A stretch of DNA of 64,000 nt, from positions 1,145 to 65,144 of the forward strand of contig DATIZX010000076.1 of assembly GCA_035516795.1 (NCBI GenBank), in the 5' to 3' direction. The stretch is from Verrucomicrobiia bacterium. GTDB taxonomy: Bacteria > Verrucomicrobiota > Verrucomicrobiia > Palsa-1439. This document shows, one piece after another, positions 1 to 64,000 of this stretch. The notes beneath the pieces are model-generated. The model was given only the letters and a program-made list of their open reading frames with translations. It searched no databases and was not told where the DNA came from. Both the position numbers and the translations under genes were made by a program. The stretch's first letter is position 1; the number at the start of each line of letters is the position of its first letter.

Positions 1-960
1 GGAAGATGACCGCATTGCGATGATAAATGCCAAGGCGCATGAGACGATGGTGAATATGATCGCGGTCGGCGACAAACATTGCCTTGCTCCGCATAAAGAA
101 CACGCGATACGTGCCTTGCCCGGTCGTTTCCCACACGTGCATCGCGCGGAGAAAACGTCGAATCATGGCCAACAGCGCATCCATAATCGGCAACCCGAAA
201 GCCAGCATAGGGATCAGAATCGAAACGGCCACCGTGCTTTTTTGTGAAGTAGTGATGCTCAGTACGGCCAGGGTAAAGCCGAGGAACAAGCTGCCGGAAT
301 CGCCTAGGAAGATCGAGGCCGGGTGGAAATTATAAGGCAGAAACCCCAAGAGACAACCAGCTAACGCCGAACAGATCAGGGCCAATTCGACATTTTGTCC
401 AAGCAGGGCGATCCCTACGAGCGTCAATGAGGAAATCAATGCAATGCCGCTGGCGAGACCATCCAAACCGTCGATGAGGTTGAAAGCATTCGTCAATCCA
501 ACGATCCACAGCAGCGTGATGGGAATACTCCACATGCCGAGGTTGATCGATACTCCCCAAGGAAGGTCCAGCCGATTGATGACATAGCCGAAGCACATGG
601 CACAACAGGCAGCCAGCGCTTGCGTCAGGAATTTTACTCGCGCGCCGAGGGGACGAAGATCGTCAAAGATGCCCAGCGCCACGATAATGGAGGCGGCACC
701 AAGATAGCCGGTCCACCAATGCTTCCCAATCGTTGCGATGGGGTGCGAGACCAGGGCAAATGGTGAGAGCGTGAGGAACAGCATCAACGTAAACGAAATG
801 AAAATGACTACGCCACCCAGACGAGGAATGGGCCGGTCGTGAACTTTCCGCTCATTCGGGAGATCCATGGCATTCACGCGCACCGCCAACCAGCGGACTA
901 GGGGAGTTAGCGCGAATGATACTGCGAACCCACCGATGAACAGTAGAATGTATTTGCCCA
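1..960 (-). CDS. Initiating sugar-phosphate transferase (WecA/WbpL-like, MraY superfamily UDP-HexNAc:undecaprenyl-P HexNAc-1-P transferase); 3' end cut by window edge
   Basis: Not in the ORF track because there is no stop inside the window. My translation of the reverse strand from ATG at 958-960 reads MGKYILLFIGGFAVSFALTPLVRWLAVRVNAMDLPNERKVHDRPIPRLGGV...FNLIDGLDGLASG...VADRDHIHHRLMRLG, in frame to position 1. It is polytopic, with DDxxD-like, NxxNxxDGxDGL and HIHH motifs typical of the MraY/WecA family. It lies at the 3' end of the operon. Confidence 0.8.
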
Positions 961-1016
961 TACCCTTTGTACGCTCGCCTCTTTCCAATCCTACAATATG
1001 TTGGCCTTCAAGGCAA

Positions 1017-1991
1017 CTAATGTTCGCTTAATTGTTGCTCATACCAACGGATGGTAGTGCGAAGCCCATCTGGCAAACTTGTTTTTGCGGAAAAACCGAA
1101 CTCCCGTGCGGCTTTCTCAGTATCCAGACAGCGTCGTGGCTGGCCATCCGGCTTTGCAGGGTCCCAGCGAATCTCACCAGTGAAATTTGTCAACTTGGCG
1201 ATGATGCTGACCAAATCTTTAACGGAAATCTCCTTTCCGCTACCAACGTTCACGGGGTCGGCTTTATTGTAACGTTCCGCAGCTAGGAGGATGGCTTCTG
1301 CCGCATCGGCCACGTACAAGAACTCACGAGTCGGGGTGCCAGTGCCCCAGCATTCGATGAATCCGTCGCCCCGCGCGCGAGCATCGATACATTTCTTGAT
1401 AAGAGCAGGGATTACGTGGGAAGACTTAGGATCGAAATTATCCCGCGGTCCATAGAGGTTAACGGGCAGAAGATAGATCGCATTCAGACCGTATTCCTGG
1501 CGGTACGCCTGACACTGCACCAGCAAGGACTTCTTCGCAATTCCGTAAGGCGCATTGGTTTCCTCAGGATAACCGTTCCACAGATCTGTTTCTTGGAAGG
1601 GAACCGGGGCGAATTTCGGGTAGGCGCAAATCGTACCGACGACAACCAACTTGGGGAGCCGAAATTGCCTTGCTTGCTCGATCAGTTCGATCCCCATGAT
1701 GGCGTTTTCATAAAAAAACTGGCCCGGATGCTCTCGATTCGCGCCAATCCCTCCGACCACTGCTGCTAGGTGCAGCACCAAGGTTGGGCGAGCATCTTTG
1801 AACAGGCGAGCAATGTCTGCACGGTCGCGCAAGTCGTATTCTTTGCTGCGCGGCGCAAAGATCTTGCCGCAACCAGATTCCTTCATGGCGTCCACGACGA
1901 ATGAGCCGAGAAACCCTCTCCCACCAGTTACGACCACGCGTTGATTTCGCCAGAATTGCATGTTGGTCTGATCTTTCAAAGTTTGCTTCAC
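1017..1991 (-). CDS. fcl: GDP-L-fucose synthase (GDP-4-keto-6-deoxymannose 3,5-epimerase/4-reductase)
   Basis: 324 aa. Has the [12 protein letters not shown] Rossmann motif, a YxxxK region and the GDP-fucose synthase signature blocks ([26 protein letters not shown]). Overlaps gmd by 4 nt (ATGA). Confidence 0.9.
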
Positions 1992-3010
1992 TGTTGCCCC
2001 ACATCAACCATCGGCACTTTTCCCGCCAATTGGTCCTGCAGCATGTTCAGGTCTGCGTCCACCATCAATGTTATCAAGTCTTTGAATCGGGTCTTTGGTA
2101 TCCATCCCAGCACTTTTTTCGCCTTGGAGGCATCGCCGATCAGGAGATCCACCTCCGCAGGCCGATAATACCGTTTGTCAATCTCGACATATTGTTGCCA
2201 ATCCAAACCAACATGGTTGAAAGCTTCGGCGCAGAATTCTTTCACCGAATGCGTTTCGCCCGTGGCGATGACGTAATCATCCGGTTTGTCTTGCTGCAAC
2301 ATCTGCCACATCGCCTCGCAGTACTCGGGCGCGTAACCCCAATCGCGCTTGGCGTCCAGATTCCCCAGATACAACTTGTTCTGCAGACCAAGTTTGATGT
2401 GCGCCACGCCCCGCGTGATCTTGCGGGTCACAAAGGTTTCACCCCGGCGAGGGGATTCGTGATTGAACAGGATCCCATTGCAGGCATATAGATTGTAACT
2501 CTCTCGGTAGTTGACGGTCGCCCAATAAGCGAAAACTTTGGACACACCATAGGGGCTGCGTGGGTGAAAGGCTGTCGTCTCTCGCTGTGGGATTTCAGCG
2601 ACTTTCCCATACATCTCGCTGGAAGAGGCCTGATAAAAACGAAGATTACTGCCTGTTTCGCGAATGGCTTCCAAGATGCGAATGGTCCCAACCGCGGTAA
2701 TGTCGGCGGTGTACTCCGGGATGTCGAAACTCACGCGCACATGGCTCTGAGCACCGAGGTGATAGATCTCGTCTGGTTTCAAATCGTACAACATCTTTAC
2801 CAGACTGACCGAATCGCTCAGATCGCCATAGTGCAGAAAGAACTTAACGCCTCGCGTATGCGGGTCTTGGTAAAGATGGTCAATGCGAGCGCTGTTGAAA
2901 GAACTAGCTCGTCGAATGATGCCGTGAACCTCGTAACCTTTGTTCAATAGCAGCTCTGCCAGGTACGATCCATCTTGACCTGTAATTCCCGTGATCATCG
3001 CTCGTTTCAT
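1988..3010 (-). CDS. gmd: GDP-mannose 4,6-dehydratase
   Basis: 340 aa. Reads [39 protein letters not shown]...[16 protein letters not shown], a canonical Gmd. Confidence 0.92.
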
Positions 3011-4248
3011 GCTTCCTCCTTTGCCTCCATAATCTCAATCATTCTCGGCATCAAAGCCGATTTGGATATCTGACCGGCCCATCGATTCACACCCCCTCGC
3101 GGCAACGGTCGTTCGCAAGCAGCCATTTTCAATACATGTTCAATCACCGGCTTTATGTTGCCGTGTTGAACCACACACGCCTGGCCGTCGCGGTTCGTCT
3201 CGCGCAGAATCTCACCAATGTGACTCTCTGTGGGACCGATCGCCAGCACCGGTACGCCGATCATCAGTATATTGTAAATCTTGCAGGGATGCACGATTCC
3301 GGTGAAGGCGTTTCCCATCACAACCACGTGCAGATCAGCGCTCGACAAAGACGCTGATAATTGATCCAAAGGCTGGTAAGGCAGGCAAGTGATATTCGCG
3401 AGGCGTTGGTCGCGCGCGAAAGCTTGCACTTTTCGGAACTCGCTTCCACCACCCACAAAACAAAATGCAATGCGGGACTCTTGACTGAGTTGTTCCGCGG
3501 CGCGCAATAGCGTGTCCAAAGGATGACAGGGACTGTGATTGCCGGAGTACATCACCACAAACTTATTGTTCAAGCCGTGGCGCTCTCGGAAGGACTGCCG
3601 CCCGGAAAGATCGTAAGAGACCATGTCATCATGCGACCAGGGACGGATCACCGCAACTTTCTCTGGCGCAATACCCTTCTGCACAATGCGCTCCTTCATA
3701 AAACGGTCAAGGGCCACAACGTTTTGCGCCTGCCGCAGACTGTAGCGGAGCATGTTCTCCAGAATTCGAGCGGCCAAGGAATCCGCTTTCAACCATCCGG
3801 CGGCGATGGATTCGTCGGGATTGAGGTCCATCACCCAGAAAACGAAACGGCCACCTTTCCAGCGGACAAACAGTGCCCCCAAGAATGAAATCAAAGGTGG
3901 AGAGGTCATCGCCAGCACCACGTCAAATTGAGGCAGCCAAATCAATCGCAGCACGCAACTGAACAGGTAGCTGCCAAAATCCGCCGCGCGGCGCCACTTG
4001 GCACCTTTCCCCAAACCCATACTCGGAATCCGGACAATCTCAATGCCGCGCCACCTTTCGCGTTTGGCGAAACGCGTCGCGGGATTATCGTAGCCACGTT
4101 GGCTGGCGATCACCGTCACCTGGTGCCCACGCTCCGCAAGTCCGACAGCCAGATCCGTCAGGTGCTGTGCGGTCGAGGCCACATCAGGGTAGAAGCACTG
4201 GTTCAGTAACAGGATGCGCATCGCTCGAGCCCGTTCATATCCGCGCAT
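3007..4248 (-). CDS. Glycosyltransferase family 4 (WcaI-like, putative fucosyltransferase given the gmd/fcl neighbours)
   Basis: GT-B/GT4 fold. Reads [21 protein letters not shown] with a C-terminal E-x7-E-like region. The start may be the internal Met at about 4221 (MRILLL). Confidence 0.78.
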
Positions 4249-5071
4249 TTTCCTCGCGCCGTTTGAGTTCCTCCATCTTGAGGACGATCATGTATTCGTA
4301 CATCGAGATCAGCCGGCAATATACCAGTCCAGCCCGTCCGTCCAAAAAGCCCAGGCGGAGCACGTACATGTAAAGGAATCGCAACAAGGGACGGAAAGGA
4401 AGATGGAACGAGAGGGTTTTCAATGCCTTGCGGCGCGACGCTTTATCAGGGCTGAACAAGGAAGGTGACGGGCCGGTTTCCCCGCGCAGAATTTTCATCC
4501 CTTCCATTGCCTCCCACTGCGCGTACTGATTGTGTTTGGCAATCCATTCCGTCAAACCCTTGCTGAAGTTGTAGTGCAACAACTGAGATTGAAGGTGGCC
4601 GTGAGTACCGCGCAGAACCGGCGTAGGGTTCACCAGCCGTTCGAAGCGAATTTTGTCAGGCTGAAAAAATCGCATGATGGCTTCTGTGCGGAACGAATGC
4701 TTCAGCCATTGGCCCATGAAGTAGTTCTTGCGGCCGCAGTAAAAAGCGACGCGCCGCTCGCCAGCGTCTGTTGCAATCGCCACAATCTCCTGACGAAGTT
4801 CCTCGGGCATCCGTTCGTCTGCGTCCAAATAAAAGACCCACGGATGCTTAAACTCGATATGTTCCATCGCCCAATTCTGGTGCGCCGCCCAATTATCGAA
4901 CTTCCGCTGAATGACGCGCCCCCCGGCCGCACGTGCGATTTCTGTAGTCTGGTCGGTGCTGAACGAATCGAGGACGACGATGTCGTCCGACCATTTCACG
5001 GAGTCCAGACAGGCGGGAAGATTTTGCTCTTCATTGAGCGTGAGCACCAAGATGGATACGTTTGCCTGCAT
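4235..5071 (-). CDS. Glycosyltransferase family 2
   Basis: Reads ILVLTLNEEQNLPACLDSV...VVLDSFSTDQT...YLDADE (GT-A DXD). Confidence 0.8.
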   Translation of the reverse strand: MQANVSILVLTLNEEQNLPACLDSVKWSDDIVVLDSFSTDQTTEIARAAGGRVIQRKFDNWAAHQNWAMEHIEFKHPWVFYLDADERMPEELRQEIVAIATDAGERRVAFYCGRKNYFMGQWLKHSFRTEAIMRFFQPDKIRFERLVNPTPVLRGTHGHLQSQLLHYNFSKGLTEWIAKHNQYAQWEAMEGMKILRGETGPSPSLFSPDKASRRKALKTLSFHLPFRPLLRFLYMYVLRLGFLDGRAGLVYCRLISMYEYMIVLKMEELKRREENARI

Positions 5072-5077
5072 CTGTAC

Positions 5078-5752
5078 TCAGGGTTTCTTTGCTTCCACGA
5101 GAAGCGTGTGCGGTGCCTCGGGCGTATTCTCGTATTCGCTGGAAAGCAATTGGTTGTCGATGAGAAGCGGGTAGGCCGTGTCGGTGATCGGCCGGCACTG
5201 ATGAATGTCCACGAATCCAATCTGGGACGCGAGCTCCTGCAAATAGGAAAAAGTCAGTATGGTGAGATGTTCGCCGCGACATAGGAGGAAATTGGCGAAG
5301 CGACCTCCGACACTTTCTCGTTTGTCTGGAAAGTCAGAAAACCACGCGGCATCACCTTCCACCAGCTTCTTCGCGGCGGCATCACCATTCGGGCCGCCAA
5401 TTCGTATGATTCCACCAGGCTTCAGGCACCGAAATAAATCCTCCAAATGGGAAGTCAAGTTGCTGTCGGGCAGATGTTCAATGACGTGATGAGAATAGAA
5501 GGCGTCCACGGTTCCATCATGAAAGGGCAACCGATTGCGCAGGTCGGCCCACACGTCGATCTTGGCGCTCACGAGATTCGCGTCGACGTTGATCCAGCCG
5601 TCCAGATAATGGGCTTGGCCGGGACCCAAATGGACTTTGACGGTGGCGGTGCCGTTCCGAGGCGCTCGGAAGTGCTTATATACCAAGCCACTCAACCACA
5701 TTGGCCAACGCATCAGGCCAAAGTAGGCGGCCTTGGTTCTCCTTCTGATCAT
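5078..5752 (-). CDS. Class I SAM-dependent methyltransferase
   Basis: Methyltransf_11-like motifs (VIEHLPD...LKPGGIIRIGGPN). Confidence 0.7.
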   Translation of the reverse strand: MIRRRTKAAYFGLMRWPMWLSGLVYKHFRAPRNGTATVKVHLGPGQAHYLDGWINVDANLVSAKIDVWADLRNRLPFHDGTVDAFYSHHVIEHLPDSNLTSHLEDLFRCLKPGGIIRIGGPNGDAAAKKLVEGDAAWFSDFPDKRESVGGRFANFLLCRGEHLTILTFSYLQELASQIGFVDIHQCRPITDTAYPLLIDNQLLSSEYENTPEAPHTLLVEAKKP

Positions 5753-5782
5753 CGGTTGTTCCGATCGACGAGGCGCGCCGTG

Positions 5783-7534
5783 CTAAGACAGCTTGGAAAC
5801 AACATAATGTCCCAGAGCAAGGGTATCGATATCGTTCCTCGAAAAACAGGCCACGGCTTGTTCCGGCGTATCCACGATCGGTTCGTTCTCATTGAAGCTG
5901 GTATTCAAGAGAGTTGCGACACCGCTCCGACGACGGAAAGCCTCAATCAAGTCATAATAAAGCGGATTATGTGAACGTTCGATGCTCTGTAATCGGCCCG
6001 TGCCATCCACGTGAGTAATGGCCGGTAATTTCGGCCGCCATTCAGGTCGAATCTTCACAACATGCATCATGAACGGACTCAGGATGTCTTGCTCGAAATA
6101 CGTGCTGACATATTCCTTCAAGACAGTCGGAGCAAATGGGCGGAACGATTCGCGCCGCTTGATCTTCGTATTGATGATGTCTTTCATGTTGGGGATGGAA
6201 GGATTCGCCAGAATCGATCGGTTGCCCAATGCGCGCGGCCCCCACTCGCTACGTCCTTGATACCAGCCCACCACTTTCCCTTGAACCAGCAAGTCAGCGA
6301 CAGCCTCCACAAGCTGTGCGTCGGTGGGGTAATGATGAACAGCATGCCCGCTCGATTCCGCAGTCTGCTTCAATTGCGACTCCGGATATTCCGGTCCCCA
6401 GTAGGCATGGTTCATGTAAAACCGCTTGTTTTGTCCCAATATTTCATGCCAGCAGTAGTACGCTGCTCCGAGACATGTTCCGTCATCTGACGCGGCGCAC
6501 TGGTTGTAGTACTTCTGAAAACGTGATTCGCGTAGAATGCGTGCATTGGCGACACCATTGAGGGCGCACCCCCCAGCCATCACCAACTGATCGGTACCGG
6601 GCACCAGTTGCTCCAGCTTTCGCATGCAATGCATTGCTACATCTTCAAAACGCACCTGCACCGAACGCGCGATGTCTTTATCACGTTGCTGCAGCGGCTC
6701 GGTGCGTTGACGCGGTGGGCCGAGCCGCTTCACGATGGCGTCGGTGTAGAGGCGGCCCATGATGATGTGATTGCGATCATCCACGGCGCCACTTTGACCG
6801 CCTTCATGCATCCCGAAATAGCCGGGCTTGAGGTGGAACCATCCACTCCCATTCAGCGAGACCCACTCTTGCATCAGATCCGCGTACCGATCCTCACCGT
6901 ACGGCGCCAAACCCATGACCTTGTATTCTTCGCCAAATTCATCGAACCCAATAAACTGACAAAGAGCCGTGTAGAAGAAACCGAGACTGTGGGGCAGATA
7001 CACTCGATCCAAAACCTCGATGTGCGAACCTTCGCATCGGGCCGCCATTGCACTCACGAAATCACCCGACGCATCGTAGGAGAACCCGGCGGTCAAGCTC
7101 TCAAAGGGCGATACATAATAAGCGCTTGCGATATGTGCCAGATGATGTTCGACCCACACCGTCTCGAATTTCACCCGAGCCGCATCTTCTTCACAAATTG
7201 CCGCGAGCTGGTCGATTGTGCTCTGAGTTTTTGAATTGCGCCGAAAATGTTCCCACACGGCGCCGGCGGCCTTCACCGGCCGTCTGGCCACATAGGCCAT
7301 CTTCGCCCGGTAATTGGCCTTCGGATTGCGTGCAATTGCGACGTGCGTCACATCGTTCAAGCTCACGCCGGATTCCTGCAACGAACGGCGAATTGCGTTC
7401 TCGGGGAAGCGCGGACAATGTTTCTCCCGTTGCTCGAGTCGCTCCTCCGCGACGGCGAACTTCAATTCGCCATCGATCACTACGCAGGCCGCCGAATCAG
7501 CGTGAAACGCATTAATTCCCAAAATCACCGCCAT
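5783..7534 (-). CDS. Carbamoyltransferase (NodU/CmcH family)
   Basis: 583 aa. Reads MAVILGINAFHADSAACVVIDGELKFAVAEERLEQREKH, with the C-terminal carbamoyltransferase domain present. Confidence 0.85.
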   Translation of the reverse strand: MAVILGINAFHADSAACVVIDGELKFAVAEERLEQREKHCPRFPENAIRRSLQESGVSLNDVTHVAIARNPKANYRAKMAYVARRPVKAAGAVWEHFRRNSKTQSTIDQLAAICEEDAARVKFETVWVEHHLAHIASAYYVSPFESLTAGFSYDASGDFVSAMAARCEGSHIEVLDRVYLPHSLGFFYTALCQFIGFDEFGEEYKVMGLAPYGEDRYADLMQEWVSLNGSGWFHLKPGYFGMHEGGQSGAVDDRNHIIMGRLYTDAIVKRLGPPRQRTEPLQQRDKDIARSVQVRFEDVAMHCMRKLEQLVPGTDQLVMAGGCALNGVANARILRESRFQKYYNQCAASDDGTCLGAAYYCWHEILGQNKRFYMNHAYWGPEYPESQLKQTAESSGHAVHHYPTDAQLVEAVADLLVQGKVVGWYQGRSEWGPRALGNRSILANPSIPNMKDIINTKIKRRESFRPFAPTVLKEYVSTYFEQDILSPFMMHVVKIRPEWRPKLPAITHVDGTGRLQSIERSHNPLYYDLIEAFRRRSGVATLLNTSFNENEPIVDTPEQAVACFSRNDIDTLALGHYVVSKLS

Positions 7535-7535
7535 A

Positions 7536-9425
7536 TTAGCCTTTCACCGCAATTATTCGCTCCGGTACAACGTGAAGCGCTTGCTGTTGGGGAAGATTAT
7601 TGTTTATCCAGTGGCCCAGCACAACAAACTGCCACACGCGAGACCACTGCAATCGCCCACGTTGAAACTCGGCGAACAATTCCCTGGCCTTGACGTTCTG
7701 CAAGATACCCGCGCGGTCAATAACGGCCAGCCCATCGTTCACAAATCTCTTTAGCGGACCATTCATCCATTCAGCCATCGGGAGGGCGAATCCCTGTTTA
7801 GGACGGTCCGCGACACCTTCTGGCAATAGATCACGTCCGGCCCTCAGCAGCCAGGTTTTCTTCAAGGCGGAGCCATCCTGATCCGCGACGTTGTATTTCA
7901 AGCACGTTTCCACCAGCACGTGGTCAAGGAAGGGGACACGCAGTTCCAAACCGTGGGCCATACTGAGAACATCGCTATCGCGTAGCAGCACGCTGCGCAT
8001 ATATCCCGTCAATTCCAACACGCTGATACGCGCCGGCAGTGACAACTCGCCGTCTGTCGCGTCTCCCCAATCCGGGGCCGCGGCGAGCCCCATCTCCGTC
8101 AACTCACGTCGTGACCACAACGAGCGCAAACAGGCGTAACGCGCTGGCAAAGAAGCGTTTCGTTCAAACAATTCCGCTGCTCGCCAACCTCGGTTGCCAC
8201 CCCCGGCAAAAGCGGCGCGCCATGAGGCGGGCACCAACCCTACTGATTGGCCCCAGCGTTCGGCCCACGCTGCCCGTTGAAAACTCGGATAGCCGCCGAA
8301 CAATTCGTCGCCGCCCAAGCCAGAAAGAACTACTTTCAGGCCCCGTTCCGCTACCACCTTGGAAATAACGAACGTATTCGCGCCGTCCATGCTCGGCAAA
8401 TCCATTGCGCTCACGGCAGCCGGGATTTGCGCTGCCACCTCGTTATGGCTCAATCGCACCAACTCGTGCCTGGTCCCATACTTGAGAGCCACGGCTTCCG
8501 CGTACTCGGATTCATCCGATTCAGTTTCGTGGAATCCCAGCGTGAATGTTTGCAGTCGCGGGCCCAGTTCACGGGCAGCAATTCCGGTAATGACCGACGA
8601 ATCGATCCCGCCGCTCAAGAAACAGGCGACCGGCACATCGGAAATGAGGTGCTCGTGCACGGCGCGCTCGAGTTCCGCACGAACTTCCTTCACGATCGAT
8701 TCACGCTCGACCCTCACGGGCTGAGGTGCTGGTTTCCAGTACGGCTGAATCGTTTCGATTTGTCCAGCATGGATCGTCATCCAGTGTCCTGCCGGAAAAG
8801 ACCGCACGCCCTCCCACAGCGTGTACGGCTCTGGCGTTGCTCCGAAGCGGACGTAGCCCGCCAGGCCGAGTCGATCTATTTCGCGCGGAATCCAGCCCGT
8901 TGCCAACAGCGCCCGGACTTCCGATGCGAAGAGCAATCTCTTGCTTTGCGCGTAGTAGTAGAATGGTTTGATGCCCAGTCGGTCGCGAGCGCACCACAAT
9001 CGGTTGTCAGCCGTATCCCAGATCGCAAAGGCGAACATGCCGCGCAGCTTGCAGACACATTCACGGCCCCAAAGCCGATAGGCGCGGAGAATGGTTTCCG
9101 TATCACTTGTAGAAACCCATCGCCCAGCGCGCTCGCCAATCTCGCTTCGAACGTCGAGATGGTTGTAGATCTCTCCGTTGAACACGATCCAATTCCCAGT
9201 CTCCGAATCCTGCATGGGCTGATGACCTGCAGGGCTCAGATCGAGAATTGCCAGCCGCGTATTGGCCAGTCCGACTTCGCTTTTGACGCCTCGCATCGAG
9301 ATAAGTTGCGCCCCTTGATCGTCAGGGCCACGATTGCGCAAGGCGGCAATCATGCGTTTCAACGCGGCCTCAACTTCGGAGGTGGCGACGGAATTTGAAG
9401 TACAGATTCCAGCTATCCCACACAT
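7536..9425 (-). CDS. Asparagine synthase (glutamine-hydrolysing)-family amidotransferase (WbpS-like)
   Basis: N-terminal MCGIAGI nucleophile Cys, plus the PP-loop SGGIDSSVI. The start was set at the internal Met before Cys (MCGIAG); the ORF track extends to 9473. Confidence 0.85.
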   Translation of the reverse strand: MCGIAGICTSNSVATSEVEAALKRMIAALRNRGPDDQGAQLISMRGVKSEVGLANTRLAILDLSPAGHQPMQDSETGNWIVFNGEIYNHLDVRSEIGERAGRWVSTSDTETILRAYRLWGRECVCKLRGMFAFAIWDTADNRLWCARDRLGIKPFYYYAQSKRLLFASEVRALLATGWIPREIDRLGLAGYVRFGATPEPYTLWEGVRSFPAGHWMTIHAGQIETIQPYWKPAPQPVRVERESIVKEVRAELERAVHEHLISDVPVACFLSGGIDSSVITGIAARELGPRLQTFTLGFHETESDESEYAEAVALKYGTRHELVRLSHNEVAAQIPAAVSAMDLPSMDGANTFVISKVVAERGLKVVLSGLGGDELFGGYPSFQRAAWAERWGQSVGLVPASWRAAFAGGGNRGWRAAELFERNASLPARYACLRSLWSRRELTEMGLAAAPDWGDATDGELSLPARISVLELTGYMRSVLLRDSDVLSMAHGLELRVPFLDHVLVETCLKYNVADQDGSALKKTWLLRAGRDLLPEGVADRPKQGFALPMAEWMNGPLKRFVNDGLAVIDRAGILQNVKARELFAEFQRGRLQWSRVWQFVVLGHWINNNLPQQQALHVVPERIIAVKG

Positions 9426-9584
9426 GATGGTTGTCCAGCCTTTACTGCCCGGGTGATGCTGTGCCTCCTCCAATCACAAGAACAGGATTCGCGCCGGCTT
9501 TGTAATGCGTCTGCGGAACAGACAATCCGATGATGTCCCTTCGAATGGCCACCACGGCGTTCAGACCAGCCACTTTGCCAAAGG

Positions 9585-10517
9585 TCATGATCGACTCTCC
9601 TTGACCACGGTGCACACCAGCATCGAGCCCATCTGGCACATGTTAAGCCATGCGCGAGTCAGCGAGTCCGGCACCAAACGCGCCACGAAATCCTTGAGCC
9701 GACCACTGGGAATCGGAATCGCTTCGGCTTTACTGCCATAAATCCGGAGATCCTGTATTGCGAACAAGTTGCCAACCAGATCCTTCCACTGCTCAATCGT
9801 GTAGAATCGGGCGAGCGCACCATCCGTCCATTTTTGCATGATCATGTGAATGGATCTGGTTTTCCACAGTTCGCCTTGCAGGATGCCATGAAGCAGTCCG
9901 GCCACGACAAAAGCGTTCCAGAAACTTCGATGATAAACCATGATCGTGGCAGCCCCGTGCGGGCGCAGTACGCGATGGATCTCACGAAGGATTTGTCCCG
10001 TATTCGCGGAGTGATGAATGACGCCCCAACTCCAGACGAAATCGAACGACGCATCGGCAAAATCGAGATGCTCCGCATCCATCCGCACGACCTTGCCGTT
10101 CAAGCCGCGCAGTTTCAAACGGGCGGAGGTACTGTGGACAGCGTATTCAGTGAGATCAATCCCCGTGAAGGAGCGACTGTGACTGGCCAACAGTTGTGCG
10201 TGGCTGCCATTACCAACGCCGATTTCCAGCACATCCTTGCCCTGGAGCCCCTCGAAATCAATCAGCGGATCAAAAGGGATCAACGACCACGGCATGTAGG
10301 TGCGCACGTCGTCAAAAAAACGACGGTCAATCTCCGCATAAAACTCTGGAGTAAAATCAGCGGCAGGGATTTTTGTGCGCCAATCGTAGCGCATTGGATT
10401 GCTCTCCCACCAACCGCGGTTCGTCTGCTGCCACAGCTTCCACTGTTCAGGAGTTGTTGGTTCTGCCGTTGCGGTGGTGAATCCTTGTGGGACTTTATCT
10501 TTGAGATGTGATTTCAT
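9585..10517 (-). CDS. Class I SAM-dependent methyltransferase
   Basis: Reads VLEIGVGNGSHAQLL...FDFVWSWGVIHH. Confidence 0.7.
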   Translation of the reverse strand: MKSHLKDKVPQGFTTATAEPTTPEQWKLWQQTNRGWWESNPMRYDWRTKIPAADFTPEFYAEIDRRFFDDVRTYMPWSLIPFDPLIDFEGLQGKDVLEIGVGNGSHAQLLASHSRSFTGIDLTEYAVHSTSARLKLRGLNGKVVRMDAEHLDFADASFDFVWSWGVIHHSANTGQILREIHRVLRPHGAATIMVYHRSFWNAFVVAGLLHGILQGELWKTRSIHMIMQKWTDGALARFYTIEQWKDLVGNLFAIQDLRIYGSKAEAIPIPSGRLKDFVARLVPDSLTRAWLNMCQMGSMLVCTVVKESRS

Positions 10518-10525
10518 CTAATCTC

Positions 10526-11617
10526 CTATTTTTCGGTCCTCTGATCCAATGCTTCGAGGAACCGCTGCCGGAAATGGGACTCTGTAAAGTAATTCAAAAA
10601 GCGCTTCTTGCCCGCACGCCCCATCTTCGTTCGCCGATCAGAATCGACGAACAAACCAGTGAGCGCATTCAACAAAGCCGTGCTATCACCCTCCTCGATG
10701 ATGAACCCCGTCTCAGCGTGGACGATTACTTCGTTAGCCGCGCCGTCCCCGCCGATGCAGGCTTTCCCGGCGCGCATCGCCTCCAAAAAAGCCAGGCCAA
10801 AACCTTCCAAACGGCTGCTCGGCATCACGTAAAGTGCACAGTCTTGATACATTTGTTGAAGTTGCCTGTCATCAATCCGGCCAAGAAACTCGACCGTATC
10901 GCCGAGCCCGAGGGCGGCAGCCTTGTGTTGCAGCCGCACACGGTCGTCTCCATCGCCTACGACCATCAAGCGCGCGGGCGGAAACCTCTGTATCACCTGC
11001 GGCCAAAGCTGGAGCAAAAGGTCATGTCCTTTGTGCCGTTCTGTCGAAGAAATGCGACTGACAATCAGTGCAAAGGGCTTCCGGTGGGCAGGAGATTCCG
11101 AAACACAATCCAAAGTGGGGACCCCCAATGGACAGATCACGATTTCTCGATCTGTAAACGCCGGGTTGACGGCCTTAAACTTCCGTATCGTAAATGACGT
11201 GTTGGCGATCAAAACGCTCGACCGACGCAAGGCGGCTGTCCTGACTCTGCTCAGCGGCACCCATCCCTCACTCCCGTGCAGAAATACAGCCAGTTCGGCG
11301 CCCCGCGCCACCAGCGGCAGGGCGACGGGAGCGAGGTGTAGGTGCATGGCCACAATGAGAGTGTGTTTGCTGAGACGCAAGCCTGTCTGCACACTCCACA
11401 TTGCGGGGATGGCCTTTCGTCCATACGCGTAACGCACCTTCCAGTTTTCCGAATGGAATCGGCTGCCGTTGCGAGCGGGCGACCCCAGATTCCACACTTC
11501 ACCTCCGCCATACTGAGATTGGAGGGCAGCGAATGCCATGCGCGACACAGCTCCGATCCCACCAACCTCGTGCAGGTCTGGGCAAAGCATCACGACGCGT
11601 TGCGGTCGGCTAGGCAT
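10526..11617 (-). CDS. Glycosyltransferase family 4
   Basis: GT4 C-terminal motifs (VVGDGDDRVRLQ..., LYVMPSSRLEGFGLAFLEAMRAGKACIG). The ORF track's N-terminal extension is Arg-rich and probably not translated; the start was set at MPSRPQRVVML. Confidence 0.75.
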   Translation of the reverse strand: MPSRPQRVVMLCPDLHEVGGIGAVSRMAFAALQSQYGGGEVWNLGSPARNGSRFHSENWKVRYAYGRKAIPAMWSVQTGLRLSKHTLIVAMHLHLAPVALPLVARGAELAVFLHGSEGWVPLSRVRTAALRRSSVLIANTSFTIRKFKAVNPAFTDREIVICPLGVPTLDCVSESPAHRKPFALIVSRISSTERHKGHDLLLQLWPQVIQRFPPARLMVVGDGDDRVRLQHKAAALGLGDTVEFLGRIDDRQLQQMYQDCALYVMPSSRLEGFGLAFLEAMRAGKACIGGDGAANEVIVHAETGFIIEEGDSTALLNALTGLFVDSDRRTKMGRAGKKRFLNYFTESHFRQRFLEALDQRTEK

Positions 11618-12806
11618 GGACCAACGACGGTTCTTGTTTCTGCACTCTGATGCTCTTATAGCGTGATGCCCATTCGGTCGCGATGCGTGGCCAGGTAAAA
11701 CCTTTGGCGACCAGCGTCTTCGCCGCGGCGCCTCGCGCAGATAATTCGGCGGGATCACGGGTGGCTTCGACGAGTTCCTTACCGAGGCTGACTACGTCGA
11801 GCTTGGTCACCCAGCCGGCTCGGGCGTTTTCGATTTGCGTTGCCAAACCCACCTGCTGGCTTAACAACACGGGCGTCCCGCAGGCCATCGCTTCTACCGC
11901 CCCAATGCCAAAGTTTTCCTGATGTGAACTTAGCACGAATAAATCGGCTTCCGCCAGGGCATCGAGTTTTGCCTGATCTGCAAGCCAGCCCGTCCAATGC
12001 ACGAACGAATGGGCGTTTGTGCCGTTCAGCAAGCTTTTCAAGTATTGGACGTAAGCGGCCTCTCCGTCGCCGGCAACCACGAGGTGCCAAGCCCGCAGTT
12101 GGCTTTCTCCCTTCAATTTTGCAAAGGCCTTCAGCAGAAGGTCGAGACCCTTTTTGGGATGGAGCCGTGAAAGTGTGAACAGGATTGGCGCCCCGTCGGG
12201 AATGCCGTGCGTCTTGCGAAACCGACCACTGTTCTGCACGGCCAGCAAAGACTCGTCGACTCCGTTCGGGATCACAATCCCACCGCGCAAGCCCAGCGAT
12301 TCTTCGGTCCACTTGCGTTCCTGCTCGGTGGTGTAATGGATCAGTCTGGCGCCACGGACAAGGTTGCGAAACACAAGACGCCAAGCGATCTGTTTGCGTA
12401 TCGGTTTTTGGGACATGCTCCAGGGCTCCAACGTCCCCAGCGGCCGGACAATATAAGGCCTACTACTTTCGTGACATGCCTGCGCGGCGGCATAAGTTGA
12501 GTACGAGAACACCGCGTGGATGTGTGCGACATCGTAGGCACCGATGTTCGCGTTTAGCCAATCTGCCATGGACCGGGAATATTTGAAGGCTTCGCTACAG
12601 TCGCGACGGAAGAAATGACAGCATACGTCCTGATACCTGACTGGTTTACCGAGTTTCACCGGCAAGCGCGCTTGGCCATTTGCATCCGTCGTGCAGATCT
12701 CCGCCTGTACGCCCCCATCTTGTAGCGCGCGACACAATTCTAGGACGACCTGACTCGGGCCGCCGTAACACGGGCCAACCGCCGGGATGACGTGAAGGAT
12801 TCTCAT
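11610..12806 (-). CDS. Glycosyltransferase family 4
   Basis: Reads MRILHVIPAVGPCYGGPSQVVLELCRAL...SSHQENFGIGAVEAMACGTPVL. The internal start has an ATGA overlap with the upstream gene. Confidence 0.75.
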   Translation of the reverse strand: MRILHVIPAVGPCYGGPSQVVLELCRALQDGGVQAEICTTDANGQARLPVKLGKPVRYQDVCCHFFRRDCSEAFKYSRSMADWLNANIGAYDVAHIHAVFSYSTYAAAQACHESSRPYIVRPLGTLEPWSMSQKPIRKQIAWRLVFRNLVRGARLIHYTTEQERKWTEESLGLRGGIVIPNGVDESLLAVQNSGRFRKTHGIPDGAPILFTLSRLHPKKGLDLLLKAFAKLKGESQLRAWHLVVAGDGEAAYVQYLKSLLNGTNAHSFVHWTGWLADQAKLDALAEADLFVLSSHQENFGIGAVEAMACGTPVLLSQQVGLATQIENARAGWVTKLDVVSLGKELVEATRDPAELSARGAAAKTLVAKGFTWPRIATEWASRYKSIRVQKQEPSLVHA

Positions 12807-14152
12807 GAATCGCTCGTATGGACCGTGGACAACAGGTTCGACTCGTCTTGCCTGTTGTCGAGAGCAGAGTTTACGAAAAGGTGCCGCAATCCGGCCGTCC
12901 AAGCCACGGCCAAAATGATACCAGGGGTGACGTCGATGAGCGATCCGCCGACCGTAAGCAACGGAATTCCAATCAATGCCCATCTCGCAAAAAGAAGTGG
13001 GGAGCCCCAGCGTAGTTCTTCGCCCGCACGACGGTCGGTATAGCCAACGACAATTCCCATCACGAACATTCCAAACAAAACCCCGTAGGTGCCAAAATTC
13101 GCGTAGAACTCAAAAATCAAGCCCATTCCAACGGAAGTCCCCTCGGCAAATTTCAATCCGGTATAGTGGCTTACAAAATCCATGCTCCCGGCTTGGATCG
13201 GCTTGTTCGGCCAGACAGCGCGCGGAATCAGGGCCAGCACGCTCATCCAAATCGTTTCGCCATTTCCGAAGGCCCTGGTGGCATCGAGATGCGAGATTTC
13301 TGCACCGACCAGCCAGTTGTAATTCAGCCTGTTATTTACCGCATTCAAATGCTGATCGTTGTGTAAATTGAACCACTCGAATCTCCCAAAAGTCCTCTTG
13401 GTTTGGTCCACCCGCTCTTCGAGTTTGCTGCCACCCCATACTACGTCGCGGATTTCATCGCGATCACGCATGTAGGTTACATACACCGACAGCCCCACAT
13501 AAATCAGCGGAAGAACCAAAAGGGTGGCCCACAAGCGCGGCCGATAAATGGCCACAAGAAAACAAAGCACAATGATTGCGTAGCCGACTCCAAACCCGAG
13601 AAAGCCCTGCAGCACCACAGTCAACAGCGGAAATATTGGGGTGACCGCCAGTAGAATCCACATTTGCCGACGGTTCTGCCGCAAATAGGCCTGCCATAGT
13701 CCAAATCCTAAGGCGACGAAAACGAAGCTTTGTCCGCTCGCAAAGAAGGCACTGAGTGTGGGGATCTTGGCGAGCCCGATTGCGCCGAATGCGAAGCAAC
13801 AAAGACCGATCGCCAAAAAGATACGGAAGATCCGCGAATCGTTCGCTGCCGGGACAGACTCCGAGGCGTGGTCGGGTCTTCGCGTGAGCAAGGGCGTAAC
13901 CCCGAAACAGCCGATGGCAAAAGCGACAATGCCAACGGTGCTCGTCTGGAAACCGGCTACCGTACTATTATACTCCGCCGGATAGTACCATGGCAGCAGG
14001 AGAATCATTCCGCTGAACCAGTGGAGCAACGACAGGTTTAGGAAAAAAGCCAGAGTAAATCCTGCCCCCGACCAGCGGCGCCCCATCGTCGTAGAATACG
14101 CGAGGGCGCCGACTACTCCCCAAATGAGAACGCAAAGGAAATTCAGATCCAT
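12803..14152 (-). CDS. O-antigen ligase/polymerase-like polytopic membrane protein (Wzy_C family)
   Basis: About 10-12 hydrophobic helices and a large periplasmic loop. It is the only such protein in the locus. No Wzx-like flippase is seen. Start set at MDLNFLCVLIW. Confidence 0.5.
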   Translation of the reverse strand: MDLNFLCVLIWGVVGALAYSTTMGRRWSGAGFTLAFFLNLSLLHWFSGMILLLPWYYPAEYNSTVAGFQTSTVGIVAFAIGCFGVTPLLTRRPDHASESVPAANDSRIFRIFLAIGLCCFAFGAIGLAKIPTLSAFFASGQSFVFVALGFGLWQAYLRQNRRQMWILLAVTPIFPLLTVVLQGFLGFGVGYAIIVLCFLVAIYRPRLWATLLVLPLIYVGLSVYVTYMRDRDEIRDVVWGGSKLEERVDQTKRTFGRFEWFNLHNDQHLNAVNNRLNYNWLVGAEISHLDATRAFGNGETIWMSVLALIPRAVWPNKPIQAGSMDFVSHYTGLKFAEGTSVGMGLIFEFYANFGTYGVLFGMFVMGIVVGYTDRRAGEELRWGSPLLFARWALIGIPLLTVGGSLIDVTPGIILAVAWTAGLRHLFVNSALDNRQDESNLLSTVHTSDS

Positions 14153-14219
14153 GATCGAAATTCGATTCGCGACGGTCGTGAATGCTGCGGCTGATAGAAC
14201 GACTGAACTTCGACGGAGC

Positions 14220-15413
14220 TCATGTTGAGCAGCATACCCCCTGTCGGGCCACCCGCTGCAAAAACGCGCTTTCGTGGTCGCGAGCAACGTCATCCCAGGT
14301 GCGGGGATGGAAATTGTGGACGATACTGGCGACCATTTTGGCCAACTCCTCTCGATACTGGTCGCACCATTCCAGCTTTTCGACAAACGCCGCCGGACAT
14401 CGAATAGGGAGAATCCATCCGGTTCCTCCTTCGTGAATCAAATCGGGAGCAGCGCAGTTGGACGTGGCCAGAATTGGTAATCCGTTGGCATGGGCCTGCG
14501 CCAAGACCATCGCGAAGCCATCCTCGATGGTGGGGAACACAAACAGGTCGCCCCAAGCGTAAATCTCACGCAGCTTCGCCTCGGGGACCGCTGGTTGGAC
14601 CTCCGTCCTCTTTCCGAGATCGTTGACCAAGGAAATCGCCGCGCTTTCTGTCGGACCGACCAATCTAATCTCAAACCTGCCCGCGGCCCGTCGGGTAATT
14701 TCAGCCAGGTCAAGCAGCCCCTTGCGAAATGACTTCGTTCCCACGAATAGCACCCGCAACTTGGCCCCATTGCAGATCCGAAACTGGCGTCCCGCGATTT
14801 CCTCCTTCGACGCGCGGAAGCTCTCCACGTCAACGCCCAACGGAATACAGAGAACCCTTTCCGCGAGCGATTGCGGGAAAGATGCGGCGGCGAAAGTTGA
14901 CTGAGTCACGATAACGTCTGCGAGTGAATACTCTCGTTCTTCCCGGTCGATCATCCATGGACTGGGTTTGTCGATCGGCACACCGGCACGCCGTTCTTCT
15001 TCCTGAAGCAGGCGCGCCTGTGTCCGGATATGTGTCGAACCTCGCGCGAGCCAGCAACTGATTCCCGAATATCTCAGCGCGCGAAACAGTTCCTCAGCAC
15101 CACCACTGTAGCAATATACGAAATCCCAACGCTGCCGCGCGACAGTTCGGGCTGCCCAGCGGCCAAAAGTCTCGTGCAACCAGCGTTCCGGATAGAATCC
15201 GTTGTGCCAGTTGCGGGCGACGCTGCAAAGCCGGGAAGTGATCCCATGAATCCCGAAAGCATCCACTCGATCCGCCGGGAAGCCAAAGCGGGGCACGAGC
15301 GTTCCCGGGTAATTTGTAAACAGGTGCACATCATGACCGCGCTCCAAGAGCGCCCTGGCCAACTGAAACGTGGTGAAGCGTCCGTGGCCCACAATGGCAA
15401 TCTTCAATTTCAT
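14220..15413 (-). CDS. Glycosyltransferase family 4
   Basis: Reads MKLKIAIVGHGRFTTFQ...FVFPTIEDGFAMVLAQAHANGLPILAT. The internal start gives an ATGA overlap with the upstream CgeB-like gene; the ORF track's 5' extension is an out-of-register overlap. Confidence 0.75.
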   Translation of the reverse strand: MKLKIAIVGHGRFTTFQLARALLERGHDVHLFTNYPGTLVPRFGFPADRVDAFGIHGITSRLCSVARNWHNGFYPERWLHETFGRWAARTVARQRWDFVYCYSGGAEELFRALRYSGISCWLARGSTHIRTQARLLQEEERRAGVPIDKPSPWMIDREEREYSLADVIVTQSTFAAASFPQSLAERVLCIPLGVDVESFRASKEEIAGRQFRICNGAKLRVLFVGTKSFRKGLLDLAEITRRAAGRFEIRLVGPTESAAISLVNDLGKRTEVQPAVPEAKLREIYAWGDLFVFPTIEDGFAMVLAQAHANGLPILATSNCAAPDLIHEGGTGWILPIRCPAAFVEKLEWCDQYREELAKMVASIVHNFHPRTWDDVARDHESAFLQRVARQGVCCST

Positions 15414-16432
15414 GCGGCAACTTGCTGGAGTATCGCTTCCAGACGGTCCCGATACGTATTGTGCCCACCGGTGATCACGCGATGAGCCGCTTCTCTTAGT
15501 CGCTGCCGGGCATCTTCGTGCGCCAATAACCAGCGGAGTTTTTCCACCATCTCCTCGCGCGTCCGAAAAAATGCCACCGCTTCGCCGTCGTCGCCAAAAA
15601 TCTCCCGATGTTCTTCTGTGTCTTCCGCCAGCAGACAGCCGGCCATCGCCGGCAGTTCGAAACTGCGCATGACATTCCCATCGCGGTTCGCGCGACGCAC
15701 CAAACAGAGCGAAACCCGGGCAGCGCTGACCGCCTTGCGGAGCGTTGAGGCGTCGGCCAGTCCGCGTGCCGCCGGCGCTGTTTGCGGGTATCGTTCCCAA
15801 TAACCACCATAGAGCGCCACGTCAAAGCCGGCCTGAATCAGTGCTTCCATGTACGGCACGCGATCGCGATCTGCCCCGCCAGCGAAGATGATATCGGAAG
15901 CCAGACGGATGCGTTCGCCGTCACTCGCTTGTTCCGGGAAGTGCAATTCCGACGCATAAGCGAACGGCAGATAACAGGCGCTCATGCATCCGAGCCGGCG
16001 CAGATCGCCGAGCGTCGCGCGCCGCGGTGAAAAAATGTAGTCATAATGCGGCGCGGCGCGCAAGAACCAGGGCGCTCGATGCGCCGGATTCCAAGGATCA
16101 TCCGTCAGATAGTTCAATCGCAGCACATCCATTTTCCCGATTTCCCTGAGCGCCGCTTCTTCAATCGGGGCAATGCCGGTGGCCAAAAGCCACGTGGGTC
16201 GATGATTCCGGCACGCCTCCAGTACCTTTGCGCTGAACGCTTCCAACCGCGTCGGCCTCCGTCCGCGCACCCACCAGTTGACCCGGTTGCGCCATAGAGC
16301 GCCTTCGTAGGCCTCGGTCAAATCGCACACCGCCGTTTGCAGGCCGAGCGTTTCCGCGGCATGCAAGAAGTGGGCTCCGATATGAATCGGGTCGGGATTG
16401 CCCACGAGTAGCAGAATATCCTTCATGCGCAT
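15410..16432 (-). CDS. CgeB-like glycosyltransferase (Glyco_trans_1_2 / DUF3880 family)
   Basis: C-terminal block (ELPAMAGCLLAEDTEEHREIFGDDGEAVAF...) resembles the CgeB family. Confidence 0.6.
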   Translation of the reverse strand: MRMKDILLLVGNPDPIHIGAHFLHAAETLGLQTAVCDLTEAYEGALWRNRVNWWVRGRRPTRLEAFSAKVLEACRNHRPTWLLATGIAPIEEAALREIGKMDVLRLNYLTDDPWNPAHRAPWFLRAAPHYDYIFSPRRATLGDLRRLGCMSACYLPFAYASELHFPEQASDGERIRLASDIIFAGGADRDRVPYMEALIQAGFDVALYGGYWERYPQTAPAARGLADASTLRKAVSAARVSLCLVRRANRDGNVMRSFELPAMAGCLLAEDTEEHREIFGDDGEAVAFFRTREEMVEKLRWLLAHEDARQRLREAAHRVITGGHNTYRDRLEAILQQVAA

Positions 16433-17628
16433 TGAACCATCGGTCGTGGATGAAGGGCGGCGCCGGAATAAGCCTGCGCGATTCCTTCTGCCGCTTTCTC
16501 AATGGTATAAGCGCCCACCTTCATTCGGCATTTCGCGCGTATTTCAGCCAAATTCATAAGTGGCAGAAATCCGGCGATGGCCGTGGCGAGCCCACTCGCT
16601 GAACCGCTTGGGAACATTCCGCCGGTCACCCCCGGCTCGATCAGGTCCGGAGCGCAGCCCACCGCATCCGAAACGATACAGGGCAGACCGTGATGCAACG
16701 CATCGTTGACCACCAACCCCCAGGTTTCCGAATTCAGGCTCGGTAACACCAACAAATCCGCAGCATGATAATATTGGCTCAGTTGCTTCTGGTTTTGGAA
16801 TCCGACGAAGCGCGTGCCAATGGCCGGTGGCTGGAGGGCCAATGTCTGAAGCCGCGGCTGAAGATTGCCGCTACCAACAAAAAGCACCACCACGCGATCG
16901 CGCATTGGGGCGGCCAAGAGCTTGATTGACTGCAGAAGCAAGTCGGGTCCCTTACGTTTGCTCAGCTTGCCCGAGAAAAGGATTACTGCTTTGTCCGTCG
17001 GAATATTCAGTGCCGCTCGCGTCGCGCCACGCAACCGGTCGCGAGCCGATTCGTCAGTCTGAAATGGCGTCGCGTCGACGCAGTAGGGAGAGAAGACGAG
17101 TTTGCTCTCCGGACAGCCAAGCCGCTCAAAATGCTGCTTCGATCTTTGACCGATGTACAGCAATCGTTGACAACGCGCGTAGAGCCACCGCAGCGCTTGG
17201 TCTCGCATCCAGACCTTGAGGCCGCCCGATCTTTGGTCACTATCATTTGTCTCCGCGCGGAACAAAATCGGATAGCCAGCGCGCCAGGCAGTCAAAAAAG
17301 CTCGGCGATGAAATCGTGGACTGTAGCCCACGATCAAAACCGCTTCGGGCGCAGCCTTCCGCAGAGCGTCTCGCAGTCCGCGCGTTGTCGCTTCGGTATC
17401 GCAGCGCGCCCCGCCTGCGGCACTGCGCGACAGGAAATGGGAAGTGTAGCCGGTAAGCAGGTCCGTATCCCAAGCGAACACCGCACCAAATTCGCCGTCG
17501 CGATAACCGGCCACACTGAAGTCCGAGCCGTAAATCGCCGTCACCGGAACGCCGAGATTCTGCTGCAAGGCGCGGTAAACCGGTGCGTGATATTGGATCG
17601 GATGAGTTTCGATTACGGCGAGCGACAT
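16423..17628 (-). CDS. Glycosyltransferase family 4
   Basis: Reads MSLAVIETHPIQYHAPVY...LVLPSLNSETWGLVVNDALHHGLPCIVSD. Confidence 0.75.
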   Translation of the reverse strand: MSLAVIETHPIQYHAPVYRALQQNLGVPVTAIYGSDFSVAGYRDGEFGAVFAWDTDLLTGYTSHFLSRSAAGGARCDTEATTRGLRDALRKAAPEAVLIVGYSPRFHRRAFLTAWRAGYPILFRAETNDSDQRSGGLKVWMRDQALRWLYARCQRLLYIGQRSKQHFERLGCPESKLVFSPYCVDATPFQTDESARDRLRGATRAALNIPTDKAVILFSGKLSKRKGPDLLLQSIKLLAAPMRDRVVVLFVGSGNLQPRLQTLALQPPAIGTRFVGFQNQKQLSQYYHAADLLVLPSLNSETWGLVVNDALHHGLPCIVSDAVGCAPDLIEPGVTGGMFPSGSASGLATAIAGFLPLMNLAEIRAKCRMKVGAYTIEKAAEGIAQAYSGAALHPRPMVQCA

Positions 17629-17636
17629 CGGACTGA

Positions 17637-18500
17637 TTACGCCAGCAATTCTGTAAGGACAGCCTTCTTTTCTTGAGGACACAGAAACAGCGTGCCCCAA
17701 ATTCCTGCCGGATCGGGATGTACCGCTTGCGGGGCGCTGACCCATTTGTGGTTATTTAATCGGAAGGCAGCATAATCGCCTTGCATGACGAGATTGCTGA
17801 TTGCGCGGTCCTCTTCCGGAGTGTGAGATTCAATCAGGAAATACGGTCGAGCCTGAACGCAGCGCTCGCACTTTTGCAGGGCAAATACGCCGCCACCTTC
17901 AATGTCCATTTTGATGAAGGACGGCTGCAGATCTGATCGTGGCCCAAAGAAGAAGTCGTCCAACGTCGTGCTGTCTACGGCGATCTTGCGGGCCTGTCCA
18001 CGTTCGCCAGCAGCCCAGGCTGCGTTCAGGGAAGAGACGTGGTGATGAAATCCAAGGAAGAACTCGACTGAGCCACATCTGTCGGAGCAAGCCAATGGTT
18101 CAAGATGGACGTTCGTGGCATTGTTCAACGCCATGGTATCCTCCAGATCCTCAAAAGTGTCTGGCGCTGCCTCGAAGGCATATACGTGCCCATTCGGCAC
18201 GCACCAACGCGAAAGCCAAAGGGAAAACAAGCCGATGTTTGCCCCGACGTCGCAGGCGATCGAATCTTGACGGAGAAGTCCTCCCTCCACCAGGGTTCTG
18301 GTCAAAAACCGGAAGTTTTCGGGCTCCCATAATCCCAGCATCGCGTGATAATTGATCCGTTCGTGATAACGCAGCTTGCAACCGCGCAAGAAACCAAACG
18401 GCACCGTGTAGATCTCTCCCTCCGCGTAACAGCGATGCAACAGGGCGCGGATCACCGCGGAGTTGATCTCGGCATTGCGAAGACGGTTCAGAAACTTCAT
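17637..18500 (-). CDS. FkbM-family methyltransferase
   Basis: Reads DVGANIGLFSLWLS...YAFEAAPDTFEDLE...IKMDIEGGG, the FkbM signature. Confidence 0.8.
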   Translation of the reverse strand: MKFLNRLRNAEINSAVIRALLHRCYAEGEIYTVPFGFLRGCKLRYHERINYHAMLGLWEPENFRFLTRTLVEGGLLRQDSIACDVGANIGLFSLWLSRWCVPNGHVYAFEAAPDTFEDLEDTMALNNATNVHLEPLACSDRCGSVEFFLGFHHHVSSLNAAWAAGERGQARKIAVDSTTLDDFFFGPRSDLQPSFIKMDIEGGGVFALQKCERCVQARPYFLIESHTPEEDRAISNLVMQGDYAAFRLNNHKWVSAPQAVHPDPAGIWGTLFLCPQEKKAVLTELLA

Positions 18501-18518
18501 AAACGGAATTGCCGCGGA

Positions 18519-19682
18519 TCAATTTGCAGTTTGGGGATTACCTAAAAGCGCCAAGATGCGCGCGAATTGCGTCTCATAATTCCACTCGGCCAGGATGCGT
18601 TGACGCCCACGTTCCCCCATCGCCCGCATTTCCGAAGGATGTTTCTGGAGCCAATCCAAAGCCGCAGCGATCGCCTTGGCGTCGTCCGGGTCAACCGCCA
18701 TGGCGTATCCGTTGTCGACATACAACGCCCGCCATTCGGGCAGGTCTGATACCAGCAAGGCCAACCCGCACGCCAGATAGTCGAACGGCTTGTTGGACGC
18801 CCCGGTCATGGATTGTTCGTTGAAATCGTCGCTGTGCCGAGGCATGAATGCCAGACCGACATCTCCAGTGTGGCAGTGGTCAAGCGAATTGCTGCGCGGG
18901 ACTGCGCCGATAAATTCCACCCGATTCACCACACCCAATTCTTCGGCCAACTTTCGCAATCGCCCGGTGTAACCTTGGTGCCCGGGGGTCTCGTACCCGA
19001 TAATCCGCAACCGAACTCGCTGCGCGAGAGACAACGCCTCAATCACGCTGGCGGGGAGTCGTGCGGGAACCAGCGAGCCGTGATAGACAATCCACAGATC
19101 TTTTCGCTCGTAGTGCGGATGCGGCTCTTGAACCTCGGTTTTCCGCGGGCAGTTCCAGACGCACTTCACTTGCGCCCCATCGCCGATATCCTGGCGAAAA
19201 CGCTCCGCGCGCTTTTCATTGGGCAGAATGCAAAAGGCCGCGCGCCGTGCGAGTTGACGGCGTGTCCACAAGATGATGCGCATGAAACAGGACCTCTCGT
19301 CCGGCCGGCCGTTCACAGGAGAGGGAGAATCGTGTTCGTGATAAATCACCCGAATTCCCGGCATGTAGCTCAACAATAATCCCGGCGGACAAGCAAACTT
19401 ATCAGACGCATAAATCCAGCTTGATCGCCAAAATAGACTGTGGAGCATGGCCCAGAAGACATATCGGGTGTAGTGAAGTTTTTGACGCCAGCCGGGACGA
19501 CAAAGCGGAAGTTGTCGAATCGCTATATTCGAGTGCCGGGGAAACTGCAATGAACCGATGTTTTCCATCTCGACCCCGAGAAACAGCACGCGCCACCCCG
19601 CATCTGCGAGAATTCGAGAGCTATGTTCGAGCGGCGGATACGCCGCCGGGTTGGTGTATTGGATGTAGGAGATGCGATGCAT
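18519..19682 (-). CDS. Glycosyltransferase family 4
   Basis: GT-B fold with a conserved C-terminal EX7E-like region. Confidence 0.72.
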   Translation of the reverse strand: MHRISYIQYTNPAAYPPLEHSSRILADAGWRVLFLGVEMENIGSLQFPRHSNIAIRQLPLCRPGWRQKLHYTRYVFWAMLHSLFWRSSWIYASDKFACPPGLLLSYMPGIRVIYHEHDSPSPVNGRPDERSCFMRIILWTRRQLARRAAFCILPNEKRAERFRQDIGDGAQVKCVWNCPRKTEVQEPHPHYERKDLWIVYHGSLVPARLPASVIEALSLAQRVRLRIIGYETPGHQGYTGRLRKLAEELGVVNRVEFIGAVPRSNSLDHCHTGDVGLAFMPRHSDDFNEQSMTGASNKPFDYLACGLALLVSDLPEWRALYVDNGYAMAVDPDDAKAIAAALDWLQKHPSEMRAMGERGRQRILAEWNYETQFARILALLGNPQTAN

Positions 19683-21062
19683 TCAACCGGTGTGGGTCGA
19701 GAACGCGGAGAGGGCTGATTTTGTGGATGACGCGTTCGATTTGAGCAGCGAAGCGTAAAGATCGAGCATCTCGCGGGCAATTTGTGCGCTGGTTCGAGGC
19801 GGACGTACTCCTGCCTTTAGCTTGGCCAGCAGAGTGCGGTCGGCTGCCAGCGCCTGCAACACGTCTACCCAAGACCGCGGAGCATCCGGCTCGATCAGCA
19901 GCCCGTTAACTTGGTGCTGAACAATTTCTGCAATGCCGCCGATATTCCAGCCAATGACCGGTGTACCGGCGGCAAAGGCCTCCAGCGCTACCAACGGACC
20001 CGTTTCCAACCATTGCGACGGGACAGCCAGAACGTCGTAGTCGCGCAATCGAATCACAACTTGACCCGTTGGAAGCGGTTCGCAGAAATTAATGCGTGGG
20101 TCCTCGTTGGCGAGCAACCGAACTCTTTGTGAATACTGTTTGTTCGCGGCGCTTTGCACCACCCCGTAAATATCGAGCTGGGCGTTCATGCTGGGTGCGG
20201 CACGCCAGGCTTGAATGAGGACATGGACACCTTTCGTTGGATCCAGCCGGCCAAAGAAAGCAACGCGCAACGGACCGCGAGGATCGCGCAAAGGAGCGGC
20301 AGGCTTCGTCCGAGCGCCTTCTGCGAGACGAATCCCGTGGCGACAGAGCGTTATTTTCTCCGCGGGAATATCATTCAGCAGCAGAAGGTCGCGCACCCAA
20401 CGGCAAACCGCGACGATTCGATCGGCCTCTGCGGAGAGAGAGCGAAACGTAGCCTGACGCAGCGCAACCAGCTCACTCATGCGCAAGGCTGTCCATATCC
20501 CTCCATGAAGTCCCGCATTTCCGAGGCTACGACCCACTGCAGGAGGAAGCGCACCCGCGAGCCATGCCGCCGGTTGATTCAGACCCAAGCCGTGCAAGGT
20601 GCACCCGGCGCACTCTCGCACGCTCATTTTTCCATCACAGAATTCCTTTCCCCACCGCAGCAATGTGCCCCGCTGACAGCTTACCGTAGGCGTATGATAG
20701 GTGAACACCACCGGCAGCCGGCGCTTTTTCGCCGCGCGTAGAAGACGGATCGATGCCCCTTGGGTAAACGCATGCAAATGCAGCAGATCCGCCTTTTCGT
20801 CGTCCAGAATCTCCTCAAATTCAGCAGCGGCATGGGGGTCGCCTTCGCCGTAGAGTTGGCGAAGATCAACGCTGCCGCCGCAGACGGCGAACCGCCGGAC
20901 GCGCAGTCCATTCAGAGAGTGGCTCCCGGAAACCGTGGCCGGTGCGGCCACCACCGTCTCGACGCCCATTTCGAGAAGGTCGCGGGCCAAACCGTCCACA
21001 TAAACTTCGGTGCCGCCCATGGAGTCCGGCGCGAAACAGAAAGGAACATGGATAATTTTCAC
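19683..21062 (-). CDS. Glycosyltransferase family 4
   Basis: Reads MKIIHVPFCFAPDSMGGTEVYVDGLARDL and has a GT4 C-terminal domain. Confidence 0.75.
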   Translation of the reverse strand: MKIIHVPFCFAPDSMGGTEVYVDGLARDLLEMGVETVVAAPATVSGSHSLNGLRVRRFAVCGGSVDLRQLYGEGDPHAAAEFEEILDDEKADLLHLHAFTQGASIRLLRAAKKRRLPVVFTYHTPTVSCQRGTLLRWGKEFCDGKMSVRECAGCTLHGLGLNQPAAWLAGALPPAVGRSLGNAGLHGGIWTALRMSELVALRQATFRSLSAEADRIVAVCRWVRDLLLLNDIPAEKITLCRHGIRLAEGARTKPAAPLRDPRGPLRVAFFGRLDPTKGVHVLIQAWRAAPSMNAQLDIYGVVQSAANKQYSQRVRLLANEDPRINFCEPLPTGQVVIRLRDYDVLAVPSQWLETGPLVALEAFAAGTPVIGWNIGGIAEIVQHQVNGLLIEPDAPRSWVDVLQALAADRTLLAKLKAGVRPPRTSAQIAREMLDLYASLLKSNASSTKSALSAFSTHTG

Positions 21063-22015
21063 AGGCTTTTCGAGAGGGAGAGAACCTCGGCCGGCGTTAA
21101 GCCCAGAAGGGAAGCGCCGCTGTTGCGAATTCGACCGCGGACCCCGTACAAGTCGGACACCATCTCGCAGTATTCGGCATTGGGCAAGACCAGGAACGCT
21201 TCGGCTGCACCCGAGCGGCGACTTGACAGCGCCGCGTGATAGGCGCGGACGCGAGCGAGGCCGGAGGCATAGCTCGCATAATCAACCGTGCGCAATTGAC
21301 TTTGATAGTTTTCGATCAGTGCGAGCTTCGCGGACAGGAACTGGGTAATGTCAAAAATCGCATTCGGTTCCAACAGAGACCAGACCTCATATCCAAGCAC
21401 CATCGCATCGAGATCGGCGCAGGCCCAAGCGTAGAGAAGATTGGTCCACCGGTGGTCGGCTTGATCATCCAGAAACCAGGGCAACAGCACCGTATCCGGC
21501 CGAATTTCTGCCACGGCCGATTGCAGGAGTTCCACTGCTGACGGGAAAAAAGGAAGATCGCCGTCCGGGAAGTCAAGATGGCGAACCGACGCGGCCTGCA
21601 ACGCCTCCGCAGTCTTGCGAAACTCGGCTTTGCGAGTTTCGACCAATTTGGCTCGGGCCTCGGCAGCGGCAGTTTCGAAGTGTTCCACCCCACGCTCCCC
21701 ATTGCAGAGACAGACCAAATGGATGCTGGCCAGACCGCGATGCGCCAGTAACAACCCGCCTGCGCCGATGCTCTCGTCGTCCGGATGCGGAGAGAGCACC
21801 AAGATGCGTTGGCCGATTGGAGCCTTGAGTTGACGGGGTTCCCAAGCTCGCGCCAGCAATTTGCGGCGCACCAGATACTCCTCTTTGGAGCCAGTCATTA
21901 GTTGCGGCTTTACGTAACCGAGGAAACGTGAGTAGGAGAAAAATCCACTCAACCAACGGCGCGGATGAACCCCCTTTTGATGCAGCAAGTGCTTGATCGA
22001 CGATGGAAAACTCAT
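21059..22015 (-). CDS. PIG-L/LmbE-family N-deacetylase
   Basis: Reads RILVLSPHPDDESIGAGGLLL...HxxH-type motifs. Confidence 0.75.
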   Translation of the reverse strand: MSFPSSIKHLLHQKGVHPRRWLSGFFSYSRFLGYVKPQLMTGSKEEYLVRRKLLARAWEPRQLKAPIGQRILVLSPHPDDESIGAGGLLLAHRGLASIHLVCLCNGERGVEHFETAAAEARAKLVETRKAEFRKTAEALQAASVRHLDFPDGDLPFFPSAVELLQSAVAEIRPDTVLLPWFLDDQADHRWTNLLYAWACADLDAMVLGYEVWSLLEPNAIFDITQFLSAKLALIENYQSQLRTVDYASYASGLARVRAYHAALSSRRSGAAEAFLVLPNAEYCEMVSDLYGVRGRIRNSGASLLGLTPAEVLSLSKSL

Positions 22016-22017
22016 AA

Positions 22018-23016
22018 TTATGAGTGTTTTCGTGAGCAAGAATGACGCCCGCTGGAGGAAGCTTTCAGGAGTGCCTTGCTCTTGCGGTAGGTGAGCGCCA
22101 ACCCTTCCGCGCGGCGATAGCCGACGATTCTGGCGGCCAGCGCCAGTCGCTTCGGGTGAGATGGAGCATATCCCCCCGGACTGAGCCGGTTCAGCGCCCC
22201 GTAAGCCGCCTCGAACGTATCGGGATTATTCTCGTAGGTGGCGCGAGCCACCTGCTCGAAAACGCGGATGAGCGCGGCCCGGCGTTTCTCCGTCAAACCG
22301 CCGTGACCGTGGAACCATTCCTCAACCTCACAGGCGTTGCGGAAGCAGTCCGCAACAAACGCAGCAGGATCCCTCCGTGAGAGAGACGACTGTGAATGCA
22401 CCCGATAATACGCCACAATACCCCGGCAGTAAGTGAATTCAGCATTGTGTAGGGCGCAGTCGAGCGCAAACCGAGCGTCCTGAATGATCGGCAGATTCTC
22501 ATTCCAGCCTCCCACGCGCTCCACGATGCTCCGGCGAAATAGGTAGGCCGCCGGCGGGCACCAGAAATCGACGAGCAACGCAATTTCCGGCTCTTCTTCC
22601 ATCCGCCGCTGCATGACATCGCCGGGCTTGAACCCGCTGTTCTCGTGGACAATTAACCCCTGCCAATCACCGTAGGCCACATCCGCTCCGGTGTTTTCGA
22701 GCGCCTGCACCTGGCGCATGAGTTTGTCTCGCACCAGCAAGTCGTCAGCATCGAGATACTGGATGAACTCGCCCCGGGCCTCGCGGGTTCCGGCGTTGCG
22801 AGCCTGGCTTGCGCCTTTGCTTTCCGCTCGCAGCAAACGAGCGGTGGGAAATTTCGTGCTGACGATCTCCGCGCTGGCATCCGTCGAATTATCGTCAACG
22901 ACAATGACTTCGATAAGGTGCCGCGGATACGTTTGCCCCTCGACGCTGGCGAGGGTTTCCTCAATCCAGCGCTCGGCATTGAACATCGGAATGATGACAC
23001 TGACGAGATGATTCAT
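22018..23016 (-). CDS. Glycosyltransferase family 2
   Basis: Reads MNHLVSVIIPMFNAERWIEETLASVEGQTY...VVDDNSTD...YLDADD. The start is internal; the ORF track's N-terminal extension is implausible. Confidence 0.8.
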   Translation of the reverse strand: MNHLVSVIIPMFNAERWIEETLASVEGQTYPRHLIEVIVVDDNSTDASAEIVSTKFPTARLLRAESKGASQARNAGTREARGEFIQYLDADDLLVRDKLMRQVQALENTGADVAYGDWQGLIVHENSGFKPGDVMQRRMEEEPEIALLVDFWCPPAAYLFRRSIVERVGGWNENLPIIQDARFALDCALHNAEFTYCRGIVAYYRVHSQSSLSRRDPAAFVADCFRNACEVEEWFHGHGGLTEKRRAALIRVFEQVARATYENNPDTFEAAYGALNRLSPGGYAPSHPKRLALAARIVGYRRAEGLALTYRKSKALLKASSSGRHSCSRKHS

Positions 23017-24038
23017 GCGTTGGCTTCCCGTTGGTGGTGGCGCCGTCCATTCGGGAACAGCAAGCACCTGATTGCACCGAGCGTGAAGCGCGTCATGCGA
23101 ACCTGCGGATCTCGGCAAGCGGCAAGAGCGATTCGCGCGGCACGCGTCAGACGAGGGCGGCGCGTATCCTCCGTGAACTGTGGGAGAAGCTTCCACCAGT
23201 CCAACGTGCGCAGTCGCCAGTCACTGGCGCGGCGTGTGGGAGCTGTCGGCCCGGCGGTGCGCAGCTTGACAATCACCCGGTAGAAATCGTCGATCATATG
23301 CTGGTGGGCACTGACGGTCTTGGACCGCGAATGCAGGCGGAAATGCGCCAAGACGTCGGGAAGATAGTTCAGCCGCGGAAACAGGCTGAGATAGCGTAGC
23401 GTCAGATCCCAGTCGAACGCGTATTGGAAGGATTCGTCGATGCCGCCGCAGGCGATCACTTTGTCACGCCTGAGCCAAAGGCCGGGTTGGTGATAGACAC
23501 TCGACTGATTTCCGCGGATCAATTTTCCTGCTTCGAGTTCTTTCGATACGAGCGGCTCCCAATAGCCATGATCGTCGAAGTTGATCACCGTACCAGCAAC
23601 TCCGTCAGCGTCGCCAAAGCTTCGAGCGATCCTGCCCAGCGCGTCCGGTAGGAGGTAGTCATCAGAATTAATCCAATTGAAGATTGCGCCTGTGCAGCGC
23701 GCCAAGCCTTTGTTAATGGCATGTGCTTGTCCCTCGTCGCGCTCGCTTACCCAATAGGTCAACCAAGGTTCGTATTTCTTGATGATCCCGATGCTGCCAT
23801 CCGTGGAACCGCCGTCGATTATGATGTATTCCAGTTGAGGATAGCCCTGCAGCAAGATCGAACGAATCGTTTCTTCCAGGAAGGCGCCTTGGTTAAACGA
23901 GGGCGTCACAATGGAAATGGTTGGCCACGCGGCCGTCTCTTGCGCAGTAGTCGCCAAGACAGGGCTTTCTTCCGTCCATGGCCAGCCGCTGCATCCTGAC
24001 GGGGGCGGCGGCAATTCAGTTAGACGCGGTGTTACCAT
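23013..24038 (-). CDS. Glycosyltransferase family 2
   Basis: Reads ISIVTPSFNQGAFLEETIRSILLQGYPQLEYIIIDGGSTDGS. Confidence 0.8.
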   Translation of the reverse strand: MVTPRLTELPPPPSGCSGWPWTEESPVLATTAQETAAWPTISIVTPSFNQGAFLEETIRSILLQGYPQLEYIIIDGGSTDGSIGIIKKYEPWLTYWVSERDEGQAHAINKGLARCTGAIFNWINSDDYLLPDALGRIARSFGDADGVAGTVINFDDHGYWEPLVSKELEAGKLIRGNQSSVYHQPGLWLRRDKVIACGGIDESFQYAFDWDLTLRYLSLFPRLNYLPDVLAHFRLHSRSKTVSAHQHMIDDFYRVIVKLRTAGPTAPTRRASDWRLRTLDWWKLLPQFTEDTRRPRLTRAARIALAACRDPQVRMTRFTLGAIRCLLFPNGRRHHQREANA

Positions 24039-24769
24039 TGGGTGAGCGGCGGGTAGTACCAGTCTTGCTTCACGGGCCGCGCACACTGAAACATTTCTGG
24101 AAGGGTCACAAACCGGTAGCCTTTGCCGGCTGATGCGAGAAAGATTTCCAGCGCCGTCAGCATCGAGTCTCGTTCGGGACGCGGCAAGGGATTCTCTTCC
24201 GGACTGGGCGGCTGAAACAGTGAATCATGCAACAGCACTACGCTGCCCGGTCGCACACCTTTCGCCAGGCCATCCGCCATCCGCTCTGGTTCGCTGTCCC
24301 ACCAGTCGCCGACTTCCAAACTCCAGGCGATGACTTCAAAGCCTGCCAGCAGGGAATCCAAGCGCGAAGACCTGTTCTGGCTGCCCCACGGGGGTCGAAA
24401 CAATCGCAGCCCGTAAGGCGCCAACGCACGGTGACAGTCCCGCAGTTGGGCGCGTCGTTCGACGGAGGGAATCTCGATAAACGACGGGTGACTCCAAGAA
24501 TGATTGGCAATCGCGTGGCCGGCTTGTGCAACCTGAGCCACGAGCTGATGATGCTTCTGCGCGGCTTGCCCCACCATGAAGAAAGTCGCGCGTGCTTCGA
24601 ATTTCTCCAAGATCTCGAGCACGCGGGGCGTGTACACGGGATGCGGCCCGTCGTCAAACGTCAAGGCTGCGATCGATTCGTCCGTCTCGAAGTACATGAC
24701 GGTGCCAATCACATGACGGGCAACGCGCCCGACACGATTGCGCACCGCTGCTCTAATTCTGCTGGTCAT
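24032..24769 (-). CDS. Polysaccharide deacetylase (CE4 / NodB homology domain)
   Basis: Reads TFDDGPHPVYTPRVLEILEKFEARATFFMVG...ANHSWSHP. The start is uncertain (several in-frame Met). Confidence 0.78.
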   Translation of the reverse strand: MTSRIRAAVRNRVGRVARHVIGTVMYFETDESIAALTFDDGPHPVYTPRVLEILEKFEARATFFMVGQAAQKHHQLVAQVAQAGHAIANHSWSHPSFIEIPSVERRAQLRDCHRALAPYGLRLFRPPWGSQNRSSRLDSLLAGFEVIAWSLEVGDWWDSEPERMADGLAKGVRPGSVVLLHDSLFQPPSPEENPLPRPERDSMLTALEIFLASAGKGYRFVTLPEMFQCARPVKQDWYYPPLTQW

Positions 24770-25733
24770 AACGTTGCTGGCTGGAATGCGCGACCGGTGA
24801 TCCGAGCAACCGTCCGAGGACGCGATCAAGCTTGTTTCGTCGTTTGGGCGGTGGATTCAAGGACGTCTGCTCGAGGAAAAAACGATCCGCAGCGCCATCC
24901 GGAATCATGTGGGGCGGATGCCGCAGAGGGAACTCCATGGGTGCGGTGGCGACATTGGCCCACTTATCTTTCGCATGTCTTGTGTGCGTGGCATCCTTGC
25001 TGAACCCAATATTCGTCAGCAATTCGACATTGGGTACGGCGGCGAGACCGCTCTGTGTCCAAAAGCTAAACGTCCACTGATAATCCCAATAATCGGCCGA
25101 CTTCCCATCGCGATGAGCTTGATCGAAGATTTTCATCCAGTGATCGACGTGCCGACGCTCCGCTAGAATGTCCAGAAGCCAGGGTGTAGAACGCAGATTC
25201 TCCCACTTGGTGATTTCGGGGTCGAAGTGCCGCCAGGCACGCCGCCATGTGGCCCAACCACCCGCACAGATATTATGGCGCGAGAAATAGTAACTATACG
25301 AGCCGCGTCGCTGACCAAGCTGGAAATTATTCCCTGCGACATGCATCACCCGTTCGTCCTCCGCATATCGTTCCAGCAATTCATCGCAGAACCGGAAGAA
25401 TGTCAGGTGCGGTACGCAGTCGTCTTCGAGAATAATTGCGCGATCGACGTTCTCGAATACCCAGTCGATACCGGTGGCCGGGCGCTGTCCGCAACCGAGA
25501 TTGATGTCCGAGAAATTTCGCCGTACCTCGCATTCCCAATCCACGTCCTCAACAATTTTCCGCGCCGCCGCACACCGTTCGATATCGCCGGGCACGTTCG
25601 CGCGCGGACCGTCGGCGATCAAAAAAAGCTCTCGCGGCTGAGCCGCTCTGATTTCGGCGAACACGCGCCCCGTGGTATCGGGACGGTTGAAAAGCACAAA
25701 CGCGATGGGAGCTTTCATGTCGAGATGGGGCAA
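24753..25733 (-). CDS. Putative GT-A fold glycosyltransferase (HlpA-like / GT2-like family)
   Basis: Reads IAFVLFNRPD...LIADGPRAN...AIILEDDCVPHLTFFRFCDELLERY. It is a paralog of the gene at 29481..30461. Confidence 0.5.
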   Translation of the reverse strand: MPHLDMKAPIAFVLFNRPDTTGRVFAEIRAAQPRELFLIADGPRANVPGDIERCAAARKIVEDVDWECEVRRNFSDINLGCGQRPATGIDWVFENVDRAIILEDDCVPHLTFFRFCDELLERYAEDERVMHVAGNNFQLGQRRGSYSYYFSRHNICAGGWATWRRAWRHFDPEITKWENLRSTPWLLDILAERRHVDHWMKIFDQAHRDGKSADYWDYQWTFSFWTQSGLAAVPNVELLTNIGFSKDATHTRHAKDKWANVATAPMEFPLRHPPHMIPDGAADRFFLEQTSLNPPPKRRNKLDRVLGRLLGSPVAHSSQQRYDQQN

Positions 25734-25740
25734 TGCGTTC

Positions 25741-26997
25741 TTATTGCGAATGACGCCAACTGTGGCGGACCAGCACAGCTTTTCCGCGCCAGCCCGGTGG
25801 ATAATTGCGTCCCGTGCCGTAGAAATCGCCGTCCACCACCGACATCTCTGCTGCTCGTTCCACCCAATCCTGAATGTCGGGGCCCGATTGGATATAGGTC
25901 GTCAAATCGTACGTGCTGGCCGTCAGCGGTAACTTGTCCACGGTGAAATCAATAAAACCTTCGTCGTGAAGATCGAGTTGCGTTTTATCGACGAGGTCGG
26001 TGGACAGAAGGAAATACGGCGTGTCCGCCTTGTGAACGGTGACGCTGACGCGGCAATTCCGAAGCACCTTTCCCGTCTCGCACCGGTAATGCAGGCGAAA
26101 CACGAGATGCTGGCCCGAGATTGGATGGCCAACGGCGTTCCCAGAGGCATCCAACAATTCCAACGAAATCGTCCGGGCGTGACCCTGACCCTGCCGGTCC
26201 TTCCGATCTGCAATCGATATCGCGGAAGACTTTGAAAGGTCCGAAAGATAGGAGGCGATGACCTCGGAAGGTTCGCCATCCTGAGCCATCAGCCCGTTGC
26301 GGAGATAAATCGCCCGCGTGCAGAGGTTATCGATGGCTGCCATGTTGTGGCTGACAAAAAGAACGGTGCGGCCTTCGTGGCTGGCGACATCGCCCATCTG
26401 GCTCAAACATTTCCTTTGAAAGGCCGCATCTCCCACGGCCAGCACCTCATCGACGAGAAGTATCTCCGTCTCAAGATGGGCGGCGACGGCAAAGGCCAAA
26501 CGCACGTACATGCCACTTGAGTACCGCTTGACCGGCGTGTCAATGAACTTCTCGGTTTCTGCAAAATCGACAATCTGGTCGAATTTCCGGTCGATCTCGG
26601 CTTTAGACATACCGAGGATCGCTCCACTGAGATAGATGTTTTCGCGCCCGGTCAGTTCGGAATGAAAACCCGTTCCAACTTCCAGGAGAGAGCCGACGCG
26701 TCCACGAATCGTTGCTGAGCCTTCCGTCGGGTCGGTAATCCGTGACAGCAATTTCAGCAGGGTGCTTTTGCCGGCGCCATTCCGACCAATCAGACCGACT
26801 ACTTCCCCCTGACGCACATCAAAGGTCGCGTCTTTTAATGCCCAGAGAATATCATCTACATTTCCCTGGCCATTTCGACGAAAGAGGGAGGTCAGCCTCT
26901 CCGTCAGTTGGTCGCGCAACGTGTTGTGCCGGCGCTGCGCGTGGCCAATATGATAGAGCTTCGAGAGTTTCTTGGCCTGAATAGCGAGATCGTTCAT
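25741..26997 (-). CDS. wzt: O-polysaccharide ABC exporter ATP-binding protein with C-terminal glycan-binding domain
   Basis: Walker A GRNGAGKST, signature YSSGMYVRL, Walker B LLVDEVLAVGD, plus an extra C-terminal domain of about 170 aa (Wzt_C-like). Confidence 0.85.
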   Translation of the reverse strand: MNDLAIQAKKLSKLYHIGHAQRRHNTLRDQLTERLTSLFRRNGQGNVDDILWALKDATFDVRQGEVVGLIGRNGAGKSTLLKLLSRITDPTEGSATIRGRVGSLLEVGTGFHSELTGRENIYLSGAILGMSKAEIDRKFDQIVDFAETEKFIDTPVKRYSSGMYVRLAFAVAAHLETEILLVDEVLAVGDAAFQRKCLSQMGDVASHEGRTVLFVSHNMAAIDNLCTRAIYLRNGLMAQDGEPSEVIASYLSDLSKSSAISIADRKDRQGQGHARTISLELLDASGNAVGHPISGQHLVFRLHYRCETGKVLRNCRVSVTVHKADTPYFLLSTDLVDKTQLDLHDEGFIDFTVDKLPLTASTYDLTTYIQSGPDIQDWVERAAEMSVVDGDFYGTGRNYPPGWRGKAVLVRHSWRHSQ

Positions 26998-27857
26998 TAA
27001 ATGATGTCCGCGAAGGTCCGCTCTGTCCGGCGGAAGTAAACCAGTCCGCCGAACAAGAGGGCGATGACCATGATAGTACTGACGGCGATGGCGGGAAAGT
27101 CCGGCTGTTCCTTGCCCAGCAAAGCCCAGCGAAATCCCTCGATGACACCTGCCATCGGATTGAGACTATATAGAAGACGCCACTTTTCGGGGATCAGGTG
27201 CAGAGAATAAACAACCGGGGAGGCATACATCCAAAACTGCACAAGGAAAGGGATAGCATGACCGACGTCTCGGTATTTCACGTTCAGAGCCGAGAGATAC
27301 AGGCAGGACGCGAGCGCAGTGAAAAAGGCGAGCAAAAGAAAAAACGGCAAAGCCAATACGCCCCAGGTCGGTGCGATGCCGTACCAGGCCATCATTCCCA
27401 ATAAAATGAGAAACGAGATGGCAAAATCTACGACAGGGCCGAGTGCACCTGAGATTGGAACAATCAGACGTGGGAAATAGACCTTGCTGATCAGGTTGGC
27501 GTTGCTGACCAAACTCGTTCCACTGCGACTGATCGCCTGGGCGAAATAGTTCCACGGTAGCAATGCGACGAAAGTGAAGATGGGGTAGGGGAGACCGTCG
27601 GACGGTATTTTGGCGAACTGTCCAAAGATCACCGTGAAGACGATCATGGTGAGCAAGGGCTGCAGCACCACCCAGGCAATCCCGATCGCAGCCTGTTTGT
27701 AACGCACCTTCACATCTCGCCAGGTCAGAAAGTACAGCAACTCCCGGTACCGATAAAGCGAGGCAAGATCGAAATCGAACCATCGTTTGCGGGGCTGAAT
27801 CAGCACCACGGGGACAGAGGTCTCCTGCGAAAAGGTGGCCAAGGGGATGCCGTTCAT
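26997..27857 (-). CDS. wzm: ABC-2 type polysaccharide exporter permease
   Basis: Reads LYRYRELLYFLTWRDVKVRYKQAAIGIAWVVLQP, with 6 predicted TM helices. Confidence 0.85.
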   Translation of the reverse strand: MNGIPLATFSQETSVPVVLIQPRKRWFDFDLASLYRYRELLYFLTWRDVKVRYKQAAIGIAWVVLQPLLTMIVFTVIFGQFAKIPSDGLPYPIFTFVALLPWNYFAQAISRSGTSLVSNANLISKVYFPRLIVPISGALGPVVDFAISFLILLGMMAWYGIAPTWGVLALPFFLLLAFFTALASCLYLSALNVKYRDVGHAIPFLVQFWMYASPVVYSLHLIPEKWRLLYSLNPMAGVIEGFRWALLGKEQPDFPAIAVSTIMVIALLFGGLVYFRRTERTFADII

Positions 27858-28738
27858 AATTGCTGCTCCGCGGTTTGCCTGTTTACGGCACGGCTATTTT
27901 TCAGCAGGTGTGGCTCCCAAAAGCCTCGGTCATAACGCGCCCAAGCATGGCAACCGAAAGGCAATTGCTGGTGGTTCCGCTGGAAACACACGCGCGGCGA
28001 TACCTCAAAAGCGAATCTTAATCCCGTTTCCACGTCGGCAATCTTGAAGTCGCGGTAATAGTGGATGGCTTCTTCGGACCAGAAGATATCCGCCTCGGTC
28101 CGACCCTGCAACCAACGATACATGTGCCACCGGGAGGAGTTGAATATCGGCAACCGTTTCAGATATTTCTTTGGCAGATTCACGTATTGCACGAGTTTGG
28201 GCTTATGCGCGTAGTATTTGTGCCAATACTGGTCCGGATCCATCATGGGCCGCGTGGAATACAGAACCCGCAGGAAACTGGCCACCTTCATCAGGGCGAA
28301 GCCACTGTTGCCAACCCTTTCATGTTTCACCCAGGGCGAGTCAGGGCAGTGAATCCAGGGAGGCCCGATATAGTCGAGGTCGGTTTGGCACCATTGCTCA
28401 AGCTGATCCGATAACACCAGACTGTCGAGGTGATACATGAAGATGTACCGATAATCGGCAAACGCCTCATAGAACTTCGCCGAGGTCACGAGCCGCGCGT
28501 GCGCGGCTGCGCTGCCGAAGAATCTCTTTGGGAATCGCTTGATTTCAAAATCAGGGAAGTCGATCAACAAATCTCGCGGCGCAACCATGTATTTGTCGTA
28601 CCGCTGCAGGAAGTGCCGGGCTTGTTGCAGCGAGACCTCTTCGTCGGGAGTCAGGTTTCGCCGCGTCGAAAGCGGAATGACCACGGCCACCAACTTGCTG
28701 GGCACCGTGAACTCAGGTTGATTTCCTTCCCGCATCAT
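27854..28738 (-). CDS. Hypothetical protein (possible DUF5672-like GT-A fold)
   Basis: Start set at MMREGNQPEF, giving an ATGATGA overlap with the upstream gene. No confident family assignment. The ORF track's N-terminal extension is Arg-rich. Confidence 0.4.
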   Translation of the reverse strand: MMREGNQPEFTVPSKLVAVVIPLSTRRNLTPDEEVSLQQARHFLQRYDKYMVAPRDLLIDFPDFEIKRFPKRFFGSAAAHARLVTSAKFYEAFADYRYIFMYHLDSLVLSDQLEQWCQTDLDYIGPPWIHCPDSPWVKHERVGNSGFALMKVASFLRVLYSTRPMMDPDQYWHKYYAHKPKLVQYVNLPKKYLKRLPIFNSSRWHMYRWLQGRTEADIFWSEEAIHYYRDFKIADVETGLRFAFEVSPRVCFQRNHQQLPFGCHAWARYDRGFWEPHLLKNSRAVNRQTAEQQL

Positions 28739-29484
28739 CCTGCCGCTCTTTGAAATTGCGTTCGCTCGGTTTTGACCGGGTCGGTGCGCATTTTTACCAC
28801 GCGGGCTGGGGTGCCCACCGCCACCGCATTGTCGGATATATCCTCTGTGACAACCGAGCCGGCACCGATCACTGCCCCTTTGCCGATACGTACGCCCGAG
28901 AGCACGATCACACCGAAACCCAGCCAGGCGTCGTCTTCGATAACGATCGGGCCTTTGGATTGTAGCGGTTGAGCGTAGATCAACTGATCGGCTCGCAGAC
29001 CGTGGTCGTAGGAATAAAACGCGCACCGCGGCGCGATTTGAACGCCTTTGCCAATTACGATAGGCGCGACCGCAGACGTAAAATGGCATCGTGGCTGAAC
29101 GGTCGTGCCAGCGCCAACCCGGAGGGCGCCGCCTTCGAGTATCTCGATGATAGTTTCATCAAAAAGCAACGTTCGATCCCCCAATTCAACCGGACCGCCG
29201 CGTTCGTGCTGATAAATCACCACTCGTTCACCAATGAAGGTATGATTGCCGAGTCGCAAATCGTCATGACGAATCGTTGCATTGGGGGAGACGTAACCTT
29301 TCGGTTGAATGTTGGCCAGTTCGAGGCGGCCTTTGTACGGTGGATAGCCAAGCGCCGCGAGACGGCCGGCCAGGCGGCCGAACCGACTCCAACCGGCTCG
29401 CCGCAGCCAAAAATTCACCCAAATCCAATGCAACCGCTTCCTGACTCGCGCGGCCAAACTGCTGTTTTGTGCGGGTGAGGTCAT
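28735..29484 (-). CDS. Hexapeptide-repeat (LbH) acetyltransferase
   Basis: Repeated [LIV]GxxxxI hexapeptide units (IGKGVQIAPRCAFYSYDH...VIEDDAWLGFGVIVLSGVRIGKGAVIGAGSVV). Confidence 0.75.
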   Translation of the reverse strand: MTSPAQNSSLAARVRKRLHWIWVNFWLRRAGWSRFGRLAGRLAALGYPPYKGRLELANIQPKGYVSPNATIRHDDLRLGNHTFIGERVVIYQHERGGPVELGDRTLLFDETIIEILEGGALRVGAGTTVQPRCHFTSAVAPIVIGKGVQIAPRCAFYSYDHGLRADQLIYAQPLQSKGPIVIEDDAWLGFGVIVLSGVRIGKGAVIGAGSVVTEDISDNAVAVGTPARVVKMRTDPVKTERTQFQRAAG

Positions 29485-30461
29485 GAGGAAGAACGCAAAT
29501 TCCGCACGAGCATTCTTGCGGGCTCGGGAATGGCAGCCGCATAGACATTTCGCAGCTTCTGCGCCATGCGCCGCCACAGGCTTTCCGGTTGCGCCAGATC
29601 TGTCAAAACAACTTCCTTCACAAAGAAATCATCTGCTTCCTTGTCACGGATCACGATCGGCGGATGCTCCAACGGGAACGAGATTTCTTGCAGCGGCAAA
29701 CGCGCCCAACGACTTTCTGTCGAGGTCGTATGGGTCGCCTCCGCATCGAATCCGACGTTGGAAACGAGATTCGCGTTCGGCATGATGCAGAGCCCATTTT
29801 GTGCCCATGTGGAAAAAAGCCATTGGTAATCCCAGTAGTCCACCTTTCCGCCGGCTCGATAGGCGTGATCGAATTTCTCGGTCCAATGTTGTACCGCGCG
29901 AATGTCACCGACCAGATCGCGCAACCACGCGCCCTCGCGAAATTCAGACCACAGTTTCACTCCCATATCCATGTGCCGCCAAGCACGCCGCCACGTGGCC
30001 CAGCCCCAGCAAATTTTGAAGCGCGAGAAAAAATAGCTATACGCACCGCGACGGTGGCCACACTGGAAATTGCTGCCGGCAATCTGCATGATGCGCTCGT
30101 CATCGCAGTACTTCTCCAGCAGTTCATCGCAATATCGGAAGAAACTCGGGTGTGCGAGGCAGTCATCTTCGAGGATGATGGCGCGGTCCGTATGCTCAAA
30201 GACCCAGTCGAGGCCCGTCGCCGGCCCCATTCCGCAACCGAGATTGACATCCGCGTACTTCCTGATCACTTCACACGGCCAATCAATGCGGTCAATAATA
30301 GCTCGGGTTGCGACACATTTCTGGACGTCCTCGGGACGGTTTGAGCGGGGACCATCTGCCACGACGAAAACTTTGGGCGGTCTGGCCTTGGCGATCACGC
30401 CCGCGACCCGCGCAGTGACGTCAGGACGATTGAAAACAATCAGTGCTACGGGAGATTGCAT
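29481..30461 (-). CDS. Putative GT-A fold glycosyltransferase (HlpA-like), paralog of 24753..25733
   Basis: Reads VALIVFNRPD...VVADGPRSN...AIILEDDCLAHPSFFRYCDELLEKY. Confidence 0.5.
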   Translation of the reverse strand: MQSPVALIVFNRPDVTARVAGVIAKARPPKVFVVADGPRSNRPEDVQKCVATRAIIDRIDWPCEVIRKYADVNLGCGMGPATGLDWVFEHTDRAIILEDDCLAHPSFFRYCDELLEKYCDDERIMQIAGSNFQCGHRRGAYSYFFSRFKICWGWATWRRAWRHMDMGVKLWSEFREGAWLRDLVGDIRAVQHWTEKFDHAYRAGGKVDYWDYQWLFSTWAQNGLCIMPNANLVSNVGFDAEATHTTSTESRWARLPLQEISFPLEHPPIVIRDKEADDFFVKEVVLTDLAQPESLWRRMAQKLRNVYAAAIPEPARMLVRNLRSSS

Positions 30462-30480
30462 GAAGGATCCATTCGCTTGG

Positions 30481-31374
30481 TCACGATTGTCTTTGGAGGA
30501 TGCAATGGCGCCAGGAGTGCGCTCGCAGATCGATCAGGTTCATGTCCACGAGCGAGCCACCGCCAAAATGCAGGAAAAAGCTGTTGGCCATGACGGCATT
30601 CAGACACGTGCGCCGGACATCGGAATGTCGCAAACCGCCCAAGTCCGCGGCGAGTTTCCGTCGGATTCGCGTCGTCATGGGAAGCTGAGGTTGCTCGTTG
30701 ATGAGGAATGGGTAGTGCAAACAAATCTGGTCGAAGAGCGTGACATTGAAACGCGGATCGATCCAGTGCACGGCTTTGGCGCGAAGCAATTCGTAGGACA
30801 GGGGACGCATCTCGTAATTCCACTCCGGGCCGCCCTTTTCCTCATGGGTGCAATACGTCATTTGGAATAAATCCCGATGATGTTGAGGAGAGAACACCAG
30901 AACACCGCATTGGACAACCTCATCGAATTCTGCTGGCAAGCCGTAGTTTGCGTAATACTGTTTGGCGGTGTCATTGCGTATGGCCCGTTCACCCCAAAAC
31001 TCCTGCAGCCGCTGCAAAATCTGGGCATACTCCGTCGCCGACGGAGTGGCCCATTGATTTACCGCACCAACTTTGTCCGCCGGCACCGCGGCGAAGATAC
31101 ACGGTGCGGTAGCCGTGTTGATCAATACATCAGAATCGATCCAAACGACTTGTTCGTAGTTCTTTACGGCTTGGTGACTGGGGATCAGGCATTTTTGCCA
31201 TGAAGGAGATCGTTTGCATGCACGCTCGGAGGTGTCCAAAGGTTGATCGATACAGATCAGGTCGTAGTTATGTTCTTCCGCATATTCGCGCCAATTTGCT
31301 TCACACGATTCCTTCCATGCCCCAAGGTAGCGGTCCCCGATGGCCATGGTGACAATTGCCCTGGACGGTTTCAA
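30481..31374 (-). CDS. Putative nucleotide-diphospho-sugar transferase (GT-A, DxD motif)
   Basis: Has a VVWIDSDVLIN DxD block. It is a tandem paralog of 31405..32292. Confidence 0.45.
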   Translation of the reverse strand: MKPSRAIVTMAIGDRYLGAWKESCEANWREYAEEHNYDLICIDQPLDTSERACKRSPSWQKCLIPSHQAVKNYEQVVWIDSDVLINTATAPCIFAAVPADKVGAVNQWATPSATEYAQILQRLQEFWGERAIRNDTAKQYYANYGLPAEFDEVVQCGVLVFSPQHHRDLFQMTYCTHEEKGGPEWNYEMRPLSYELLRAKAVHWIDPRFNVTLFDQICLHYPFLINEQPQLPMTTRIRRKLAADLGGLRHSDVRRTCLNAVMANSFFLHFGGGSLVDMNLIDLRAHSWRHCILQRQS

Positions 31375-31404
31375 TCTTCAGCAATCCCGCGGTTGCTCAA
31401 TTAT

Positions 31405-32292
31405 CTAGAACTGCAAATCCCGCCACGATTTGATGTTCGGGTCTATCAATTCCATTTCACCGGCGGCGGGCCCCCCGAAATGAAGAAAGAAACTGTTGAG
31501 ATAGGTTGCCGTCAGACACGTTTGCTTCATCGTGGTGAAGGACGGCAGGTCCAGAACCGTCGCCAGCTTGCGTTTGAGTCTCGCGCGGAAGCTGTGGTTC
31601 GCTCGCGGTTTGATCAGAAACGGATAGTGCAGGAACAAGACTGCGGGCCACATAACATTAAAACGCGGGTCAATCCACTGGACGGAATCAGACTTGACCA
31701 ACTCGTAGGAGAGGGGACGCATCTCCATTTGCCATTCTCGCCCGCCTTTTTCTTCGTAATTGGAGTATGTGCGTTCGAGAAGGGAACGATGATGGCGGGG
31801 CGATAGCACCAACACGCCCGTATTCACAACTTCGTCAACGCCCGCGGAAAAGCCATACGTGGTATAGTACTCGGGCGCCGTATAGTTTCTGATCGCCTTG
31901 CCTTCGAAGAACTCGTAGATCCGATCATGAATCGCTTCGCGGTAGTGATGCCATTCTCGCGAATACGGATATTCTTCAACGGCCCCCACCTTCTCCAATG
32001 GTACGCCAGAATCAATCGCCGGAGCAGCGTGATTGTTGATCAGGATGTCTGAATCGATCCACACGATTCGCTCGTAACGCTGGGCAAAATCCTGGCTGAG
32101 AATCAGACATTTTTGCCACGCCGGCGATCGCTTGCGAGCACGCTCCGAATTGTCGAGGGGCTGCTCGATGCAAATGAGATCGAAGCCGTGTCGAGAAGCA
32201 TAGGCTCGCCAGTTGGATTCGCACCTGCGCTTCCAGTGTTGCTGATATGGTTCACCCATCGCCAAGGTGACGATCGCTTTGGAAGAGTTCAT
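31405..32292 (-). CDS. Putative nucleotide-diphospho-sugar transferase (GT-A, DxD motif), paralog
   Basis: Has an IVWIDSDILIN block. About 50% identical to the gene at 30481..31374. Confidence 0.45.
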   Translation of the reverse strand: MNSSKAIVTLAMGEPYQQHWKRRCESNWRAYASRHGFDLICIEQPLDNSERARKRSPAWQKCLILSQDFAQRYERIVWIDSDILINNHAAPAIDSGVPLEKVGAVEEYPYSREWHHYREAIHDRIYEFFEGKAIRNYTAPEYYTTYGFSAGVDEVVNTGVLVLSPRHHRSLLERTYSNYEEKGGREWQMEMRPLSYELVKSDSVQWIDPRFNVMWPAVLFLHYPFLIKPRANHSFRARLKRKLATVLDLPSFTTMKQTCLTATYLNSFFLHFGGPAAGEMELIDPNIKSWRDLQF

Positions 32293-32307
32293 CTACTCCC
32301 ACCAGCA

Positions 32308-33021
32308 CTATGCTTTTTGCATGGGACGAATGTCGATTTCCGTGATTTCGGCGGTGCGTGGCAGGCAGAGCGCATGCAGCACTGTCGCGGCAACATCCGC
32401 CGGCTGCAACAACCGCTCCGGTCGGTATTCTTTGCCTTCTGCTTGGTGAAGAGCAGCTTGCATGGGGGTTGCCGTCCGACCGACAAAAACACTCAGCACC
32501 CGAACTCCATCGACGTTCACTTCCTGGCGCAAACTATCGGCCATCGCCTTCAGGGCTGCTTTGGTTGCCGCATATTGGCTGATCAACGCCGCAGGCGTCA
32601 GGCGCGCGACGCTGGAATTGATGAAAACAATCTGACCATGCCGTTGACGCAGACCGGGCAAGAGCGCCTGCGTCAGTACGAATGGCGCGCGGACGTTGAC
32701 GCGGTACTGCCGGTCAAGGTTGGCCGGAGATGCGGTGGTAGTGCTTTCCCTCACAAACACGCCCGCACTGTGGACCAGAATATCCGCCCCTCCGAATTCC
32801 TTTTGGATGGCACTGGCGGCATCGAGAATCTGACGTTCCACGTCCAAATCAACGGTAAACCGGGCAGAATGAGGGGCCGAAACGTGAACTCGTTCCACGT
32901 GACGGCCGAGCAAGCACAGCGTTGCCCCTTCGGCGCCGAGTGCCAGCGCGATGGCTTTGCCAATGCCGCTGCTGGCACCAGTGACGACCGCAATCTGGTC
33001 CGTGAGTGGACCACGCATCAT
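32308..33021 (-). CDS. SDR-family oxidoreductase
   Basis: Reads VTGASSGIGKAIAL...YxxxK. Confidence 0.8.
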   Translation of the reverse strand: MMRGPLTDQIAVVTGASSGIGKAIALALGAEGATLCLLGRHVERVHVSAPHSARFTVDLDVERQILDAASAIQKEFGGADILVHSAGVFVRESTTTASPANLDRQYRVNVRAPFVLTQALLPGLRQRHGQIVFINSSVARLTPAALISQYAATKAALKAMADSLRQEVNVDGVRVLSVFVGRTATPMQAALHQAEGKEYRPERLLQPADVAATVLHALCLPRTAEITEIDIRPMQKA

Positions 33022-34304
33022 TCAAGTTCCTTCAACAGTGAGTGATCGAGCAACGCGTCGGCCGCTTTGCGAATCAGAGCAAATTCCATTTCCGAACGCT
33101 CGGCGATATCGAGCAGGAAATGTTTGCCATCGGAGAGGTTCAGTACCCAGAGCATGGCCAGTTCAAAATTCCGTGAACCAGTTTGGCCGCCGACGTTTTG
33201 ATAAAGCCCGCGCCGGCCCAGTTGGGGTTCGCATTTCGGATTGAGATTCACGCAGGTTCGGTTGCCTTCCAATACATCGAGTACCGCGAGGCATTTCTGG
33301 AAGGAATCGGCGAGGCTCGCCGGTTTCACGAATTCCAGGTTGTCCGCCGACGTGTGATACTCGGGGTAACGACCGTTCGGGGTGCGCATGAAGCAACCGA
33401 CCGGGAGATCGAAACCCGGCGAGCAATACTGGCGCTCATCGTACCCGTAGGGAGAGAAATTTTGGATCTCAAATTGTTGGCCGGAATGCTTCAGAACGTG
33501 CGCGACAGCCCGGTCAATCTCAGCATTGCCGCGCCGGCTCTTCTTATAGGTCGATGGGCCTGCGTCGCCGACGCAAGTGATTACCAACCCGTGCTTGATC
33601 TTGGCGGCGTTCGATTCGTTGCGGCTGAGCCAGGTAATGGAGCCGATGGTGCCCGGAATGAAGAGAAATCTGTACGAATACCGCCGAGTCACAGCACCAA
33701 GGTGCTTTGCCAGAAAGGTCGTCAATGCGATGCCGGACAAATTATCATTGGCGAGCGAAGGATGACAGGTGTGACAAGAGAGCAGAACCTCGTCGCAGCT
33801 GTGACCGGGCAGGTAAAGCTCTCCATACGTGAGATGGCCGTCCTGTAATGTCGAATCGATCGAAACTTCATATTCGTCATCCGGCAGGGAAAGCAATTGG
33901 CTGTGACTCAAACAAAAGCCCCAGCGCTCTGCATAGTAGGACGTGCGATAAGGAATCCAGTCCGGGTGCTCTGGAAGAGAATAAAGATGCGGTTTCAATT
34001 CGGGCAGACGCATCCTCGCCTTGACTGGAATGCTGTATTGGAGCACGTGCAGGTTTGACTTTTGGAAATCGATGACCCGCTCGCCTTTGCTGTTTTTGAT
34101 GTAGGCATCGCGGATATTCCATTCCTTCGGCACGATCCAGTCGAACACCCGCGTTCCGCTCGGGACCTCCTGCACGTCCAGGGAAACATGACGCTTCAAT
34201 GCTTTCAGCGTCTCGCGGAAACCAGTGCCGGTAATGCTCCGGCAGAGAGGGTACAACTCCCCGATCAGACGGTGCATCTCGTGACCAGTATGTTCGGCGG
34301 TCAT
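33018..34304 (-). CDS. Aminopeptidase-like domain protein (DUF4910/DUF2172-like, M28-like metal site)
   Basis: CHTCHPSLANDNLSGIA resembles the M28/M20 metal-binding block. This family is typically found in sugar-modification clusters. Confidence 0.45.
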   Translation of the reverse strand: MTAEHTGHEMHRLIGELYPLCRSITGTGFRETLKALKRHVSLDVQEVPSGTRVFDWIVPKEWNIRDAYIKNSKGERVIDFQKSNLHVLQYSIPVKARMRLPELKPHLYSLPEHPDWIPYRTSYYAERWGFCLSHSQLLSLPDDEYEVSIDSTLQDGHLTYGELYLPGHSCDEVLLSCHTCHPSLANDNLSGIALTTFLAKHLGAVTRRYSYRFLFIPGTIGSITWLSRNESNAAKIKHGLVITCVGDAGPSTYKKSRRGNAEIDRAVAHVLKHSGQQFEIQNFSPYGYDERQYCSPGFDLPVGCFMRTPNGRYPEYHTSADNLEFVKPASLADSFQKCLAVLDVLEGNRTCVNLNPKCEPQLGRRGLYQNVGGQTGSRNFELAMLWVLNLSDGKHFLLDIAERSEMEFALIRKAADALLDHSLLKELE

Positions 34305-34831
34305 CCTTTGAAGTACGGGTAATTATCGTCGCGGTCGGTGATCACGGTCACCTCACCGGGCCAGCGGACCCGGAACGCGGGGTCATTCCAGCGTACACCG
34401 GCCGCATGGGGGGGAGCGTAATAAGCCGACATTTGGTAGAAAATTTCGGTGGTGTCTTCGAGAGTCAGGAAACCGTGCGCGCAGCCCGGGGGAATCACCA
34501 TCATGCGATGATTGGCGGCTGACAAGGTATCACCTACCCATTGTTTGAACGTTGGAGAATCAGGCCGCAGGTCGATCGCCACATCGTAAAGAGAACCCAT
34601 CGTGCAACGGACAATCTTGGTTTCTGCGTGCGGTGGTTTCTGGTAATGCATGCCGCGCAGGGTGCCCTTGCGTTTGTTGAACGAAATATTGCATTGCACC
34701 AGGCGCGAGTCGATTCCCTGCTCTTCGAATTCAGTCTGGCACCACGCGCGGGCAAAGAAACCACGCGCATCGGGAATCAGTTCGGGGTCGAGTACAAATA
34801 CGCCCTGGATCTTTGTCTTTGTGAAAAGCAT
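34301..34831 (-). CDS. NDP-4-dehydro-6-deoxyhexose 3,5-epimerase-like cupin (RmlC family)
   Basis: Reads GVFVLDPELIPDARGFFARAW...KGTLRGMHYQ...MMVIPPGCAHGF. Confidence 0.8.
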   Translation of the reverse strand: MLFTKTKIQGVFVLDPELIPDARGFFARAWCQTEFEEQGIDSRLVQCNISFNKRKGTLRGMHYQKPPHAETKIVRCTMGSLYDVAIDLRPDSPTFKQWVGDTLSAANHRMMVIPPGCAHGFLTLEDTTEIFYQMSAYYAPPHAAGVRWNDPAFRVRWPGEVTVITDRDDNYPYFKG

Positions 34832-34837
34832 GTGTTT

Positions 34838-35494
34838 CTATCCGATGAGCACCTTGGGACAATAAAACGCTTCCGCATACTTGCTGGGGGAATTGGATTC
34901 GAGTCCGCGCAAGCGGAGCAGCGCCAGAAACGTGTCGGCGTCGAACCACTGCTTATTCTTCTGTGTTTTGAACGTCTCGCAGATGTAATGAACTTTGCGT
35001 TCGGCCAGGGATTTCTCCACATGGACGTAGGCATTGGGGGTCCCCATGTCGCCATCATATTTTGGGATTTCGTATTCGAGAATCAGATGGTTGCGAAACG
35101 CATTCCACGTCAATTCCGCAATCAGCCGGTGGTCTTGGTGCAGGTCGCGCCGGTGATGGGTAAAGATGATGTCCGGAGAGATCTGCTGGCTCAATTGCTG
35201 GACGAATTTTTTGATCCGATCGCCCGCGAACGGAAAATAACTGTCGCGGAATTTCCTGATGACAAGACGTTTCTGCCGGGCATTCCGCAGAAACAACTGC
35301 GCGCCTCTCCGCGCTTCCCGGGTTCTTGCAAGGTTCGCGCTCAAAACGATCCAATGAACGCAAAGGTTGGGATCCAACTCAGTTAGCTTCAGCAACGTGC
35401 CGCCGCAGCCGATTTCGATGTCATCGGCGTGGGCGCCGAGACACAATACCGTAAGCGGTGAGCCACTCTTGTGATTGAAACTTAGCGTGAGCAT
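34838..35494 (-). CDS. PIG-L/LmbE-family deacetylase
   Basis: Reads LCLGAHADDIEIGCGGTL...HHRRDLHQDH. Confidence 0.75.
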   Translation of the reverse strand: MLTLSFNHKSGSPLTVLCLGAHADDIEIGCGGTLLKLTELDPNLCVHWIVLSANLARTREARRGAQLFLRNARQKRLVIRKFRDSYFPFAGDRIKKFVQQLSQQISPDIIFTHHRRDLHQDHRLIAELTWNAFRNHLILEYEIPKYDGDMGTPNAYVHVEKSLAERKVHYICETFKTQKNKQWFDADTFLALLRLRGLESNSPSKYAEAFYCPKVLIG

Positions 35495-35515
35495 CAGAAC
35501 CGGGAGGACACTATC

Positions 35516-36316
35516 TCAATTGGCTTCGGCCTCATGCAAGGGATTCTTCCAAACTTCCCACGGGGCATTGCCGCGGGCGTGGAGTTCCTCGAGTTGCTGT
35601 TTGTCCTTGAAAGTGTCCATCGCGGCCCAGAATCCATCGTAACGAAAGGCGGCCAGTTGATGGTCCTGAATAAGCCGCTGGAATGGACCCTGCACGAGTT
35701 CTTCACCGTTCTGGACATAGTCGAAGATTTCTTTACGAAACACGTAGAAGCCGCCATTGATGCGGATATTGGACCGATGAATGTCACGGATATCGGTGAC
35801 CGCTCCTTGCTCGCTGAGCGAAACGAAATGATAGGTCAGGTTCGGCTTGACGCACAAGAAGGTAGCGATGGTGTTCTGCTGCTTGGCGAAATCGAGCAGG
35901 TCGGGCAGAGGCATGTTGGTCAGGCCATCGCTGTAGTTGGTCAGGAATACGTCTTCGCCATTGAGATAACGCTGCACGAGTTTCAACCGCTGCCCGACCG
36001 TGCAATACATGCCGGTATCCACGAATGTGATTTTCCAGTCTCGCATATCGCTACTCAGCAGTTCGACATTGCGCCCGCCATCACTGAGCACGAAATCGTT
36101 GAGCAGACATTCATTGTAATTGAGAAAGTGCTGCTTGATCAGGTCAGCCTTGTAACCGAGGCACAGGATAAACTCGTTATGACCGTAATAGGCATAATAC
36201 TTCATGACATGCCAGAGGATGGGCATGTTGCCAATCTTCACCAGGGGCTTGGGCAGGCTTTCCTCGGTATCTTTCAACCGCATGCCCAGCCCTCCACAAA
36301 ACAAAACAACCTTCAT
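35516..36316 (-). CDS. Glucose-1-phosphate cytidylyltransferase-like nucleotidyltransferase (RfbF paralog)
   Basis: Reads MKVVLFCGGLGMRLKDTEESLPKPLVKIGNMPILWHVM. The start is internal; the ORF track's 5' extension overlaps the upstream gene. Confidence 0.75.
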   Translation of the reverse strand: MKVVLFCGGLGMRLKDTEESLPKPLVKIGNMPILWHVMKYYAYYGHNEFILCLGYKADLIKQHFLNYNECLLNDFVLSDGGRNVELLSSDMRDWKITFVDTGMYCTVGQRLKLVQRYLNGEDVFLTNYSDGLTNMPLPDLLDFAKQQNTIATFLCVKPNLTYHFVSLSEQGAVTDIRDIHRSNIRINGGFYVFRKEIFDYVQNGEELVQGPFQRLIQDHQLAAFRYDGFWAAMDTFKDKQQLEELHARGNAPWEVWKNPLHEAEAN

Positions 36317-36345
36317 AAGCCGGCTCCTTTTTTCTTTCCTTGACT

Positions 36346-37614
36346 CTAAGAAATATCCAGCGGCGAAAACACCTGCACCTCGGGTATGGGCACCACGAAT
36401 TGTCCACCCCAATTCTTGATAAATGCCATTTGCTGCATGATCTCGTCTTTGATGTTCCAAGGTAGGATCAATACAAAATCAGGTTTCGTTTCGCGAATCT
36501 TGTCCGGCGCATAAACCGGAATGTGGGTGCCGGGCAGAAACAACCCTTGTTTGTGTGGACTCCGGTCTACCGTGTAATCGAGGAAATCCGTTCTCGTGCC
36601 GCAGTAGTTGAGCAGCGTGTTGCCCTTGGCCGGGGCGCCGTAACCGGCAATGGTTTTGCCATTGCGTTTGGCAGCAATCAGAAAATCCAGCAGCTTGCGC
36701 TTGGTTTCCTTTACGCGTTCCGTGAACGAGAAATACGTCTCAAGTTGATCGAAACCAGCGGTCAATTCGCGCTGACGGAGTTCTTGCACGCGCGAAGTCA
36801 CCGGATGCGACCCCTCCGCTGTATGCCGAACGTAAATTCGCAAGGACCCGCCGTGCGTGGGCAATTCCTCCACGTCGAACACGGTCATCGCGTGCGCTCC
36901 GAATATCTTCCCGACCACGAGCAGGGACAAGTATTGGTAATGCTCGTGGTAAATGGTGTCGAACTGGTTTTCCGCCATTAACCGCATCAGGTGCGGGAAT
37001 TCCATTGTCAGCACGCCGGTCGGCCTGAGAAGAATCCGCAAACCCTCGACAAAATCGTTAATATCAGGCACATGGGCCAGCACGTTGTTGCCCACGAGGA
37101 GATCAGCCTGCGAATGGTCGCGCACGATTTCACGCGCCGTTTGTTCGCCGAGGAATTTCATCACGGTAGGGATGCCCTTTTTCTCAGCAGCGGCAGCAGT
37201 GTTGGCAGTGGGCTCGATTCCCAGAACGGGAATCCCCTTCGCCAGAAAATACTGCAGCAAATATCCATCGTTGCATGCAACCTCGATCACCTGATGTTGT
37301 GGGCCCAGCGCGAGGCGCCCGGTAATCATTTCGACGTATTTTTTTGCATGCTCCAGCCAACTATCGGAGAAAGACGAGAAATACGCATAGTTGTCGCTGA
37401 AGATGTGTCGGGCGCTGATGCAATCAGCCACCTGTACCAAAAAGCAACTGGCGCAGACCTTCACATGCAGCGGATAGAATGGCTCCATCTCGCCCAATTG
37501 CGCCGCATTCAGGAAATCATTTGAAATAGGCGATGCACCCAAATCAATGAACGTGTGCGCTAGCGGTGCACCACAAAAGCGACAGGATGGAGAGGTCAAG
37601 ATGAATGCCTCCAA
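36346..37614 (-). CDS. NDP-hexose C-methyltransferase (TylCIII/Methyltransf_13+14-like)
   Basis: Has an N-terminal Zn-ribbon (CRFCGAPL...CASC), a class I methyltransferase core and a C-terminal C-methyltransferase domain. The start is probably TTG at about 37614 or 37599, overlapping the upstream stop. The ORF track's Arg-rich N-terminal extension is rejected. Confidence 0.72.
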   Translation of the reverse strand: MEAFILTSPSCRFCGAPLAHTFIDLGASPISNDFLNAAQLGEMEPFYPLHVKVCASCFLVQVADCISARHIFSDNYAYFSSFSDSWLEHAKKYVEMITGRLALGPQHQVIEVACNDGYLLQYFLAKGIPVLGIEPTANTAAAAEKKGIPTVMKFLGEQTAREIVRDHSQADLLVGNNVLAHVPDINDFVEGLRILLRPTGVLTMEFPHLMRLMAENQFDTIYHEHYQYLSLLVVGKIFGAHAMTVFDVEELPTHGGSLRIYVRHTAEGSHPVTSRVQELRQRELTAGFDQLETYFSFTERVKETKRKLLDFLIAAKRNGKTIAGYGAPAKGNTLLNYCGTRTDFLDYTVDRSPHKQGLFLPGTHIPVYAPDKIRETKPDFVLILPWNIKDEIMQQMAFIKNWGGQFVVPIPEVQVFSPLDIS

Positions 37615-38627
37615 TAGAAACGCTCGTCGATTTGCGCGGACTGCAGGAGGTGTTCGAGTTGTTTCAGCCGAGTGAACGCTCGGAACTCGAACACCTCGCG
37701 TGTCAGATTGATTTTCTCGAACACAGCCCGCAGTTCGCGCGCGCCGGTGTGCGCGTCGCGCTGGCAACGAAAACCGGGGAGACGGGAGGTGATTTTGTCG
37801 AAATTGACGCGATAACTCCGGTTATCCGCGCCCCGCGCGCCGAAAGTCAGCGCGCAGCCGGGGAAAGCTTCCGCGACAATTTCGGCGATCTCCCGCACCC
37901 GATAGTTCTGGCCGTTATCGCCAACGTTAAACACCTGATTGTGTATGACCTCGCGCGGTGCCTGGAGAGTGCAGGCTATCGCGTCACAGATGTCCAGGAC
38001 GTGAACGAGAGGGCGCCACGGTGTGCCGTCACTGATCATTTTGATTTCCCTGGTTGTCCAGGCAAGACCGGCCAGGTTGTTGAGAACGATGTCGAAGCGC
38101 ATGCGCGGCGACGCACCAAACGCCGTGGCATTGCGCAAGAAAGTCGGCGAAAAACTGTTGTCCGCCAACTCCCCGATATCGTGTTCCACGAGCACCTTGC
38201 ATTGGGCATAAGCGGTCTGGGGATTGGGCGGCGATTCTTCCGTGACATTCTCGGACGAGGCGACCCCATAAACGCTGCAGGAAGATGTGTAAACGAAGCG
38301 GGTGACCCCGACGTCTTTGGCTTTCCGGGCCAGGGCCACGCTGCCGACGTGGTTGATTTCGAATGTGAGTTCTGGATTGTGCTGTCCCAGCGGGTCGTTG
38401 GAGAGTTCTGCCAAGTGCACGACTGCATCGTATCCGCGCAGATCGTCATGAGTGATTCGCCGGATGTCTTTCTTGACGTGGTGTGCGACAGATGGGATTC
38501 CGTCATAAAGGAGACCATCGAGGTAAAAGCCGGTGTCCAAGCCTGTCACCTTGTGGCCCCGCTCACGAAGCATTGCCTCCAGCAACACCCCGATGTAGCC
38601 GTCGGTTCCGGTGACGAGTAGTTTCAT
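37596..38627 (-). CDS. NAD-dependent epimerase/dehydratase (extended SDR; CDP-sugar pathway enzyme)
   Basis: Reads MKLLVTGTDGYIG...YAQCK. Its exact activity (4,6-dehydratase, 2-epimerase or reductase) cannot be determined from the sequence alone. Confidence 0.78.
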   Translation of the reverse strand: MKLLVTGTDGYIGVLLEAMLRERGHKVTGLDTGFYLDGLLYDGIPSVAHHVKKDIRRITHDDLRGYDAVVHLAELSNDPLGQHNPELTFEINHVGSVALARKAKDVGVTRFVYTSSCSVYGVASSENVTEESPPNPQTAYAQCKVLVEHDIGELADNSFSPTFLRNATAFGASPRMRFDIVLNNLAGLAWTTREIKMISDGTPWRPLVHVLDICDAIACTLQAPREVIHNQVFNVGDNGQNYRVREIAEIVAEAFPGCALTFGARGADNRSYRVNFDKITSRLPGFRCQRDAHTGARELRAVFEKINLTREVFEFRAFTRLKQLEHLLQSAQIDERFYWRHSS

Positions 38628-38654
38628 GTCTTGCTCAGGCCAAGGGACACTCGA

Positions 38655-39428
38655 TCACTTCCAGATTTTCCACGGAACATTTCCAGAGTGCCACATGTCT
38701 TCCAGAAGATTCTTTTCCTTCAAGGTATCCATGCACGACCAGAATCCGGTGTGCCGGTACCCCATGAGTTGGCCATCGCGGGCGAGGTTTTCGACGGGCG
38801 CATGTTCCCAAACCGTGTCATCGCCTTCGATGTAATCCAGGCATTTGCGGTGGAGCACAAAATAACCTCCATTGATCCAGCCTTCGCTGGCTTCCGATTT
38901 TTCGTAGAACTCCCGCACGCGCTCGCCCTCGAATCCGATACGGCCGAATCGGGCTGGTGAGTGCACGGTAGTCACCGTCGCCAGCTTGCCATGCTCGTGA
39001 TGAAACGCGGTGAGCGCCGTAAGGTCGAGGTCGGCCACGCCGTCCCCATACGTGAACATGAACGTTTCATCTTTGGCGATCCATTTCGCGAGGCGTTTCA
39101 AACGGCCGCCGGTGTTGGTATTTAATCCCGTATCGATCAGGTGCACTTTCCATCGCGGTTGATTGCCATCGTGAATTTTGACCTTGCCTCCGGCGAGATC
39201 GACAGTCATGTCGTTGTTGAACGCGTAAAAATTCAGGAAATAATCTTTGATGATTTCCCCCCGATAACCGAGCGCAATGATGAACTCGGTGATGTTGTGG
39301 GCGGCGAAGATGTTCATGATGTGCCAGAGGATGGGACGACCCCCAATCTCGACCATGGGTTTGGGACGCAACATCGTCTCTTCGGATAACCTCGAACCGA
39401 ATCCGCCTGCCAGAATAATCGCTTTCAT
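38655..39428 (-). CDS. rfbF: Glucose-1-phosphate cytidylyltransferase
   Basis: 257 aa. Reads MKAIILAGGFGSRLSEETMLRPKPMVEIGGRPILWHIMN...FWSCMDTLKEK, a canonical RfbF. Confidence 0.85.
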   Translation of the reverse strand: MKAIILAGGFGSRLSEETMLRPKPMVEIGGRPILWHIMNIFAAHNITEFIIALGYRGEIIKDYFLNFYAFNNDMTVDLAGGKVKIHDGNQPRWKVHLIDTGLNTNTGGRLKRLAKWIAKDETFMFTYGDGVADLDLTALTAFHHEHGKLATVTTVHSPARFGRIGFEGERVREFYEKSEASEGWINGGYFVLHRKCLDYIEGDDTVWEHAPVENLARDGQLMGYRHTGFWSCMDTLKEKNLLEDMWHSGNVPWKIWK

Positions 39429-40741
39429 TGCCTCATCTCACTCAGTTTATACACTCCTGATTCGTAAACCTCGACCCCGCAGTCATTGCGAATTTGCATG
39501 TACCAGCTTCCGATTTGTGCCGCCGCCTGCACCCGGGCTTCGGCTGTTCGCGATGGATCGTAGCGCTCAAAGTATTCAACAATGCTCTCCACGGCATGTA
39601 CTTGGTCCAGATGTTGCAAGGAAAGAATTGGGACTGTTTGGTTACCCGTGTAACGATCGAAATCGGCGTACTTGTAATCGTAATAAGGACCAGAGGTCAC
39701 CGGCACCGCGGGGCAGCCCCCCATCATGGAAAAGAGGCAGCCATGAAAGGACATGGAGATGGTGCCGTACGCTTGTTCCGATAAATCAATCAGGTCATAC
39801 TCGTCTTTCAATCGCGCCACTTCGACGTTCAGTCGTCCCCCATTCGCATTCTGCAGATGGGACAAGATTTGCAGGTCATCGCAAAATGCAGGATCACTCA
39901 TCCCAAACAGCTTGAAAGGCAGGGCCAACCTTTGGTCGAGCGCTGCCAAGAAGGCGGCAAAGGCTTTCATCTCTGAGGCAGTGATGGCCCGCACGAAGTT
40001 GGTGCTCCGAAAATTGATCAAGATAAATGACCGGGCACGTTGGTACCGATGCTTCACCGGATACAAACGTGTGCAGGCGAACACCTCGTCGAACAGGAGT
40101 TGGTGACCCGCAAATCCAAATTCTTCCACACACCGGGCGTTGCGACAGCGCACGTCTGTGAACAACGGTCGAATGAAGAAGCGGAAAAACCACCGTTGCG
40201 CCAATGTTTGCCGACCGTACTGTTGCGGACCGCAGAACACGTCTTTGTGATAAAAACGGCAGAGCGCAAAATGCCAGAATAAGGGACAGGCGTTCGTCCA
40301 AAAAAACTGGGCCGACCACGCGCTCCCGCCATAGAAATAGCACGCCTCACAGCGCTCAATGTCGGCAGCGATGCCTTTGAGCAGCGAACGGTTCTCTCGC
40401 GTCGACAAGAGATGGAAGGGCAGATACAGAAACGCAGCCAACGCTCTGAGTGGCTCTGGGAACCGCAGGTGTCGCGCTTTGTTAAATAGTCTGGCATAAA
40501 CATATAACAGGCCGGGTCGACAACTCAATTGGACTTTTGGCGCCGCTGCTGTTTCTGCCCGTTCGCATTGTGTCTTGTTGAATTGATCGTCGAACCATCC
40601 GCACTGTTCTTCTGAATGGATCAGACACTCCACGCCTTCCGAATCGCCCAGGCCGGCAATGACGCTGCGGAGAATGCATTCGTCTCCGAGAGAGGCCATG
40701 CCATTATACGACCCGAGCACTAGAAACAATTTCGTTTGCAC
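39425..40741 (-). CDS. Polysaccharide pyruvyl transferase family protein
   Basis: A GTG start at 40741 gives MQTKLFLVLGSYNGMASLGDECIL, matching the pyruvyl-transferase N-terminal GxYGxxNxGDxxIL motif. The ORF track's longer 5' part overlaps the upstream gene. Confidence 0.6.
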   Translation of the reverse strand: MQTKLFLVLGSYNGMASLGDECILRSVIAGLGDSEGVECLIHSEEQCGWFDDQFNKTQCERAETAAAPKVQLSCRPGLLYVYARLFNKARHLRFPEPLRALAAFLYLPFHLLSTRENRSLLKGIAADIERCEACYFYGGSAWSAQFFWTNACPLFWHFALCRFYHKDVFCGPQQYGRQTLAQRWFFRFFIRPLFTDVRCRNARCVEEFGFAGHQLLFDEVFACTRLYPVKHRYQRARSFILINFRSTNFVRAITASEMKAFAAFLAALDQRLALPFKLFGMSDPAFCDDLQILSHLQNANGGRLNVEVARLKDEYDLIDLSEQAYGTISMSFHGCLFSMMGGCPAVPVTSGPYYDYKYADFDRYTGNQTVPILSLQHLDQVHAVESIVEYFERYDPSRTAEARVQAAAQIGSWYMQIRNDCGVEVYESGVYKLSEMRQ

Positions 40742-40743
40742 AT

Positions 40744-42051
40744 TCAGTTGCGGACGGCTCTCATGAAACGCAGTATGGGTGGTGGTACCATCGGCCGAAG
40801 CAGGGCTTTCATTTGCCTGCGCCGCTGTTGCCAGCGAGCTTGCTGAAGACAACGGGCAAGGAAGCGTTCGACGTCGGATTTGTTCTGCTCAACGGCCGTC
40901 TTAAGCAACGTCTGATACGTATCCTGCCGATACTCACCATCAAGAAGTTCATCAAAAACGGTACAGCCAGGCTGTGCCAAATTGGACAGAAACCTTTCTT
41001 CGTTGAACTCCACTGTTTCGAAGGGTACGCCATAAAGCCGGTACAAAACATAGTAGCGAAAGCATTTCTCGCAGTTCAGGCACCAGCGTTCGCCGCGATT
41101 GGCATAGCAAGAATATTGATAATGGCCGATGGAGGGATGGCGAGTCCATAAATTTTCAAACACAGTCAGTTTGTTCATTTCGCCGAGCCAGGGTTGATAA
41201 TCGAATAGCGGAGCGAAGATTGCGGAGAGTGGTCCTGTGATCTCCGGGGTAAAGCAATGGAAGCTGAGATCCTCTCCAAATTGTTGGATTTCGTTCCCCT
41301 GACACACCGTGCTCAACTCTTCGTCGACCACGAGGGGCGCGACCAGCGCCAGCAATGATGGCGTGAACGAAACGGCGTTGGCGAACAGCGTACCGGTCAC
41401 GATTCGTTCCTGAAGCGCCGGCTGCAATTGGGCCAACACGCCGTATACGTTGCTATGGATATGCCGGAGCTGAAGCCCCAATTGGCTTGCGATACGGGAA
41501 TCTTGCTCAAGTTTCGTTGGATTTCGTACAGGATCGCTCCCGATCCAGCCAGGGCCAAGAAAACTGATTAAGATCGGCTTGATGCCCTTGGCCAACAATT
41601 CACCAAGTACCAACAGACTTTCAGCCCCGCCGCCAAAAAAGAGACCGGTTTTACGCTGCGCGCTTTCCAATGAATGACATGGCGTATCTGCACCGGGCAA
41701 CATCACCGGCGGTTCCATGTGGATTTCAACAGCTCTGCCAAAATGCCGCGCCGTTATGTTCTTCACGAAATGTGGCCATCCGTTCAGGATTTGACGTAAG
41801 GCGTCAACTTCGTTGCCGCCGGCCTGCGGCTCGATCAAGGACGACTCTATCCGAAACCGGCTTTCAGTGAAACTCAGGGGCAGTGAGGCTGGCAGGGCCA
41901 GATACAAGCTTGTCACACCCGCTGCTCGCTTGAGTGTGGACGGATACTCGACCCAAAATGAGTTTGGATAACCCGGGAAAGGATTGGGTTCCCAACGACA
42001 TTCCAGTCGCCGAGAGGAGATCTCCTCGATGGAAATGACGTACTCGTTCAT
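40744..42051 (-). CDS. PP-loop superfamily (QueC/ExsB-like) protein with degenerate P-loop
   Basis: LFFGGGAESLLVLG sits where SGGxDS is expected. The C-terminal SCYANRGERWCLNCEKCFRYYVLYRL resembles the QueC-type Zn-binding Cys cluster. Confidence 0.4.
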   Translation of the reverse strand: MNEYVISIEEISSRRLECRWEPNPFPGYPNSFWVEYPSTLKRAAGVTSLYLALPASLPLSFTESRFRIESSLIEPQAGGNEVDALRQILNGWPHFVKNITARHFGRAVEIHMEPPVMLPGADTPCHSLESAQRKTGLFFGGGAESLLVLGELLAKGIKPILISFLGPGWIGSDPVRNPTKLEQDSRIASQLGLQLRHIHSNVYGVLAQLQPALQERIVTGTLFANAVSFTPSLLALVAPLVVDEELSTVCQGNEIQQFGEDLSFHCFTPEITGPLSAIFAPLFDYQPWLGEMNKLTVFENLWTRHPSIGHYQYSCYANRGERWCLNCEKCFRYYVLYRLYGVPFETVEFNEERFLSNLAQPGCTVFDELLDGEYRQDTYQTLLKTAVEQNKSDVERFLARCLQQARWQQRRRQMKALLRPMVPPPILRFMRAVRN

Positions 42052-42063
42052 GTAACCGGCGCT

Positions 42064-43863
42064 CTATTCATGATCCTTGGCCCATAACAGCAAACCCAGG
42101 AGAAGTTTGGGCCCGGAGGCATCGGCCAGGCCGTCATGGAAGGACACTGTCGCCTGCGGAGGCGGCAGCAATTCATTCAGCACTTCGCTGTGGAACAGAT
42201 GCTGAACGCACGACCGATATGGTTCACCTTCCTGGCGAACTGCCCGCCACGAGGCGCCATTGAAATCGTAGGTCCGGCAATAATAGCGCCGATCGACCGG
42301 GTGTACTTTTCGTCGGAGCGCTTCCCACGCCCGGCCATAGAGGTGCCAGGCAAGCATCCAGCGGAACCGCGGGTGAATCGGCAGCGCATAGTCCGCATTC
42401 CGATCCAGTGGAAGAGCGGCCAAGTGGGGAAACCGGCAATGCAGCAACTCCAACTGTAGTCGTCGTTCTTCCAAGGTGACGACGGGCATCCCGCTCATGA
42501 CTTCCAGGACTTTCTGATCGACATAAGGCTGCACCGGCCAGGCGCCAAAACAAAGCGGCCACAGCGCGCTTCCAACATGGAATCGCTGCCGGTGTTGCAG
42601 ATGGGAGCACCAAGCCCGGTGCGATTCTTGATCGGCAGATCTCAGGTAAGCCGTTTCAAGCCCTGCAATCGTTTCGTCCACCAGGTCGCCAAACACTTCT
42701 CGCAGGAGCAGCTTCTTTAAAACTTTGGGTCGAATCGCCCACTCGTTGTGATGGGCAAAGTAAGTCCGGAAAGAAAAGTTGCCTTGGGAGGGTGAATAAG
42801 CTCCCTCGAGATGAGCGCCGCCCAAAATTACGTTCCCGAGATAACCGGTAACCACTCGCGGGTTGACTGCCCCCAAGGCCGGCGGAGTGCCCCAGTTCAT
42901 GATCGTATTAAAGCCGTTGGCCAGATGCTCCCAACGAGCCTGACACTCCGCGTACCGGGGATAAGAACTGCCCGCGACATGAACGGGATGATGAGGAAAC
43001 CCCAAAGTCCGCGCGACTCGCGAAGCACACCTGAAATCAATGTCGCTGGGCAACCCAAACGTCACCGCGACTGTATCGCGACGCCCTTGGCGTTTCAAAA
43101 ATCCCCCCAGCATCCGTGAATCCAATCCGCCCGAGAGCAAGAGACTGTGGGATTGAGTTGCGCGCGCATGGCGCGTCACCGCCTCGTCAAGTGCGCCATC
43201 GATGAGACGCACCTGGGCTTCCAGCGGCAGATCGTAATATCTTGCAGAGAACGGGATTCGATACTGCAACTTTTCTTGTGGCAATGCACCGGGACTCCAT
43301 GCAAGGCAATGCCCCGGGGCCAACCGCCGCACGTTACGCCATAGGGTTTGACCATTGATCAGGTGCATGGTGAGCAAGATGCCGACCAATCCAGCCGCAT
43401 TCAGCTCCATGTGGAAGCAAGGATGATATCGAAAGAGTTCCGGGCTTGAACCTACCAGCAAAACGTCCGGCCACCCGCAGTAATAGACGGGAAACAATCC
43501 GAGGATATCCGCACTGACAATAACCCCGTTATCTTGAAGGTGAACCACACCGGCATGAAAACCGTCATAAGGCTCCGGCAAAGTTGCCGGCCAGACACTC
43601 CAATGATCCCGCATCTGCCGAGCGCTCACAGGCTGGATAGCCGACTTGGGAATCGCGTCTCCCCAAAGCACCGCGGCCCCGGTTTCATCAGCGCTTTGAC
43701 TGACCGGCGCTTGCGGGTGGGCGGCCCAGAGGGCACAGAAATCGCCGCGAGCGCAACGATCGGTCTTTAGCCCTTTCACCGGCGGCAACAACGGTTCGAC
43801 CGTTTGGATAAACCGGTTGCGGCGCGTGGCGTCAGCGTCCACAATGATGAGAAAACTGGCCAT
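42064..43863 (-). CDS. Asparagine-synthetase-like protein lacking the N-terminal nucleophile Cys
   Basis: 599 aa. Has the PP-loop LLLSGGLDSRMLGG and an AsnB-like N-domain, but begins MASFLIIVD with no Cys2. Confidence 0.65.
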   Translation of the reverse strand: MASFLIIVDADATRRNRFIQTVEPLLPPVKGLKTDRCARGDFCALWAAHPQAPVSQSADETGAAVLWGDAIPKSAIQPVSARQMRDHWSVWPATLPEPYDGFHAGVVHLQDNGVIVSADILGLFPVYYCGWPDVLLVGSSPELFRYHPCFHMELNAAGLVGILLTMHLINGQTLWRNVRRLAPGHCLAWSPGALPQEKLQYRIPFSARYYDLPLEAQVRLIDGALDEAVTRHARATQSHSLLLSGGLDSRMLGGFLKRQGRRDTVAVTFGLPSDIDFRCASRVARTLGFPHHPVHVAGSSYPRYAECQARWEHLANGFNTIMNWGTPPALGAVNPRVVTGYLGNVILGGAHLEGAYSPSQGNFSFRTYFAHHNEWAIRPKVLKKLLLREVFGDLVDETIAGLETAYLRSADQESHRAWCSHLQHRQRFHVGSALWPLCFGAWPVQPYVDQKVLEVMSGMPVVTLEERRLQLELLHCRFPHLAALPLDRNADYALPIHPRFRWMLAWHLYGRAWEALRRKVHPVDRRYYCRTYDFNGASWRAVRQEGEPYRSCVQHLFHSEVLNELLPPPQATVSFHDGLADASGPKLLLGLLLWAKDHE

Positions 43864-45144
43864 CTAGTTGTTCTTGGGTTCCTTGACCAAATCCCAGGAA
43901 TGTTCGACCAATGCCGTGGAGTATTCGATTGACGGCATGAACGCCGTCGCAAAAAAAACACTCGACTCAACGTCGAACACACAGGCGGTAGGCACCCAAT
44001 CCAATTGGTTGATGTGATCCTCAGCCAGCACGGCGATTTTGTACTGTCCCTGCGGCAAAGGCAATTTGGGAATCCGGCAGATCACCTGACCGCGACCGTG
44101 CGCGAGCCGGAACCGCTTGCCTTCGGCGTCCATGTTGCAGTGTGTGACGGCAATGCCGATGTGGTTGAAAATGGTGAGCATGAATTGCACCTGTGCGAGT
44201 TCCTCTTGTGTCTCAAATTCCAGCACGATGTCGATCGGATGGCCCGACACTGGCAGAGCGGTGCGCCCACCGGTTTCATTGCGAAGATATGCCGCCACGA
44301 ACCGCAGACGACCATCGCCGCTACGCCGCTGCGCATACCGCAAATTGGTCGACTCCTGCCGCACGATGCTGGCAAGATATTCCTGGGTAGCTTGGCGAGC
44401 CGTCCCGCGGCTGATCAGCCGTCCCTGATCCAGGATAATCGCGGTAGGACAAAGCTCCATAATGGCGCCCATGTTATGGCTCACAAACAGTACTGTCCGG
44501 CCTTGCCTGGCAACGTCATCCATCTTGCCGAGGCATTTCTTTTGAAACGCGGCATCGCCCACAGCCAGGACTTCGTCCACAAGGAGGATTTCGCTTTCCA
44601 GATGGGCCGCTACCGCAAACGCCAATCGCATGTACATGCCACTCGAATAATGCTTTACCGGCGTGTCGAGGAATTTCTCCAACTCAGCGAACGCAACCAT
44701 TTCGTCGAATTTCCGATTAATCTCCTGGCGGCGCATCCCGAGAATTGCGCCGTTTAGGTAAATGTTCTCGCGTCCCGTCAATTCCGGATGAAACCCGGTG
44801 CCGACCTCGAGCAAACTGCCTACGCGTCCCTTGAGACAAACACGTCCGGTTGTCGGCTCGGTGATCCGCGCAAGAACTTTCAGCAGCGTGCTTTTGCCGG
44901 CACCGTTGCGGCCGATGATGCCCACCACATCGCCGCGCTTTACCTCAAACGAAACGTCCCGCAAGGCCCAGATTTCGTTGGGCAGCTCATCGTTCGCGTG
45001 GCCGTTCCAAGCGGCAGCAACGCGCCTAAATGGCGTCGTCACCGCTTGCATCAGGGAATCGCGCAAGGTGACGTAACGTTCCTTTCGCGTACCGAGGCGA
45101 AACCGTTTGGTGAGATTCTCGACGCGTATGGCCGTTTGGCTCAT
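43864..45144 (-). CDS. wzt: O-polysaccharide ABC exporter ATP-binding protein with C-terminal glycan-binding domain (second copy)
   Basis: Reads MSQTAIRVENLTKRF...GRNGAGKST...YSSGMYMRL...LLVDEVLAVGD, plus a C-terminal domain of about 190 aa. Start at the internal Met (ATG at 45142-45144). Confidence 0.85.
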   Translation of the reverse strand: MSQTAIRVENLTKRFRLGTRKERYVTLRDSLMQAVTTPFRRVAAAWNGHANDELPNEIWALRDVSFEVKRGDVVGIIGRNGAGKSTLLKVLARITEPTTGRVCLKGRVGSLLEVGTGFHPELTGRENIYLNGAILGMRRQEINRKFDEMVAFAELEKFLDTPVKHYSSGMYMRLAFAVAAHLESEILLVDEVLAVGDAAFQKKCLGKMDDVARQGRTVLFVSHNMGAIMELCPTAIILDQGRLISRGTARQATQEYLASIVRQESTNLRYAQRRSGDGRLRFVAAYLRNETGGRTALPVSGHPIDIVLEFETQEELAQVQFMLTIFNHIGIAVTHCNMDAEGKRFRLAHGRGQVICRIPKLPLPQGQYKIAVLAEDHINQLDWVPTACVFDVESSVFFATAFMPSIEYSTALVEHSWDLVKEPKNN

Positions 45145-45148
45145 CCGA

Positions 45149-46016
45149 TCAGACCGTATCTGCGAAAATCTTCTCCATGCGACGGAAATAAAAGGCGCCG
45201 ATAACAAAGACGAGAACAGCCGCAAGCCCGGACACCCAAAGGATTGCTCCGGGCGCCGGTGCGCCAAGCAACGCCCAGCGAAATCCTTCGACCACGCCCG
45301 CCATCGGATTGAGGCCGTAGAGCGAACGCCATGGCTCGGGCAACAAGCTGCTCGGATAGGCAATCGGCGTGCAGAAGAGCCAGGCTTGAATTAGAAAACT
45401 GACGGTGTGCCGTACATCACGATACCGCACGTTCATGGCTGACAGCCAAAATCCCACTCCCAGCGATGTAATGAACGCCAATAGGAAAAACGCAGGGAGA
45501 AGAATGAGATGGATTGTCGGCCAAACGTGAAAGTACGCCATCATTCCAATCAACACGATGAACGCCAGCAGGAAATCCACGGCGCCTGAAAGGACGGCGG
45601 AAATCGGCACAATCAGCCGCGGAAAATAAACTTTCTTGATCAGATTGGCATTGCCCACGAGGCTTTCCGCCGCTCCAACAAGGCCGTTGGCGAAAAAATT
45701 CCAAGGGACCAACGCCGCATACGCAAAAATCGGATAGGGGAGACCGTCGGATGGAATTTTTGCCAGCCGTCCAAAAAACAAGCTGAAAACGACCATGGTG
45801 AACACCGGCTGTAGAATGGCCCACGCAGCGCCCAGCGCAGTCTGCTTGTAGCGAACCTTGATGTCGCGCCAGATCAGAAAGTAAAGCAACTCGCGAAATT
45901 CCCAAATCTCCTGCAACCGCAGGGATACCCACCCGCGCGACGGCTCGATTACAAGATCGAAATCGGAATCAGGCGGATTCTGGATGACGCTGTTCAAGAC
46001 TTTCACTTGGGCAGAC
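45149..46016 (-). CDS. wzm: ABC-2 type polysaccharide exporter permease (second copy)
   Basis: A GTG start at 46016 gives MKVLNSVIQNPPDSDFDLVIEPSRGWVSLRLQEIWEFRELLYFLIWRDIKVRYKQT. The ORF track's 480-aa version has an Arg-rich non-coding-like N-terminus. Confidence 0.8.
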
Positions 46017-46101
46017 TTCCGGTTAATCACGCGACAACTTCGACAAGCCTGCAAAGCTTGCGAACCAGAGGTTGATTGCGAATGGAGGCGTTCCTGCTGC
46101 G

Positions 46102-46674
46102 TCAGGAAGCGTCCACCAACTGCGAGCGACTGACGATCAAGCGCGCCTGACAACCGAGCGTAGATAACAGCACGGCCACGCGATCGCGGTCGCTCATTTC
46201 CTGCAAAACGACGGCCTGCAATCCGCGTAATGGTCCGTCGGCAATCTCGACGAGGTCGCCCGGTCGAAAACCGGGGCGGACCGTGACCACGTCGACGGCT
46301 TCGCCGGCCCATTCTTTGAGCTGTTCGATAATCCGCTCGTCGACAATTGTAGGCTTGCCGCCAAAACTGACCACGCCCACGACTTGCGGAGCGTATTGCA
46401 CGGCGCGAAAGCTCTGGGACAGATTCAGACGACAAAAAACGTAGCGCGGGAATAAAGGTCCGATAACCCAACGCTTCACGCGGCGAATCGTCTTGAGGCG
46501 TTTGAGTCGAGGATAATACGTTTCCAGACCGAGGGATTCCCGGCAGTACTGCTCGGCACTGGCTTCCTTGCGCGGTCGCGTATGAACGCACAACCAGCCC
46601 GTTGTGTTGGGAAATGCTCCGTTCTGGGACGGGACCGCCGCCGGAGAGGCTGAAGACATGGCTTCGTTATTCAC
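46102..46674 (-). CDS. NusG/RfaH-family transcription antiterminator paralog (UpxY/LoaP-like)
   Basis: NGN-like N-terminal domain (WLCVHTRPRKEASAEQYCRESLGLETYYPRLK) and a KOW motif (FRPGDLVEIADGPLRGLQAVV). Confidence 0.75.
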   Translation of the reverse strand: MNNEAMSSASPAAVPSQNGAFPNTTGWLCVHTRPRKEASAEQYCRESLGLETYYPRLKRLKTIRRVKRWVIGPLFPRYVFCRLNLSQSFRAVQYAPQVVGVVSFGGKPTIVDERIIEQLKEWAGEAVDVVTVRPGFRPGDLVEIADGPLRGLQAVVLQEMSDRDRVAVLLSTLGCQARLIVSRSQLVDAS

Positions 46675-46820
46675 TGGTTATCGTTGTTCTCGGAGTCAGC
46701 GGTGGCGTCTGGGCACGCTGCCGCCATTCCGGTGCTTTCCTGTTTGTGCAACAAGAACCCGGTTTTTCTGTTCCTTGGCCGGCCGACAGCCCGGCCATTT
46801 CAGCGCCTCATTCAATTACA

Positions 46821-48950
46821 TCAAGCGGCGCCGTTTCGCTTCCCCTTCTTGTGATAATAGGAATAGCGGTACGGATAGTAATAGAATCCGTGCAATTCCT
46901 GATCGATGTTGTTCATGACGACTCCGACCAGCGGAGCGCCACACTCCCGCAGCTTCTGCATGGAGCGGGAAACAATCTCGCGACTCACTTTACCGAATCC
47001 AATGACGTAAACGACCCCTTTCACATGCGGCAACAGCAGGAGCGGATCGCTGACCGCAGTGACCGGCGGGCTGTCGATAATGACGCGATCATATTGCCGA
47101 CAAGCTTCCTGGATGAGTTCTGCCAAACGGTCGGATCCAAGTAGTTCGGGCGCGTTGGGGGGTACGTCACCCACTTGAAGAACGTCCAGGTTCGGAATGT
47201 CGGTCGCCGCAACCACATCCTCCAGCTTCGAATGATTGGTCAAATACAACGAAAGTCCTTTGTCAGCACGGGAACGGAAGACCTTGTGTTGCACGGGATG
47301 ATGCAGATCGCAATCGATCAATAAAGTCCGTTGCCGGTTGGAAGCGAAAGCGATCGCCAGGTTGGCAGACACGACCGATTTGCCTTCGCCGGGAGCTGTG
47401 CTGGTGACGAGCAACGATTTCGCGGCATTCAACTCTGGCTTCAGAGTGATGGTGGCCCGCAAATTTCGAAAGGCCTCGGCGGAAATGGAATGCGGCTGCA
47501 ATTGGAGCACGCGGCCATTCTGGGTACCGTCGGGCAGCTCAATGCGCGGTACACCGGTCAGTAAGGGCAGGCCCAGCAAATCCACGTCCTCGTACGACTT
47601 AATCTTGTCGTCGAACGAATTCATCAGGAAGCTCAAACCCACCGCGGCTCCCAATCCCAAAATAACGCCCATCGCGAAATTACGCGTTTTTCTCGGTTTG
47701 AACGGCGCTCCGGGCACTTGCACCGGATCGACCAGCCGTATGTTGTTAGACTCCAGTTTGCCAGCGACACTGGCTTCCTTCATCCGCGTGAGGATCGCGT
47801 TATACATCTGGCTGTCCGCATCGGCATTGCGCTTCAACGTGTTGTACTCCGCCTGTTTGCTGTCCATTTGCAGCGCCTGCTGCTCCTGATCCTTGAGTGC
47901 GCCCTGCAAACTGTCCTCGTTAGCCTTCGCAAGGGAATATTGCGACTGCAGCGAATTGACGACATCGTTGCAGGCGGCCAAGAGCCGGCCGTTGAGGGCC
48001 TTCAGCTCAGCTTGCAGAGCCACGATTAACGGATGCTGGTCTTTGTAGCGTTCGCGCAAGACGGCCAATTGCACTTGTTTCTCGCTCAATTGTTGACGGA
48101 TGGCAGCCACCTTCGGGTTGCTCAGAATGGCTGGAATCTCCGTGACTTTGCGACCGTCTTCCAATTGCTTCTTCACCACATCCCAGTCAGCTTCAGCCGC
48201 GAGCCGCGTTTTCTCGGCTTGCGTAACGGCGGCGTTGAGTTCTTTGAGCTTGTCAACAACGATGTCCTGCCGCTCTTCCACCGAAACCGCGTGAGAACGC
48301 TGCCGGTACTGGGCCAGAGCCGCTTCCGATTTTTCGAGCTTGGACCTGTATTCGTCTGCTTGCTGCTGTAACCAGCGGACGGCGTCGCTGGCTGCGGCCA
48401 TTCGTCTATCGAGATTCTGTTTGATGTACTGCTGCGCCACGCCAGTGGCCAACAGCGCTGCCAATTGCGGGTCGGCGTTGTCTACATTAATGGCAATCAA
48501 CCGGCTGCCGCGAATCGGCTCAACGCTGAGACAGCCTTGTAGCACACCCGCCAAATCAGTATTGCCTCCGGCGCCGGCGAGAAATGCGGCGTTCTGGTCG
48601 AGCTTCAACGCTTGGACCACCAATTCGCATAACGTCCGGCTCTGGATGAGCTGCATCTGCGTGTTCATGTACTCCTCGTCCCGTGTGTCGGAGGTCAATA
48701 CGTCCTGGATGTTCAGAACCTTCACTGTATCGGAATCCACCTGGACGACAGCAGTGGCTCGATAAGTGGGAGTTTGCCGATAAGTCCAAACGACAGCACC
48801 GATGACCACTGTCAAAAACGCCGCCAGCGCCAGATATTTGTGTTCAACGAGAACAACGAGGTATTGTTGCCACGGAAAACGTCGTTGTTGTGGGCGTCCG
48901 ATCATCGGCCGGGGTGCCGTGGTAGAAATTGCAGGAAGGGTTGTTTGCAT
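46821..48950 (-). CDS. wzc: Polysaccharide co-polymerase / tyrosine autokinase (Wzc/ExoP/GumC-like BY-kinase)
   Basis: Two TM helices flank a large coiled-coil periplasmic domain. The C-terminal kinase has Walker A TAPGEGKSVVSANLA and a Tyr-rich tail YYYPYRYSYYHKK. Confidence 0.85.
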   Translation of the reverse strand: MQTTLPAISTTAPRPMIGRPQQRRFPWQQYLVVLVEHKYLALAAFLTVVIGAVVWTYRQTPTYRATAVVQVDSDTVKVLNIQDVLTSDTRDEEYMNTQMQLIQSRTLCELVVQALKLDQNAAFLAGAGGNTDLAGVLQGCLSVEPIRGSRLIAINVDNADPQLAALLATGVAQQYIKQNLDRRMAAASDAVRWLQQQADEYRSKLEKSEAALAQYRQRSHAVSVEERQDIVVDKLKELNAAVTQAEKTRLAAEADWDVVKKQLEDGRKVTEIPAILSNPKVAAIRQQLSEKQVQLAVLRERYKDQHPLIVALQAELKALNGRLLAACNDVVNSLQSQYSLAKANEDSLQGALKDQEQQALQMDSKQAEYNTLKRNADADSQMYNAILTRMKEASVAGKLESNNIRLVDPVQVPGAPFKPRKTRNFAMGVILGLGAAVGLSFLMNSFDDKIKSYEDVDLLGLPLLTGVPRIELPDGTQNGRVLQLQPHSISAEAFRNLRATITLKPELNAAKSLLVTSTAPGEGKSVVSANLAIAFASNRQRTLLIDCDLHHPVQHKVFRSRADKGLSLYLTNHSKLEDVVAATDIPNLDVLQVGDVPPNAPELLGSDRLAELIQEACRQYDRVIIDSPPVTAVSDPLLLLPHVKGVVYVIGFGKVSREIVSRSMQKLRECGAPLVGVVMNNIDQELHGFYYYPYRYSYYHKKGKRNGAA

Positions 48951-48957
48951 GGCAATC

Positions 48958-49674
48958 CTAAAAGACGGATTCTGGCACGAAGACCACGTCGTCGGGAATC
49001 AGTTCGACATCTTTGCTGCTGTCGCCGCTGCTGATGATAGCGGCGACGTTCACGGTGATCTTCTTCTCGAGGCCGTTTTCGGTCCGAGAGATGCTGACCC
49101 GGCTGGGAGCTGCGATCGGCGTGAAGCCCCCAGCCCGAGCGATGGCCTGCAATAACGTGAGTTTCTCATCCGCGGAGAAGTCGATTGCCCCCGGCGAGCG
49201 TACCTGCCCGAGAATGAAAACTCGGCGGCTGTTCGCCCGATCGACGAGCACGGAAACCTGTGGATGCACCAGATAGTCGCGACCGAGCCGCTGTTTCAAC
49301 AAATGCTCCGCTTCACTGACACTGAGCCCACCGACGAGAACCGCTCCCAGCATCGGGTAGTTGATCATTCCTTGAGTCGAAACGCGGGTCTTGACAGACA
49401 AATCGGGTTCGTTGAAGACATTGATTTGAAGAGTGTCCAACGGCTGGATCCGGTAGTCGGACGGCGAGGACGCAGATGTAGATGCCGCTTGTGCCGACGA
49501 GTGAACGACCGCCGACGATTCACTGGATGACGGGCCCGGCTGTATGACGCGGCTGCTCGAGTATGTTTCTGCGCAGGATACAAAACCGAGACAAAGCGCC
49601 AGGGAGATCATTAATCTCACCAGGGCACTAGCCGGCCCGTACATTTTGACACCCTCTATTCGACCCTTGGCCAT
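48958..49674 (-). CDS. wza: Polysaccharide export outer-membrane/periplasmic protein (Wza/GumB-like; Poly_export + SLBB)
   Basis: Reads PLDTLQINVFNEPDLS...RVFILGQVRSPGAIDF, with an N-terminal signal/lipobox-like LGFVSC. It is the first gene of the operon. Confidence 0.8.
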   Translation of the reverse strand: MAKGRIEGVKMYGPASALVRLMISLALCLGFVSCAETYSSSRVIQPGPSSSESSAVVHSSAQAASTSASSPSDYRIQPLDTLQINVFNEPDLSVKTRVSTQGMINYPMLGAVLVGGLSVSEAEHLLKQRLGRDYLVHPQVSVLVDRANSRRVFILGQVRSPGAIDFSADEKLTLLQAIARAGGFTPIAAPSRVSISRTENGLEKKITVNVAAIISSGDSSKDVELIPDDVVFVPESVF

Positions 49675-50173
49675 GATTCTTCAGTTCGCTTGACTCAAAG
49701 CCCAACCCATTTCGCCTAGTGCTGCCGGGGATTTGATCGTGAACAGAACAGTTCGACTTCGCAAGACGTCTGTTCCGATCCCCAAACTCCGGCATGCCAC
49801 CTTTGCTGGCAAATTATACTGAACAATGTGCCTTTTCACAATAGCGTCAATAGAAAACGTGCCGGGCTCACATGCGCACAAGATCGGTAAGCCTCACGCG
49901 TTCGCAGTGCCCCGAATTATCTCATTATTATCCAGCGGGGCGCGTGCCAAATGGATCGGTGAAGTGCCCTCCTTTTCAACAGTGAATCTCCTTGTGTAAG
50001 TTATTGACTACACGGAGGTTCACGTTACCGCAATCCCAAGATTGCGCGACCATCTTGTCGCCAGTCCGCCGGCATTGTCCATATTGTGGTCACCGATGTT
50101 CGTGCCATGAACGAATTTGCTGGAGGGCGAGCGTTCCACAAAAGCAAAACTCCCGGACGGTTCCGCTCCGAGT
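49675..50173 (-). promoter_or_regulatory. Operon leader / promoter region upstream of wza (lower GC, AT-rich patches, contains the palindrome at 50216-50227 nearby)
   Basis: About 500 bp non-coding stretch with clearly lower GC than the flanks (e.g. tctcattattatccag, aaattatactgaacaatgtgcc). It is the only sizeable gap in 50 kb. Confidence 0.35.
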
Positions 50174-50893
50174 TCATTCTGCTGACTCTGAAATCAGTCG
50201 GAACGTCCGGTCGCGATTTGTGATCACAATTGTGCAGTTAGCGAGCGCGCGAGAATCGCCCTTCGAGAGCATAGATGTATTGTAGCGCGGTGCTGTGTGT
50301 GGGATCAAGTTGTAAGGCTCTGCGGAATGACGCCAAGGCTTGTTCTCTTTTGCCCTGTCCGGCAAACACAACACCGAGTAACGAATGTGCCGGGACGAAA
50401 TCGGGCCGCTCATTTCGTTGTTGCCCATGTAGATCACGGAAAGGTCGCCATCGTGCGCGATGGGCAGAATTATGTTCGAATTAATTGCTGTTATCGCCAC
50501 GCAAATGACTTGAAATCGCGTGTCCGGAAATCGCTCGCTCAAGAGTACTTGCAGGGACCGGCCAACGCCGTAACTCATATCCGGATCGCCGAGGGCCGCG
50601 GATTCGCCGAAAAGAAAAATCCGGTACGAACCCGGGCCTTTCGTGGCGGCGATCCGTTGCGGCATGGGAGTGCGAACCAGTGGCAGCGGAGCAAGCCGAT
50701 AATCGAACGCCAGATTTGGGACGTAAAAGTTCCGGCCGGCGGTTTTCGCGGGAAGGAAGAAGTCGGTGGGATAACCATATCCCGCTACTGGCAGTCCCAA
50801 TTCCATCGCGCCAAGAATCACTAGCGGCACGCCGAACATTGTCAGGAGCCGCAACGCCCCCCGACGACCGGGTGAAAGACTTCGGTGGCTCAC
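50174..50893 (-). CDS. Membrane-anchored SGNH-hydrolase-like protein, possibly truncated/remnant
   Basis: N-terminal TM helix. Has block I RIFLFGESAALGD and block III YMGNNE, but no recognisable DxxH block. The C-terminal 70 aa read like non-coding translation. Confidence 0.3.
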   Translation of the reverse strand: MSHRSLSPGRRGALRLLTMFGVPLVILGAMELGLPVAGYGYPTDFFLPAKTAGRNFYVPNLAFDYRLAPLPLVRTPMPQRIAATKGPGSYRIFLFGESAALGDPDMSYGVGRSLQVLLSERFPDTRFQVICVAITAINSNIILPIAHDGDLSVIYMGNNEMSGPISSRHIRYSVLCLPDRAKENKPWRHSAEPYNLIPHTAPRYNTSMLSKGDSRALANCTIVITNRDRTFRLISESAE

Positions 50894-51282
50894 GCTACGA
50901 GGTGCGGGCGACTGTGATGGCCCGCGTTATACGTGGCAACACCGGAGTCAGGGAATTCGGGCAAGTCCGTTATCTGGGCCTTAACGTGCATCGCACCAAT
51001 TTGTGGAATGGAAGGAATCATCAGATTTCATACTTCATGAGCGTTACTGGTTCCAGCCACATCGCGAGTCCGCCCGGCTCAAGCGCCGCCTTTCAAGGGT
51101 AACGCGTATTCTTTCCCCCTTTCGCCAAAACTGAAGTTGAAATGCTTAACTTCACTACGCAGCAAATAATCCAAGGGCTTTGATCGATTAAAAGGATAAG
51201 TTAAATTTGTGCCTCCCCGTATAGTGAGCTATTGTCGCTGCGGTCGTTTCTGTTCAACTGGTATGGTGCATCGGGAGCCTGA

Positions 51283-53439
51283 ATGCGTTGGCGGAACCTT
51301 TCAACTTTGTCGGGTGGATTGCTCATTTGTCTTGTGGCGGCGGGTCAGATTGCGCATCCCACGAACCTTGCAGCAGTGGATCTTCCCTATAACAGCACCT
51401 GTCCCATCGTTTATGACAACGACTCGCATGATGACATGTACACCGACGAATATCTGCTGGCTCTGGCCAGCGCTGGTGAAATCACACTGAAAGGCATGAT
51501 CACCACCTCGGGTGGCTGGCGGGAGCCGCTATTCCCCGATCCGGTTTTTGTATTTCAATGGCCCTTGGCAGGTCGGAGCGAAATCGTCGGCAAGGCCTGG
51601 CGCAGTGGCTTCACCAATCTTCCAACGCCAGTGGCCGGTTCCGGCAGCGCACTGCTCAAACCCTCCTCGGGGCTTATCGAAGATACTTTGCCCGACGACA
51701 CTCCCGGCGCCCGCCTGATCGTCAATGAAGCGAAGAACGCGAGCCCCAGTCAGCCGCTCGTAGTCGTGATGGGCGGTCCGCCAACCACTTTGGCCAGTGC
51801 CTATCTGCTCGATCCGTCAATTGCCGACAACGTGGTGTTGGCTTGGCTTGGCGGAGGTCCGGGCGAAAACGATATGCAAAACTACAACGATCTCGTGGAC
51901 CGTTGGGCCACATACATTGTCGTTCATCGACTGCGCGTTGTGCTCTTCGGACCGGTGTTTAATCAGGCCCCATTGGTGCCGAAATCGCAGTTGACGGAGT
52001 TGCCGAACACCGAGTTGCGTCCTTGGATGATCGACAAGGAATTGCCCAACGCGAATCTGCCGAACGGATTCGATCACGATGCACCACCAGCCATCAGTCT
52101 GCTACGCCCGGATTATGTCTTTGCCGCAAAGCCCAAATCCTTCAGCAGCGTCGATGCGAGCGGCGTCATTACCCTTCAAGACGACCCGACCGGTAATATC
52201 CTGATGGTCACCCAAGCCGACCAGAACATTGGAACCGAGGAGTGGTGGCGCGCGTTGGAAAACCCGGCGGCGTACGGCTACGACCCGTTGCCTCCCACGC
52301 TCACGCCGTTTGCTGGAACGCCGGCAGTAATACCGGGGGGCATCGAAGCAGAAGATTTTGATTACGGTGGCCCTGAAGTTGCCTACCACGATCTCAATGT
52401 AAAGACGATGGACCAAAATGCGAAGCGAAACATCACAACCTTTCGTGTAACCGACAACGTGGACTTCGATTACTGTTCGGATTTCAATGGCGGTTACGCG
52501 ATTGCCCGGGCTCAGAAGGGGGAATGGCTCAACTACAGCGTCAACGTCACGACAGCCGGTTTGTACACGCTTCACGCTCGCGTCTCCTCATCCGGCAATG
52601 GCGGGATATTTCACGTCGCCTTCGATAGCGTCGATAAAACCGGGCCAATCAAGATTCCCAACACTCACTATTTGCAGAACTGGCGGACCATATCCACGGC
52701 ACCTGTGGCTTTGGATTCAGGGCAACATGTCATGAGTATCATCATCGATGCCAACGGCGCTCACGGCGTGGCCGGTGACATCAACTACTTGGATTTCGAG
52801 TTGGGAGATTCTGTGGCTTCCAACCAGTCTGCTGTGCTTGGAACCTGGGACATTTCCATGAGGGGATCGAAGGACGGCGTGGGCTTGGTCACATTCAACG
52901 AGGACTCCACGTTGACCGGCTACGGAATCCGCACGGATTGTTCCGGCGTCTTCCAACTCTCCGGATCGTGGCAGAAGGGCCGGAGGGGAATTCTGGTCAC
53001 TGCTATTCGGGATTCCGACTGTGGATCCGTTCAGACACAACTGAGACTCACGGTGCAAAGCAACGGGCGTCTTCTTGCCGCGGCGGACGGCAGTAGCAGG
53101 TCTCGCTGGCAAGGTGACAGGGCACCGACCGAACCCATTCTAGATGGATACTGGTTTGGCACAATTCGAATGCCAGGCACGCACACCACTTCGTCTCAAG
53201 TATACAGGCTGATTCCCGAGGGAGATCTGCCTGGCGTATTCGACATCAGCGATGGGAACACGGATGCGCCTCTGGGCGAAGGCATCGTAACTTCGGCGCA
53301 TTTGGTTGAAGCCTATTTGACCATCAACGGGAATCCCGCTGCTTTTATTGGCCGATTCAACTCTGTAAAACGAATCTTGAAGCTGAAAACAGCAAACAGG
53401 GCGGCAAGAAGAATCATCATCAAGGCCAGCCAGCAGTAA
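51283..53439 (+). CDS. Secreted nucleoside-hydrolase (IUNH)-like domain protein with C-terminal CBM6-like carbohydrate-binding module
   Basis: Signal peptide, then IVYDNDSHDDMYTDEYLLALASAGEITLKGMITTSGG (compare IUNH DxDxxxDD...LALA...ITTxxGN), VVVMGGPPTTLA and LAWLGGG blocks. The CBM6-like region includes EAEDFDYGG...GEWLNYSVNVTTAGLYTLHARVSS. Confidence 0.6.
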   Translation: MRWRNLSTLSGGLLICLVAAGQIAHPTNLAAVDLPYNSTCPIVYDNDSHDDMYTDEYLLALASAGEITLKGMITTSGGWREPLFPDPVFVFQWPLAGRSEIVGKAWRSGFTNLPTPVAGSGSALLKPSSGLIEDTLPDDTPGARLIVNEAKNASPSQPLVVVMGGPPTTLASAYLLDPSIADNVVLAWLGGGPGENDMQNYNDLVDRWATYIVVHRLRVVLFGPVFNQAPLVPKSQLTELPNTELRPWMIDKELPNANLPNGFDHDAPPAISLLRPDYVFAAKPKSFSSVDASGVITLQDDPTGNILMVTQADQNIGTEEWWRALENPAAYGYDPLPPTLTPFAGTPAVIPGGIEAEDFDYGGPEVAYHDLNVKTMDQNAKRNITTFRVTDNVDFDYCSDFNGGYAIARAQKGEWLNYSVNVTTAGLYTLHARVSSSGNGGIFHVAFDSVDKTGPIKIPNTHYLQNWRTISTAPVALDSGQHVMSIIIDANGAHGVAGDINYLDFELGDSVASNQSAVLGTWDISMRGSKDGVGLVTFNEDSTLTGYGIRTDCSGVFQLSGSWQKGRRGILVTAIRDSDCGSVQTQLRLTVQSNGRLLAAADGSSRSRWQGDRAPTEPILDGYWFGTIRMPGTHTTSSQVYRLIPEGDLPGVFDISDGNTDAPLGEGIVTSAHLVEAYLTINGNPAAFIGRFNSVKRILKLKTANRAARRIIIKASQQ
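51380..52420 (+). repeat. Paralogous DNA repeat (copy 1) shared with 53560..54600
   Basis: About 80% nucleotide identity in aligned stretches (e.g. cgtttatgacaacgactcgcatgatgacatgtacaccgacgaatatctgctggc versus ggtctatgataacgactcccacgatgatatgtacacggacgagtatctgctcgc). Confidence 0.5.
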
Positions 53440-53459
53440 GTCAAATCACCTCATCTCCC

Positions 53460-55328
53460 ATGTGCTCGCGATTCAGAAATAAGTATTCAAAAGCCACGCT
53501 GCTCGTCGCGATCGTGCTGCCGCTTGCCCTGCAGGAACTCCTTGCCATTTCACTTCCATACGATCACACCTGCCCCGTGGTCTATGATAACGACTCCCAC
53601 GATGATATGTACACGGACGAGTATCTGCTCGCATTGGCCAGCGCCGGTTCGATCGCTCTCAAGGGCATGATTACCAGTTCCTGTGGCTGGAGCGAGCCGC
53701 TGTTTCCCGATCCCGTTTTCGTGTTTGAATGGCCGTTGGCGGGTCGGAGCGAAATCGTGGGCAAAGCCCTACGCAGTGGGATGACGAACGCGCCCACCCC
53801 GGTCGCCGGCTCCGGTGTCGCCTTGGTTAAACCTGTTTCCGGAGTTATCGAAGACACCGCACCAGTGGACACGCCGGGCGCTCATCTGATTGTGGATCAA
53901 GCGAACAACGCCTCCGCCAGTCAGCCGCTGGTTGTCATCATGGGCGCGCCTCCCACGACCGTGGCCAGTGCCTATCTGCTCGATAACTCGATTACCGATC
54001 GTGTCGTCCTCGCTTGGCTAGGTGGTGGTCCTGGTGAAAATCAGATGCAGAATTACAACGATGTGGTTGACCCATGGGCGACGCAGATCGTTGTCCGGCG
54101 CTTTCGCACCTATCTCTTCGGTCCAGTGTTCGACCAATCCCCGGTCGTAACCAAATCTGATCTGGCTGCTCTGTTGCCCCATACCGAACTGCGCCAATGG
54201 ATGATCGACAAGAACTTGCCAAACGCCAACCTGCCCAATGGACGCGATCACGATGCGCCACCAGCAATTACTTTGATGCGGCCGGATTACATCGTTGGGG
54301 CGGAGACGAAGTCCTTCGATTACGCCGATGCGAACGGGAACGTTTTCCTAAAAGATGACGCGAACGGAAATGTCATGATGGTTACGAATGTGAATGAATC
54401 CATCGGCACTTCCGAATGGTGGCGCGCTCTCACAAATCTCGCCGCTTACGGCGGCAGTCCTCTGCCACCCGTGCTAACTCCGTACGGGGGTGTTCCGGCC
54501 CAAATTCCCGGCACCATTCAGGCCGAGAATTACGATTATGGTGGCCCCGAGGTCGCCTACCACGATCTCGATGTCAAAGTCATGGACGATAACGCGACTC
54601 GCTCGATCACGACATTTCGAGTTACCGATTGGGTTGATTTCGATCCGGCCAGTGGCGATGCCGGCGGCTATGCTCTCGCCGTCGCACAGCCCACCGAATG
54701 GGAGGATTATACTGTCAACGTCCTGCAGTCCGGGTTATACACAATCGACGCTCGCGTTGCCTCCAAAGGGGCCGGGGGTTCGTTCCATATCGAATTTGAC
54801 GGATCGAACGTTACCGGCTCCATGTTCGTCCCGGACACGGGCGATTGGCAAAACTGGCAGACAATTACCGCCAGCAATATCAGTCTTACTGCCGGGCAGC
54901 AAACGATGCGCATTGTGATGGATACCGGTGGAGTTTCGAATCTGGTGGGCGACATCAATTACGTGCGCATCTGGACCGCCGGTGAAAACGGGCCCGACGA
55001 CGATCCCGATGGCGATGGCTTCAGCAATTCACAGGAAGACATGCTGGGAACCGATCCGCTCGACGCCGACAGCCATATCGCGTTGGAAATTTCGCCGCAG
55101 AACGATGACTCCATAAAGTTGGACTACCAATCAGTCGTCCGTCGACTCTACACCATCGAGTACAAAGACGGTTTTGCGGAGACGAATTGGACATCGATTA
55201 CGAACTGCGAAGATATCGCCGGCACGGGTTCGATCACCAGTTATATCGACGATGGCAGCGGCACCGGCTCTGCGCCCACGGCAACGACGAATCGCTTCTA
55301 CCGTCTGCGAGTGACTTTGCCTCCCTAG
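53460..55328 (+). CDS. Secreted IUNH-like + CBM6-like protein, tandem paralog, with Asp-rich Ca-binding (thrombospondin-type-3-like) segment and C-terminal beta-domain
   Basis: About 75% identical to the upstream paralog over the N-terminal domain. Has VVYDNDSHDD..., the CBM6-like block (TEWEDYTVNVLQSGLYTIDARVAS) and DDDPDGDGFSNSQEDMLGTDPLDADS. Confidence 0.6.
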   Translation: MCSRFRNKYSKATLLVAIVLPLALQELLAISLPYDHTCPVVYDNDSHDDMYTDEYLLALASAGSIALKGMITSSCGWSEPLFPDPVFVFEWPLAGRSEIVGKALRSGMTNAPTPVAGSGVALVKPVSGVIEDTAPVDTPGAHLIVDQANNASASQPLVVIMGAPPTTVASAYLLDNSITDRVVLAWLGGGPGENQMQNYNDVVDPWATQIVVRRFRTYLFGPVFDQSPVVTKSDLAALLPHTELRQWMIDKNLPNANLPNGRDHDAPPAITLMRPDYIVGAETKSFDYADANGNVFLKDDANGNVMMVTNVNESIGTSEWWRALTNLAAYGGSPLPPVLTPYGGVPAQIPGTIQAENYDYGGPEVAYHDLDVKVMDDNATRSITTFRVTDWVDFDPASGDAGGYALAVAQPTEWEDYTVNVLQSGLYTIDARVASKGAGGSFHIEFDGSNVTGSMFVPDTGDWQNWQTITASNISLTAGQQTMRIVMDTGGVSNLVGDINYVRIWTAGENGPDDDPDGDGFSNSQEDMLGTDPLDADSHIALEISPQNDDSIKLDYQSVVRRLYTIEYKDGFAETNWTSITNCEDIAGTGSITSYIDDGSGTGSAPTATTNRFYRLRVTLPP

Positions 55329-55347
55329 AGAAGCTTGGACGTCACGA

Positions 55348-56421
55348 TCAAGCTCTACGGTGCCGAAGCCGGTCCAAGGCCACCGCGACGATGATGATGA
55401 TGCCGATGACCATTTCTTGCACCCACTTGGGCCAGCCCATTTGTTGTCCGCCCGTGTACAGCATCGTAATGGTCAGCGCCCCGATGATCGTGCCGAGAAT
55501 GGAACCTTCCCCGCCAGTAAAACTCGCGCCACCGATAATCACTGCTGCAATCACGAACAGCTCATACATTACCGCCGTGGTTGGTTGCCCGATACCGCCG
55601 ATGTAGGAGAATTGCATTAACCCGGCCACGCCACAGAAAAATCCGCTGGCTGTGTACACGAATAATTTCGTCCGCCCCACCGACACACCGCACAATCGAG
55701 CAGTTTCTTCGTTGGAACCGACGGCGAAGATATGCCGGCCCAAACGTGTATATCGCAGTAGCAACGCCGCAATAACGACCCCAACGATCAGAATCCACAC
55801 CCCGGTCGGCAAAAGAATGCCGCTATGCCCATGCGTCGATAACGTTGGGTCCATGATTCTATTGATCCAGGTGTCTTGCGGCGGGTAAATGTCGCGTTCG
55901 CGAGCAATGCCTTTGGCCAGCCCGCGAAACATTCCCATCGTGCCGAGAGTCACGATAAACGGCACGAGCCGCAGCCCAACGATGATGCCTCCATTCGCCA
56001 AACCAGCCACCGTAGTGATGACGACGCCAGCCAAAACCGCGAGAATGGGCGCGAGCACCGGATGCAGGGCCACCACGCTCTGCACCGAACCGTCCGCACC
56101 GGCCACGTTCAAATTAAGAACCCACGCCACCGTGACCACCGACAGCGCAATCAGCGAACCGGCGGAGAGATCAATGCCCCCGGCGACAATCACCATCGTC
56201 ATGCCCAGGCCAGCCGTGGCATACACGCAACTCTGGCGCAGGATGTTTTCGAGGTTGCGCAGGGTATAGAATTTCCCGCCCTCGACGAGTACGGCAAAAA
56301 AGATAAACACGGCAAGAAGCGCAATGAACCGCCCAAAAACATTGCCCAAAACAAGTTTGGGTCGCCTGCGGTGCTCCTCCGTGGCGTTCGGCACCAGGGG
56401 AGTTTCAATGGGATCGCTCAT
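55348..56421 (-). CDS. Monosaccharide ABC transporter permease (RbsC-like)
   Basis: About 10 TM helices and the BPD_transp_2 family pattern. Confidence 0.8.
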   Translation of the reverse strand: MSDPIETPLVPNATEEHRRRPKLVLGNVFGRFIALLAVFIFFAVLVEGGKFYTLRNLENILRQSCVYATAGLGMTMVIVAGGIDLSAGSLIALSVVTVAWVLNLNVAGADGSVQSVVALHPVLAPILAVLAGVVITTVAGLANGGIIVGLRLVPFIVTLGTMGMFRGLAKGIARERDIYPPQDTWINRIMDPTLSTHGHSGILLPTGVWILIVGVVIAALLLRYTRLGRHIFAVGSNEETARLCGVSVGRTKLFVYTASGFFCGVAGLMQFSYIGGIGQPTTAVMYELFVIAAVIIGGASFTGGEGSILGTIIGALTITMLYTGGQQMGWPKWVQEMVIGIIIIVAVALDRLRHRRA

Positions 56422-57944
56422 GTTTCTTCCTGTCCGATGGCGGCCGTCATCAGCTTTTGTTCATTCCAATCGTCGCGCTCACGAGCTTCGCCGAGCCGAC
56501 CGCGGCACATGACGGCAATGCGGTCGCACACGCCGAGCAGTTCGGGAATGTAGCTGCTTACCATTAGCACCGCTTTCCCTCGGGCTGCCAGTTCGTCAAT
56601 CAGCCGGTAAATCTGCGCCTTTGATCCCACGTCGATTCCACGGGTCGGTTCGTCCAGCAACAGGACGTCAACGTCGGCATGCAGCAAACGCGCGATGGCT
56701 ACTTTCTGTTGATTGCCGCCAGACAGATCGCCAAGTCGTTGGGACGCATTCAGACATTTGATAGGAATTTGCGCGATCCACGGCTCACAGGCCGCCCGCT
56801 GTCGCGAAGGCAACACGAATCGCCAAGGTCCCAGCCCCTGCAGTCGCGGCAGAGTCACATTCTCAGCAATGCTCAAACCGTACGCCAAACCTTCCATCCT
56901 CCGATCCTCGCTCACCATACCCACGCGCTCTGTCCAGCGTTGCGAAGGCGTCTGCGCACCTTGAAAAACGCCGACGCGAATTTCGCCGCGTTGGACACGA
57001 TCCAGTCCGAAAATCGTGCGCATCAACTCCGTCCGTCCGGCGCCAATCAAACCGGAAATGCCCAACACTTCACCGCGCCGCAATCGCAAGGATGCTGCAC
57101 GAGGTTTCGCGAAGCCGCTCAGTTCCTTGATCTCGAGAACGACGTCGCCCGGCGTCCGCGACGAACGCGGGTATAACTCGTTTACCTCACGACCCACCAT
57201 CAGCGCAATGATTCGATCCAGGGATGTGCCTACCGTTTTCCCCGTGCCGACAGTCTCACCGTCGCGTAACACCGTAAACCGGTCGGCGATTTGCTGCGCT
57301 TCCTCCAAAAAGTGAGAAATGTACACGACGGAAATGCCGCGCGACTTCAAGCGGCGGATGAGCGCGAACAATCTCTCGATGTCTTTTGCCGTCAAAGAAC
57401 TCGTTGGTTCATCCAGCACCAACACCCGACAGTCGAGAGCGACCGCACGCGCGATCTCGACGAGTTGCTGCTGCGCGACAGACAACTGGCGCACCTGAAT
57501 CTCGGGCACAATTTGGTCCAGCCCGACCGTGCTCAACGCCGCCGTCGCTCGCTGTCGCATGGCCTTCCATCGCACCAGTGGACCGTGCGTCGGCTCGACG
57601 CCCAACAGGATGTTTTCCATCACGGACAAGTGCGGCGCCAGCGCCAGTTCCTGATAAATCATCGCCACGCCGCTGTGCCGCGCCCGCCACGGATTTCCCG
57701 GTGCGAAGGGCTTTCCATCGAGAAACATTCGGCCGTCGTCTGGTCGGAGGGCACCCGCAAGGATCTTCATCAACGTGCTTTTGCCGGCACCGTTCTCCCC
57801 AACCAGCGCCATCACTTCGCCGGGCATCACGACAAGATCGACTCCCCGCAATGCCTCGGTGGCGCCGAAACGCTTGCGCACCCCGCGCATTTCGAGGCGC
57901 GCCGAATCAGGCTTGGCAGATTCGTCGGCGGAGGGGACCATCAA
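56418..57944 (-). CDS. Monosaccharide ABC transporter ATP-binding protein (RbsA-like, tandem ABC domains)
   Basis: Two Walker A / signature sets (GENGAGKST ... LSGGNQQKV). Confidence 0.85.
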   Translation of the reverse strand: MMVPSADESAKPDSARLEMRGVRKRFGATEALRGVDLVVMPGEVMALVGENGAGKSTLMKILAGALRPDDGRMFLDGKPFAPGNPWRARHSGVAMIYQELALAPHLSVMENILLGVEPTHGPLVRWKAMRQRATAALSTVGLDQIVPEIQVRQLSVAQQQLVEIARAVALDCRVLVLDEPTSSLTAKDIERLFALIRRLKSRGISVVYISHFLEEAQQIADRFTVLRDGETVGTGKTVGTSLDRIIALMVGREVNELYPRSSRTPGDVVLEIKELSGFAKPRAASLRLRRGEVLGISGLIGAGRTELMRTIFGLDRVQRGEIRVGVFQGAQTPSQRWTERVGMVSEDRRMEGLAYGLSIAENVTLPRLQGLGPWRFVLPSRQRAACEPWIAQIPIKCLNASQRLGDLSGGNQQKVAIARLLHADVDVLLLDEPTRGIDVGSKAQIYRLIDELAARGKAVLMVSSYIPELLGVCDRIAVMCRGRLGEARERDDWNEQKLMTAAIGQEET

Positions 57945-57947
57945 CGG

Positions 57948-58925
57948 TTACTCGAGGCCGCACAATTTGCGGACTTCGGGATCGGTCGCCAACTTCTCTT
58001 TGGTGACGAGCTCCGTACCGGTGTCGATCACAGCCGGCACCTTCTCCTTACGGATAACCTTTACGAGGGTTTGCACCACCAGGTATCCCATCTTGGCTGG
58101 ATTCTGCGCCACCAGAGCATCGATGGTTCCATTCTGGACATCCTCGACCAACCGCTTGGAAGTGTCGAATCCAACAAACTTGGCGTCCACTTTGACGCCG
58201 CTCTTTTGCAGGTCTTCCAGTGCGGAGGCAAGTCCGATCGTGGAATAAAGATTGCAGGCGAACAAACCATCCAAGTTGAGCCGGCCATCCTTCACGAATT
58301 TCTCCAGCGTGTTGGCCGCGGCAGTTTTGCACCCTTCGATGGTTCCCGTGTCGGGATAGGGATCGGCGACAACGTCATAACCCGCGGCTTTGGCAGCCTC
58401 GATAAACCCGGCGGCACGCGCTTCGGTGCTTCCCGTGCCCTGGACAAACCGCATGCACATGACCCGCGCCGCCTTCTTGTGGCCAATCAATCGGGCCAAT
58501 TCCTGCGCGCCAAGCACGCCACCATGTTTGTTGTCCGTCGCCACAAAGCTGCTCTGCGCGGTGCCATCGACAGCGGAGTCGAACACGACAACCGGGATGC
58601 CCGCGGCCACCGCATCCTCGACTTCCCGGCGTGTGGCAATCTTGTTCAACGGTGCCAGCGCTATGCCTTGCACTCCCATGTTGACCATGTTCTCGATGAT
58701 CTTGTTCTGCTCAGCGATTTCAGTTTCGGTGACTGTACCCTCCCACTTCATCGTCACGCCCAATTCTTGCGCCGCATTCTCAGCACCTTTGTGCACCGTT
58801 TCCCAGAACTCGCCGCCCGTACTCTTCGGAATAACGGCAATGGTCAGCTTGTCTTGCGCGAAAGAACTGCCGAGCCAGCCACCGGTAATCAGGATTGCCA
58901 GGAGTGCGATAACAGTCTTCTTCAT
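57948..58925 (-). CDS. Monosaccharide-binding periplasmic protein (RbsB-like, Peripla_BP_4)
   Basis: Reads MKKTVIALLAILITGGWLGSSFAQDKLTIAVIPKSTGGEFWE, a signal peptide followed by a type I PBP fold. Confidence 0.8.
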   Translation of the reverse strand: MKKTVIALLAILITGGWLGSSFAQDKLTIAVIPKSTGGEFWETVHKGAENAAQELGVTMKWEGTVTETEIAEQNKIIENMVNMGVQGIALAPLNKIATRREVEDAVAAGIPVVVFDSAVDGTAQSSFVATDNKHGGVLGAQELARLIGHKKAARVMCMRFVQGTGSTEARAAGFIEAAKAAGYDVVADPYPDTGTIEGCKTAAANTLEKFVKDGRLNLDGLFACNLYSTIGLASALEDLQKSGVKVDAKFVGFDTSKRLVEDVQNGTIDALVAQNPAKMGYLVVQTLVKVIRKEKVPAVIDTGTELVTKEKLATDPEVRKLCGLE

Positions 58926-59073
58926 GGTGCTCTCCGTGATCGTTTTCAGCCAGACTAAGACTTTTCCAGACGTTGGCAAGCTTTGCGTGACACGAATTGC
59001 CTTCCCAGGCCCCGGTGACGATCGCGACCTTACCAACGAGTTTCTTTGAGTCTGCACTCGTTGCGTTGCTTCA

Positions 59074-60085
59074 TCATTTCATCGTCAGCACGACACGAAA
59101 TCGCGCCTTACCACTCAGCATACGGTCATAGGCTTCGTTCACGCGGTCCAGCGGAAAAACTTCATTCATCGAGCGCACGCCGGCGTGGGCGCTGAAAGAC
59201 AGGGTGTCTTGCGAGTCAATGGATGTACCGGAATACCAGCCTTTCACCGAGCGTTGCCCGACAATCAACACCAACGGCGAGATTTGCAGAGCCTCGGCTG
59301 CGCCGACGACAATCAACGTGCCCTTCACAGCCAGTCCGCCCTGAACCACCCTCATGGCCGCGCCAGCGGCGACTGTCGAAATGATGACGCTCGCACCACC
59401 GAGCTTCTGCAACTCTGCGGCGAGATCCTGCGACTGGCTGTCGATGTAGACCGCTGCACCCAACTGCCGGGCGAGCGGTTCTTTGTCCTTGCCACGAGCG
59501 ATGGCGACAACGTTGAAGCCCATCTTCGCGGCGTACTGCACCCCCAGATATCCCAACCCACCAATTCCAAGCATCGCGACAATGTCGCCCGCGCGCCCCT
59601 GAGTTTCGCAAGGCATTGAACGTCGTTACCCCGGCGCACAGCAGCGGCGCAGCGTCCACGGGAGGCAATTCATTTGGAAACCTCGCCACGGCGCTCACGG
59701 GGGCGATCATGTACTCACCGTAACCCCCGTCGAAGCTGATGCCCGTGACTTGCTGAGTCTCGCACGCAAACTGATCCCCGCGCCGGCACGGGTCGCACCG
59801 ACCGCAGTAACCGCCGTGCCAACCGACACCCACGCCTTGGCCCGGCGTCCATCCAATCACGTCCGCGCCGATGGCATCGATGGTGCCGGCCACTTCATGC
59901 CCCGGAACGCGCGGGTATTGAATCCCGGGCCAATGGCCCTCCTTCACCAGCGAATCGCTGTGACAAATGCCGCAAGCCGCCATCTTGATCCGGACAACTC
60001 CCGGCGACGGCTGGGGTATTGGTTTTTCGACAATCTCAAACTGTCGTTTCGGCGCTGAAATTTGTGCCACACGCATTGTAGTCAT
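59074..60085 (-). pseudogene. Zn-dependent alcohol dehydrogenase, disrupted by a 1-nt frameshift near 59590-59610
   Basis: Two overlapping ORFs in different frames (59216..60085 and 59074..59616). Together they read GICHSD...GHEVAG...CGRCDPCRRG...LLCAGVTTFNALRNSGA / RAGDIVAMLGIGGLGYLGVQYA. The frame switches inside a ggggcgcgcggg run. Confidence 0.6.
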
Positions 60086-60510
60086 AATTGTTCTGCCTTC
60101 TTTGATTTTCCGTTGATTCCACGCGTGTTGTCTTCGACCCTAATTGAGGTCGCGTTTATTCACCTCACTTCACGTTTGCCATCACGCCAGCTTCGCAAGT
60201 TCGTCCAGACGCGAGCGCATGCCAAGTGGATAACCTGCTAAAGGAAGGACAGGAAGATTTCCTGCCGCGCGCCGATGCTGGTCCAAATGGTCGTGAAGTG
60301 CTCTCCGAAGCGCATGCCAGCGCGCGGGCCCGGGGTTACCCGCGTCACCATGCGCGCCAAACTCATCCACTTCAGTTTGCATCTTGGTCAGGACCAAGAC
60401 TCCAAGGCGTGAGGGGCTGTTTCGTCCAAGTCAGTTCCACGACATGGTTTGGATCCGCCGCATGAATGTTTTGACCCTTCGACATCCCCATTGCATTTGC
60501 AGAAGCACGC

Positions 60511-63471
60511 ATGCTAGCGTACGAGTTGTCTCGATTTATGGATTCGTTTGGGTCACTAGGGCATCTAGGCCAATGCAGGTTGGCGCTCTTGCTATGCATC
60601 GGAATTCTCTTCAATGTTGCCGAGCGAGTGCTGGGGGTCCAAATCCTGCACGGTCATGTGCCGGCGGCAGTGGCGCATTTGCAGCCAATCAGGCGCCTGT
60701 CAGCCACCACGAATTTGGATCTGGCGATCGGGTTGCCGCTGCGCAACAAAGAAGGACTTAGCGAGTTGCTCGAACAGATTTATACCCCGTCCAGTCCCCA
60801 TTACCGTCACTACCTGACTCCGGAACAGTTTACCGAAAGGTTTGGTCCGACAGAGCAGGATTACCAGGCTCTCATTGATTTCGTGAAGACGAACGGCTTG
60901 ATTGTCACCGGCACGCATCCCAATCGGGTCCTGCTGGACGTGAGAGGCTCGGTGGCCAACCTTGAAAAGGTTCTCCATGTGAAGATGCGCGTTTACCAAC
61001 ACCCGACGGAGGCCCGCACGTTCTATGCGCCCGATATCGAGCCGTCGCTTGACCTGGCGATACCGGTGCTGAGTATCAGCGGTCTGAATAACTACAATGT
61101 GCCGCATCCGAAGCGTCTCATTCGGAGACCCAGCACTAGGATGCCGAACGCCACGCCGAACACCGGCTCGGGGCCAAGCGGTGCTTATATGGGGTACGAT
61201 TTCAGAGACGCGTACGTCCCGGGCGTCACTCTCACCGGTGCCGGGCAAGTAGTCGGACTGGTGGAGTTTGATGGCTACTACTCCAGTGACATTACGGCAT
61301 ACGAGAATCAGACCGGGTTGCCGGGAGTCCCCTTGGCGAATGTGCTGCTGGATGGGTTCAAAGGGACCCCGACCACCGGCGCCAACAGCGGAAACACCGA
61401 GGTGGCTCTGGACATTGAGATGGCGATTTCCATGGCGCCGGGCTTGTCCAAGGTGATCGTCTATGAAGCCGGTCCGAATGGCATTGCGAACGACATTCTG
61501 AGCCGGATGGTCTCGGACAATCAGGCCAAACAAATCAGTTGTTCTTGGGCTTTTGGCGTGGCTGGTCCCGATCCGACAGCCGATCAACTCTTTCAAGAAA
61601 TGGCGGCACAGGGACAGTCTTTCTTCGACGCTTCGGGGGACAGCGATGCCTTTGTCGGTTCGACAGCCGGAGAATTTCCTTCGGATGATCCGTACATTAC
61701 GCAGGTCGGTGGAACCACGTTGACAACCACCGGTCCAGGCGGCTCCTATGTTTCGGAAACCGTCTGGAATTGGGGTTTTGTCCGCCACAGCGGTTATGTT
61801 GGCAGCAGCGGCGGAATCAGCACCGTTTATTCCATTCCCAGTTGGCAACAAGGCATCAGCACGTCCGCCAACCAGGGATCGGCTACCATGCGGAACATTC
61901 CGGATGTTGCGATGGTCGGAGATAATGTTTCGATCATCGCCAACAATGGCCAACAAGCAACGTACGGCGGCACCAGTTTGGCGGCTCCCTTATGGGCAGG
62001 CTTCACTGCGTTGGTCAATCAGGACGCCTTGGCGAATGGCCAGCCAGTGGTGGGGTTTGTCAACCCATCCCTTTACGTGGTCGGCAAGGGGGCGGACTAC
62101 CTGTCCGATTTCCATGATATCACCACCGGCAATAACGAATGGCCTTCCAGTCCGACCCAGTTCTCCGCGGTGGCCGGTTACGATCTCTGTACCGGCTGGG
62201 GCACCCCGACCGGCGGCAACCTGATCGATGCTCTCGCCGGCGTTACGAATCCTCCACCCACCGGCGCGCTGCAGGTGAGCATCAGCCCCGCAGCCGCCGT
62301 CAACGCCGGGGCGCAATGGCAGGTTGATGGCGGCGCCTGGCAGAACAGCGGTGCAATGGTTGCCGGGCTGGCCCTTGGTGGCCACACGGTTCACTTCAAT
62401 GCGATCGCCGGCTGGACGTCCCCAGCGGACCAGAACGTAACCATCGACTCCGGCACAACCACGATGACGGTGGGGACCTACACAGTCACGGACACCACTC
62501 CACCCGCGCTCGTTGTAGTGAGCCCAACGGATTACCAGATCTTCACCAACGCCAGCGTGAATGTGGCGGGCACAGCCAGCGATGCCAGCGGGATCGAGAG
62601 CGTGACCGTGAATGGCATCGGCGCATCCCTTGTCGGCACCAACTGGTCGCAGACCGTCAACCTGTCCCTGGGTACCAACAGCATCATGGTGATTGCCACG
62701 GACAACAGTCCGAACCTGAATGCGGTCACGCAAATGGTGCACGCAGTTTATTCGACAGTGCTGATCACCTCGAATCCCACCGTCACCAATGCACTGCTTC
62801 AGGTCGGCGATGTGGTGGCGGTCGTCGCCGGCGAGACCAACGCTTTTACGGTAAACGCGGTTGATTCGGAAGTAGGCACCCTGAGCTATCAATGGTTGTT
62901 CGGGGACGGGACCAGCAATGATTGGTCGTCTTCGAGCACGACACTCCATGCTTATCCCACCAACTGCGGCCCGTATTTGGCGAGCGTGGCTGTTTCGGAC
63001 GGACAGACGACAATGACGAGCAACTTGAACGTGGCTGTCGCTTGCCAGTTGGCCATCACCAGACTCAGGATGAGATTGGACTTTGCCAAACCGAATGCGG
63101 ACAGAGTCAGACTCAGGGGCATTCTTGACCTCGGCACGAACTACGATGTAACGGCCAAGCTGGTTACGCTGGACGTCGGCGGTGCACAGATGGGGTTCAT
63201 TCTCAATGCCAAGGGGCGTAGCGCGAATCCCTTGGGAACCTGCCGGCTGGTCTACCACAAGAGGACGCAACTGTGGACGTTGCACGCGAGACTCAAGAAA
63301 GGCTCATGGCAAACAGCGTGGGCGGCATTTGGTTTGACAAAAGCCCACGTCCGCGAACCGGGCATTCAGGTCACGCTGCCGGTCATTGTTGTCATCGACA
63401 ACGAGGCTTTCGCCGATGAGCGCACCATGACCTATACAGCCACTTTGAACAAGTACGGTTGGGCAAAGTGA
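60511..63471 (+). CDS. S53-family (sedolisin/kumamolisin-like) serine peptidase with pro-domain, Ig-like and PKD domains
   Basis: Pro-kumamolisin-like activation domain (HYRHYLTPEQFTERFGPTEQDYQAL), a catalytic GGTSLAAPLWAG block, and a C-terminal PKD motif WLFGDGTSNDWSSSSTTLHAYP...YLASVAVSDG. Confidence 0.8.
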   Translation: MLAYELSRFMDSFGSLGHLGQCRLALLLCIGILFNVAERVLGVQILHGHVPAAVAHLQPIRRLSATTNLDLAIGLPLRNKEGLSELLEQIYTPSSPHYRHYLTPEQFTERFGPTEQDYQALIDFVKTNGLIVTGTHPNRVLLDVRGSVANLEKVLHVKMRVYQHPTEARTFYAPDIEPSLDLAIPVLSISGLNNYNVPHPKRLIRRPSTRMPNATPNTGSGPSGAYMGYDFRDAYVPGVTLTGAGQVVGLVEFDGYYSSDITAYENQTGLPGVPLANVLLDGFKGTPTTGANSGNTEVALDIEMAISMAPGLSKVIVYEAGPNGIANDILSRMVSDNQAKQISCSWAFGVAGPDPTADQLFQEMAAQGQSFFDASGDSDAFVGSTAGEFPSDDPYITQVGGTTLTTTGPGGSYVSETVWNWGFVRHSGYVGSSGGISTVYSIPSWQQGISTSANQGSATMRNIPDVAMVGDNVSIIANNGQQATYGGTSLAAPLWAGFTALVNQDALANGQPVVGFVNPSLYVVGKGADYLSDFHDITTGNNEWPSSPTQFSAVAGYDLCTGWGTPTGGNLIDALAGVTNPPPTGALQVSISPAAAVNAGAQWQVDGGAWQNSGAMVAGLALGGHTVHFNAIAGWTSPADQNVTIDSGTTTMTVGTYTVTDTTPPALVVVSPTDYQIFTNASVNVAGTASDASGIESVTVNGIGASLVGTNWSQTVNLSLGTNSIMVIATDNSPNLNAVTQMVHAVYSTVLITSNPTVTNALLQVGDVVAVVAGETNAFTVNAVDSEVGTLSYQWLFGDGTSNDWSSSSTTLHAYPTNCGPYLASVAVSDGQTTMTSNLNVAVACQLAITRLRMRLDFAKPNADRVRLRGILDLGTNYDVTAKLVTLDVGGAQMGFILNAKGRSANPLGTCRLVYHKRTQLWTLHARLKKGSWQTAWAAFGLTKAHVREPGIQVTLPVIVVIDNEAFADERTMTYTATLNKYGWAK

Positions 63472-63596
63472 AGCTCTCTCCCAAACCTGCCGCGGGATAC
63501 ATCAGGCAACCTTGAGCCAAACAACACCGGCTTCGAATCGCTGACGTCAAAGTTGCCTTCGTCAAGCCCGGGCCTCTTTCCGAATAGTAGTGGTGG

Positions 63597-63625
63597 TTGA
63601 CAGGATGAGCGCGATATATTAAGCA
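63597..63625 (+). promoter_or_regulatory. Candidate sigma70-like promoter for the TetR gene (TTGACA-N17-TAAGCA)
   Basis: TTGACA at 63597-63602. The -10 element is weak. Located about 30 bp upstream of the ATG. Confidence 0.2.
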
Positions 63626-63651
63626 GACGTTTCAAATTGGCGTTTAACTTT

Positions 63652-64000
63652 ATGAAACAGGGCGAGCGAAGTCTACAAATGCGTCGCAGATTGCTGGAAG
63701 CCGCCGGTGAGGTGTTCGCGGATAAGGGGTTCGCCAAAGCAACGGTGCGCGCGATCTGCGACCGCGCCGGGGCAAACGTCGCGGCCATCAACTACTACTT
63801 TCAAGACAAGGAAGGGTTGTATCGGGAGGCGATCAAGTATTGGTCCGAGATCAGTCGCGAGAAATATCCAGCGGACTTCGGCTTGGGTGCGAATCCAACA
63901 GCAGAACAGCGATTGGGAGCGTTTGTCCAATCCTTCTTGTTTCGGATTCTCGACGCGAGCCGTCCGGGGTGGCATGGGAAATTGCTGACCCGGGAGATGG
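63652..64000 (+). CDS. TetR-family transcriptional regulator (5' part, runs off window)
   Basis: My translation reads MKQGERSLQMRRRLLEAAGEVFADKGFAKATVRAICDRAGANVAAINYYFQDKEGLY, the TetR_N HTH signature. Confidence 0.75.
   Translation, partial: MKQGERSLQMRRRLLEAAGEVFADKGFAKATVRAICDRAGANVAAINYYFQDKEGLYREAIKYWSEISREKYPADFGLGANPTAEQRLGAFVQSFLFRILDASRPGWHGKLLTREM

Follow-up and report, generated by a model that had tools for sequence, protein, structure and literature searches.

Two adjacent genes, P1 and P2, raise the question of what an exported protein does with a nucleoside hydrolase (NH) fold and a carbohydrate-binding module on the same chain. They lie in a window of 64,000 nucleotides from a Verrucomicrobiia bacterium, which is the whole stretch of DNA analysed. 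A preliminary description took them for a pair of exported paralogs, each with an NH-like N-domain and a CBM6-like module, and this basic observation is confirmed. The ORFs lie exactly where it placed them, and the proteins are 65% identical over 503 aa. Their layout is as follows.

51283..53439, + strand: P1, an ORF of 718 aa (putative signal peptide, NH-fold domain, CBM6, C-terminal double beta-barrel region)
51283..51372, + strand: P1 signal-peptide-like N-terminus, about aa 1-30
51379..52287, + strand: P1 NH-fold domain, about aa 33-335; candidate Ca2+/cis-diol site D47, D51, N202 and D266, in the subclade also D50 and H265
52339..52797, + strand: P1 CBM6, about aa 353-505 (PF03422, 52.7 bits; cut-off 28.9)
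52825..53397, + strand: P1 C-terminal region, about aa 515-705; two predicted 8-stranded up-and-down beta-barrels
53460..55328, + strand: P2, an ORF of 622 aa (putative signal peptide, NH-fold domain, CBM6, TSP3 repeat, C-terminal domain of about 85 aa)
53550..54461, + strand: P2 NH-fold domain, about aa 31-334, with DNDSHDD at aa 43-49; 74% identity to the P1 N-domain (PF01156, 27.8 bits, sub-threshold)
54510..54968, + strand: P2 CBM6, about aa 351-503 (PF03422, 62.4 bits; cut-off 28.9)
55002..55325, + strand: P2 tail; bacterial TSP3 (Ca2+-binding) repeat at aa 515-536 (PF18884, 26.2-29.6 bits; cut-off 25), then a domain of about 85 aa ending NRFYRLRVTLPP

The genes are separated by 20 nt and are probably co-transcribed; a Shine-Dalgarno-like GGGAG motif is found 7 nt 5' of the P1 ATG. 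P1 differs from database cluster P0001 by a single residue change (A410T), and P2 is identical to P0007. Current annotation misses the NH-like domain: the NCBI name of P2/P0007, for example, is merely 'carbohydrate-binding protein [Verrucomicrobiae bacterium]'.

The N-domain has the NH alpha/beta fold, and its sole fold matches are NH-fold proteins. The Pfam profile IU_nuc_hydro (PF01156), proposed earlier as a check, gives 28.7 bits for P1, 27.8 for P2 and 31.5 for the P1 N-domain alone; all are below the gathering score of 34.2, and the match to P1 and P2 spans only the central third of the model. The NH assignment thus rests on fold and profile comparisons and not on Pfam. Among 90 relatives, 63 match PF01156 at E <= 1e-3, and one paralogue at locus L012 passes the gathering score (42.3 bits). 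An assignment to an unrelated glycoside hydrolase (GH) family was also considered; there is no GH Pfam match on P1 or P2. We know of no CAZy GH family with an NH fold, and literature searches for one found none.

The Asp motif DNDSHDD is present in both paralogs as claimed (residues 45-51 of P1). It is followed by LALASAGEITLKGMITTSGG, GGPPTTLA and LGGG in P1 and by the close variants LALASAGSIALKGMITSSCG and GAPPTTVA in P2. The Asp cluster holds up under careful alignment: hhalign pairs D45, D47, H49, D50 and D51 with RihA D8, D10, H13, D14 and D15, with a one-residue gap. The literal IUNH fingerprint after strand 1, DXDXXXDD, is absent from P1 and P2, in which DNDSHDD (DxDxxDD) is one residue short. 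Further along, the aligned counterpart of FDHDAPPAISLLRPDYV is RihC RMHDLCAIAWLVRPDLF, and YNDLVDRWAT pairs with FNIAADPEAA. D266 aligns with the C-terminal Ca2+/ribose-binding Asp (Asp242 in CfIU-NH), and N202 with the ribose-binding Asn (of Asn168/Glu166). By alignment, the N-domain has counterparts of the Ca2+ ligands and the catalytic base of IUNHs (D47, D51, D266) and of a ribose-hydroxyl ligand (N202), and we infer that D47, D51 and D266 cluster around a metal site.

Conservation was counted in a set of 90 representatives (26-52% identity): 88 retain N46, 86 D47, 86 D or E at position 51, 84 N202, 85 D206, 89 W208 and 87 D266, while 54 have D, E or N at position 200. Within the Asp motif, just N46, D47 and D/E51 are conserved family-wide. 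D50, which aligns with the ribose-binding Asp14, and H265, which aligns with the IU-NH acid His, are conserved in the close subclade only. This restricted conservation of H265 and D50 was counted against a glycan hydrolase, as was the shortened motif.

The N-termini of P1 and P2 look like Sec signal peptides, in line with the earlier claim. By a heuristic reading, two (P1) or four (P2) basic residues, both Arg in P1, precede a hydrophobic 10-residue stretch (LSGGLLICLVAAG in P1) with a mean Kyte-Doolittle hydropathy of 2.5 in P1 and 3.0 in P2. The conserved domain of P1 begins at LPYN (aa 34). Among 54 relatives in which the domain is N-terminal and leaves space for a signal peptide, 47 have a hydrophobic leader; the relatives at L015, L018, L020 and L022 show lipoboxes or signal peptides.

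Both proteins were said to end in a CBM6/CBM35-type module. The CBM6 profile match is above threshold, but the module is internal (about residues 353-505) and not terminal. CBM6 chains in the PDB match at E = 3.5e-17. The P1 module matches solved structures from CtXyl5A (2y8k, E = 3.6e-17) and AaBglC (8zvk, 3.3e-22), and there are further matches to 1uxz (4.1e-7) and 5fui (2.7e-8); these solved modules bind xylan, beta-glucans, laminarin or agarose. An all-beta stretch of about 210 aa follows CBM6 in P1. The P2 tail beyond the TSP3 repeat has no family match in the profile search.

Two neighbouring features bear on the question of substrate.

1017..49674, - strand: surface-polysaccharide biosynthesis/export cluster, about 48 kb, divergent from P1/P2
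55348..59057, - strand: CUT2-type monosaccharide ABC importer (permease, ATPase and binding protein, by Pfam), convergent

The 48-kb cluster holds Wza, Wzc, two Wzm/Wzt(+Wzt_C) pairs, a Wzy-like protein and many GT2/GT4 glycosyltransferases. It also has PIG-L, a deacetylase, NTP-transferases, a 4,6-dehydratase-like epimerase, a sugar C-methyltransferase and DUF4910. It is a candidate source of the P1/P2 substrate. The scan covers ORFs from 11610 up, those below being listed only; no ribofuranose-synthesis or other furanose-forming gene was recognised among the scanned ORFs. The ribofuranosyl specificity proposed earlier is a conjecture, and the missing furanose-forming gene was also counted against a glycan hydrolase.

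P1 and P2 belong to a large, mostly exported and uncharacterised branch of the NH superfamily. It comprises about 590 clusters at 50% identity, and the bacterial lineages that the MAG records name for it number at least 10, including Verrucomicrobiota, Planctomycetota, Gemmatimonadota, Acidobacteriota and Myxococcota. Fusions to lectin or CBM modules are frequent: partners among the 90 relatives are CBM6/35 (17/90), Laminin_G_3, F5/8-C, PA14, ricin-B and CBM4_9, with an apiosidase-like catalytic domain in two.

Several gene contexts resemble that of the window. In another Verrucomicrobiia MAG the same tandem pair is divergent from Wza/Wzc. At L015, a single-domain relative lies within an operon of GT2, MBOAT, NTP-transferase, dehydratase, sugar C-methyltransferase and DUF4910 genes (49-66% identical to those of the window). 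At L012 (Longimicrobiales), two tandem relatives are flanked by Wzm/Wzt/GT2 and NTP-transferase/dehydratase genes (50-67% identical). The L007 relative adjoins a PglD/Bac_transf/DegT cluster; homologues of several genes of the window's cluster flank family members at L012, L015, L007 and L003. Relatives at L005 and L006 are inside GH clusters (apiosidase-like, GH123_N, GH10, GHL15, GH94, GH130, GH109-like). Among the loci examined (34 from genomes, 5 from metagenomes), linkage to homologues of the window's biosynthesis genes is found in only about five independent organisms, and P0023, a close relative, lies in surroundings without any glycan context; both observations were counted against a glycan hydrolase. 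What is new here is the size of the family, its export, its fusions and its recurrence both in CAZyme clusters and in surface-glycan biosynthesis operons homologous to the 48-kb cluster.

Membership of a large family found in polysaccharide gene clusters suggests that P1 and P2 probably act on a sugar polymer and not on free nucleosides. The glycan-directed role suggested earlier gains support from the lectin/CBM fusions of the relatives and from their CAZyme-cluster and surface-glycan-operon loci. Our tentative choice, held with a little less than even confidence, is that P1 and P2 are putative Ca2+-dependent, glycan-directed hydrolases. CBM6 would tether the protein to a polysaccharide; this would most likely be the product of the adjacent 48-kb cluster or another bacterial glycan like it. 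A terminal (ribo)furanosyl-like sugar would be gripped at its vicinal cis-diol by bound Ca2+, in the way that ribose O2'/O3' is in nucleoside hydrolases. D47 would activate the Ca2+-bound water for glycosidic cleavage, and H265 is a possible proton donor to the leaving group in the P1/P2 subclade. Biologically, P1 and P2 would trim or remodel a glycan of the surface or matrix outside the cytoplasm. An NH fold is not known to cleave an unactivated O-glycoside, which was counted against this reading.

The same residues and modules may instead describe a non-catalytic protein. The NH-fold Ca2+ site would then merely bind a furanose or cis-diol sugar, and P1 and P2, with two glycan-binding domains (NH-like and CBM6), would be matrix-organising or adhesin-like; this is unlikely, but it is the strongest of the alternatives. 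Extracellular nucleoside hydrolysis for salvage, for example from nucleic-acid debris in the matrix, is less probable still. Ribose would be imported by the adjacent CUT2 transporter, and CBM6 would just keep the enzyme within the EPS. P1 and P2 specifically have aligned counterparts of all four motif Asp and of the IU-NH His-Asp pair, and the PF01156 matches of the relatives, including the L012 paralogue, fit a nucleosidase. The importer, of ribose/allose type, ends 19 nt downstream, a PNP_UDP_1 gene is downstream at L003 and on the P0028 contig, and periplasmic RusNH and the extracellular plant NHs are precedents. However, the transporter is on the opposite strand and is absent at every other locus examined; in NCBIfam it matches no equivalog above cut-off, the allose, ribose and rhamnose types being far below threshold. 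The conserved IUNH His82 'VHGxxG' aglycone loop has no counterpart by hhalign, in a region of low alignment confidence. Salvage is also hard to square with the consistent lectin/CBM fusions and a place inside glycan biosynthesis operons. That P1 and P2 hydrolyse or bind a different small riboside (ADP-ribose, NAD-derived ribosides, nicotinamide riboside or cytokinin ribosides), with an inter-organism role as proposed for XopQ/HopQ1, is very improbable, as nothing in the context indicates host interaction or NAD metabolism, and both CBM6 and the linkage to glycan clusters speak for a polymer.

If the family is catalytic on glycans, the NH fold and its Ca2+-activated water mechanism would join the glycoside hydrolases, and an unrecognised extracytoplasmic processing step in surface-polysaccharide assembly would exist in at least 10 bacterial lineages. 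A more specific version is doubtful, though worth stating: the family of about 590 clusters would be a new putative Ca2+-dependent NH-fold GH family, trimming a terminal cis-diol (ribofuranosyl-like or branched-chain) sugar extracytoplasmically from ABC-transporter-exported surface polysaccharides; the biosynthesis clusters themselves would then encode an editing step after export. If the domain is a lectin or an ordinary nucleosidase, what is left is a divergent, CBM-tagged member of a known superfamily.

Exported polymer-processing enzymes are known beside biosynthesis and export genes: PslG, BcsZ, PelA and AlgL are glycoside hydrolases or lyases encoded in exopolysaccharide operons. They are functional analogues only, on gene context alone, of the arrangement at L015, L012 and, divergently, in this window; their folds and catalytic machinery are unrelated to P1 and P2. 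Canonical IUNHs (PF01156; E. coli RihA/B/C, Crithidia IU-NH; PDB 6ba1, 3t8i, 3t8j) are cytoplasmic and encoded in nucleoside-salvage operons, whereas P1 and P2 look exported, are fused to CBM6 and other modules, and are of a family encoded in glycan clusters. P1 and P2 also score below the gathering threshold, have DxDxxDD in place of DxDxxxDD, carry an insertion of about 20 residues after strand 2, and lack an aligned counterpart of the His82 loop. The type III effectors XopQ/HopQ1, delivered into plant cells, are ADP-ribose binders whose Asp motif is altered; unlike P1 and P2, they have no CBM and no glycan-cluster context. The absence of nucleosidase activity in XopQ was counted against a glycan hydrolase.

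The view that no secreted IUNH-CBM fusion had been characterised needs correcting, as there is a CBM-bearing NH-like protein of solved structure, Sde_0182 of Saccharophagus degradans (PDB 2YHG; PF07632, 'Sde182_NH-like'; Hehemann, Marsters and Boraston 2011), and also a periplasmic NH in a glycan-uptake locus (RusNH/BT2808). Sde_0182 is inactive on nucleosides and thought to be a binding module, as cited in PMC8910321; this inactivity was likewise counted against a glycan hydrolase. It is structurally the closest CBM-bearing precedent, an exported protein combining an NH-like fold with carbohydrate-binding modules, but there is no sequence-level relationship. PF07632 has no match on the P1/P2 N-domain at E <= 10 and is not among the 25 most frequent of the 38 Pfam families matched by the 90 relatives, and 2YHG is not retrieved by the P1/P2 family profile at E <= 1. 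The CBMs come first in Sde_0182; in P1 and P2 the NH domain is N-terminal and CBM6 follows. In structure, the P1/P2 family is nearer to active NHs than is the Sde_0182 type. RusNH, of the Bacteroides thetaiotaomicron ribose-utilisation system, cleaves pNP-beta-D-ribofuranoside, which sets a precedent for an O-riboside, and nucleosides weakly; its natural substrate is possibly polymeric (10.1101/574913). By description it resembles P1 and P2 in being an exported NH in a glycan-uptake-type locus, but its motif is the canonical DXDXXXDD, it lacks a CBM, and its context is one of SusC/D and ribokinase. The P1/P2 family could help to explain the natural substrates of both of these exported NH-like proteins.

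P1 and P2 are encoded by two tandem open reading frames, located exactly where a preliminary description of this DNA had placed them. The pair and its surroundings are arranged as follows.

1017-49674, minus strand: surface-polysaccharide cluster of ~48 kb, upstream of P1 and P2 and divergent from them
51283-53439, plus strand: P1, open reading frame of 718 aa
53460-55328, plus strand: P2, open reading frame of 622 aa
Downstream of P1 and P2, convergent: CUT2 monosaccharide ABC importer without a specific equivalog

Only 20 nt separate the two genes, which are therefore probably transcribed together. A GGGAG motif lies 7 nt 5' of the P1 ATG; a simple scan of 50800-55600 for promoter and terminator sites found no excess over shuffled sequence. 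A GenBank MAG protein identical to P2 is named by NCBI 'carbohydrate-binding protein [Verrucomicrobiae bacterium]' and no more, and P1 differs by one residue from the representative of its own database cluster. The two proteins are 65% identical across 503 aa and diverge completely beyond.

The N-termini carry two (P1) and four (P2) basic residues ahead of a strongly hydrophobic segment; this is consistent with predicted Sec signal peptides, in line with the earlier description. A CBM6 module is found in both proteins (Pfam, 52.7 bits in P1 and 62.4 bits in P2; threshold 28.9), but it is not C-terminal as had been claimed: P1 extends ~210 residues past it and P2 ~117, with a bacterial TSP3 repeat in the latter. 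The P1 C-terminal region (52825-53397, aa ~515-705) has no Pfam match, is kept in five full-length orthologues and has two invariant cysteines. Its predicted structure, of modest confidence (pLDDT 68.6), consists of two up-and-down beta-barrels of eight strands each; these resemble avidin, the TbpB handle and small OMP barrels, all of them generic 8-stranded matches. In the P2 tail (55002-55325, aa 515-622) the TSP3 Ca2+-binding repeat is followed by a domain of ~85 aa ending NRFYRLRVTLPP, to which the Pfam scan assigned no family. The TSP3 stretch weakly matches the Amuc_1099 pilus-like family model, and the P2 tail may be a surface-attachment module.

The N-domain has the nucleoside hydrolase (NH) fold, as the preliminary description had read it. 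The motif DNDSHDD (residues 45-51 in P1) and the other sequence blocks it quoted are present in both proteins, with small variants in P2. The proposed comparison with PF01156 (IU_nuc_hydro) does return a match, restricted to the central third, but at 28.7 bits (P1) and 27.8 bits (P2) it falls short of the gathering score of 34.2. A single-sequence phmmer search of the PDB with the N-domain gave no significant match. A profile of 39 homologues retrieves the IUNH nucleosidases 3t8j (E = 1.8e-6) and 3t8i (E = 2.2e-5) among solved structures, through the central GGPxT...LD segment only. Alignment of the family to a template of RihA, RihB and RihC, nucleoside hydrolases of E. coli K-12, is near end-to-end (hhalign, 9-302 on 1-309) and matches the predicted strand-loop-helix topology; its statistics are weak (E ~1e-3) because the template consists of three sequences only.

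This alignment sets STCPIVYDNDS-HDDMYTD opposite MALPILLDCDPGHDDAIAI, so that D45/D47/H49/D50/D51 correspond to RihA D8/D10/H13/D14/D15 with one residue deleted; the Asp cluster is thus kept, as had been proposed. YNDLVDRWAT lies opposite FNIYVDPEAA, and FDHDAPPAISLLRPDYV opposite the His-Asp segment of the Rih proteins (RihC RMHDLCAIAWLVRPDLF). Conservation was scored over 90 representatives at 26-52% identity only. Values (n = 90) are 88 for N46, 86 for D47, 86 for D/E51, 84 for N202, 85 for D206, 89 for W208, 75 for D264 and 87 for D266. Conservation across such divergent proteins indicates that the candidate Ca2+ ligands and catalytic base, identified by alignment, are under selection. D50 (opposite the ribose-binding Asp14) and H265 (opposite the IU-NH acid His241) are conserved in the P1/P2 subclade only; judged from these alignments, the leaving-group machinery is not common to the whole family. 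The metal-site geometry of the N-domain is likewise putative and sequence-derived.

The family is large. When the N-domain was run exhaustively with phmmer against 1.84 billion representatives, 593 clusters matched at E <= 1e-3; at the stricter cut-offs of <= 1e-10 and <= 1e-30 the numbers were 325 and 112. In a Pfam scan PF01156 is matched at E <= 1e-3 by 63 of the 90 representatives (best 1e-14); PF07632, the family of the exported NH-like protein Sde_0182, is not one of the 25 commonest among the 38 Pfam families found in them. Co-occurring domains in this set are overwhelmingly glycan-binding: CBM6/CBM35 (17), Laminin_G_3 (6), F5/8-C (4) and PA14 (3), together with ricin-B, CBM4_9 and GLEYA. 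In two of the 90 the fusion partner is catalytic, an apiosidase-like (GH140-type) domain. Five have FecR, an anti-sigma sensor domain, and one has sigma-70 region 4; the latter fusions hint that some NH-fold domains are extracytoplasmic ligand sensors.

Most members appear to be exported. A hydrophobic leader is present in 47 of the 54 members in which the domain lies at the N-terminus and leaves space for one. Lipoboxes are found in relatives at three genome loci (L015, L018, L022) and an AQA-type signal peptide at a fourth (L020). Since relatives in biosynthesis operons carry lipoboxes or signal peptides, a role for them as cytoplasmic nucleotide-sugar enzymes was rejected. In the genome scan, the lineages with relatives were Verrucomicrobiota (Opitutales, Limisphaerales, Kiritimatiellae and Lentisphaeria among them), Planctomycetota (among them the cultured Singulisphaera sp. 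PoT, with a complete genome, NZ_CP186274, locus L022), Spirochaetales, Myxococcota, Acidobacteriota, Gemmatimonadota, Omnitrophota and Dadabacteria.

The ~48-kb cluster upstream of P1 encodes Wza, Wzc, two Wzm/Wzt pairs with Wzt_C domains and a Wzy-like protein, along with many GT2/GT4 enzymes, PIG-L, polysaccharide deacetylases and methyltransferases. Genes for NTP-transferase, 4,6-dehydratase-like epimerase, sugar C-methyltransferase and DUF4910/DUF2172/HTH_47 form a module within it. The two Wzm/Wzt ABC exporters (25741-27857, 43864-46591), both with Wzt_C cap-recognition domains, lie beside the Wzy-like polymerase and Wzc/Wza (12803-14386, 46821-49674); the cluster therefore appears to encode more than one polysaccharide pathway side by side. 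Two paralogous 326-aa ORFs (24753-25733 and 29481-30461) match nothing in Pfam, NCBIfam or the PDB. The 1.6-kb gap between Wza and P1 (49675-51282) holds a single ORF, of 239 aa (50174-50893, minus strand), which matches no family, has the GDSL/SGNH-like motifs FGESAALG and YMGNNE, and could represent a gene that has decayed or been truncated. The equivalent position at the related locus L003, between Wza and a tandem pair, is occupied by a gene for a BBP2_2 outer-membrane barrel; tblastn found no remnant of it in 49000-51600 of the window. On the other side, the importer was tested for ribose specificity and rejected as evidence: no equivalog scores above cut-off and it is not conserved beside relatives. 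Further along, 60511-63471 (plus strand) encodes a 986-aa protein with a pro-kumamolisin activation domain, glucodextranase domain B and PKD domains; this architecture is unusual for a sedolisin-type peptidase.

Similar surroundings recur elsewhere. In a Verrucomicrobiia MAG (L003/L004), the equivalent tandem pair (728 and 611 aa) is likewise oriented divergently from Wza/Wzc. In a different Verrucomicrobiota MAG (L015), a single-domain lipoprotein relative lies within a co-directional operon (GT2, methyltransferase, MBOAT, unknown, NH, NTP-transferase, dehydratase, C-methyltransferase, DUF4910), the last four genes of which are 49-66% identical to those of the window. In a Longimicrobiales MAG of a different phylum (L012), two tandem relatives without a CBM (5842-7928) stand inside a glycan operon, between Wzm/Wzt/GT2 and NTP-transferase/dehydratase (50-67% identity to the window's genes), after which comes a sulfotransferase. 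One of these relatives scores 42.3 bits against PF01156, above the gathering score. A further relative (L007) adjoins a PglD/Bac_transf/Polysacc_synt_2/DegT cluster with an NTP-transferase 66% identical to the window's, and directly 3' of the NH gene in a Dadabacteria MAG (L018) is a homologue (7410-8375) of the two paralogous 326-aa window ORFs, with 48-52% identity to them. Distant CBM6-bearing relatives occur in degradative clusters, one with three apiosidase-like proteins, NPCBM, GH123_N, GH10 and GHL15 (L005) and one with a sugar ABC transporter, GH109-like, GH94 and GH130 proteins (L006). The glycan context is absent from one close relative (P0023), and at many genome loci no neighbours are homologous to the window's genes; association with glycan clusters recurs but is not universal.

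The NTP-transferase/4,6-dehydratase-like epimerase/C-methyltransferase (Methyltransf_13/14)/DUF4910-DUF2172-HTH_47 module accompanies NH-family genes in the window (33018-39428), L015 (7045-12001) and L012 (7925-9824). Its identity of 49-67% between Verrucomicrobiota and the Longimicrobiales MAG suggests that a branched-chain (C-methyl) sugar pathway has spread horizontally together with the NH gene.

Over the NH and CBM6 part, paralogues within a genome are 74% identical in L003 (5707-9836) and 65% in the window (51283-55328); between genomes, P1 and its L003 counterpart are 57% identical, less than the paralogues are to each other, and P2 and its counterpart 65%. Each of the two distinct C-terminal tails, by contrast, has its orthologue in the other genome. 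In an NJ tree the database cluster P0004 (727 aa) pairs with P0014 (605 aa); their longest contigs have equal lengths (11,314 bp) and are probably one contig. Such sequence patterns suggest that the tandem copies have undergone gene conversion or exchanged their tails.

Fold, candidate metal residues, export signals, CBM architecture and recurring glycan-cluster context all point towards a glycan-directed role outside the cytoplasm. The leading mechanism, held at somewhat under even confidence, is drawn by analogy with known NH enzymes (PMC8910321). Ca2+ would be bound by D47, D51 and D266 and chelate the vicinal cis-diol of a terminal furanosyl-type sugar, D47 would activate the metal-bound water, and CBM6 would target the enzyme to a polymer. 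The secreted ribofuranosyl-cleaving activity suggested earlier is plausible, and cleavage of ribofuranosyl residues specifically is a conjecture. Ribofuranose occurs in ABC-transporter-dependent O-polysaccharides and is made by PRPP-dependent gPRT/PRP transferases (PMC11231755). In the cluster beside P1, Pfam detected neither Glf nor a PRPP-type enzyme, and four unannotated cluster ORFs had no phmmer match in the PDB, solved ribofuranosyltransferases included, in what is a weak single-sequence test. The main rival, judged rather unlikely, is that the N-domain is a non-catalytic furanose-binding module; its precedent is Sde_0182, which is reported to keep Ca2+ yet to be inactive on nucleosides (PMC8910321). 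Extracellular nucleoside salvage is more doubtful still: the complete IU-NH-like residue set of P1 and P2 and the adjacent CUT2 importer speak for it, but the importer is neither conserved nor specific, and family architecture and gene contexts fit poorly.

Compared with IUNH enzymes, P1 and P2 are distant homologues that would work alike; they fall outside strict membership by the Pfam threshold and the literal DXDXXXDD fingerprint. The earlier view that no similar protein is known was overstated. Sde_0182 (PDB 2YHG) is also exported and combines an NH-like domain with CBMs; however, it has no detectable sequence relationship to P1/P2, its domain order is opposite, and the predicted structure of P1/P2 is closer to active NHs. 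It has been proposed to be a binding module (PMC8910321). RusNH (BT2808) of Bacteroides is an exported NH which cleaves the O-riboside pNP-ribofuranoside, and nucleosides weakly; its natural substrate is possibly polymeric (10.1101/574913). It is a functional precedent for an exported NH acting on an O-riboside. Literature searches on NH-fold glycosidases or ribofuranosidases, and on NH with EPS, O-antigen or CAZymes, returned these two precedents and no characterised member; no paper was found on this family or on an NH-fold glycoside hydrolase of any kind. The feature is real and well defined, and the P1/P2 family is best classed as an uncharacterised branch of the NH superfamily that is exported, widespread and associated with polysaccharide clusters.
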